Shown in pieces: positions 1 to 31,779 of a stretch of 31,779 bases of DNA (position 1 is the stretch's first letter; each line of letters starts with the position of its first letter). The notes under the pieces were generated by a model. The model made no database searches, had not been told where the DNA came from, and worked only from the letters and a program-made list of their open reading frames with translations. The position numbers and the translations under genes are program-made. The stretch lies in NCBI GenBank assembly GCA_028697435.1, contig JAQVFD010000001.1, positions 1 to 31,779 of the forward strand, written 5' to 3'. This DNA comes from Clostridiaceae bacterium (GTDB lineage: Bacteria; Bacillota; Clostridia; Lutisporales; Lutisporaceae).

Positions 1-1
1 T

Positions 2-346
2 ATGTCCGGAATTGTCAGCTATAGCAATGGATCCAAAATAAACATCCTAAAGGTTAATGAAGGGACAATCAGGAAATATGGTGCGGTAAGCAGCCGAACT
101 GCAGAAGAAATGGCCTTAGGCGCAAAAGATCTTGCCGGTACGGATATTGGTCTCTCTATCACGGGCATAGCAGGACCTGAAGGGGGTACTGCCGAGAAAC
201 CTGTCGGACTTTGCTTCATAGGAATTGCAATTAAGGATTCCGTTAATGTTCATAAAATTATTCTGAACGGAAACAGGCAGAAAATAAAATGGGGATCAAG
301 CAGCAGGGCACTTGATTTACTTAGAAGAGAACTTCTTTCAAGGTAA
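2..346 (+). CDS. cinA: C-terminal part of competence/damage-inducible protein CinA (NMN deamidase-like domain); 5' end outside window
   Basis: Motifs VSYSN, GAVSSRTAEEMALGA, SITGIAGPEGGT, KPVGL; lies directly upstream of recA as in the conserved Firmicute cinA-recA arrangement. Confidence 0.92.
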   Translation: MSGIVSYSNGSKINILKVNEGTIRKYGAVSSRTAEEMALGAKDLAGTDIGLSITGIAGPEGGTAEKPVGLCFIGIAIKDSVNVHKIILNGNRQKIKWGSSSRALDLLRRELLSR

Positions 347-371
347 GAAATAGTAAAATTATGTAATTTTC

Positions 372-400
372 TTGACTAATAAATAGCAATATAATATAAT
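372..400 (+). promoter_or_regulatory. Sigma-A-type promoter of recA
   Basis: TTGACT (372-377), 17-bp spacer, TATAAT (395-400). Confidence 0.85.
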
Positions 401-409
401 AGTAACATA

Positions 410-423
410 AGAACATTTGTTCG
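410..423. promoter_or_regulatory. LexA/DinR SOS (Cheo) box
   Basis: aGAACatttGTTCg = GAAC-N4-GTTC, just downstream of the -10 of the recA promoter. Confidence 0.88.
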
Positions 424-456
424 TTATGCCTTTAAGGCATAAGTGATGAAAGGACG

Positions 457-1512
457 GTGCAGAAGTTAATGTGCGCAGAGATGACCGATAAAAAGAAAGC
501 CATAGAACTGGCTCTCAGCCAGGTAGAAAAGCAATTCGGAAAAGGCTCAATCATGAAGCTTGGCGATGCTACAAAAATGAATGTTGAATCTGTTTCCACA
601 GGCTCTATTGAACTTGATATAGCATTAGGAATAGGTGGAGTTCCAAAAGGAAGAATAGTTGAGATATATGGACCTGAATCTTCAGGAAAGACAACAGTTG
701 CGCTGCATATAATTGCAGAAGCACAGAAGAATGGCGGTGAAGCTGCATTTATTGATGCAGAGCATGCATTGGACCCATTATATGCTAAGAATCTTGGGGT
801 GGATATAGAGAATCTTATAGTATCGCAGCCGGATACAGGGGAGCAGGGACTTGAAATTGCCGAAACACTTGTTCGGAGTGGAGCAATTGACGTAGTTGTT
901 GTTGACTCTGTTGCTGCATTGGTTCCTAAGGCAGAAATTGACGGCGAAATGGGGGATTCTCATGTAGGTTTGCAGGCAAGGCTTATGTCCCAGGCACTTA
1001 GGAAACTTGCGGGAGCTATCAGTAAATCCAAGACTACTGTCATATTCATCAACCAGCTTAGGGAAAAGGTTGGTATCATGTTTGGCAATCCTGAAGTAAC
1101 ACCGGGTGGAAGGGCGCTCAAATTTTATGCTTCAGTAAGGCTTGAAGTCAGAAAGATTGAGAACATCAAGGTTGGTGCCGATACAACCGGAAGCAGGACA
1201 AGGGTCAAAGTTGTTAAGAATAAGGTTGCACCTCCCTTCAAGCAAGCAGAGTTTGACATAATGTATGGTCTAGGCATTTCCAAAGAAGGAAGTATTCTTG
1301 ATGCAGCAGTCAATAATGACCTGATAATGAAAAGCGGAGCATGGTTTTCTTATGGGGATACAAGGATAGGACAGGGCAGAGAAAATGCAAAGCAATACCT
1401 GAAAGATAACCCTGATATTACTAATGAAATAGATAAAAAACTTAGAGAAATGTTTGATTTAGGAACATCCAAAACAAAACCGTCGTCTTTTAATTCTGAA
1501 GATAATGATTAA
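457..1512 (+). CDS. recA: Recombinase RecA (start could be GTG 457, ATG 469 or ATG 481)
   Basis: [16 protein letters not shown] Walker [31 protein letters not shown]. Confidence 0.99.
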
Positions 1513-1539
1513 TAATTGAAATATGAGGATATTGTTTTC

Positions 1540-2163
1540 ATGAGAATTACCGGGATTGAACAGCAAAAGAAGAATATCAAAAGGTACAATATATATATTG
1601 ACGGAGAATATCGATGTTCCGTTGATAGTGATATTCTTCAGGAACTTGGTTTGTCAGAAGAAATGGAACTAGACGAGACCGAATTTAATAAAACCATGGA
1701 AATAATTCAATATAAGGGCGCTCTGAGAGCTGCCCTTTATATACTTGCCCGGACACCAAAAACAGAATCAGATATTGAAAAGCGTCTAATTGAGAAACAA
1801 CATCCTTCGAAAGCCATACAACAAGTAATGGAATATTTAAAGGAAATTGGCTATATTAATGATGAAAGCTATGTCGAAAGTTATATCAGAAGTATTAAGG
1901 ATATAACAGGCACAAGCCGTCGAAGTATTTTACAAAAGTTAGTCAATAAAGGGGTAGACAAGGAAATCATTCAACAAAAGCTGGATGAAGCTGATATAGA
2001 TGACTATGAATCTGCGATAAAAGCCGCAAAGAAAAAGGTATCAAACCTAAAAGGCAGCCGTAAAGAAAAAAAATTAAAACTTCTTAGCTATCTATACAGA
2101 AAAGGCTTCGAAATTGATGCTTGCAAAAGAGCAGCAGAGACTCTTGACCTTGAAGGAGACTAA
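1540..2163 (+). CDS. recX: Regulatory protein RecX
   Basis: Follows recA; GYINDESYVESYI, LVNKGV, LYRKGF three-helix repeat motifs; ATG 1540 has a GAGGA SD (ORF track starts at TTG 1516). Confidence 0.9.
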   Translation: MRITGIEQQKKNIKRYNIYIDGEYRCSVDSDILQELGLSEEMELDETEFNKTMEIIQYKGALRAALYILARTPKTESDIEKRLIEKQHPSKAIQQVMEYLKEIGYINDESYVESYIRSIKDITGTSRRSILQKLVNKGVDKEIIQQKLDEADIDDYESAIKAAKKKVSNLKGSRKEKKLKLLSYLYRKGFEIDACKRAAETLDLEGD

Positions 2164-2215
2164 ATTCATGGAGTTTTTCATTATACCCTCAAATAGTTTG
2201 AATTGTCACAATAAC

Positions 2216-2244
2216 TTGACAAAATTTTGTATAAGTAATAAAAT
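2216..2244 (+). promoter_or_regulatory. Sigma-A-type promoter upstream of rny
   Basis: TTGACA (2216-2221), 17 bp, TAAAAT (2239-2244). Confidence 0.75.
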
Positions 2245-2373
2245 TATTCTGATATGGTGTATCAATTAAGAAGGCGTGTTCTTGTTATTATTTGTTAATT
2301 TTGTATATGATGATTATTAAGAAAAATAATGTAACCGATAGTCGATAAAATTAAATAATGAGGAGGTGAAAAT

Positions 2374-3906
2374 GTTATCGAATATATTATCTATATAGCA
2401 ATTGCACTAATTACCTTTATTGTAGGGTATTTGGTTAGAAGATATATTGCTGAATCAAAAATAAAAAATGCTGAAGAACAGGCAATAAAGATAGTTTGTG
2501 AAGCCGAAAAGCAATCAGAAACAAAAAAGAAAGAAGTTGTGCTTGAGGCGAAGGAAGAGATTCATAGGCTTAGAACTGAACTGGATAGAGAGACCCGTGA
2601 CAGAAGAAATGAAATCCAGAGAGCCGAAAGAAGATTGCTTCAAAGAGAAGAAAGCCTTGATAAAAAGGTTGAGAGTCTTGAACAAAGAGATGAAGCGATA
2701 ACAAAAAAACAAAAAGAAATACAGAAATCCCTGGAAGAAGTACAGGGTCTGTACAATAAGCAGTTAGAAGAGCTTGAAAGATTATCGGGGTTATCATCAG
2801 AAGATGCAAAACAGTTACTCTTAAACAATATAGAAAAGCAAATAAGGCATGAAGCTGCTATGCTGATCAAGGATATAGAGACCAAGGCTAAAGAAGAAGC
2901 AGAAAGAAAAGCCAAGGAGATCATAGCAAGTTCAATACAGAAGTGTTCTGCAGACCATGTTGCGGAAACTACAGTATCTGTAGTACCACTGCCGAATGAC
3001 GAGATGAAGGGAAGAATAATAGGACGCGAAGGCAGGAATATAAGAACATTAGAAACGCTTACAGGCATCGATTTGATAATCGATGATACACCAGAAGCCG
3101 TAATATTATCCGGTTTTGATCCAATAAGAAGGGAAGTTGCAAGGGTTGCTCTCGAAAAACTAATCGTTGATGGACGAATACATCCTGCCAGAATCGAGGA
3201 AATGGTTGAAAAGGCTAAGAAAGAGGTAGACAACTATATTAAGGAACAAGGTGAACAGGCTACCTTTGATACCGGAGTCCATGGATTGCATCCTGAGATT
3301 ATTAGACTTTTGGGAAGGTTGAGATTTAGAACCAGTTACGGACAAAATGTACTGAAACATTCCGTAGAAGTAGCACACCTTGCGGCAGCAATGGCTGCAG
3401 AGCTTGGTGCCGATGTGAAACTGGCAAAAAGGGCAGGTTTGCTGCATGACATAGGAAAAGCTGTTGATCATGAGGTAGAAGGTCCTCACGTTCAGATTGG
3501 TGCTGACCTTGTAAAGAAATATAAGGAATCCACCGAAATAATCCATGCTGTGGAAGCGCATCATGGAGATATTGAAGCTACAACTGTAGAAGCCGTTCTT
3601 GTTCAAGCAGCTGATGCTATATCTGCTGCAAGACCCGGAGCTAGAAGAGAAACCTTAGAATCATACATTAAACGTTTGGAAAAAATAGAAGAAATAGCTA
3701 ATTCATTTGATGGAGTTGAAAAATCTTTTGCTATTCAAGCCGGCAGGGAAGTCAGAATCATGGTTAAGCCGGAAGATGTAAGTGACAGTGAAATAGTATA
3801 TATCGCCAGAGATATAGTAAAAAAGATCGAGGACGAACTGGAATACCCCGGTCAAATAAAAGTAAATGTTATCAGAGAAACCAGGGCAATTGAATATGCA
3901 AAATAG
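2374..3906 (+). CDS. rny: Ribonuclease Y; the reading frame including the N-terminal membrane anchor is open from 2362, start codon unresolved (see findings)
   Basis: Coiled coil, KH motif [14 protein letters not shown] motif [21 protein letters not shown]-terminal IQAGREVR; in-frame hydrophobic segment [21 protein letters not shown] upstream of the ORF-track start at 2431. Confidence 0.95.
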
Positions 3907-3913
3907 AAAATGT

Positions 3914-3951
3914 GCGGCGATACATGCAAAATGCATGAAGCCGCCTTTTTT
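3914..3951 (+). terminator. Terminator-like hairpin between rny and ymdB
   Basis: GCGGC-gata-CATGCA-aaa-TGCATG-aa-GCCGC followed by a T run. Confidence 0.5.
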
Positions 3952-3971
3952 AATAATATGGAGGTATACAG

Positions 3972-4733
3972 ATGAACATACTTTTTATAGGTGATGTAAT
4001 CGGCAGGCCCGGCAGAAATTACCTAAGCAAGAATCTTAGCAGGCTTGTTGCAGAGAATAGTATTGATTTTACTATAATAAACGGAGAGAATTCTGCCGGA
4101 GGAGTCGGCATAACAAAGAGTACATATGATGAGCTGCTTAGTATGGGAGCAGATGTAATAACTCTCGGCAATCATTCCTGGGCGAAAAAAGAAGTATTAG
4201 AATTTATTGAAGATGCAGAAAGACTTATCAGACCCGCAAACTATCCTGAAGGCACCCCGGGAAAAGGATTCAGGATAATGGAAAGGACAGGAAAAAGGAT
4301 TGCCGTAGTAAATCTCTGCGGTAGAGTATATATGGATTGTATAGATTGTCCATTCCAAACTATTGATAAAATACTAATTGAGTTGAAGGATAAGGCAGAT
4401 ATCATAATAGTGGACTTTCATGGGGAAGCAACTTCAGAAAAGCTTGCAATGGGCTGGTATCTTGACAGTAAGGTTCATGCAGTAATAGGTACACATACCC
4501 ACGTTCAAACCTCTGACGAAAGGGTGTTGCCCGGTGGGACTGCATATATTACTGATGCAGGAATGACCGGTCCTTTGGATTCAATATTAGGTGTGGAAAA
4601 GGATCTGATCATAAAGAAGTTTATAACCGGTATGCCTGCAAAATTTGAAATTGCCGACGGCGAAGTAATTCTTGGGGCAGTAATTGTCCAGGTTGATAAT
4701 AATAATATAGTTAAAGGTATTAAAAGAATATAA
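3972..4733 (+). CDS. ymdB: YmdB/TIGR00282-family metallophosphoesterase (2',3'-cyclic nucleotide phosphodiesterase)
   Basis: LFIGDVIGRPG, NGENSAGG, TLGNH, VDFHGEATSEK, GTHTHVQT, TDAGMTGP; conserved rny-ymdB-spoVS order. Confidence 0.95.
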   Translation: MNILFIGDVIGRPGRNYLSKNLSRLVAENSIDFTIINGENSAGGVGITKSTYDELLSMGADVITLGNHSWAKKEVLEFIEDAERLIRPANYPEGTPGKGFRIMERTGKRIAVVNLCGRVYMDCIDCPFQTIDKILIELKDKADIIIVDFHGEATSEKLAMGWYLDSKVHAVIGTHTHVQTSDERVLPGGTAYITDAGMTGPLDSILGVEKDLIIKKFITGMPAKFEIADGEVILGAVIVQVDNNNIVKGIKRI

Positions 4734-4763
4734 TAATAACAAGGAAAAAAGCAGAAGTGATAG

Positions 4764-4793
4764 GGGGACAGGGACGAGGTATGAACTGTCCCC
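4764..4793. repeat. GC-rich inverted repeat in AT-rich intergenic DNA
   Basis: GGGGACAG (4764-4771), 14-nt loop, CTGTCCCC (4786-4793). Confidence 0.6.
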
Positions 4794-4826
4794 TTATTCC
4801 TTGAAAATTCTTAATTGTAGAATAAA

Positions 4827-4855
4827 AGAGGATTTTGCATATATTTGTAGAATAA
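4827..4855 (+). promoter_or_regulatory. Sigma-H-type promoter of spoVS
   Basis: AGAGGATTT-N11-GTAGAATAA matches RNAGGAWWW-N11/12-RNNGAATWW; spoVS is sigma-H dependent in B. subtilis. Confidence 0.75.
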
Positions 4856-4912
4856 TGTATTTAATTATACTTAGTAGTTTTTGGAATAGTATGATTGATA
4901 GGGGGGCTTAAA

Positions 4913-5173
4913 ATGGACGTATTAAAGGTTTCAGCAAAATCAAACCCAAATTCTGTTGCAGGAGCTTTGGCGGGAGTGTTGAGAGAAAAAGGATCCGCAG
5001 AAATTCAGACCATAGGGGCAGGAGCGCTGAATCAGGCAGTTAAAGCAGTTGCAATTGCCAGAGGATTTGTAGCTCCTGGAGGAATTGATTTGATATGCAT
5101 ACCTGCCTTCACCGATATACAAATAGATGGTGAAGAGAGAACGGCCTTAAAACTGATCATAGAACCCAGATAA
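4913..5173 (+). CDS. spoVS: Stage V sporulation protein S
   Basis: MDVLKVSAKSNPNSVAGALAG...GAGALNQAVKAVAIARGF; ATG 4913 behind a GGGGG SD. Confidence 0.97.
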   Translation: MDVLKVSAKSNPNSVAGALAGVLREKGSAEIQTIGAGALNQAVKAVAIARGFVAPGGIDLICIPAFTDIQIDGEERTALKLIIEPR

Positions 5174-5200
5174 AAAGCGTTCACGTTGAACGCTTTTTTT
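5172..5200 (+). terminator. Rho-independent terminator (possibly bidirectional)
   Basis: AAAAAGCGTTCA-cgt-TGAACGCTTTTT plus T run. Confidence 0.9.
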
Positions 5201-5226
5201 AATATATCAGAATTGGTAAAATTTCT

Positions 5227-5255
5227 TTGTGTGTTGTTTTGCATAATGATATAAT
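5227..5255 (+). promoter_or_regulatory. Candidate distal sigma-A promoter of the PHP-aminotransferase-purB-asnS unit
   Basis: TTGTGT-17-TATAAT with extended -10 TG (TGATATAAT 5247-5255). Confidence 0.5.
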
Positions 5256-5326
5256 AATTTCAGTTCCTGAAATTATTATAGAATAAATGCCGTGCGATTT
5301 TTTGCTCCGCAAAACGCACATAGCAG

Positions 5327-5359
5327 ATATCATAAAATCTTGGGATTTTATGATATAAT
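5327..5359 (+). promoter_or_regulatory. Perfect 13-bp inverted repeat overlapping a second extended -10 promoter
   Basis: ATATCATAAAATC-ttgg-GATTTTATGATAT (5327-5356); TGATATAAT at 5351-5359. Confidence 0.55.
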
Positions 5360-5401
5360 GATTCTATATGCATATTATATATAATGCACAGGAGGTTTAA
5401 T

Positions 5402-6259
5402 ATGCTCAAGGCTGACTTACATATTCATACTACAGCTTCTGACGGACTTATGAGTCCTGAAGAAGTAGTGCGATGGGCAAGTGTAAAAAGGCTGACTGCA
5501 ATAGGAATAACTGATCATGACACTGTAAAAGGTATCAGCCCTGCTGAAAAGGCTGCCTCTAAATACGCAATAGAAGTAATACCCGGAATAGAACTTAGTA
5601 CGACATTTGAAAATGAAGAAATACATATATTGGGGTATTATATAGATTACAAAGCACGGTGGTTCATAGATACTCTCAAAAAACTTCAGAAATCAAGATA
5701 TGAGAGAGCAGGGAAAATGGTAGGCAAACTTAATGACATGGGAATCGATATTACTCTTGACAAAGTTAAAGAAATAGCTGATGATGGAGCAATGGGAAGA
5801 CCTCATATTGCAAGAGCTATGATTGACAGCGGATACATAAGCAATATTAAAGAAGCATTCACGGAGTACATTGGCAAGGACCGTCCTGCCTACGTAGAGA
5901 GGTACAAACTATCCACGGGAGAAGCCATAGATATGATAAAAAAATTAGGAGGAGTATCTGTTCTTGCTCACCCCGGACTGTTACAAAACAAATCAGACTT
6001 AGGAAAAATAATTGCCCTTGGGATTAACGGAATCGAAGTTTACCATTCTAAACATGACGAAGATACTGTTAAAAGTATACTGGCTGTTGCACGCTCAAGA
6101 AATTTACTGATTACCGGAGGCTCCGACTGCCATGGTATGAAGATTAATAATGAACCGATATTGGGGAATTGTTCAATAGATTATAAATATGTTAAAATGC
6201 TCAAGAATGCAGCAGATAGCGAAATGAGGAGGAGAAAAAATGAAAATCGAACTGTCTAA
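5402..6259 (+). CDS. PHP-domain phosphoesterase (TrpH/YciV-like)
   Basis: DLHIHTTASDG, ITDHDT, PGIELS, HILGY, GRPHIARA, VLAHPG, ITGGSDCHG; ATG 5402 behind AGGAGG. Confidence 0.9.
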   Translation: MLKADLHIHTTASDGLMSPEEVVRWASVKRLTAIGITDHDTVKGISPAEKAASKYAIEVIPGIELSTTFENEEIHILGYYIDYKARWFIDTLKKLQKSRYERAGKMVGKLNDMGIDITLDKVKEIADDGAMGRPHIARAMIDSGYISNIKEAFTEYIGKDRPAYVERYKLSTGEAIDMIKKLGGVSVLAHPGLLQNKSDLGKIIALGINGIEVYHSKHDEDTVKSILAVARSRNLLITGGSDCHGMKINNEPILGNCSIDYKYVKMLKNAADSEMRRRKNENRTV

Positions 6260-7442
6260 TAAAAGTGCAAACATTGCGACTTCAATGACGCTGGCAATTG
6301 ATACCAAGCTTAAGCAGATGGTTGCGGGAGGAGAAACAGTATACGGCTTTGGTATAGGCGAACCGGATTTTGACACTCCTGAATACATAAGGATTGCAGC
6401 CATCGAAGCAATGAACAAAGGACTTACAAGATATACTCCGGCACAAGGAACTATGGAACTCAGAAAAGCAATATGCTCGAAATTAAAAAGAGAGAATAAC
6501 TTAGAATATGAACCAAATCAAATTATAGCTTCAAGCGGTGCAAAACACTCTCTCTCAAATGCTTTTGCAGCAATACTTAATCCCGGAGATGAGGTAATTG
6601 TGCCAAATCCATACTGGGTGAGCTATACAGAGATTATAAAGCTGAATGATGGTGTTCCTGTAATTGTAGAAACGAAAAAAGAAAACAACTTCAAAATGAC
6701 CGGGGATGAATTGAATAATGCAATAACTTCAAGAACAAAAGCAATACTTATAAATTCTCCAAGTAATCCTACAGGTTCAGTGTATACAGAAGGAGAATTA
6801 AGGGATATTGCAGAGATTGCGGTTAAAAATAACTTATTCGTTGTATCAGATGAGATATACGAGAGAATTATATATGATAATAATAAACATATCAGCATAG
6901 CTTCCTTTGGTAGTGAAATAAAAGATCTTACAATAATTATAAATGGGATGTCAAAGTCATACGCTATGACAGGCTGGAGACTTGGATATGCTGCCGGAAA
7001 TGAGAAATTGATAAAAGCAATGTCAAGTATTCAGAGCCATGCAGTATCTCATCCCAGTTCCATAACCCAATATGCTTCAGCAGCAGCTCTAAACGGACCT
7101 CAGGATGATCTGAAAAACATGGTTCAAGAATTTAATAAAAGAAGAAACTATATGTACGATAGGATAAATGCTATGGAAGGCCTTAGCTGTATAAAACCCG
7201 ATGGCGCCTTCTATGTGTATGTTGATATCAGTACTTATATTGGCAGAAAGCTATGTGGGATCAAACTCAATTCTTCTTTGGAATTTGCTCAGATTGTTCT
7301 TGAAAAAGGTAAAGTTGCGGTAGTACCTGGAACCGCATTCGGAACTGACAATTATATAAGGCTTTCTTATGCGACATCTATGGAAACAATAAAGAATGGT
7401 CTTGATCAATTCGAAAGCTTCATAAACAATAACATTGAATAG
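6240..7442 (+). CDS. Class I/II PLP-dependent aminotransferase (aspartate aminotransferase-like)
   Basis: GIGEPDFDTP, INSPSNPTG, SDEIYE, SKSYAMTGWRLGY with the PLP lysine. Confidence 0.92.
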   Translation: MKIELSNKSANIATSMTLAIDTKLKQMVAGGETVYGFGIGEPDFDTPEYIRIAAIEAMNKGLTRYTPAQGTMELRKAICSKLKRENNLEYEPNQIIASSGAKHSLSNAFAAILNPGDEVIVPNPYWVSYTEIIKLNDGVPVIVETKKENNFKMTGDELNNAITSRTKAILINSPSNPTGSVYTEGELRDIAEIAVKNNLFVVSDEIYERIIYDNNKHISIASFGSEIKDLTIIINGMSKSYAMTGWRLGYAAGNEKLIKAMSSIQSHAVSHPSSITQYASAAALNGPQDDLKNMVQEFNKRRNYMYDRINAMEGLSCIKPDGAFYVYVDISTYIGRKLCGIKLNSSLEFAQIVLEKGKVAVVPGTAFGTDNYIRLSYATSMETIKNGLDQFESFINNNIE

Positions 7443-7456
7443 GGTGGTATTTTACA

Positions 7457-8890
7457 GTGAATAGGAAGGAATACCAAAACCCCTTGATTAGCAGGTATGC
7501 AAGTAAAGAGATGTCCTTTATCTTTTCCGAGGATTACAAGTTTTCTACCTGGAGAAAGCTGTGGGTTGCCCTTGCCGAAAGCGAAATGGAGCTTGGGCTG
7601 GATATCACCAAAGAACAGGTAGAAGAACTGAAAGAACACATATATGATATTAACTATGAGGATGCTGAGAAAAGAGAAAAGGAGACTCGGCATGATGTAA
7701 TGTCTCATATATATGCTTATGGTTTGCAATGCCCTAAGGCAAAACCCATAATACATCTTGGAGCTACCAGTGCATATGTAGGTGATAATACAGATATAAT
7801 ACAGATGTCCGCAAGTCTTAAGCTTATAAGGATCAAGCTTCTCAATGTTATAAGAAACCTTGCAATTTTTGCGGAAAAATATAAGCAGATGCCTACATTA
7901 GGCTTTACACATTTTCAGCCCGCACAACTGACCACTGTCGGAAAGAGAAGCTGCTTGTGGATACTTGATTTTCTAATGGATTTAGAGGAACTTGACTTCG
8001 AGCTGGGCAGGCTCAGGCTGAGGGGGGTCAAGGGGACTACCGGTACTCAAGCAAGCTTTATGTCGCTTTTTAACGGAGATAATGAAAAAGTAAAGGAATT
8101 GGATGCCAGAGTCACAAAAAAAATGGGATTTGAGCGCAGCTTTCCTGTGACAGGCCAAACATACTCAAGGAAACTTGACAGCATGATTTTGAATGTACTG
8201 ACACAAATAGCAGAATCAGCTCATAAATTCAGTAATGATATACGCCTTCTTCAAAGCCTGAAGGAGGTTGAGGAACCTTTTGAAAAGAACCAGATAGGCT
8301 CATCGGCAATGGCATACAAGAGAAATCCTATGAGATGTGAAAGGATTGCAGCTTTGTCAAGGTTTGTTATTGCAAATTCAATAAATCCTGCAATAACTGC
8401 AGCTTCTCAATGGTTTGAAAGAACTCTTGATGACTCTGCCAATAAGAGGCTGGCAATTCCACATGGCTTCCTGGCAGTTGACAGCATACTGAATATACTT
8501 ATAAACGTGACTGATGGTCTTGTAGTAAATGAGATGATGATAAAACGACACATTGATGAGGAGCTCCCATTTATGGCAACAGAAAATATTTTGATGGAAG
8601 CAGTGAAAGCGGGAGGAGACAGGCAGGAACTCCATGAAAAAATAAGGCAGTTTTCTATTGAGGCAGGAAGAAGAGTTAAAGAGCAAGGCTTGGAAAACAA
8701 TCTGATAAATCTCATAGAAGGGGATTCAAGCTTTAAGTTGGGCAAGAACAGAATACAGGAACTGCTGAGCATCGAAAACTTTATAGGAAGATCACAGGAG
8801 CAGGTTGTTGAATTCCTGTCGGAACACGTATATCCGCTTCTGAATAAAAACAATGAAGATTTAGATATAATAGTGGACTTAAAAGTATAA
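7457..8890 (+). CDS. purB: Adenylosuccinate lyase
   Basis: [38 protein letters not shown] signature. Confidence 0.96.
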
Positions 8891-8919
8891 AACATAATCA
8901 CACTTTAGGAGGAGAGCAT

Positions 8920-10311
8920 ATGAGCAGCGTAATGATAAAACAGCTTTACAGGATTACGGGAGAATACATTAATAAAAGCATTAAGGTATCAGGGTGGGTG
9001 AAAACCGAAAGAACTTCGAAAAATTTCGGTTTTATAGAATTAAACGATGGAAGCTTTTTCAAGAATCTTCAGATAGTATTTGAAGAAAGTCTTGAAAACT
9101 TTGATGATATAACCAAGCTTTCGGTAGGTTCTGCCATAAGTGTAGAAGGATTGCTTATAGAGTCTCCCGGGGCGAAGCAGCCCTTTGAGCTTAAAGCCGA
9201 TAGAATTATTATAGAAGGCAAATCAACAGCTGATTATCCGCTTCAGAAAAAGAGTCATTCTTTTGAATTCTTAAGAACAATAGCCCATCTGAGGCCCAGG
9301 ACAAATACCTTTTCGGCGGTATTCAGAATAAGATCCATTGTAGCATACGCAATTCACAGTTTTTTTCAAGAAAAGGGCTTTGTATATGTTCATGCTCCTA
9401 TAATAACCGGTAGCGATGCAGAAGGCGCAGGAGAGATGTTCAGGGTTACTACATTGGATATTGATAATCCTCCCAGGACAGAAGAGGGGAAAATTGACTT
9501 CTCAAAGGATTTCTTCAGTAAGTCGGCAAACCTTACTGTAAGTGGTCAGCTAAATGTCGAAACTTTTTGCATGGCCTTCAGGAATGTATATACTTTTGGT
9601 CCTACATTCAGAGCAGAGAACTCAAATACAGCAAGACATGCTGCAGAATTTTGGATGATAGAACCGGAAATAGCATTTGCAGAGCTTTCGGACAATATGG
9701 AACTGGCAGAAGATATGGTAAAGTATATAATCAATTATGTTTTGGAAAATGCTCCGGAGGAAATGGAATTTTTCAATAGATTTATAGATAATACTCTTCT
9801 CGAAAGACTTAATAACATTGTAAACTCTGATTTTGGAGTAATTACTTATACCGAAGCTGTGGATATATTAATAAAATCGAATGTTAAATTTGAATATCCC
9901 GTTGAATGGGGAATTGACCTGCAGACAGAGCATGAAAGATATATTACCGAACAGGTCTTTAACAAACCGGTATTTGTAATCAACTATCCAAAGGAAATAA
10001 AGGCCTTCTATATGAGAATGAACGAAGATGGAAAAACAGTAGCAGCAATGGATCTTTTAGTTCCCGGAGTCGGTGAAATAATCGGAGGCAGCCAGAGGGA
10101 AGAAAGACTGGATGTTCTTGAGAAAAAGATGGATGAAATGAAACTTAATAAAGAAGATTACTGGTGGTATCTTGACATAAGAAAATACGGCACAGTCAAG
10201 CATGCCGGATATGGTTTGGGTTTTGAAAGAATGATAATGTATGTAACCGGGATGAGCAATATAAGAGATGTTGTACCCTTCCCCAGAACTGTGAAGTCCG
10301 CTGAGTTTTAG
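8920..10311 (+). CDS. asnS: Asparagine--tRNA ligase
   Basis: [53 protein letters not shown]. Confidence 0.97.
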
Positions 10312-10332
10312 CCTCTTGTATACTTCAAGGTA

Positions 10333-10359
10333 ACTAAATGAGACAACAACTCATACAAT
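10333..10359 (+). promoter_or_regulatory. Candidate mother-cell (sigma-E/sigma-K type) promoter
   Basis: CATACAAT at 10352-10359 matches the sigma-E -10 consensus; AC 17 bp upstream is sigma-K-like; -35 otherwise weak. Confidence 0.4.
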
Positions 10360-10408
10360 GGAAGTATAGGTTGTTAGTAATTTATTAATCTTGAAGGGAG
10401 GCTAAATA

Positions 10409-10672
10409 ATGAGTCGTAGGCACTCATCAGCATATAACGCAGTGCCGCCTGCAACTTGACAGCCGGCACCTTTACCGGTGGCTTCACCGGCACGCAGTCT
10501 GTTTTCAATGCCTTTTTCGTTACCTGCAATGCCGGCAGGAGAATTGTTGGGAGGAATCAGTAATGCCACAAGAGGATTCATTTCAAATGGAAACTGGTGG
10601 GTATTACTGCTTATAATTTTTTTATTCTTTCCTAAAGTCAGTGGCAGGATGTTTGGAGGATTGCTTAGATAA
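10409..10672 (+). pseudogene. Small Pro/Ala-rich protein with C-terminal hydrophobic helix, interrupted by an in-frame TGA at codon 17
   Basis: GGAGG SD (10397-10401) 7 nt before ATG 10409; same frame as ORF-track ORF 10478-10672; TGA at 10457-10459. Confidence 0.55.
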
Positions 10673-10687
10673 TGGGATAATCAGCTA

Positions 10688-10716
10688 TTGACTAAGTGTG
10701 AAATTTTTTATATAAT
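10688..10716 (+). promoter_or_regulatory. Sigma-A promoter of tRNA-Trp
   Basis: TTGACT-17-TATAAT. Confidence 0.85.
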
Positions 10717-10729
10717 AAATAAGTGTCGC

Positions 10730-10805
10730 AGGGGTATAGCTCAACTGGTAGAGTAGCGGTCTCCAAAACCGTTGGTTGAGGGTTCAAGTCCTTCTGCCCC
10801 TGCCA
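10730..10805 (+). tRNA. tRNA-Trp (anticodon CCA), 76 nt, encoded 3' CCA
   Basis: Acceptor AGGGGTA/TGCCCCT, D arm GCTC..GAGT, anticodon arm GCGGT-CTCCAAA-ACCGT, T loop GGTTCAAGTCC. Confidence 0.98.
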
Positions 10806-10818
10806 AATATGATTTTAC

Positions 10819-10850
10819 AGTCGCAATGATTTGCGGCTTTTTTTATTTTT
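10819..10850 (+). terminator. Terminator after tRNA-Trp
   Basis: AGTCGCAA-tgat-TTGCGGCT followed by a long T run. Confidence 0.75.
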
Positions 10851-10918
10851 GTTCATATTAGTATTTCACATTTCCATAGTCCTCATGTTATTAAGAATTT
10901 GGTGTTCTAATTATATAA

Positions 10919-10934
10919 TTGTATTTTTATACAA
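10919..10934. promoter_or_regulatory. Candidate operator of the PucR-family regulator
   Basis: TTGTAT-N4-ATACAA inverted repeat; further half-sites ATACAA at 10967 and TTGTAT at 10986. Confidence 0.45.
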
Positions 10935-11057
10935 ATATTAGTATTATTTTTGAACCTTATGAACGAATACAAAATATTCAGATAATTGTATAACAAAATT
11001 ACATTACCGGTAATGTATCCTATTCATTTAATAAAAAATGTAAGGGGGTACTTTGTA

Positions 11058-12164
11058 ATGGCAAGAAGAGATATGAATGAATCTCAAATAATTGATGTGA
11101 TCTGGGGGGCGACACTTCTTGGCGGAGGCGGCGGAGGTTCACTTAAAAATGGTATGGACCTGTTAAACAAATATAAAGAGGATCATCCTGGTAAAATAAA
11201 TCTGAATCTTTTGGAGTGTTCGGATCTGGATCCCTTTAATTATGCTGCAGTTACTGCAGGTATGGGTGCACCGAAGGCAATCAAGGATGTTGATTTTTCC
11301 GCTTATGCCACCAACGCTTATAATGCCTTGAGTGATCTTGCAATGAAATTGGATCCTCCGCGAAGGCTTAAATATTCAATCGCAGTTGAAATGGGGGGGT
11401 TCAATACCTTTGTACCTATGCTAATTTCTTTGGTTAACGACATACCGTTTATTGATGCGGATGGTGCAGGACGTGCGGTACCTGCACTGAACACACTGCT
11501 TCTGCACATTAACGGTTTGGACACTTCACCTCTTGCTATGGCAGACGGGAAAAACAACAGAGTAACTATCGAGATGGCAAATACAAAGGATGCGGAACTG
11601 GCCGAAGAAATAGGCCGGCATATCTGCATGGCTTTCAGTATGATGAGCGGTCTTTCGGGCTGGATGGTACGCAGGGATGAAATTGAGAAGTATCTACCAT
11701 GCGGAACTGTTACATTAGCAGAAAAGATAGGTAAAGTACTTCGTGCAGCCAACACGAAAGATAAATTTGCAGAATTGAAGAGAATCGGCGTAGCGTGTCA
11801 TCCGTTCTGCGAGGGTGAAGTAACCAAAGTAGAGACGATAACCGAAAAGGGATTTGACTATGGAAAAGTGTATATCAAGGATAAGGCAGGTTCTCAATGG
11901 ATTATCTTCTTCCAAAATGAAAACCTGTTGGTTACCAGAAATGACCTGCCAATAATGACTGTGCCGGATATTATCTGTACCTATCAACCTGAGTCAGGTC
12001 TTCCTTTAACGAATGCTGATATTGAAGAAAAAATGCCAATTGCCCTTGGTGCGATAAAAGTTGATAAGAAATGGGAAATGTATCCTGAAAAGATGTTTGA
12101 TATGTGGAGACCTTTCCTGAAGAGAGTTGGATATGAAAAGGAACGTATACCTTATAAAGAATAA
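11058..12164 (+). CDS. DUF917-family protein
   Basis: GATLLGGGGGGS, EMGGFNT, IDADGAGRAVP, MTVPDIIC motifs recognised as DUF917; ATG 11058 behind AAGGGGG SD. Confidence 0.8.
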   Translation: MARRDMNESQIIDVIWGATLLGGGGGGSLKNGMDLLNKYKEDHPGKINLNLLECSDLDPFNYAAVTAGMGAPKAIKDVDFSAYATNAYNALSDLAMKLDPPRRLKYSIAVEMGGFNTFVPMLISLVNDIPFIDADGAGRAVPALNTLLLHINGLDTSPLAMADGKNNRVTIEMANTKDAELAEEIGRHICMAFSMMSGLSGWMVRRDEIEKYLPCGTVTLAEKIGKVLRAANTKDKFAELKRIGVACHPFCEGEVTKVETITEKGFDYGKVYIKDKAGSQWIIFFQNENLLVTRNDLPIMTVPDIICTYQPESGLPLTNADIEEKMPIALGAIKVDKKWEMYPEKMFDMWRPFLKRVGYEKERIPYKE

Positions 12165-12178
12165 GGCAATGCTGCTGA

Positions 12179-12213
12179 GGAGCCGCCCGAAGTAAATCTG
12201 CTAAGGCGGCTTC
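12179..12213 (+). other. Intercistronic GC hairpin without a T tract (possible mRNA stabiliser/processing site)
   Basis: GGAGCCGCC-N17-GGCGGCTTC. Confidence 0.45.
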
Positions 12214-12263
12214 TTGCTACAGATGTATGATAGGTTTCTATTAAATTTTGGGAGGTAATAAAA

Positions 12264-13589
12264 ATGGAGAGTGCTAAGTCAAGCAATATTGAGCGTAAAG
12301 CTTTAAGCCAAATTACGGAAAGCGAAAGACAAAACTGGACCAGTATTGCATTTATATGGATAGGTACTATGATATGTATTCCGATGCTGATGGTAGGAGG
12401 TATATTTTCTGCATCAATGACCCTTGCTAATACTACCCTTGCTGCATTTATAGGATTTGCAATTTGCTCCTTGATAATGGTGCTTACCGGTATTCAAGGT
12501 ACTGATCTTGGGCTTCCTTGCACCATGTGCGCAACAAAAGCTTTCGGCGATCGGGGCTCATCCTTCTTAATGAGCGTAGTAATATTAATTGCACAGTTAG
12601 GATGGTTCGGAGTACAAACTGCCACCTGTGCTGCTGCCTTTAACACCCTGTTGATGTATTGGAGCATTCCTTTTCCCTTCTGGCTTTCTTGCGTTATCTG
12701 GGGCGGAGTCATGTTGTTTACAGCTGTGTATGGTTTTAAATTTATGAAAATACTCAATTATATAGCAGTGCCGGCCTTGGTTGTGCTCTGTTGCTACGGT
12801 GCAATTTATGCTATAAATACCAAAGGATTCAGTAACCTCATAGCTTTTCTACCTGAAACTGCAATGCCTCTAAGCACAGCTGTATCCATAGTTATTGGAC
12901 TGTTTGCAGTAGGAACCGTTATTAATGCGGATTTTTCCCGTTATGCAAAAAGTCGTGTAGATACAGCAAAGGCTACAGTCTTAGGAGTATTACCTGCCGC
13001 AGTATTGATGATATTTATTGGTGCAGTAATGGCTATGGCAGCAGGCAACTATGATATCACTGTCGTATTCGCAAGTCTCGGTATGCCCGTAATAAGCATG
13101 CTTGTACTGATTCTTGCCACATGGACGACAAATACCGGTAATGCATATACGGCAGGATTGGCGGCTATGAAGGTATTTAGCTTCAAAGATGAGCTTCGTC
13201 CGATTGTGACACTTGTTTGCGGTGCCGCCGGTACTATAGTTGCCATAGCCGGACTGGCTGCTGTTCTTCAATCCTTTATAAGCATCCTTAGCAGCCTTGT
13301 TCCTCCTATAGCAGGTATTATGATTGCCGATTACTGGATAATAGGCAAGGGTAATCCCGAAAACTGGTATCCGGTTAAAGGTATCAATTGGATAGGAATA
13401 TTGTCCTGGGCAGCCGGTTCAGTAGTAGCACTTTTCTTCAGCTTTTTCAGCCCTGCACTTGATGGAATATTAACTTGTCTGGTTGCTTATCTGATACTCA
13501 ATTCATTGTTTGGAAAAACATCCTTAGCCGGGGGTGGCAGGATAGACGTAGGTGAAATGATAAATCTTATAAAGGAGGAAGCAATATGA
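12264..13589 (+). CDS. NCS1-family (cytosine/CodB-like) nucleobase or hydantoin permease
   Basis: About 12 hydrophobic segments; FG.RGS, GWFGVQ, DFSRYA, WTTNTGNAY, PPIAGIMIADYW motifs. Confidence 0.88.
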   Translation: MESAKSSNIERKALSQITESERQNWTSIAFIWIGTMICIPMLMVGGIFSASMTLANTTLAAFIGFAICSLIMVLTGIQGTDLGLPCTMCATKAFGDRGSSFLMSVVILIAQLGWFGVQTATCAAAFNTLLMYWSIPFPFWLSCVIWGGVMLFTAVYGFKFMKILNYIAVPALVVLCCYGAIYAINTKGFSNLIAFLPETAMPLSTAVSIVIGLFAVGTVINADFSRYAKSRVDTAKATVLGVLPAAVLMIFIGAVMAMAAGNYDITVVFASLGMPVISMLVLILATWTTNTGNAYTAGLAAMKVFSFKDELRPIVTLVCGAAGTIVAIAGLAAVLQSFISILSSLVPPIAGIMIADYWIIGKGNPENWYPVKGINWIGILSWAAGSVVALFFSFFSPALDGILTCLVAYLILNSLFGKTSLAGGGRIDVGEMINLIKEEAI

Positions 13590-14542
13590 ATATCAACCGT
13601 AAAATTGTAGAAGCAGCAAAGAAGCTTATTATTGACTGCTTAGGTACAAAGAAGGATGAACAATTGCTGATTGTAGGTGATGAAAAGACCTCCGAACTGG
13701 CATATGGTTTTGCCGTTGCAGGCAGAGAGTGTGGAATATCTACAACTTATGTAGAGGCTCCTTCCCAGGCAAAGGGAGAGCCTCCGGCAACAGTTGGCGC
13801 CGCAATGTCAGAAGCAAATGTAGAATTTCTTCTTACCTCCATGAGTTATTCACATGTAAATGCCCGCATTGCTGCTACAAATAAGGGAGCCCGTATTGCG
13901 TCAATGCCTATGATGAACACAGATATTGCAGAGAATTATCTGAATGCAGATTATCCTCTTATCAAAAAAGTAAGTGAACAACTTGCCGATATGCTCACAA
14001 CAGCCAAGGTTGTAAGGGTCGTAACCGACAAGGGCACTGATGTGACTCTATATATAGAAGGACGATCTTGTCATGCTGACACAGGTGATTTGACAGAAAC
14101 CGGTGCTTTAGGTAATTTGCCTGCCGGAGAGGCATACATTGCGCCTTTGGAAAATGTGGGAGAGGGCAAAATTATAGTAGATGGCTGCATTGCTTATTTA
14201 GGTCCTGTAGAGGATGATGTAATACTCACCCTTAGTGATGGTCGTATTACTGCTATAGAAGGCAATAAAAGCGCTTCTGACTTGAAGAAATTTCTGGAGG
14301 ATAAGGATGAAGAAGCATGGGGTATTGCCGAGTTTGGTATCGGGACCAATCCCGGAGCAAAAATCATAGGTCACCCATTAGTTGATGAAAAGGTATGGGG
14401 TACTATACACATAGCTTTTGGAATGAATGCCTCAATGGGCGGCACTCGCCAGTCGAATATCCACTATGATTGTATTATCAATTCTCCAACTGTATGGATT
14501 GACGGACAATTGGTTCTCGATCACGGAAATCATGTTTATTAA
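13586..14542 (+). CDS. M29/COG2309-like metalloenzyme (aminopeptidase AmpS/PepS-related fold)
   Basis: GNLPAGEAYIAP, AEFGIGTNP, DEKVWGTIHIAFG, SNIHYD; ATGA overlap with the permease. Confidence 0.8.
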   Translation: MNINRKIVEAAKKLIIDCLGTKKDEQLLIVGDEKTSELAYGFAVAGRECGISTTYVEAPSQAKGEPPATVGAAMSEANVEFLLTSMSYSHVNARIAATNKGARIASMPMMNTDIAENYLNADYPLIKKVSEQLADMLTTAKVVRVVTDKGTDVTLYIEGRSCHADTGDLTETGALGNLPAGEAYIAPLENVGEGKIIVDGCIAYLGPVEDDVILTLSDGRITAIEGNKSASDLKKFLEDKDEEAWGIAEFGIGTNPGAKIIGHPLVDEKVWGTIHIAFGMNASMGGTRQSNIHYDCIINSPTVWIDGQLVLDHGNHVY

Positions 14543-14560
14543 ACAGGATTGTCAATTCAT

Positions 14561-14591
14561 AACCGGTTTCAGCATTTGAAGCCGGTTTTTG
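14561..14591 (+). terminator. Rho-independent terminator
   Basis: AACCGGTTTCA-gcatt-TGAAGCCGGTT plus TTT. Confidence 0.8.
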
Positions 14592-14682
14592 TCTTCCATA
14601 ATGTTCTATTAATAGTAAACTATTGTATTTCTGCATTACTATCATATATAATAATATAAAATATATTTTGGGAGGTGATATT

Positions 14683-16302
14683 TTGAGCATTATGGTTTCT
14701 GATTGTCTGAATCTCTCCGCATTACGAGAGGCAAAGGTTGTTGCCGGTCATAGGGGGCTCAATAAAATAGTGTCTTCCGTTTCAGTGCTGGAATATGCAG
14801 ATATCTCTCTTCTTGTAGACGGGTTGTTCTTAGGAAATGAACTCATCATCTCGGCCTTGGTTTCCATTAAGGATGATGTGGAAGCTCAGTGCCGGCTTAT
14901 ACACCGCTTGCATGAAGTGGGTGAAGTTGGACTTATATTGTATTATACGGGAATATTCGTGCTATGCTTAGACAGGCGGCTTATTCAGACAGCAGATGAG
15001 TTGGATTTTCCCTTGATTTGTATGCCGGAGAATCGTTTTGATTTCCGGTATAGTGAAGCAATCAGCGAAATATTGGGATTAGTTATCAAAGACCAGATGA
15101 AGGAAACATATTTTGTAACCGGTATAATAGACCGCATCACACAACTGCAAGAGAAACAGCAAACTATCGGTGCTGTGATGCGTATGCTAAGTGACCGCTT
15201 GCACTGTACACTATTGCTTGCAAACCATAATATGGAGCAGAGAGGTTTTGCAGCATGGCCAATGGCATCCCGGTGGGCTTATAAGGAAATATTGGATGAA
15301 TACCTGCAGAATCAGCAATTACCGCCACTGGAGAGTTCTGTCTGTATAAAAATAAATGATATTACATTATATATAAATCATATTTCAATCACATTTGAGA
15401 CTGAACCAATTATGTATTTAATAGCTGTAAATGAGTATCATCCGCTTCTCGTGTACCACTTAAAGCAGGCAGCTGAAGTAATTCAGATATTCATAAATAA
15501 TTGGCAGTATGATTTTGGGATTGCAGATTCTTACGCGTTAATGCAAGCCATATTGGAGGATGATCCTCCACGAATGCGACAAGTTGCAAAATCTCTTAAT
15601 ATTGATGTTTCATCAATCCATACTATGTGGGCTCTTAAAGAAGTCGGCACTAAGGGAAGTGCCTCAAATGAACTTCAACAGAAGCAAAACCTACGAATAA
15701 AGCGTACAATGATAACTAAGTCATTTTTGCAGGAACACCGGAAGTTGGTACTGGTTGACACGGTAAATGACTCGGTGATAGCTTTTATGAATGACAGCCC
15801 ATTTCATGATGGGGATGACGGATTAGAAAAAACATTCATGGAAGTACTCAGATACAAGGATCAGGATTCATTACTTGTGGTATGTACAAATCTAATGACC
15901 ACATCTGACGTAAGAAATGCTTATACACTTTTGCAGACTTGCCTGGATACTTGTCATAGAATTTACCCTTATAAGAGGATAATATATCTGCATGAACTGC
16001 AGTTTGCAGAACAATGTATGTCCATATTGGAACAAGGTGAAGCCTTAACTGAAAACTATCTTGTACCTCTCAAACCTCTTCAGTCTCAAGAGGACAGTAA
16101 TGAGCTTATAGATACACTGTCTGCCTTCCTTTTGGATGCGCAGTGTAACATGCAGCAGACAGGTGAACGGTTGTTTTTACATAAAAACACAGTTAAATAC
16201 CGAATCAACAAAATAAAACAGCGTATAGGCTATGATATATCAAAAATGCCGGGAGCTTATAAGCTGTATCTTGCTGTGGCCCTTTACAGGCTTATTAATT
16301 AA
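14683..16302 (+). CDS. PucR-family transcriptional regulator
   Basis: N-terminal PucR-like sensor (VVAGHRGLNKIVSSVSVLE, GNELII, ADELDFPLI) and C-terminal HTH (LFLHKNTVKYRINKI); TTG 14683 behind GGAGGTG. Confidence 0.9.
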   Translation: MSIMVSDCLNLSALREAKVVAGHRGLNKIVSSVSVLEYADISLLVDGLFLGNELIISALVSIKDDVEAQCRLIHRLHEVGEVGLILYYTGIFVLCLDRRLIQTADELDFPLICMPENRFDFRYSEAISEILGLVIKDQMKETYFVTGIIDRITQLQEKQQTIGAVMRMLSDRLHCTLLLANHNMEQRGFAAWPMASRWAYKEILDEYLQNQQLPPLESSVCIKINDITLYINHISITFETEPIMYLIAVNEYHPLLVYHLKQAAEVIQIFINNWQYDFGIADSYALMQAILEDDPPRMRQVAKSLNIDVSSIHTMWALKEVGTKGSASNELQQKQNLRIKRTMITKSFLQEHRKLVLVDTVNDSVIAFMNDSPFHDGDDGLEKTFMEVLRYKDQDSLLVVCTNLMTTSDVRNAYTLLQTCLDTCHRIYPYKRIIYLHELQFAEQCMSILEQGEALTENYLVPLKPLQSQEDSNELIDTLSAFLLDAQCNMQQTGERLFLHKNTVKYRINKIKQRIGYDISKMPGAYKLYLAVALYRLIN

Positions 16303-16314
16303 CTTAATTTCGGA

Positions 16315-17106
16315 TTAATAGAAACTCTTTTGTGTTACTCCCCATTTTCTTAAAGTTTCATCATTGCCTATCCAGACAGGTATTCCGACAGACACAATAT
16401 TATAAAGACTTAAGACATCTGAATTTATCATACGGATACAACCTTTTGAGATTTGCCGTCCGATAGAATACGGACTGTTATTCCCATGAATGCCGTACAA
16501 ATTGCCTTTTCCAACAGAAAGGCCTATCCATCTTATGCCGAGGGGGTTCTTCGGAGATCCGCCTGCTACCGGTTTTTTGCCATCAACTGGGGACCATATA
16601 GGATTTTTTCTCTTCAGACGCACATGAAATTTCCCCTGAGGCGTCTTATTTGTGGTTTTTCCTATTGCTATAGGATACTTTCTTATGACATTCTTTCCTC
16701 TATAGAGAGTTAGTATTCTTCTTGTACGGTTAATAGTAATCCAATACCCTTTGGAGGCAGGTCTGGCAATAATGTCCGGGGACCTGAACTTATTGTTTAG
16801 AGAAAGCCTCTTTATCATGGCAGATTTGAATTGAGGGCCTTGGATACCGTCCGCGGCAAGGTTGCAGTCACTTTGAAACCTAAGAGTTGCATTTCTAAGA
16901 TTAATATTTTCATCTTGATAATCATTTTTGTAGTAACCCATAGATCTCAACGCTTCTACATAATTAGTGCTGTTCAACTCGGAGAAGGTTTCTTCCTCCG
17001 GACAATCCATAAGTTCTCTTATAAGTGCGCCATCAGGTTCTGCGATAACATTAATGTAAAATACAAAAAATAATAGCAAAATAGCAGCGAGTAATCTTTT
17101 GCACAT
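16315..17106 (-). CDS. Secreted L,D-transpeptidase (YkuD family) with N-terminal peptidoglycan-binding-like domain
   Basis: Signal peptide; FQSDCNLAADGIQG (PG-binding-like); YPIAIGK, TPQGKF, YGIHGNN...SKGCIRM catalytic His/Cys motif. Confidence 0.88.
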   Translation of the reverse strand: MCKRLLAAILLLFFVFYINVIAEPDGALIRELMDCPEEETFSELNSTNYVEALRSMGYYKNDYQDENINLRNATLRFQSDCNLAADGIQGPQFKSAMIKRLSLNNKFRSPDIIARPASKGYWITINRTRRILTLYRGKNVIRKYPIAIGKTTNKTPQGKFHVRLKRKNPIWSPVDGKKPVAGGSPKNPLGIRWIGLSVGKGNLYGIHGNNSPYSIGRQISKGCIRMINSDVLSLYNIVSVGIPVWIGNDETLRKWGVTQKSFY

Positions 17107-17135
17107 ATACTACCTCCTTGATACTAAAAAATGTT

Positions 17136-17165
17136 AAAAGTAAAGGAGAGTGGAATACTCTCCTT
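17136..17165 (-). terminator. Terminator of the SASP gene
   Basis: AAGGAGAGT-N5-ACTCTCCTT stem followed on the minus strand by T-rich sequence. Confidence 0.75.
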
Positions 17166-17174
17166 CTGTAAGTA

Positions 17175-17390
17175 TTAGAATCTTGTTCCGGTTGTTCCTG
17201 CCATATTCCTCTCAGCTGTTTCAATTAGCCGCCTTACCATCTGTCCGCCTATTTTACCTGCATCCTTAGCCGCTATGTCTCCATTATAGCCTTCCTTTAA
17301 AGTGACACCAACTTCGGTTGCTATTTCATATTTAAATCTTTCAAGTGCCGCTGCTGCATGAGGTACTACTTTTTGATTGTTCCTTGCCAT
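17175..17390 (-). CDS. Alpha/beta-type small acid-soluble spore protein
   Basis: FKYEIATEVGV, AGKIGGQMVRRLIETAE; ATG 17390 behind GAGGAGGTG. Confidence 0.95.
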   Translation of the reverse strand: MARNNQKVVPHAAAALERFKYEIATEVGVTLKEGYNGDIAAKDAGKIGGQMVRRLIETAERNMAGTTGTRF

Positions 17391-17446
17391 TCTATTCACC
17401 TCCTCGAACAATATGTATAATGAGCAAATAATGATTTACGCATTAT

Positions 17447-17476
17447 TATTTTGGTTAAGCTTCAATATTTATATCC
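17447..17476 (-). promoter_or_regulatory. Candidate forespore (sigma-G/F type) promoter of the SASP gene
   Basis: Minus strand GGATA-N18-CAAAATA; alpha/beta SASPs are sigma-G dependent in studied spore formers. Confidence 0.55.
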
Positions 17477-17612
17477 AAGTAAATATTGCCTAATTTGCCG
17501 CATTAAGTTATTGATTAATATACCTGAAAATCCATCACAAAATAAACAGTAATAATGTAAATAATAATAGTGTCATCATAAATGACAAATCAAAAAGAAG
17601 GGAGATTGTTTA

Positions 17613-18281
17613 ATGAGAAGTGAAAAATTTTTATTAAGAGCACTTTGCGCAAGCTTGGCCGTTTGTTTGATATTTTCTGCCGGTATTTTGACTTTTGCTG
17701 ATGCTAAAGCTGCACCAGCTCCGGCTTTAGAAAAAACAGTTAAACACAAGCAGTTCCTGGAGGAAGCTGTACAGAGACTAGTGGAGGAAGGTAGCTTAAC
17801 AAAGGAAAAGGCAGATAAAATAATTGAATATAAACAAAAAAGAAAAGAAGAGCAAAAAAATCAGCACTCAGAACATAGAGATCATTTAATTGATAAGGGC
17901 AAAAGAGGAAGCCTGATTAAGGAACTGATACAGGAAGCCATAATAACAGAAGAGGAAGCAAACGCTATCAGAGAAAAATTGCGGGAAATGAAGGAAGAAA
18001 GATTTGCCGACGGACTGCAAGGGCTTATTGATAAAGGTGTTCTTACAGCAAAGGATATTGACAATATCAGAAGTTATATGCTGAAAACCAGGGAAGAGCG
18101 CAAAGCAACAATCGAAAAATTAAAATCTATGAATCCTGAAGAAAGAAAAGCATATTTTAAGGAGTATCGGAAAGGGCAAAAAGATATTCTGATAAAAATG
18201 GTAGAAGATAAGGTAATTACTAAGGATCAGGCAGAAGAAATAAGAAAGGCATTACCTGAAATGAATAGATTAAGACACTAG
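17613..18281 (+). CDS. Secreted, highly charged helical protein with four LxxxGxxTxxxAxxI-like repeats
   Basis: Signal peptide; repeats LVEEGSLTKEKADKI, LIQEAIITEEEANAI, LIDKGVLTAKDIDNI, MVEDKVITKDQAEEI; GGGAG SD. Confidence 0.8.
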   Translation: MRSEKFLLRALCASLAVCLIFSAGILTFADAKAAPAPALEKTVKHKQFLEEAVQRLVEEGSLTKEKADKIIEYKQKRKEEQKNQHSEHRDHLIDKGKRGSLIKELIQEAIITEEEANAIREKLREMKEERFADGLQGLIDKGVLTAKDIDNIRSYMLKTREERKATIEKLKSMNPEERKAYFKEYRKGQKDILIKMVEDKVITKDQAEEIRKALPEMNRLRH

Positions 18282-18381
18282 TGTCTAGTCACGAGATAGG
18301 AGATGCGAGATACGAGATAATCAGGGTGTTCCTACAGAGCCCTGCCTTAATTCTCGAGTCTCGTGTCTAGAGTCTCGTGTC
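18273..18381. repeat. Composite palindrome built from inverted arrays of heptamer repeats, between convergent genes
   Basis: AGACACTAGTGTCT palindrome (18273-18286); four NNNGAGA heptamers (18290-18317); four TCTNGNG heptamers (18352-18379). Confidence 0.8.
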
Positions 18382-18406
18382 CGAGAAATGTGGCAGTGTC
18401 ATATTT

Positions 18407-19855
18407 CTATGCTATTGGAAGGTCAATGTAGAATACGGCTCCGGTCTCGGAATTTTCCGCAGTAATTTTCCCGTTGTGCTTTTCAATTACATTCTTGCTT
18501 ATAGCAAGCCCAAGACCGAAATTACCCTTTGAACCTTTAAAGAACCTATTAAAAATATTGGGAAGTTCATTTGATTCGAAGCCCGGTCCGTCATCCGATA
18601 TAGTGACTCTTATTGTTTTTTCTTCGATAATTTCTGATTTTATTTTTATGGTGTTTCTCGCATAGCGCATGCAATTGTTTAGAATATTGTTAATAGCTCT
18701 CGAGAGCTTTTCTTCGTCTGCAATTATACTGATGTTTTCCTCAAGCTCTAATATATCAATTTTTAAATTTTTACATCCGGCAATCATATCCATACGCTCT
18801 GCACAGCTGCGTAGCAATTCGTTATAATCCAATGTAGCAAAGTAATAGCTTTCTTCAATTGCATCTAACCGTGACAGATAAAGAAGATTTTCCACAAGTT
18901 GAGTCAAACGCTTGGATTCCTCAATTATAATACCGGCAGCTTCATTGGTGTCTGCAACATTGTATTTTATGCCTTCCGCATAGCTCTGAATGGACATAAT
19001 AGGAGTCCGAAACTCATGAGAAGCATTCTGCAAAAAGGTTTTCTGTGCTTTGTCATAGATCTCTAATTTTTCGGACATTACATTTATATTACTTACAAAT
19101 TCGCTTAATTCATCATATACAGGAGTAATGATCTTAGTCCCGAAGTTCCTTTCGGCAATTGCGCGTATATGTTGATTCAGTGTAGTGAATGGCTCAGAGA
19201 TTTTTTTTGCAATAACCGAGGAGAAAATTACTATAATAAATGCTGACAACAGAAGTATAGCGAATAGAATCAAATTTATTGCCAGCTGAAGTTGGTTTAC
19301 CTTCTGCAGACTGGAATATACTACTATCCATCCTAATCCGAAGTCATTCTTTTGCGCTACAGGTTTTACTATTGCTATATACTCTGTACCGGTGATATGA
19401 AAGTTCATATAGTTTTCCTCATTTAAATCCTTTGACTTATTTATCTCATCAGCAATTTTACTGATAAGACCCGAATCTGCACCTGCAAATCCTTCAACAG
19501 GCAAATTTATTATTAATTTATTGTTATCCATTAAAATATAATCGGCATTCAAAACAGATAAAGGTTCTCTTAAGGATCTGTCCAACATAAAGTAAAATCT
19601 AAATACATCATTTGTTCTTACCTTTATCCTCGGAAGGTCCTGAGGTATTTCCTTATTGAATATAAAAATTTCCGGACCTCTTTTTAAAGCCGTATCTTCG
19701 GCATGGGTTGCTATTTTATTCAATTGTCCAATAATATCCTTTTCAATATAAACTCTGATTGCAAGGTTAAATATAATAGCAACAAGCATAATCAATGTGA
19801 TTATGATTATAAGATTGTATTTAAAAATTCTCCATTTTATAGTATTGATCTTCAT
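18407..19855 (-). CDS. Sensor histidine kinase (2 TM, HAMP, HisKA, HATPase)
   Basis: NASHEFRTP H-box, NILNNCMRY N-box, DDGPGF, GNFGLGLAI. Confidence 0.95.
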   Translation of the reverse strand: MKINTIKWRIFKYNLIIIITLIMLVAIIFNLAIRVYIEKDIIGQLNKIATHAEDTALKRGPEIFIFNKEIPQDLPRIKVRTNDVFRFYFMLDRSLREPLSVLNADYILMDNNKLIINLPVEGFAGADSGLISKIADEINKSKDLNEENYMNFHITGTEYIAIVKPVAQKNDFGLGWIVVYSSLQKVNQLQLAINLILFAILLLSAFIIVIFSSVIAKKISEPFTTLNQHIRAIAERNFGTKIITPVYDELSEFVSNINVMSEKLEIYDKAQKTFLQNASHEFRTPIMSIQSYAEGIKYNVADTNEAAGIIIEESKRLTQLVENLLYLSRLDAIEESYYFATLDYNELLRSCAERMDMIAGCKNLKIDILELEENISIIADEEKLSRAINNILNNCMRYARNTIKIKSEIIEEKTIRVTISDDGPGFESNELPNIFNRFFKGSKGNFGLGLAISKNVIEKHNGKITAENSETGAVFYIDLPIA

Positions 19856-19859
19856 AGTA

Positions 19860-20555
19860 TCATTCCTTGTCTATAAATCTGAATCCAAAGCCCCAGACAG
19901 TATCTATTTTAAGAGCGGAGCCTGCATCTGCAAGTTTTTTTCTTATTCTCTTTATCATATCATCTGTTGCCCTGGTTTCAACTTCATTTTCAAAGCCCCA
20001 AACCTTGTCCAGAAGTTCACTGCGGCTTACAGCTCTGTTCATATTAATTGCAAGGTAATAAAGCAGTGAAAATTCCATTCCTGTTAAGCCGATATCTTTG
20101 TCATTGCATTTTACCTTTTTTATATTATGATCAATGACCAAATCAGAGGTTTTTATAACTTTATCGATACCGCTCTGGGCTTTATCCATTTCAATTCTTC
20201 TGAATACGCTTCTAATCCTTGCAATAAGCTCCATAGGACTGAAAGGTTTTGTGAGATAGTCATCGCATCCAAGGGTCAATCCGGCAATTTTATCCGGCTC
20301 TGTATCCTTTGCTGACACAATAATAATCGGCACACTGCTTACTTGGCGGATTTGAGAGCAAATAGAATATCCGTCTATTCCGGGCATCATAATATCTACT
20401 ATAAGCATATCGGCAGGTTCGGAATTAAAAGCTTCAAGTAGGGATTCTCCGTCAGAAAATGCTTTAACCTCATAACCTTCTTTAATCAAAAAAGATCTGA
20501 TTATGTTCAAAATATTAACTTCATCATCCGCTATGTATATAAGTTTGTCACCCAT
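19860..20555 (-). CDS. OmpR/PhoB-family response regulator
   Basis: IADDE, IVDIMMPGIDG, DDYLTKPF, winged-helix DTVWGFGF; ATG 20555 behind GAGGTG. Confidence 0.95.
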   Translation of the reverse strand: MGDKLIYIADDEVNILNIIRSFLIKEGYEVKAFSDGESLLEAFNSEPADMLIVDIMMPGIDGYSICSQIRQVSSVPIIIVSAKDTEPDKIAGLTLGCDDYLTKPFSPMELIARIRSVFRRIEMDKAQSGIDKVIKTSDLVIDHNIKKVKCNDKDIGLTGMEFSLLYYLAINMNRAVSRSELLDKVWGFENEVETRATDDMIKRIRKKLADAGSALKIDTVWGFGFRFIDKE

Positions 20556-20617
20556 GTTTTTACACCTCATAGTTATAATTCTATCATGAAATTCGCTGAA
20601 TTACATTTAAAATAGAC

Positions 20618-20657
20618 TGTTGCCTAACTTTTGCCACAATTTTGCGGAGATTTTAAG
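20618..20657. promoter_or_regulatory. 11-bp-phased direct repeats in the divergent regulator/exporter promoter region
   Basis: TGTTGCC 20618, TTTTGCC 20629, TTTTGCG 20640, TTTTAAG 20651. Confidence 0.5.
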
Positions 20658-20717
20658 CTGTAAAAAGTTATAGAATAAAAATATAGTAAAAAAGCAGAAA
20701 CACAGGAGGTATAATCA

Positions 20718-22445
20718 ATGAATCTTGATACAGTCATCGGCAGCAAGCGTGCAATTAAATTATCCCGGAATAAAATACTGATCATTGTTGTAATAGTGCT
20801 TATTGCCGCTGCAGTGATAGGAATCAATTATTTTAAGCCTAAGGACTCAAAAGTTCCTGCCTTACAGCAGGCAACGGCCATAGCGAGAAAGGGGGACCTT
20901 AGTGTTGTAGTCTCCGGGTCAGGGGCGATCAGTTCTTCAAAAAAGTTTACATTGACTTCCAATGTAAGCGGGACTCTTACAAGTATTTATTTTAATGACG
21001 GAGATAAGTTAAAAGTCGGAGAGCTTATATTTGAAATAGACGACAAAGACACTGAACTGCAAATAAAGCAGATAAAAAACAGTATTGCACAAGCGCAGCT
21101 TACCCGCAGCAGCAATCTATCTGATTTGCAAGCAGGAAGAGTAACGGCTCCTATCGACGGGGAGGTCTTGAACCTGCAATCTAAAGAAGGAGACAGTGTT
21201 TCAAATAACGGTACCTTAATGACTATTACTGACAAGTCAAAGTTGAAGTTACTGGTTCCTTTCATTAATACATATAGAAATAAGCTTAATGTGGGACAGA
21301 AGGTAACTGTAAATTCCTTTGATTCTGAAAAGGATGAGCTTCATAAGGCAGAAGGCACAATTTCCGTCATAAGCACTCCCGGATATATCACTGACAGTGG
21401 TGCTGAAGCTTATAATGTGGAGGTAATAATTGATAACAACGGTTTTTTAGCAGAAGGGATGGTTGCAAATATAACAGTAAAAATCGCGGAAGTTGAAGTA
21501 ACAAGCAATGGCAGCAATACATTAAGCTATGTAAACAGCGTGACTGTCAGAACCTCTTCGGGAGGAACACTCAATAGATTATATATTGAAGCAGGCCAGA
21601 ACGTAAAGAAGGGCGATATATTGGCGGAGCTTGAAAATGACGATCTGGAGCTGACTGTCAAGACAAACGACCTGAAACTTGAAGACTTGAACACACAACT
21701 GCAAACGGCTGAAGAAAAACTGTTGGACCATAAGGTTTATGCACCATTTGATGGAACCTTTACACTAAATGATATTGAGCAAGGAAACAGTATAAAACAG
21801 GGAGACATTTTAGGGAGCGTTGCTAATTATGATACTATGGAGTTCAGCATAGATGTTGACGAACTTGACATTGCCAAGATTAAGGAAGGGCAAAATGTAA
21901 AGGTTACAATTGATGCTTTGGCTGAGACAAGTGATGCTCCTCTCAAGGGAAGCGTATCAAAAATCGCAGTTGAAGGAAGTTCTTCTAACGGGGTATCAAC
22001 ATATCCGGTAACAATTCAAATTGAAAAAAATGAGGCTTTAAAAGGCAGCATGAGTGCAAATGCTGAGATAATCGTAAACAAAAAAACCGGTGTGGTTTAT
22101 GTTCCGGTTGATGCTGTGCACAAAAGAGACGGCAAAAGCTATGTAAAAGTTGTACCCGGAGCAGGTGGAACAGGTAAAGCTGCCGGATCCCGGAATACAG
22201 ATTTAAACGGCATAGATAATATTAAAAACACAAAGCAGGACACTGAGCAGAAAGTTGAAATGAGAGAGGTCAAAACAGGGATAAGTACTGAAGAATATAT
22301 AGAAATAGTCAGCGGATTGAGGGAAGGAGAATCAGTAATAGTAACCTCCCAGAGCTCCGGCACTAATAATCGAAGAGGGCAAGAAATGATGTTCATGAGC
22401 GGTCCGCCAACCGGAGGCGGTAATGTCAGAATCAGAAGTAATTAG
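20718..22445 (+). CDS. Membrane-fusion (MacA/HlyD-like) adaptor protein with an internally duplicated core
   Basis: N-terminal TM; two sets of lipoyl half-motifs ([23 protein letters not shown] and [23 protein letters not shown]); C-terminal [12 protein letters not shown]. Confidence 0.88.
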
Positions 22446-22458
22446 GAGGGGCGCGATC

Positions 22459-23136
22459 ATGATAGAAATTCGCAATATGAGTAAGATATATCGGATAGGC
22501 GATGTAGAGGTAATGGCACTGAACAATGTAAGTCTTGATATAGAGCAGCATGAATTTGTTTCGATTGTCGGACCTTCAGGCTCGGGAAAGTCCACACTTA
22601 TGAATATGATCGGCTGTCTTGACGTGCCTTCCTGCGGTGAATATTATCTGGACGGAATGTTAGTAAGCGGGCTCTCGGATGACCAGCTTGCTAACATCAG
22701 GAATCACAAGATAGGATTTATATTTCAAGGCTTTAATCTACTTCAAAAGCTTAATGCGGTGGAAAATGTCGAGCTCCCCCTTATATACCAGGGATCATCT
22801 GCAAGAGAGCGGTATGAAAGATCTGTAGAAGCACTGAAGCTGGTAGGTCTGGGGGATCGTATACATCACAAACCTACAGAGCTGTCCGGTGGGCAGCAGC
22901 AGCGTGTTGCAATAGCAAGGGCACTGGTAGGAAATCCCCCGATAATATTGGCGGATGAGCCTACGGGGAACCTGGATTCAAAGTCCGGTAAAGATATAAT
23001 CTATATGCTGAAGGAACTTCATTCAACAGGAAATACAATAATACTTATTACCCATGACAACGATATTGCTATGGAAGCAGGAAGAATAGTACGGATACAG
23101 GACGGGCAAATAAATGAGGACAGGATGGTGGGATAG
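22459..23136 (+). CDS. MacB/LolD-like ABC ATP-binding subunit
   Basis: [49 protein letters not shown]; ATG 22459 behind AGGAGG. Confidence 0.95.
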
Positions 23137-23138
23137 AC

Positions 23139-24317
23139 ATGAGTTTCATTCAAGCATTCAAAATGGCTGTAAAGAGCATACGGAGCAATAAGGTACGCTC
23201 ATTTCTCACCATGCTGGGAGTAATAATCGGAGTATCTTCCGTTATAGCTGCAGTAGGCTTTGCCCAAGGCAGCACCAAAAGCATTACGGACACAATATCC
23301 AGTATGGGAACTAATCTCATACAAGTCAATATTATGGGAAGAAACAGTAACAGAAATGTCACATACAACCAGATAAAAAAGTTTTCGGAAGAGAACAGCG
23401 TAGATATCGCAGCAGTGGCACCTCAATCCAATTCATCAGCTACAGTTAAATATGGCACAAATACAAGGAACACAAGCGTTCTCGGTACAAGTCCTGATTA
23501 TCAGGAAATAAGGAGTGTTTATGCTCAGCAGGGAAGGTTTCTGATTCAAAACGACCTTGAAGGAATGCAGAAGGTTGCTGTAATAGGTACGGCAGTTGTT
23601 AACGATTTATTTGAAGGAACTAATCCTATAGGAGAAAAAGTAAAGATTAACGGACAGTTGTTCACTGTGGTGGGTATTCTGGAAGAAAAGGATGGGGGAC
23701 AGGATGAAGGAGCCGACGACATTGTAATAATTCCGGTCACAGTGGCACAGAGGCTGTTCAGATCAGGAACCATCAGAAATTTTTCAATTCAGGCTACCGG
23801 TCCCGAAACGGTGGAAAGCGCAATGAAAAAACTGGAGGAATTTCTTGCAAAGACATATAAGGATTCTGATGCTTTCAGGGTTTTCAACCAAGCGGAGATG
23901 CTTGAGAATCTTGACAGCATGACCGGGACCATGACTGCAGTGCTCGCAGGAATTGCCGCTATTTCACTGATCGTAGGAGGTATAGGCATAATGAATATAA
24001 TGCTCGTATCCGTAACTGAAAGGACAAGAGAGATCGGCATTAGAAAGGCAATAGGTGCAAAAAGAAAGAACATACTTACTCAGTTTCTGATCGAAGCAAT
24101 TATACTGACGGGATTCGGCGGGATCCTTGGGGTAGCTATAGGTTTATCCATAATACATTTTATTATCGGAGGATTTGAGCTTGTGCCGGAAGTATATTCA
24201 ATACCTTGGGTAATGATTTCTTTTGGGATTTCCCTTGGAGTAGGCGTCACCTTCGGGCTGTTCCCTGCATATAAAGCTGCAAGTCTCAACCCTATAGAGG
24301 CTTTAAGATCAGAATAA
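23139..24317 (+). CDS. MacB/FtsX-like ABC permease
   Basis: RSFLTMLGVIIGVSSV, VGGIGIMNIMLVSVTERTREIGIRKAIGA, GLFPAYKAASLNPIEALR. Confidence 0.95.
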   Translation: MSFIQAFKMAVKSIRSNKVRSFLTMLGVIIGVSSVIAAVGFAQGSTKSITDTISSMGTNLIQVNIMGRNSNRNVTYNQIKKFSEENSVDIAAVAPQSNSSATVKYGTNTRNTSVLGTSPDYQEIRSVYAQQGRFLIQNDLEGMQKVAVIGTAVVNDLFEGTNPIGEKVKINGQLFTVVGILEEKDGGQDEGADDIVIIPVTVAQRLFRSGTIRNFSIQATGPETVESAMKKLEEFLAKTYKDSDAFRVFNQAEMLENLDSMTGTMTAVLAGIAAISLIVGGIGIMNIMLVSVTERTREIGIRKAIGAKRKNILTQFLIEAIILTGFGGILGVAIGLSIIHFIIGGFELVPEVYSIPWVMISFGISLGVGVTFGLFPAYKAASLNPIEALRSE

Positions 24318-24329
24318 CGGGAGGAAAAT

Positions 24330-25481
24330 ATGAGAAAAATAATTTTACCATTATCCATCATTCTGTGCACTGCATTATTGCTTGGCAATATTACTGCCTT
24401 TGCTGATGCAATGGACGACGGTGTATTGACCCTTGAAGAAGCAAAAGAACTTGCACTTAAGAATGATGTAAACTATAAATATCAGGATGACAAGATTCAG
24501 GATGCAAAGGACAACTATGCAGAACTAAGTGAGGATACCTCTGCTACATCCGGAAGAGGAAGCAACATCGCACAAAAGGAAGCAGCCCGCATTTCTCAGA
24601 AGTTACAGCTTGAGAATGCTTACTCCAATGTTCGTAAAGCTGTTTTAAACAAAGCCGATCTGAAAAGGTCTTCTGATTACGAAGTGACAGATATATATTA
24701 TTCTGTAATAGAAGCGCAGAACTCAGCTGCAAGTGCTCAAAGAGATCTTGACCTGAAGAGAAATGACCTTGAAAAGGCTCAAATTAAATATGACCTGCAT
24801 ATTATTAATAAAGCCTCTCACTCTCAGGCAGAATCGGCTTATAGATCTTCAGAGAGCACATATAATAAAGCAGTCTCGGATCTGAATATCTGTATAAAAA
24901 AGCTTAACAAGAACATAGGTGAAGAACTTGATATTTCTAAGGTTAAATTGGATACTATTCTGAGAATTCCTTATATAAAGAACCTTGATTTAGCAAAAAT
25001 AAAAGAAGACAACCGAAAAAACAATTTAACCTATTTTTCCGCCGAAGAGCAGTTCAAGCTGGCTGAGTATGAGCTGGCGCTGACAGAGGAAAAATATGAA
25101 GACCATTATGAAGAATTGAAAAAAGGGTCCTCAAATGTCAGAGTAGAGTTTGACAATATGCTGTATGATGCAGAAAAGAAATTTGAAGATGCGGAGTACA
25201 GTTTTAATGAAAAACTTGAAAGTCTGGAAGAAACTATAGAAGACCAATATGAAAGCTTGGAAGACCTTTATGAGAGCTATTTAGAGCAAAAGGAAGACAT
25301 TAAGGATATGGAGCTTACGGTAAAAGAAAACCAAGTCAAGAATATTATGGGTATAATAAACAAATCCGACCTGGACAGCAGCGTTACAAGTCTTGAGAAT
25401 ATGAAATACCAACTAATTACGACGATTATTAATTTGAATAAACAATATATATATATGACGCAATACAGTGTAACCGAATAA
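24330..25481 (+). CDS. Secreted TolC-like coiled-coil protein
   Basis: Signal peptide, LTLEEAKELALKND N-terminal motif typical of outer-membrane efflux proteins, long heptad-patterned helices, last gene of the export operon. Confidence 0.65.
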   Translation: MRKIILPLSIILCTALLLGNITAFADAMDDGVLTLEEAKELALKNDVNYKYQDDKIQDAKDNYAELSEDTSATSGRGSNIAQKEAARISQKLQLENAYSNVRKAVLNKADLKRSSDYEVTDIYYSVIEAQNSAASAQRDLDLKRNDLEKAQIKYDLHIINKASHSQAESAYRSSESTYNKAVSDLNICIKKLNKNIGEELDISKVKLDTILRIPYIKNLDLAKIKEDNRKNNLTYFSAEEQFKLAEYELALTEEKYEDHYEELKKGSSNVRVEFDNMLYDAEKKFEDAEYSFNEKLESLEETIEDQYESLEDLYESYLEQKEDIKDMELTVKENQVKNIMGIINKSDLDSSVTSLENMKYQLITTIINLNKQYIYMTQYSVTE

Positions 25482-25490
25482 ATGTTTTTC

Positions 25491-25529
25491 AGGCATATTC
25501 CTATTGATTGATATTATTGGAATATGCCT
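25491..25529. terminator. Hairpin between convergent genes, likely bidirectional terminator
   Basis: AGGCATATTCC-N17-GGAATATGCCT (perfect 11-bp stem). Confidence 0.7.
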
Positions 25530-25538
25530 TCATTATGT

Positions 25539-25868
25539 CTATTTTCCCCAATATGCCTTTGCCTCAGCCTCAAGTTTGGATAGCCTGGTGTAATAGTCCG
25601 GAAATTCATTCAAATGAGCAAGAGCAATTTTGCCTGTTATTATTGGATCATCTCCTGAAACATTAGTAATGAGGCTTGCACTCCCGTGCTCAAGCTCTGT
25701 GTTGACTCCCATCCAGAATTGGTTTAAATCAAAAGGACTTTTTGAAAAATCAATACCCAGCTTATTTGCTATTTCTGCGGCTTCTTCTTTAGTAAAGCTT
25801 TTTTTTTGACGGTTTACAGCAGGGCAATACATATATGGTAAACAGCAATACTTACCCCAACCTATCAT
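25539..25868 (-). CDS. DUF5661-like small protein with a Cys/Tyr/Pro-rich N-terminus
   Basis: GVNTELEHG, TGKIALAHLNEFPDYYTRL motifs recalled as DUF5661; GAGGTG SD. Confidence 0.7.
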   Translation of the reverse strand: MIGWGKYCCLPYMYCPAVNRQKKSFTKEEAAEIANKLGIDFSKSPFDLNQFWMGVNTELEHGSASLITNVSGDDPIITGKIALAHLNEFPDYYTRLSKLEAEAKAYWGK

Positions 25869-25905
25869 TTACAATCACCTCAGTATTAAAATCATACATT
25901 AGTTC

Positions 25906-25933
25906 ATTCTATGATGTAGTTATTGCGGTGTGC
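25906..25933 (-). promoter_or_regulatory. Candidate sigma-K promoter of the DUF5661-like gene
   Basis: Minus strand gcAC-N16-CATAGAAT matches AC-N16-CATANNNT. Confidence 0.55.
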
Positions 25934-25965
25934 ATGTATTATAAATCGTATTTACAGAGAAACTG

Positions 25966-25993
25966 TTATATTTTTATTTAGCATGCATATCGT
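25966..25993 (+). promoter_or_regulatory. Candidate sigma-E/K-type promoter of the hydrogenase operon
   Basis: TTATATT-N13-CATATCGT, about 40 nt upstream of ATG 26036. Confidence 0.4.
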
Positions 25994-26035
25994 ATATTAT
26001 GTATGTTTTATATGAATGAAATAGGAGAGAAATGT

Positions 26036-26464
26036 ATGATCAAGTCCGAAAAAACAATATGTCAAAGGATGAAACAAATAATAGAGGAGTCTGAAAGCAA
26101 TATTAAAATGCTATTTAAAATGCCGTGTATTTATGCCAGAACATCTGTTTTATTTGAACTGAGTGCTAATACAGCAGAACTGAATGAATTATGCAGTCAA
26201 CTTATAGAGAATGAAAACAGACAGGTTCAGCCAACTCAATCTAATATTACAATAGAGCAACTATCCCAATTTACCGGAAAAAATGGGAATCCTGCTTATG
26301 TCGCAGTGAACGGCATTGTCTATGATGTGACAAATAATGCTGCATGGGCTGCAGCCACACACTTTGGACTAACAGCCGGAAAGGACCTGACGGATGAATT
26401 CGCTTCATGCCATGCCGGACATTCAATTCTTGACAAATTGAAAGTGGTAGGGAAGTTGATATGA
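26036..26464 (+). CDS. Cytochrome b5-like heme/steroid-binding domain protein with an N-terminal helical extension
   Basis: ITIEQLSQFTGKNGNPAYVAVNGIVYDVT, AGKDLTDEF, candidate His ligands in THF and CHAG; AGGAGA SD before ATG 26036; ATGA overlap with the next gene. Confidence 0.85.
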   Translation: MIKSEKTICQRMKQIIEESESNIKMLFKMPCIYARTSVLFELSANTAELNELCSQLIENENRQVQPTQSNITIEQLSQFTGKNGNPAYVAVNGIVYDVTNNAAWAAATHFGLTAGKDLTDEFASCHAGHSILDKLKVVGKLI

Positions 26465-27360
26465 TTGAAAAAAATCCAGGGATATGTCCTATGCTTAATG
26501 CCTCTTCGGGAACCGCTAAAAATCTTATTGAAAAGATAAAGTCGGAAATAATGCGTAATTCCTTGGTCAAGAGAGATTTGATATGGCTTGAGTTGACAGG
26601 CTGTTCAGGAAACATTATTTCACTTTTAAACGGATCAAATCCTGACTTTAAGTTTCTAATAACAAACATGGTAAATCTAATCTATAATAACAGTCTGATG
26701 GCGGCAGAGGGAGAAGCCGCCTTAGATGCACTGGTTAACAAGACCGGATCGGATTATATACTTGCTGTAGAAGGAGCTATTTCAACAAAAAATAATGGTC
26801 TTTATAATATAATCGGCAGATGGAAGGGGGAGCCTCTTACAGCACTTAAGGCTGTTCAACTTTTAGGTGATAGGGCATCTCATGTAATTGCAGTAGGGGC
26901 ATGTGCGACCCATGGCGGAGTATCGGCGGCAAGACCGAATCCTGCAGAATGTGTAAGTGTGCAAAGCATATTAAAAAGAAAAGTAATCAAGCTGCCGGGA
27001 TGCCCATGCCATCCGGATTGGTTCCTGGGAACTCTTGCACACATTCTGCTGTACGGTGAGCCGGAGCTTGATGACAGAGATCGCCATCTGCTCTTCTACA
27101 GTATGCTTATTCATGACAGATGTCCAAGGAGGTCATATTTTGACAATGGCGTTTTTGCTACAAGACTTGGTGAAAAGACCTGTATGTTCAAGCTTGGCTG
27201 CAGGGGTCCCGTTACTCGAATAGATTGCCCAGTAAGACAGTGGAATAGCTATGTCAATTGGCCGATAAGAGATGATACTCCATGTATTGGATGCGCAATG
27301 TTCGGTTTTCCCGATTCAATGGAGCCCTTCATCAGCTATGATACAACAAGAAAGAGGTAG
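26461..27360 (+). CDS. [NiFe]-hydrogenase small subunit, no Tat signal or TM anchor
   Basis: WLELTGCSGNIISLLN, AVEGAI, AVGACATHGG, PGCPCHPDW, IHDRCPRR, CMFKLGCRGP, DCP..WN, PCIGC. Confidence 0.93.
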   Translation: MIEKNPGICPMLNASSGTAKNLIEKIKSEIMRNSLVKRDLIWLELTGCSGNIISLLNGSNPDFKFLITNMVNLIYNNSLMAAEGEAALDALVNKTGSDYILAVEGAISTKNNGLYNIIGRWKGEPLTALKAVQLLGDRASHVIAVGACATHGGVSAARPNPAECVSVQSILKRKVIKLPGCPCHPDWFLGTLAHILLYGEPELDDRDRHLLFYSMLIHDRCPRRSYFDNGVFATRLGEKTCMFKLGCRGPVTRIDCPVRQWNSYVNWPIRDDTPCIGCAMFGFPDSMEPFISYDTTRKR

Positions 27361-27364
27361 AATC

Positions 27365-28746
27365 ATGGCAAAGAGAATAGTAATAAATCCAATAACCCGT
27401 ATCAGCGGATTTATGGAAATAGAAGCTTTCATTGAAAACAATATTATTGTGGATGCAAAAACCGAAGGACTTCTTTTCCGTGGCTTTGAGAAAATGCTGG
27501 TTGGTAGAAGTCCTTTTGATGCGGTGTATTTTACGGAAAGAATCTGCGGTATATGCTCCACGGCTCACGGAGTGGCATCAACAATGGCACTTGAAGCAGC
27601 AATGAAAGTTATACCAACAGAACAAGGCAGATATTTGCGGGATATAATACACGGGTGTGAGTTTCTGCAGAACCATATCCGTCATTTTTACCAATATACT
27701 ACACCGGACTTTATTAAGCTTCCGGAGAACTATCCCTTATATGTTACTGATCATAATGATTTCAGACTTCCTGAAGAAAAAAATGCCCTTCTTGTAAAGC
27801 ATTACTTCGAATCACTTGATTTAAGCCGCCAAGCCCATGAAATGCTGGCAGTACTGGGGGGAAAAGCGCCCCATAATCATGGTGTCTTCATAGGCGGAAT
27901 CACTACACAAGCTTCAACAGACAAGATAATAAAGATAAAATCGATTCTTAATTCCATTAATCAATTTATCCGGGACAAAATGATACCGGATGCATATACA
28001 ATCGGAGAATACTATCAGGACTATTACCATAACGGGGGCGGATACGGAAATCTGCTCAGCTATGGGTGCTTTAACAATTATGCTGAATTGGGAACATTAT
28101 ATGTTGATCCGCTGGCATATAAGGATGGCAGTATCCGACCCTTTTATCCATCAGGTATTTCGGAAGAAATTGACTATTCCTGGTATTCTGATGATACCGA
28201 GCCCTATATGGATAAACCAAAGGCTTATTCCTGGGTAAAGGCTGCACGATACTATGGAATTCCCTTTGAAACAGGCCCATTGGCAAGACAATGGTTAAGC
28301 GGAGAATACAGACATGGGATATCAACCATGGACAGGACTATTGCCAGAGTCCTGGAAGCAAAAAAAATTACTGAGGTAATAGGGGTACTACTCGAAAATA
28401 TTACTCCTGATGTATCGGTGCAAAAGGAATATTCAATTCCCGAAGCAGCAGAGGGGGAGGGTTTGATTGATACGACCAGGGGAGCGTTGGGGCACTGGAT
28501 AGAGATTGATGACCGGGTTATTTCCTTCTATCAGATTATTACGCCTTCCGGATGGAATCTTTCGACACGCAGCGGTAATAACTTAAAGGGTACTGCTGAA
28601 AAGGCCCTGATTGGTACAACAATACAAAATTCTGACAACCCTGTAGAACTGGGAAGGATTATAAGATCTTTTGATCCGTGTGTATCTTGTCAACTCATGT
28701 ATATTCAGATGGTAGGCATATAAAGACATTAAAGGTTGTTCCATGA
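27365..28746 (+). pseudogene. [NiFe]-hydrogenase large subunit with an apparent 1-nt deletion in the L2 motif (as sequenced the ORF ends at 28723)
   Basis: TRISG, RGFE, L1 ERICGICSTAH, RGALGHW, YQIITPSGWN, FDPCVSC; the canonical continuation xTH-VYSDGRHIKTLKVVP* is in the adjacent frame (28693-28746). Confidence 0.85.
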
Positions 28747-29465
28747 AAAGCATACTGGTTATTGGAATCGGCAGTCGGATTATGATGGATGATGCCATAG
28801 GAACACTTGTTGTTGAAGATTTGCAGAAGCATAATAATCCAAATGTCAAATATTTGTCCGGAGAAACCGATGTTGATTACTGCATTGGGGAAATTTCAGA
28901 CTACGAATATGTAGTTGTAATTGATGCTTTTATATCAGGAAAACAACCGGGGGAAATAACAATAGTCCCTTTTAGCCGGCTGAATGCTGAGAAGGAGGAT
29001 TGCTTATATTCCATGCACGGAATGCATTGTCTTAATATGATAAAACATGCTGGAAAAGTTCCAAATGGTACACTCATAGGAATTGAACCCTATGATATTA
29101 ATTTCGGTTCGTCTTTGAGCAATACGCTTAAAAGCTGTTATCCCTGTATTCTAAGAGATGTTCAAAATCACTTGGTAAATATATTAAAAGAACTGGAGGA
29201 AGGAAAAATGCATGATACTTTTTTGTTAAAAAGAATTTCGGATGCTCTCGGTGCCCTATGCAGTACAAACAGGTTTTCAAAAATAACAAAGCTTCAGGTG
29301 ACTACCTGCAAGAATAGTCATATTGAACATGACAACCTTTTTGAACAATTATTAAAGGATCACAATGAATCAGTAGGAGAATGGACAGAAATAATTATAA
29401 TAAGACGGGATATTGAAGATAATACTGCGGTTATTGACAGTGTTGAAGGTGAAACCTTTGAATGA
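28743..29465 (+). CDS. Hydrogenase maturation endopeptidase (about 155 aa) read in frame into a HypA-like domain
   Basis: VIGIGSRIMMDDAIG, VVVIDA, SMHG, LIGIEP; no stop before MHDTFLL at 29208. Confidence 0.85.
   Translation: MKSILVIGIGSRIMMDDAIGTLVVEDLQKHNNPNVKYLSGETDVDYCIGEISDYEYVVVIDAFISGKQPGEITIVPFSRLNAEKEDCLYSMHGMHCLNMIKHAGKVPNGTLIGIEPYDINFGSSLSNTLKSCYPCILRDVQNHLVNILKELEEGKMHDTFLLKRISDALGALCSTNRFSKITKLQVTTCKNSHIEHDNLFEQLLKDHNESVGEWTEIIIIRRDIEDNTAVIDSVEGETFE
29208..29465 (+). CDS. HypA-like protein of 85 aa lacking CxxC zinc motifs (internal start within the fused ORF)
   Basis: Own GGAGG SD at 29195-29199, MHD N-terminus resembling HypA MHE, C-terminal IDSVEGE resembling the HypA terminal strand. 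Confidence 0.55.
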   Translation: MHDTFLLKRISDALGALCSTNRFSKITKLQVTTCKNSHIEHDNLFEQLLKDHNESVGEWTEIIIIRRDIEDNTAVIDSVEGETFE

Positions 29466-31179
29466 AAGCGGATTATTATACTATATTACTGACAGCCGGG
29501 GTACCGTGATCAAATGTGCTGATGCAATAGCAGAAACAGCTGATATTATTAAAGAAGGTAAAATTGTTGCTTTAAAAGGAATCGGTGGTTTTCATCTGTG
29601 CTGTGATGCATTTAATGCTAAAGCTATAGACGAGCTTAGAAAAAGAAAAAACAGGCCCCATAAGCCTTTTGCCCTTATGGCAGCAAATATCGATGTACTT
29701 CGAGACCACTGTACACTTTCAGATAATGAACCGGAACTTCTGACATCTTCCAAAAGGCCTATAGTGCTGCTAAAAAAAAATGAGAACTCCACGCTTCCGG
29801 ATTGCATTGCTCCGGGGCTCAGGCGCCTGGGTGTGATGCTTCCCTATTTTCATCTTCACAATCTGCTTTTTAATAAAGGCTTGGAATTCCTGATAATGAC
29901 CAGCGGGAATGCCGGAGGTGCACCTATTCAATATAAGGATGATGAGGTAATCCTTCATTTAAATGGAGTTGCGGATTTTTTCCTGTTTCATGACCGGAAT
30001 ATTCACAATCCTATTGATGATTCCGTTGTAAAGTTTGCAGCCGGTAAGGAGATGGTAAGCAGAAGGGGTAGGGGTTATATCCCTTTTGACATAAAACTAT
30101 CTGAGTCAGATTCTGTTTTGGCATTGGGAGCAGAAGAAAAAAGCTCAATATGCCTGTCTAAGGCTGGATATGCTTATATTAGCCGGTACCTTGGTGATTT
30201 AAAAGATTTGAACTCATATGACTTATTTATTAAAACTATTGATGATATGACTTCATTGTATCAATTGAAGCCAAAGATATATGCTCATGATTTTCACCCT
30301 CAATATCTGTCTGCCCGGTATGCTATGGAGCAGCAGGGCAGGAGGGTTGCAGTCCAGCATCATCATGCTCATATGGTCAGCTGCATGGTAGAACACAATC
30401 TATATGACAATACCATCGGTGTTATTTTTGATGGTACCGGCTTAGGGAGTGATGGAAGCATATGGGGCGGGGAGTTTTTGTTGGGAAACATAAAAGGTTT
30501 TAAGCGGATCGGGCATCTGAAACCCGTAATACTTCAAGGAGGAGACAAGGCGATCAAAGAACCATGGCGATGTGCTGCAGCCTACTTATATAGCTTGGGT
30601 TATGAGCCTGAGGATTACCTGGAACAAGAAAAAATACCTGATATAACAGTTATTAAGCAGGCGCTGGCTTCAAATCTTAATTGCTATCTGTCTACCAGTA
30701 TGGGCAGGCTCTTTGACTGTGCAGCAGCGCTTATCGGTTTAAGGCAAGTTATTACCTATGATGCACAAGGAGCTATCGAATTGGAGAATATTGCGGTTTC
30801 GGGTATTGATGATCAAAGTTACTCTTACAGTATATATGAAAATAATAATGATTTATTAGAGCTTGATTATAGGGGTATCATTTCGGATTTACTTATAGAC
30901 AAAAAATACGGAACATCAGCTTCAATAATGTCTGCAAGATTTCACAATACAATTTCCGAATCAACTGTTGACATGCTTTTAAAACTTAGAAATAAGTATC
31001 ATATAAATCAAATTGTTCTAAGCGGTGGGGTTTTTGAAAATACGTATCTGTTGGAATCGGCTTATCAGAAACTTAAAAAAGAAGGCTTCAGTGTATATTT
31101 CAACGGGCAGATACCTATTAATGACAGCGGTATTTCTGTAGGGCAATTAGCTATAGCAAATGAATACCTAGGAGGATAA
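29462..31179 (+). pseudogene. hypF: Carbamoyltransferase HypF lacking the acylphosphatase and zinc-finger domains; coupled ATG is out of frame
   Basis: Begins just before KGIGGFHLCCDA (YrdC-like domain); MTSGN, DDSVV, HDFHPQYLS, VQHHHAH, FDGTGLGSDGSIWGGE, STSMGRLFD, SGGVFEN, PINDSGISVGQ present; no GxVQGVGFR or CxxC motifs. Confidence 0.85.
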
Positions 31180-31183
31180 AAAC

Positions 31184-31420
31184 ATGTGTCTCGCAGTACC
31201 CGGAAGAATTGTGTCCATTGATGGGATTTGGGCACAAGCAGAGATTATGGGAGTGCTAAGTACTGTAAATATCCAGCTCATACATAATCCGACTATTGAA
31301 GATTGCATATTGATCCATACAGGTTGTGCAATACAGAAGATAAGCATTGAAAATGCTTTGTATTTGCAGGAACTCTTATCGGAACTAAATATTGAGGATG
31401 ATATTAATGGATACAGTTAG
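31184..31420 (+). CDS. hypC: Hydrogenase assembly chaperone HypC/HupF
   Basis: MCLAVPGRIV N-terminus, LIHTGCAI. Confidence 0.93.
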   Translation: MCLAVPGRIVSIDGIWAQAEIMGVLSTVNIQLIHNPTIEDCILIHTGCAIQKISIENALYLQELLSELNIEDDINGYS

Positions 31421-31779
31421 TATAGCAAGAAAGCTGATTAATAAAATAAGTATATACTGTGAAGAAGAACTAAGCTTTATGGAGGTGTGCGGGACCCACA
31501 CCCACGAAATCTCGCGGTCAGGAATCAGAAGTATGCTGCCGCAAAACCTTACACTTCTTTCAGGACCCGGATGCCCTGTATGCGTAACCGATGAAGGCAT
31601 TATAGATACTGCGATTGAAATTCTAAGTTATAATGATGTGATCTTAGCAACTTTTGGTGATATGGTACGGGTCAGAGGGACTCACGAAAGCATTTGGGAT
31701 CAGCTGGATAAACGAAAAAATATTGTTATAGTATATTCACCTTTGGATTGTCTTGAGATTGCAAAAAATAATCCGGAAA
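31407..31779 (+). CDS. hypD: Hydrogenase formation protein HypD, N-terminal part (runs off the window; not in the ORF track)
   Basis: Frame from ATG 31407 is open to the edge and reads FMEVCGTHTH, SGPGCPVCVT, TFGDMVRV, VYSPLD. Confidence 0.93.
   Translation, partial: MDTVSIARKLINKISIYCEEELSFMEVCGTHTHEISRSGIRSMLPQNLTLLSGPGCPVCVTDEGIIDTAIEILSYNDVILATFGDMVRVRGTHESIWDQLDKRKNIVIVYSPLDCLEIAKNNPE

Follow-up and report, generated by a model that had tools for sequence, protein, structure and literature searches.

A cassette of approximately 5.5 kb in the genome of an anaerobic member of the Clostridia is a self-contained accessory module that brings together genes for a DUF917 protein, an NCS1-family permease, an M29/NicX-like hydrolase and a PucR-family regulator. 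An earlier note on the 31.8-kb stretch of DNA analysed here (31,779 nucleotides; the window) had described three co-oriented genes, a terminator and then a PucR gene. Our analysis confirms this four-gene observation, with every gene on the forward strand, coordinates unchanged and only the start of PucR refined (Table 1). We assign a probability of roughly 40% to the reading that the four genes make up a horizontally mobile, inducible cassette for catabolism of a small amino-acid-derived cyclic amide, with ring opening by DUF917 and release of amino acids by the M29-like protein as exopeptidase. If true, a small ring-shaped derivative of amino acids is taken up and converted to free amino acids: the PucR-type regulator would respond to this compound, or to an intermediate of the pathway, by turning the operon on, the sodium-coupled permease would take up the ring compound, the DUF917 enzyme would hydrolytically open or activate the ring, and the M29/NicX-like two-metal enzyme, an amidohydrolase of exopeptidase type, would attack the linear product, yielding one or more free amino acids for fermentation.

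Table 1. Features of the accessory cassette, in window coordinates.
Feature	Position	Strand	Basis
Whole accessory cassette (promoter region, three-gene operon, terminator, regulator gene)	10844..16314	+	Absence as single block
Upstream box AACGAATACAAA	10962..10973	+	Aligned block upstream of first operon gene, 6 loci
Perfect palindrome TACATTACCGGTAATGTA	11000..11017	+	Between box and ribosome-binding site
DUF917 / S-Me-THD-family protein, 368 aa	11058..12164	+	PF06032 + PF20906
NCS1-family sodium-coupled permease, CodB-like, 441 aa	12264..13589	+	PF02133
M29/NicX-like two-metal hydrolase, 318 aa	13586..14542	+	PF02073, 57.8 bits
Intrinsic-terminator-like hairpin	14561..14587	+	12-bp stem, 5 G-C pairs, 3-nt loop, then T run TTTTGTCTT
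PucR-family transcription regulator, ~539 aa from TTG	14684..16302	+	PF07905 N-terminal + PF13556 HTH_30

The DUF917, permease and M29-like genes constitute one operon with a terminator at its end, and the PucR gene comes next with its own promoter. In one genome of the same genus (G167), the tRNA-Trp region, which extends to window position 10843, sits 3 nt from the end of ykuD (window position 16315), and in a second (G247) the junction joins positions 10860 and 16314. Positions 10861–16313 have zero matches in these two genomes and in a third (G273), where the segment is unmatched but a clean junction is not visible; DUF917 turned up in none of these three congeneric genomes. At least two of the three lack the cassette, which is one indel, either wholly present or wholly absent. 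Because the gene grouping recurs in every close relative and the exact segment is absent from at least two congeneric genomes, the association is far beyond chance.

The M29-like clade comprises 13 members (support 100/99), 12 of which adjoin DUF917 and NCS1 genes; the locus of the thirteenth is cut by a contig end. Co-conservation of the M29-like gene with DUF917, set beforehand by the earlier note as a test of its own proposal, is thus what we find. The DUF917 tree recovers the same clade, with sub-groupings matching those of the M29-like tree, and the genes of the module loci are arranged in four or more orders, with the permease gene next to the M29-like gene in nearly all of them. PucR homologues of 532–545 aa flank the module, on either strand, in all full-length loci of the clade. 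Co-occurrence in shuffled orders, agreeing trees and absence as a block together demonstrate that the module is a real, co-inherited unit, and this unity underlies its reading as a catabolic cassette. The cassette and all 12 complete module loci are free of hydantoinase and oxoprolinase genes, bearing out the hydantoinase absence remarked on before. The accompanying generalization that DUF917 usually sits with hydantoinase did not hold in our Clostridia sample: among 38 DUF917 genes from 23 genomes, 15 are accompanied within 5 kb by an M29/NicX-like gene, in three architectures (NCS1 type, Dpp/Opp ABC type and AroM/DUF1177 type), and just 1 by Hydantoinase_A.

The DUF917 protein scores 103.0 bits against PF06032 and 109.4 bits against PF20906 (cut-off 27 for both) and retains the positions with 90% identity or more among 54 DUF917 proteins (G22–G27, E111, G113, G138–R139, P142, R187, N287–E288 and P303–D304). 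The sole fold matches of its predicted structure (pLDDT 92.6) are 2o3i (TM 0.85, Z 45) and the Swiss-Prot S-methyl thiohydantoin desulfurase of Variovorax sp. RA8 (A0A6P2DWR2; TM 0.78, 18% identity), which shares its two-domain fold and Pfam families and is, as in the earlier note, the only characterized DUF917 relative. That enzyme desulfurizes a thiohydantoin and leaves the ring closed, which speaks against ring opening. In contrast to such desulfurases, the window's protein reaches 51.7 and 37.1 bits on the equivalog models NF058532 and NF058529 (cut-offs 450 and 440), and its cassette context differs, with no ergothionase or thiourocanate hydratase. We propose that DUF917 here is a ring-opening or ring-activating enzyme.

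The M29-like protein has the NicX fold that had been anticipated, in combination with an aminopeptidase metal site. Its predicted structure (pLDDT 95.4) best matches NicX (2,5-dihydroxypyridine 5,6-dioxygenase, 7cn3; TM 0.87, rmsd 2.8 Å), which is of similar length, and the Pfam NicX domain (PF26233) matches its homologues. NicX binds one Fe(II) via His-His-Asp, and the first three positions of the Glu-Glu-His-His-Asp set are Phe, His and Leu/Phe in that enzyme, whereas E182, E249, H275, H293 and D295 show no variation across 39 sequences and align with the metal ligands of AmpS; Glu249 replaces the first NicX His, and Glu182 and His275 are absent from NicX. Retention of the full two-metal site of M29 aminopeptidases points to a hydrolase rather than a dioxygenase, and O2-dependent ring cleavage is unlikely in anaerobic host lineages. 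All five ligands also align across AmpS, PepS and AmpT (1zjc, 4icq and 2ayi), and the Pfam M29 match is above cut-off. Unlike these enzymes (TM 0.63–0.70), the window's protein is about 90 residues shorter, its Pfam match is confined to the C-terminal half, and its gene is linked to those for DUF917 and a permease instead of standing alone as a housekeeping gene. Given its shorter length and a fold nearer to heterocycle-using NicX, it could bind a ring directly.

We propose that the M29-like protein is the exopeptidase-type second enzyme. A peptidase role is suggested by stand-alone family members, which adjoin OPT, M20 and MFS peptide-utilization genes, and by sister modules in which PucR accompanies an NCS1-DUF917-X array (n = 2, one bacterial family): X is a PepV-type dipeptidase, above cut-off for Sapep/PepV dipeptidase models. 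The PepV-linked DUF917 proteins fall in a different DUF917 clade, so the slot-for-slot argument is one of analogy rather than of displacement inside a single orthologous group. The metal ligands, peptide-utilization neighbours and X-slot dipeptidases do not favour the earlier description of the protein as a ring-opener rather than a peptidase.

The permease scores 95.7 bits against PF02133 and is about equidistant from CodB (7qoa; 107 bits) and Mhp1 (94 bits). It keeps equivalents of the CodB cytosine contacts Gln105, Trp108 and Phe204, the sodium-site threonines Thr278 and Thr279, and Arg216, Asn280 and Tyr285 (PMC9379551). Unlike CodB, it falls below the equivalog cut-off of the cytosine permease model NF008241 (201 bits against 326) and has no codA deaminase partner, and the Gln105-equivalent differs among module sub-clades (Q, A, C, M or N), which would suit ring substrates of one family that carry different substituents.

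Upstream of the operon, box AACGAATACAAA precedes the first gene in six loci regardless of which gene leads and has a single perfect match across the window; the linked PucR regulator may bind it. The palindrome TACATTACCGGTAATGTA is conserved in the nearest relative (L002) apart from two changes and could serve as an operator or overlap the −10 region. The DUF917 ATG at 11058 is preceded by the ribosome-binding site AAGGGGGT, and the ATG of the M29-like gene overlaps the NCS1 stop codon, the two genes being translationally coupled. The sequence from the terminator to the PucR start includes an AT-rich, promoter-like stretch. The PucR frame is open from 14623, and its true start is probably TTG 14684, 8 nt downstream of the ribosome-binding site GGGAGGTG (14669–14676), in a context (TTTTGGGAGGT) common to this start and that of NCS1. 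A search for RNA evidence of expression found none.

Small 2,5-diketopiperazines (cyclic dipeptides) are the leading substrate class for the proposed cassette, with 5-substituted hydantoin-type rings a close second. A cyclic amino-acid derivative is suggested by hydantoin-racemase-like genes (Asp/Glu/hydantoin-racemase family) inside the module in five relative loci and by AlbA/B-like nitroreductase (flavoenzyme) pairs in three (L015, L016 and L084), the sole characterized homologues of which oxidize cyclodipeptides (PMC11055893); the window's own genome, 83% complete, contains neither a racemase nor an AlbA-like gene. In some loci amino-acid catabolic genes come after the module (ptb-buk, tryptophanase and SDH_alpha), in keeping with amino-acid release. 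Diketopiperazines resist ordinary peptidases, and bacteria own specific, inducible cleaving activities (PMC3852281), for which we found no gene in the literature searched. Against diketopiperazines, the CodB-type Gln, Trp and Phe contacts kept in the window's sub-clade suggest a very small polar planar ring. We know of no NCS1 transporter that carries diketopiperazines.

Andreas and Giessen (Nat Commun 2024) catalogued non-CDPS cyclodipeptide-oxidase-like clusters enriched in DUF917, hydantoin-racemase-like, AroM, peptidase and transporter genes (PMC11055893). Their catalogue covers the general DUF917 cluster association, which qualifies the earlier label 'orphan'; the label 'self-contained' holds, the cassette having its own promoter, terminator and regulator. 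Their paper describes no experiments on the clusters, and the M29/NicX-like partner is not singled out. The three relatives with AlbA/B-like pairs resemble these clusters, whereas the window cassette is minimal, lacking the oxidase pair, AroM and a racemase, and has an NCS1 permease instead of a peptide transporter, plus PucR.

The hyu operons (Mhp1/HyuP, hydantoin racemase, HyuH and HyuC) likewise combine an NCS1 permease with two successive hydrolases that convert a cyclic derivative to an amino acid, and share a racemase-family gene with several module relatives; substrate-responsive regulation is likely in the cassette as well. That the cassette is their analogue, importing a 5-substituted hydantoin or cyclic ureide for conversion by DUF917, as hydantoinase, to an N-carbamoyl amino acid and by the M29-like enzyme in place of an M20 or CN-hydrolase carbamoylase, seems rather unlikely to us. 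Besides the Mhp1 match and the racemase genes, it is favoured by the one characterized DUF917 working on a hydantoin-type ring and by the suggestion that DUF917 proteins are hydantoinases (PMC11055893). One locus (L117) holds PucR, NCS1, CN_hydrolase, racemase, DUF917 and M29-like genes together, and in another (L090) Hydantoinase_A adjoins DUF917, but the L117 CN_hydrolase is under all NCBIfam cut-offs. PucR regulators classically govern ureide and purine catabolism; in the ergothioneine pathway, however, the DUF917 step is followed by a separate hydantoinase. The cassette, unlike hyu operons, has no racemase, amidohydrolase-superfamily hydantoinase or M20 (TIGR01879-type) or CN-hydrolase carbamoylase, DUF917 and the M29/NicX-like protein occupying those enzymes' places. 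The DUF917 model has no fold similarity to solved hydantoinases, M29 and PepV-type enzymes act on substrates with a free amino group, and M20-family carbamoylases are another subfamily, the M20 partners here scoring as PepV/Sapep dipeptidases.

The interpretation in the earlier note is partly supported overall, but its order of steps is less probable still: DUF917 would use hydrolysis to turn the exocyclic C=S or C=NH of, for example, a thiohydantoin, creatinine-like or cytosine-like ring into C=O, and the M29/NicX-like enzyme would then bind that ring and open it hydrolytically. Desulfuration at C2 of a thiohydantoin is the DUF917 chemistry on record, the metal site of NicX, the closest fold, holds a six-membered N-heterocycle, and the adjacency of permease and M29-like genes and the CodB-type contacts agree with this order. 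The low desulfurase scores and identity and the aminopeptidase-type metal site argue against it; it gives no account of why the wider families occur with PepV dipeptidases and peptide transporters, and a ring-opened ureide requires a third enzyme, which the cassette lacks. Very improbable is nucleobase salvage or an unrelated juxtaposition, in which the permease brings in cytosine or a similar base for salvage and the enzyme genes are functionally unconnected, one being a housekeeping aminopeptidase. The permease's top NCBIfam match is indeed cytosine permease, and public records label the M29-like protein plainly 'aminopeptidase', yet that match is below cut-off, the cassette has no deaminase or phosphoribosyltransferase gene, and co-inheritance, congruent trees, shuffled orders and the single indel speak for a unit. 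A separate classic M29 gene is, moreover, already present elsewhere in the window's genome (C99) and in most sampled genomes.

The four genes of the earlier note, encoding a DUF917 protein, an NCS1 permease, an M29-like protein and a PucR-type regulator, are all present at the place it gave, on the + strand of the window. The DUF917 protein scores 103.0 bits against PF06032 and 109.4 bits against PF20906 (cut-off 27), the permease 95.7 bits against PF02133 (cut-off 23.5) and the regulator 88.3 bits against PF07905, its N-terminal domain, and 60.1 bits against PF13556 (HTH_30), which places both DUF917 and PucR within their families. Window 2-10311 consists of ordinary housekeeping genes (the end of cinA, recA, recX, RNase Y, ymdB, a PHP-domain protein, a class I/II aminotransferase, an adenylosuccinate-lyase-family protein and asnS). 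An Rfam search of the window matched only the tRNA-Trp gene and found no riboswitch or leader.

Features of the cassette and of related loci (window positions unless a locus, L, in another genome is named)
Feature	Position	Strand	Remarks
tRNA-Trp	10730-10805		upstream of cassette, with own terminator; asnS also upstream
Box AACGAATACAAA	10962-10973		ahead of operon
Perfect 18-nt palindrome	11000-11017		ahead of operon
DUF917/S-Me-THD gene	11058-12164	+	PF06032 and PF20906, both well over cut-off
NCS1 permease gene	12264-13589	+	PF02133
M29-like gene, 318 aa	13586-14542	+	C-terminal half of Peptidase_M29; start codon overlaps permease stop
Hairpin, 12 bp + T run	14561-14587		closes the DUF917-NCS1-M29-like genes
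PucR-type regulator gene	frame open from 14623, end 16302	+	likely start TTG 14684
L,D-transpeptidase gene			downstream of cassette, convergent
NCS1 gene split by frameshift	L002:1984-3293, L115:6916-8225, L112:7158-8479		breaks at differing places, near residue 308 and near 229
Sister modules with PepV/Sapep-type M20 dipeptidase in the M29-like slot	L107:4449-8400, L108:4756-8650

The likely PucR start sits behind GGGAGGTG, a ribosome-binding context shared with the permease gene, and lies beyond the terminator, which gives the regulator an AT-rich promoter region of its own. Searching the upstream regions for k-mers returned mostly AT-rich noise, from which only a ACGAATACAAA-type box and a palindrome common to the window and its nearest relative (L002) stood out. 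The box AACGAATACAAA aligns with similar boxes that in six loci precede the leading gene of the operon, regardless of which gene that is. It is the sole perfect copy in the window, where copies with two mismatches occur at chance frequency, so only the perfect site counts. Box and palindrome are candidate PucR sites.

Genomes of the same genus conserve the flanks of the cassette at 70-82% identity. Only 3 nt separate the tRNA-Trp region from the ykuD end in one of them (G167), and in another (G247) the two are joined directly; window 10844-16314 is therefore absent from both as a single block. A third (G273) shows neither a match to the cassette nor a clean junction. DUF917 was found in none of these three other genomes of the genus; across the class, 24 of the 301 genomes sampled had it. 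No integrase gene and no convincing direct or inverted repeats were seen flanking the cassette. The G+C content is 0.41-0.43 within it (window 11001-15000), against 0.35-0.40 in the flanks (9001-11000 and 16001-18000), which is compatible with acquisition beside tRNA-Trp.

We ran an M29-like profile on one genome per species and recovered 80 loci. Nine encode proteins at least 44% identical to the M29-like protein; permease and PucR genes accompany all nine and DUF917 eight, the ninth locus ending within the permease gene at a contig end. In a maximum-likelihood tree, these nine M29-like proteins and metagenomic relatives form a clade (support 100/99), and DUF917 and NCS1 genes stand alongside in 12 of its 13 members. 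The DUF917 tree gives a matching clade with the same sub-groupings, so the co-conservation that the earlier note had expected of the two enzymes is borne out and both have travelled together. Gene order varies between sub-clades (DUF917-NCS1-M29L-PucR; PucR/DUF917-NCS1-M29L; PucR-NCS1-M29L-DUF917, where M29L is the M29-like gene; and versions with inserted genes), which points to selection on the set and not to inertia. Carriers available in culture include Anaerotignum lactatifermentans An390 (L006) and Chakrabartyella piscis BP5G (L003). To a DUF917-type cluster family already catalogued bioinformatically (PMC11055893), these data add a minimal NCS1 + PucR cassette, defined as a co-evolving and precisely bounded accessory unit.

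Some copies appear to be broken. The NCS1 gene, intact in the window, is split by frameshifts in the cassette's two nearest relatives (genomes G049 and G082, of the same family), which could be real module decay or an assembly error of metagenome bins. At L114:4375-4527 (G108:C61), an intact DUF917 gene is directly followed by 50 residues of an M29-like C terminus, seemingly what is left of a decayed partner.

The earlier note had taken hydantoinase genes to be the usual neighbours of DUF917, a view that fails in Clostridia. Among 38 DUF917 genes from 23 Clostridia genomes, 15 have an M29/NicX-like gene within 5 kb and one has Hydantoinase_A within that distance; that M29-like proteins, not hydantoinases, are the usual partner there is a new observation. 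Three arrangements bring the pair together: the NCS1 + PucR module; a Dpp/Opp-type ABC operon, at whose end the M29-like gene directly adjoins DUF917; and a set with AroM and DUF1177, with or without a racemase. Also new are two sister modules, both of bacterial family f2 and ordered PucR/NCS1-DUF917-X. The X of each is an M20 protein that passes the threshold of the Mn-dependent dipeptidase family Sapep; one also passes that of dipeptidase PepV, and neither scores as a carbamoylase-type M20. With M29-like and PepV-type partners alike, the enzyme accompanying DUF917 would thus repeatedly be a two-metal exopeptidase. The f2 DUF917 proteins belong to another DUF917 clade than the window's, so this comparison is an analogy and not strict displacement.

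Hydantoinase_A fills the M29-like slot at L090, and a xylose-isomerase-like TIM-barrel protein lies nearby at L089. One Clostridia genome has DUF917 in six paralogous copies that differ in context, and a single contig holds four of these within 30 kb (L092 and L093; G157:C4:4000-33500), which looks like a hotspot for the family.

The M29-like protein is named 'aminopeptidase' in public records, and its homologues carry both Pfam NicX (PF26233) and M29. The AlphaFold model (pLDDT 95.4) has the overall fold of NicX, which is its closest structure (7cn3; TM 0.87/0.80, rmsd 2.8 Å), and the profile match to NicX has an E-value of 2e-19. The next structural matches of the model are the M29 aminopeptidases PepS, AmpS and AmpT (TM 0.63-0.70), followed by the non-catalytic crocagin peptide-binding protein CgnE. 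The full two-domain M29 architecture (about 400 residues, whole Pfam model) is lacking, the Pfam M29 match of the 318-residue protein spanning only profile positions 190-392 of 406. The two-metal Glu-Glu-His-His-Asp ligand set of Peptidase M29 is present: E182, E249, H275, H293 and D295 are invariant across 39 diverse sequences and align with the corresponding motifs of AmpS and PepS. NicX, by contrast, has Phe, His and Leu/Phe where the M29-like protein has E182, E249 and H275; the His of its ISHIGWG motif aligns with Glu249, so the mononuclear Fe(II) His-His-Asp site of NicX is not found here. This aminopeptidase-type ligand set predicts a two-metal hydrolase rather than an iron dioxygenase, which would suit anaerobic hosts. 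The apparent combination of NicX architecture with an aminopeptidase metal site, read from alignment and model, is new.

A separate, classic M29 gene lies elsewhere in the window's genome and in most sampled genomes; the cassette protein is therefore not the housekeeping aminopeptidase. Stand-alone members of the 318-residue family, about 40% identical and found in Ignavibacteriota, Bacteroidota and Acidobacteriota, among others, have OPT oligopeptide transporters, M20 peptidases and MFS transporters as neighbours, a setting of peptide utilisation.

For the DUF917 model (pLDDT 92.6), a PDB fold search returned only the structural-genomics entry 2o3i (TM 0.85, Z 45) and a Swiss-Prot search only the Variovorax S-methyl thiohydantoin desulfurase (TM 0.78, 18% identity). 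No similarity to hydantoinases or other enzyme folds emerged from Foldseek against PDB, a wide VIA-align search or Swiss-Prot; a likeness of the C-terminal barrel to Mop/OB domains, at a Z of only about 5, was treated as noise. With 51.7 bits against NF058532 (cut-off 450) and 37.1 against NF058529 (cut-off 440), the window's protein is, by its sequence, a family member and not an orthologue of known desulfurases. It retains every position conserved in at least 90% of 54 DUF917 proteins from several clades: G22-G27, a glycine-rich loop, G32, G70, E111, G113, G138-R139, P142, R187, N287-E288 and P303-D304. No His or Cys is conserved among the 54. The predicted site would be made of carboxylate, arginine and asparagine side chains, a chemistry that cannot be read from sequence alone.

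With 107 bits to CodB and 94 bits to the hydantoin permease Mhp1, the permease is roughly as far from one as from the other, and its 201.1 bits against the cytosine permease family NF008241 fall below the cut-off of 326. Its Q111, W114, F214, R226, T288, T289, N290 and Y295 align with CodB Q105, W108, F204, R216, T278, T279, N280 and Y285, so that the sodium-site threonines and the cytosine contacts Gln105, Trp108 and Phe204 are kept, together with Asn280, Arg216 and Tyr285. These CodB-like contacts suggest a small polar planar ring as the substrate in the window's sub-clade. Other module sub-clades have Ala, Cys, Met or Asn in place of the Gln and differ at the TM6 aromatic residue as well, as expected if sub-clades take rings with different substituents.

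Module relatives carry accessory genes: a racemase of the Asp/Glu/hydantoin family in five loci, phosphate butyryltransferase (ptb) in four, AlbA/B-like nitroreductase pairs in three, butyrate kinase (buk) in three and an SDH_alpha protein in two. They point to an amino-acid end product fermented onward and to a stereocentre-bearing substrate of the type handled by cyclodipeptide-oxidase (CDO)-like enzymes. A seven-gene run at L007:1538-9334 joins NCS1, M29-like, DUF917, a racemase-like gene, ptb, buk and a tryptophanase-family lyase over its subfamily cut-off, a hint that tryptophan or an amino acid like it is the product of this version. The AlbA-like nitroreductase and its small DUF6092/AlbB-like partner occur at L084:3133-8960, L015:5784-10990 and L016:7989-10985, with a racemase in L084 and L015. 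L015 and L016 are from Dehalococcoidia, so the module set crosses phyla. These three loci link the module to clusters described by Andreas & Giessen (2024; PMC11055893), who found DUF917, hydantoin racemases, AroM, peptidases and transporters enriched near non-CDPS CDO-like genes and suggested hydantoin- or allantoin-like substrates from bioinformatics, with no experiments on those clusters. Such clusters contain a CDO A/B pair, whereas the window's cassette does not. No racemase or AlbA/CDO-like homologue was found in the window's genome, a metagenome assembly of 2.13 Mb that is 83% complete; the cassette is therefore the minimal form. The many ptb and buk paralogues elsewhere in that genome cannot be linked to it.

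As the best-supported mechanism we propose that PucR would sense the compound and activate the operon, the NCS1 permease import a small cyclic amide, DUF917 open the ring and the M29-like exopeptidase cut the linear product to amino acids. Small diketopiperazines rank first as substrate because the partners are of dipeptidase or aminopeptidase type, the relatives include CDO-like genes, sister clusters carry peptide transporters, and bacteria split diketopiperazines, which are resistant to ordinary peptidases, by means of specific, inducible activities (PMC3852281). The literature searched around these activities yielded no gene or cloned enzyme for diketopiperazine hydrolysis. With a probability of roughly one in five, the clade's DUF917 proteins are the missing 2,5-diketopiperazine ring-opening hydrolases and the cassette is a complete diketopiperazine route, in which the permease stands for a new NCS1 substrate class, DUF917 opens the ring, the M29-like protein acts as a dipeptidase and PucR is the sensor. 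If true, this would be the first gene-level account of anaerobes consuming peptidase-resistant diketopiperazines.

Hydantoin-type rings come a close second, given the Mhp1 precedent among NCS1 permeases, the racemases of module relatives, the known substrate class of DUF917 and, in single loci, CN_hydrolase and Hydantoinase_A neighbours. A classical hyu operon differs in having an amidohydrolase-type hydantoinase and an M20/CN-hydrolase carbamoylase, both of which are lacking from the cassette and from all 12 full module loci. The enzymes might also act in the order first suggested, DUF917 stripping an exocyclic group and the ring then being opened by the M29-like protein, which would not be a peptidase. 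That part of the earlier note agrees with the NicX-like architecture and with the close coupling of the permease and M29L genes, but it fits the aminopeptidase-type metal site and the peptidase contexts less well than does ring opening by DUF917 followed by exopeptidase cleavage. Creatinine and thiouracil-type substrates, also considered, drew no specific support from the gene contexts.

Hardly any function has been assigned to DUF917 and the short M29/NicX-like proteins, two widespread families. The cassette shows them at their simplest, with a single permease, two enzymes and a single regulator, cleanly bounded and gained or lost as a block. It is thus the most tractable entry to the DUF917, racemase, AroM, DUF1177 and CDO-like clusters found from Clostridia to Archaea. 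A positive enzyme result would name two enzyme families, widen the NCS1 substrate range and supply a PucR-type biosensor. Such a result could also explain the recycling of peptidase-resistant cyclic amides in sediments, landfills, sludge and guts. We found no RNA runs containing the cassette locus; near-identical DNA is present in metagenomes of landfill, freshwater sediment, groundwater, sludge and wastewater (11 studies).

Follow-up and report, generated by a model that had tools for sequence, protein, structure and literature searches.

A [NiFe]-hydrogenase operon in a Clostridiaceae bacterium raises two questions: with which partner does the enzyme exchange electrons, and at which stage of the life cycle is it made? 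We analyzed the 31,779 nucleotides of contig JAQVFD010000001.1 (hereafter the window), for which an initial annotation had proposed a cytoplasmic hydrogenase with a soluble heme protein as partner, expressed during sporulation. The hydrogenase lineage itself is already known; the new parts are the conservation of its promoter and the near-universal linkage to a cytochrome-b5-like gene.

A cytoplasmic hydrogenase module with its own maturation set

Positions 25539-31779 hold a real [NiFe]-hydrogenase operon, in which Pfam and NCBIfam models confirmed every named gene in place, in the order b5-like protein, small subunit, large subunit, protease/HypA-like fusion, HypF, HypC and HypD, all on the forward strand. 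The gene identities of the initial annotation therefore stand, except that it had listed the protease and the HypA-like protein as separate genes, which form one frame here.

The small subunit (26461..27360, 299 aa) carries the Pfam domains Oxidored_q6 and NiFe_hyd_SSU_C and scores above the cut-off of TIGR00391. As assembled, the large-subunit gene (Pfam NiFeSe_Hases) runs from 27365 to 28723 and reads 452 aa because one G is missing after 28690, which leaves a frameshifted tail without the DPCxxCxxH end. All contigs from four independent runs carry the extra G, which restores DPCVSCATH and the tail, yielding a protein of 460 aa (27365..28746), the length also found in relatives, with a stop codon that overlaps the protease ATG. 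The frameshift is an assembly error, and decay of the large subunit is ruled out. That the cluster as a whole is decaying, as the frameshift, a HypF lacking two domains and the fused protease might suggest, is highly improbable: both subunits are 62-95% identical to family members and keep all metal ligands, and the truncated HypF recurs in two relatives (L090 and L091) and on the Clostridium acetobutylicum plasmid pSOL1. The N-terminal motif RxCGxCxxxH of the large subunit, here RICGICSTAH, is invariant in 34 sequences. In the family alignment of the small subunit, H218, C221, C241, C247, C256, C275 and C278 are invariant, the distal His-x2-Cys ligands included, and the proximal site lacks the first Cys of its usual CxxC pair (ELTGCSGN).

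The closest solved large-subunit structures belong to the periplasmic Group 1a [NiFe]/[NiFeSe] uptake hydrogenases of Desulfovibrio (PDB 5JSU and 1CC1, E 5e-91), whose small subunit has the same two domains as that of the window. HydDB puts clostridial homologues in Group 1a, and the pSOL1 homologue is quoted as a Group 1a reference (PMC9431212). By sequence, the enzyme would thus belong to a clostridial, Group-1a-like lineage, with the subgroup taken from the nearest structures and the HydDB placing of the homologue. The Desulfovibrio enzymes are Tat-exported and reduce periplasmic cytochrome c3, whereas the window enzyme has no signal peptide and its b5-type partner is cytoplasmic; its large subunit is also shorter (460 aa) and has no selenocysteine codon.

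The proposed lack of a Tat signal, a membrane anchor and a cytochrome b subunit was borne out by motif, hydropathy and domain checks. Neither an RRxF motif nor a hydrophobic 19-mer above 1.4 (Kyte-Doolittle) occurs in the DUF5661, b5-like, small-subunit, large-subunit and protease fusion proteins of the window. A twin-arginine motif is found in none of the 34 family small subunits, hydropathy gives no C-terminal anchor for the small subunit, and the operon contains no cytochrome b or c3 gene, with a cytb5M-type protein in that place. Acetogen enzymes likewise lack a twin-arginine signal (PMC9431212).

Downstream of the large subunit, a HycI-type maturation protease (Pfam HycI, TIGR00072), extending to about 29207, is fused in frame to a HypA-like unit (28743..29465). 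This single open frame shows no indels across four independent metagenome assemblies, whereas in the relatives L090 and L094 the two genes are separate and overlapping. The HypA-like unit (29208-29465, 85 aa) starts with MHD; M1, H2 and D3, corresponding to the N-terminal M-H-E/D nickel site, are invariant in 23 sequences. Pfam HypA gives weak matches to 20 of these 23 family members (best E 2e-4). The unit has no CxxC at all, so that the zinc site formed by two CxxC pairs is absent. HypB was looked for and not found; together with the missing zinc site, this points to unconventional nickel delivery.

The HypF carbamoyltransferase is N-truncated (about 573 aa from a TTG at 29458, about 29458-31179). 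Pfam finds only Sua5_yciO_yrdC, HypF_C and HypF_C_2, with neither the acylphosphatase nor the zinc-finger domains, and the alignment to TIGR00143 covers model positions 187-739 of 741. Relatives have HypF proteins of 573-576 aa, except L094 with the full 754-aa form. HypC (31184-31420, Pfam HupF_HypC) follows, and HypD (31392-31779, Pfam HypD) is cut by the contig end. It continues on an overlapping contig of the same assembly, which encodes full-length HypD (361 aa) and HypE (425 bits), followed by a CDF transporter gene. As judged from its genes, the region shows a complete, predicted cytoplasmic [NiFe]-hydrogenase module, a heterodimer without export signal or membrane anchor, with its own maturation set including HypE.

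A b5-type protein gene is near-universally linked to the hydrogenase

The first gene of the operon encodes a soluble b5-type protein of 142 aa (26036..26464, Pfam Cyt-b5). Across other Bacillota genomes, a b5-like gene adjoins the hydrogenase genes in about 70 of 72 loci, lying directly upstream of the small- and large-subunit genes in nearly all of the 72 and in all 13 other matches with the gene order of the window. The hydrogenase of spore-forming Firmicutes is thus near-universally linked to a gene for a cytochrome-b5-like protein, in agreement with the view that the b5-type protein is encoded by a constant partner gene.

The protein combines an N-terminal helical hairpin (residues 2-62) with a cytb5M/MAPR-like domain (residues 69-142). 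It matches PDB 6NZX (E 5e-18) and 6VZ6 (E 1e-14) in sequence, and its predicted structure (pLDDT 85) gave Foldseek TM scores of 0.81 and 0.84 to these, respectively. Both cytochrome b5M (MAPR-like) proteins have the same fold, are 35-45% identical to the window protein, and have bis-His ligands that are kept here; they are, however, single domains of 76-78 aa without a known partner, whereas the window protein adds a 60-residue hairpin and a gene locked to a hydrogenase. His109, Cys125 and His126 are invariant, the His pair across 34 sequences. His109 aligns with axial ligand H42 of heme-bound 6NZX/6VZ6, and His126 lies one alignment column from H61. These conserved ligands make heme binding plausible.

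In the complex model, the b5-type protein and the hydrogenase scored 0.38, against 0.01 for the best control. For comparison, 58 of 80 solved complexes and 2 of 110 mismatched pairs passed the mark; at scores of 0.60 or below, only 7 of the 80 solved complexes did so, along with both passing mismatches. In the modelled interface, b5 residues 81-84 and 100-111, surrounding His109, contact small-subunit residues 218, 243-251 and 274-298 of the distal cluster region, which lends weak support to docking of the b5-type protein at the distal Fe-S cluster. The b5-type protein may then be the dedicated redox partner of the enzyme, its bis-His heme pocket facing the distal [4Fe-4S] cluster of the small subunit, and could pass H2-derived electrons on to a soluble acceptor or supply electrons for H2 evolution.

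The partner gene and the axial histidines are in keeping with the proposed soluble heme protein, but searches of five cluster-carrying genomes, two of them about 100% complete, turned up neither ferrochelatase nor siroheme decarboxylase. The same heme-synthesis problem has been remarked on in acetogens (PMC9431212). The b5-like protein might instead be an assembly or metal-delivery factor or bind another ligand, as MAPR relatives do, with the hydrogenase donating to an acceptor such as ferredoxin or flavodoxin. The unconventional nickel delivery and the invariant Cys125 beside His126 would fit such a role, which we nevertheless consider unlikely: both histidines are invariant across sequences that include Bacilli, the gene adjoins those of the two subunits and not the hyp genes, and the model places the contact at the distal cluster instead of on the subunit with the active site. 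Bacilli are expected to make heme.

A conserved candidate promoter precedes the operon

The gap between the divergent DUF5661 gene and the b5-like gene is exactly 167 bp and contains a single conserved island (25962..26009, forward strand). Alignment defines this block as a candidate promoter with a -35 element TTATATT (25966-25972), a 13-nt spacer, a -10 element CATATCGT (25986-25993) and then TATTATGTATG; 60% of its columns are invariant across five lineages, compared with 12% and 8% in the flanks. It is followed by the Shine-Dalgarno sequence AGGAGAG of the b5-like gene (26023..26029), of which GGAGAG is invariant in relatives. The sigma-E/K-like motif proposed upstream of the b5 gene is thus present and conserved.

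CATATCGT has the CATA-N3-T form of the -10 box, which is conserved in relatives and sister clades. The -35 element is of the ATA type ascribed to sigma-E in the window (TTATATT, spacer 13), L090 (TAATAAT, spacer 14) and L094 (TAATATT, spacer 13); the textbook spacer for sigma-E is 14 nt. The AC of a sigma-K -35 element is absent at 16-17 nt in the window, the nearest AC lying 22 nt upstream. When loci were anchored on CATA, 13 from sister clades, in at least nine sequence clusters, showed the sigma-K-type arrangement GTAAC-N16/17-CATAnnnT (GCATAnnnTA), and eight, including the window, showed ATA-N14-16-CATAT. This division parallels the description of sigma-E and sigma-K promoters as differing in the -35 element (ATA and AC, respectively) with a common -10 (PMC3789822). 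Resting on these motifs, the operon appears to sit behind a candidate promoter of sigma-E (mother-cell) type.

The search upstream of orthologs was only partly favourable. Among b5-first loci, 23 of 45 carry the motif in sense, against 2.3 on average and at most 7 in shuffled sequences, with a high antisense control (12/45); the other 22 lack a recognisable motif. Loci with the order protease-hyp-b5 carry a different conserved upstream sequence, readable as sigma-A TTTTCA-16-TATATT. A second conserved element, GAATAT, is found at -40 to -46 in most loci outside the clade of the window. Within this genome, which encodes SpoIVA, the strict motif has only 12 matches among 1182 upstream regions (antisense control, 8), and among the genes concerned are spoIIM, yunB and one for a triple-LysM protein. 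A sigma-70 scan of the gap returned 10 matches where 6.2 +/- 2.7 were expected; these are at chance level and none is conserved, which agrees with the earlier observation that the gap has no clear sigma-A promoter.

The DUF5661 gene (25539..25868, reverse strand, 109 aa; Pfam PF18905, E 5e-21) had been assigned a back-to-back sigma-K-like promoter. A candidate found by scan and alignment (25906..25934, reverse strand) reads as AC-N16-CATAGAAT, which is sigma-K-like, or as TGCACA-17-TAGAAT, a weak sigma-A-like promoter that the sigma-70 scan scores 9 of 12. L097, L090 and L091 share the TGCAC and CATAGAAT boxes. The motif is therefore real, but its assignment is ambiguous, as both readings fit equally well, and the gene lies beside the hydrogenase only in close relatives of the window (L091, L092, L093 and L097; absent in L094).

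Expression of orthologous operons

As the initial annotation stated, pSOL1 carries a similar cluster with a b5 gene inside the hydrogenase operon. Its genes CA_P0141-0146 (mbhS/mbhL or hupSL) encode a Tat-less small subunit like that of the window, a large subunit 49% identical to that of the window, and likewise a protease, a 143-aa cytochrome b5 domain protein, an 86-aa HypA-like protein and a truncated HypF-like Sua5/YrdC protein. The operon differs in being plasmid-borne, in its order SSU-LSU-protease-b5, with b5 not first, in its separate rather than fused protease and HypA-like genes, and in an upstream region that, unlike that of the window, fits the sigma-E/K consensus poorly.

The pSOL1 operon is expressed in the mid to late stationary phase of sporulating cultures. 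In arrays of a sporulating batch culture, CAP0141-6 switched on sharply at hour 26, with sigma-E activity going up after hour 24 (PMC2530871); the operon was not expressed in three chemostat states (PMC4669385). The [NiFe] cluster of C. beijerinckii is highest in stationary phase (PMC6362236). This timing favours the proposed developmental expression, but mbhS/L expression is higher in the asporogenous C. acetobutylicum EA 2018 than in ATCC 824 (PMC3044671), which argues against strict dependence on a sporulation sigma factor.

The operon and its b5 gene could be just as described and yet answer to a general stationary-phase, redox or H2/nickel response, through sigma-A with an activator or another sigma factor, the boxes being an AT-rich look-alike or a regulator site; we regard this as possible, though a minority prospect. 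Besides EA 2018, the induction of the pSOL1 operon in biofilm cells, the high antisense motif counts, the sigma-A-like sequence of loci with the other gene order, the widely conserved GAATAT element, which hints at a further regulator, and a TATATT just downstream of the CATA box, a potential sigma-A -10, all speak for it. Against it, no usable sigma-A -35 element lies 16-18 nt from that TATATT, whether in the window or in loci of the GTAAC type; conservation falls exactly on the sigma-E/sigma-K contacts (ATA or AC, and CATA); spoIIM and yunB of this genome are preceded by the same strict motif; and steady-state cultures show the operon silent.

Discussion

The best explanation of these observations, which we hold with about even confidence, is a cytoplasmic [NiFe] module with a b5-type partner that lies behind a sigma-E-type promoter and is made in the mother cell. 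Transcription would start from the conserved promoter, whose CATAT... -10 and ATA -35, 18 nt upstream, fit sigma-E; sister clades would use the same -10 with a sigma-K-type -35 (AC, 16-17 nt spacer). Given this conserved sigma-E/sigma-K-type promoter, synthesis in the mother cell at mid to late sporulation is the most likely reading, and the hydrogenase would not be made in vegetative fermentative growth, when H2 is left to [FeFe] enzymes. Redox balance, consumption of H2 that the cell itself produces, or shielding of the developing spore would be its candidate roles.

A precedent is the [FeFe]-hydrogenase CD3258 of C. difficile, whose mapped sigma-E promoter places it under mother-cell control during sporulation (PMC3789822). 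CD3258 is of another enzyme class and lacks a b5 partner, and its sigma-E dependence is experimental whereas that of the window operon is motif-based.

Collectively, these findings suggest that H2 metabolism may be part of the sporulation programme. We more tentatively raise the possibility, against which we would still wager, that the Bacillota-wide lineage and its cytb5M subunit are dedicated to sporulation: produced in the mother cell through sigma-E or sigma-K, the enzyme would oxidise H2, or dispose of reductant, and so power or protect late spore assembly. The hydrogenase might also be carried into the spore. If true, it would be the endospore-former counterpart of the dormancy-supporting hydrogenases of Streptomyces spores and mycobacteria.

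Gene content of the hydrogenase operon and its host

The window constitutes the entire contig C130 of a metagenome-assembled genome (2.13 Mb in 309 contigs, 83% complete), with Pseudobacteroides, Petroclostridium and Ruminiclostridium as named relatives within its clostridial order. The organism was found repeatedly in metagenomes from landfill, sediment, groundwater, wastewater and digesters, and two sequencing runs that may be of RNA include small stretches of this region. Its genome encodes SpoIVA, SpoIIM and YunB, and the host is therefore an endospore former.

Using Pfam and NCBIfam, we identified a DUF5661 gene on the minus strand (25539-25868) and, on the plus strand, genes for a 142-aa Cyt-b5-domain protein (b5-type protein, 26036-26464), the small subunit (SSU, 26461-27360) and large subunit (LSU, from 27365) of a [NiFe]-hydrogenase and a HycI-type protease (from 28743). 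These are followed by an 85-aa HypA-like unit starting MHD (29208-29465), HypF (from a TTG codon at 29458), HypC and, at the window end, the 5' part of hypD. The start of the b5 gene is set by a ribosome-binding site, AGGAGAG, 6 nt upstream, so that the gap between the divergent DUF5661 and b5 genes measures exactly 167 bp. Neighbouring operon genes overlap or stand a few bases apart, a tight coupling. Contig C260, which overlaps the window end, bears full-length hypD and hypE and, 310 nt 3' of hypE, a CDF-family cation efflux gene (2389-3276 of locus L118).

The gene series proposed in the initial annotation (b5-like gene, both subunits, protease, HypA-like gene, hypF, hypC and hypD) is thus present, with three corrections. 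The protease and HypA-like sequences form a single reading frame rather than two genes, with no indel at their junction in four independent assemblies; among close relatives they are separate overlapping genes in L090 and L094 and fused again in L091. In the HypA-like unit, M1, H2 and D3 are invariant, the CxxC pair is absent and Pfam HypA matches 20 of 23 members, making its identity a weak but consistent call. HypF is present but lacks the acylphosphatase and zinc-finger domains, as it does in L090, L091 and the C. acetobutylicum plasmid pSOL1, but not in L094. No canonical HypB was matched in the 83% complete host assembly.

As assembled, the LSU ends DPCVSCQLM... and misses the final His. 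In four metagenome runs, each from a different study, all contigs have one more G after 28690; with this base the LSU ends in DPCVSCATH and a tail of 15 residues, and its stop codon overlaps the protease ATG. The restored end agrees with 460-aa relatives and with the motif quoted for clostridial enzymes (PMC6362236). What looks like a frameshift is an error in the assembly consensus, and the frame-restoring G in four independent runs rules out a decaying pseudogene.

Location and class of the hydrogenase

No twin-arginine motif was found in the five window proteins checked (DUF5661, b5, SSU, LSU and the protease fusion), nor any hydrophobic 19-mer with a Kyte-Doolittle value above 1.4. The 34 small subunits that were aligned all have a short CPEY-type N-terminus and no C-terminal anchor, which upholds the earlier claim that the enzyme has neither Tat signal nor membrane anchor. 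The pSOL1 and acetogen homologues have been classed as Group 1a with the Tat signal missing, and a cytochrome b5 gene has been noted in three species (PMC9431212). The closest solved LSU structures are periplasmic [NiFeSe] and [NiFe] Group 1 enzymes.

Several subunit peculiarities were also observed. Group 1 small subunits have a CxxC pair where this SSU family (26461-27360 and the alignment) reads ELTGCSGN with one Cys; the family also has GCPCHP with an extra Cys, a pattern that hints at an unusually ligated proximal cluster. The SSU gene of a Candidatus Fimivivens metagenome-assembled genome (L043, 9417-10301) contains an in-frame stop codon. In L006 (genome G007) and L085, two relatives, a short remnant 3' of the b5 gene joins SSU residues 9-68 to LSU residues 396-442 and a DUF5661 gene adjoins it; the hydrogenase is internally deleted in both.

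Linkage, fold and predicted docking of the b5-type protein

The b5-type protein has more than 1200 homologues. Judged only where the contig extends far enough to show the neighbours, its gene lies directly 5' of the SSU and LSU genes in nearly every case, at 72 loci of species-representative genomes from Clostridia and Bacilli, including Paenibacillus, Brevibacillus, Laceyella and Ammoniphilus. All 13 other matches in the host's own order, short forms without the N-terminal half included, are again encoded directly 5' of the SSU and LSU genes. Two gene orders, b5-SSU-LSU-protease-hyp and protease-hypA'-hypFCDE-b5-SSU-LSU, were seen, and a third, SSU-LSU-protease-b5, in pSOL1 and L089. This near-universal linkage across 72 Bacillota loci bears out the proposal that a soluble b5-type gene belongs to the operon, and a cytoplasmic hydrogenase with a soluble b5-type partner is, as gene content, well supported.

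The structural model of the protein (pLDDT 85) has a pair of long antiparallel helices (residues 2-62), joined by a linker to a b5 domain that superposes on cytb5M structures from archaea, 6NZX and 6VZ6 (TM 0.81-0.84). In both structures heme is held by H42 and H61; in the profile alignment invariant His109 falls on H42 and invariant His126 one column from H61.

A three-chain model of SSU, LSU and b5 scored 0.38 against 0.01 for the best control; in our complex modelling, 58 of 80 solved complexes reached the mark, as against 2 of 110 mismatched pairs, and at scores up to 0.60 only 7 of the 80 passed, as did both passing mismatches. In the model, the b5 residues on either side of His109 (81-84 and 100-111) touch SSU residues 218, 243-251 and 274-298, which surround the ligands of the distal cluster, H218 and C247. 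The model weakly supports the predicted docking of b5 at the SSU distal cluster, with the geometry that electron transfer from this cluster to b5 would require, and a physical complex of hydrogenase and b5 is plausible.

Neither ferrochelatase (PF00762) nor siroheme decarboxylase (PF17805) was matched in five cluster-carrying genomes (the host, G000, and G007, G011, G014 and G033), two of them about 100% complete, and positive controls were matched. The protein would hold either scavenged heme or a different cofactor.

A conserved putative mother-cell-type promoter

When the gap was aligned with that of relatives whose b5 proteins are 73-99% identical, an island at 25962-26009 had 60% invariant columns, against 12% and 8% in the flanking stretches. 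It consists of TTATATT, a 13-nt spacer, CATATCGT and then TATTATGTATG, and is kept in L094 even though the DUF5661 gene is lost there and the upstream sequence is unrelated. Distant orthologues were aligned by anchoring on the CATA box, the -10 element of sigma-E and sigma-K promoters. Thirteen loci in at least nine sequence clusters have (A)GTAAC, a 16-17 nt spacer and GCATAnnnTA, followed in most by TATTATGT, while the window's clade and L022, L027 and L037 have ATA 17-19 nt 5' of the same -10. Sigma-E and sigma-K promoters in the mapped regulons of C. difficile have this -10 in common and differ in the -35, ATA versus AC (PMC3789822). Conservation of the CATA box upstream of orthologues, a check proposed in the initial annotation, was therefore found both in the gap alignment and among the anchored distant loci.

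The motif of either type occurs in the sense direction at 23 of 45 b5-first loci, compared with a shuffled mean of 2.3 (maximum 7) and 12 antisense matches, part of which may be divergent promoters. In the host genome, the strict sigma-E pattern was found in 12 of 1182 upstream regions in sense versus 8 in antisense, a modest enrichment. Among the remaining eleven are spoIIM, yunB, two UppS genes and the genes of a triple-LysM protein and an HtrA-type protease, indicating that the motif finds mother-cell genes in this host.

Sigma-70-like matches in the gap were at chance level and not conserved, in line with the earlier statement that no clear sigma-A promoter is present. Inspected by eye, the conserved block also did not fit sigma-F or sigma-G, GCATG being unconserved and a matching -10 lacking. 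Rfam returned nothing meaningful for an RNA element in the gap.

On the DUF5661 side, the conserved boxes TGCAC and CATAGAAT can be read as AC-N16-CATAnnnT or as a weak sigma-A site; the sigma-K-like promoter proposed for this gene is compatible with these boxes but not singled out by them. A literature search for DUF5661 gave no paper and no function, and its link to the hydrogenase is local.

Eight protease-first loci (L033, L038, L042, L050, L052, L054, L058 and L085) share TTTTCATACC-N8-GCATATATATTTAGTG 5' of the protease gene. This sequence has a CATAT box without properly spaced ATA or AC, is readable as sigma-A-like and differs from the conserved region of b5-first loci. A further element, GAATAT(A), stands 40-46 nt 5' of the b5 start codon at 54 of 73 orthologous loci (L018-L089), in both gene orders and in Clostridia and Bacilli, but the window's own clade lacks it. 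Where hypE precedes b5, CTCCTTCGG lies ahead of the element and, judged by eye, could base-pair with the Shine-Dalgarno region. Inspected in the same way, GAATAT gave no convincing match to GerE, Spo0A or sigma-H sites.

Expression of orthologues and sporulation

SpoIVA is so widespread in a phylum sample (327 of 401 genomes) that its presence in all 11 of the strongest b5 carriers, with a chance expectation of about 0.1, says nothing on a link between the b5 gene and sporulation capacity; weaker b5-domain matches also occur in genomes without SpoIVA. In a sporulating batch culture of C. acetobutylicum, CAP0141-6 rose sharply at hour 26 and stayed on until hour 54, and the major rise in sigma-E activity came after hour 24 (PMC2530871). 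One gene of the series, CAP0144, bears the annotation possible steroid binding protein (PMC2530871); we identified it as the b5 gene, confirming the b5-associated pSOL1 cluster noted earlier. Neither transcripts nor proteins of this operon were detected in three chemostat states (PMC4669385), and expression of the C. beijerinckii cluster is highest in stationary phase (PMC6362236).

Strict dependence on sporulation is, however, opposed by the asporogenous strain EA 2018, which expresses mbhS/L more strongly (PMC3044671), and by the published induction of the pSOL1 operon in biofilm cells. The pSOL1 upstream region fits the sigma-E/K consensus poorly, and we found nothing on this enzyme in the spore-proteome literature. 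Convergent with the end of the pSOL1 operon is a DUF421 gene (L117, 7441-8106), of a family that includes spore inner-membrane proteins. Collectively, the comparison of upstream regions suggests that the hydrogenase operon lies behind a mother-cell-type promoter, a reading consistent with the timing data.

Discussion

For more than 10 years, [NiFe]-hydrogenases of clostridia and bacilli that lack an export signal have been on record, usually filed as periplasmic uptake enzymes; to our knowledge, they have no assigned partner, role or regulation. The lineage itself is thus already catalogued, and our additions are its near-universal linkage to b5, the geometry of the docking, the conserved promoters of sigma-E/K type and the problem of heme supply. 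Two testable handles emerge, a near-constant cytb5M-type protein with predicted distal-cluster docking and a conserved mother-cell-type promoter. If both hold true, H2 metabolism would belong to the programme of endospore development in many anaerobes and aerobes, and the MAPR-like b5 family would gain its first prokaryotic function. It would also account for the silence of these enzymes in steady-state metabolic-engineering cultures.
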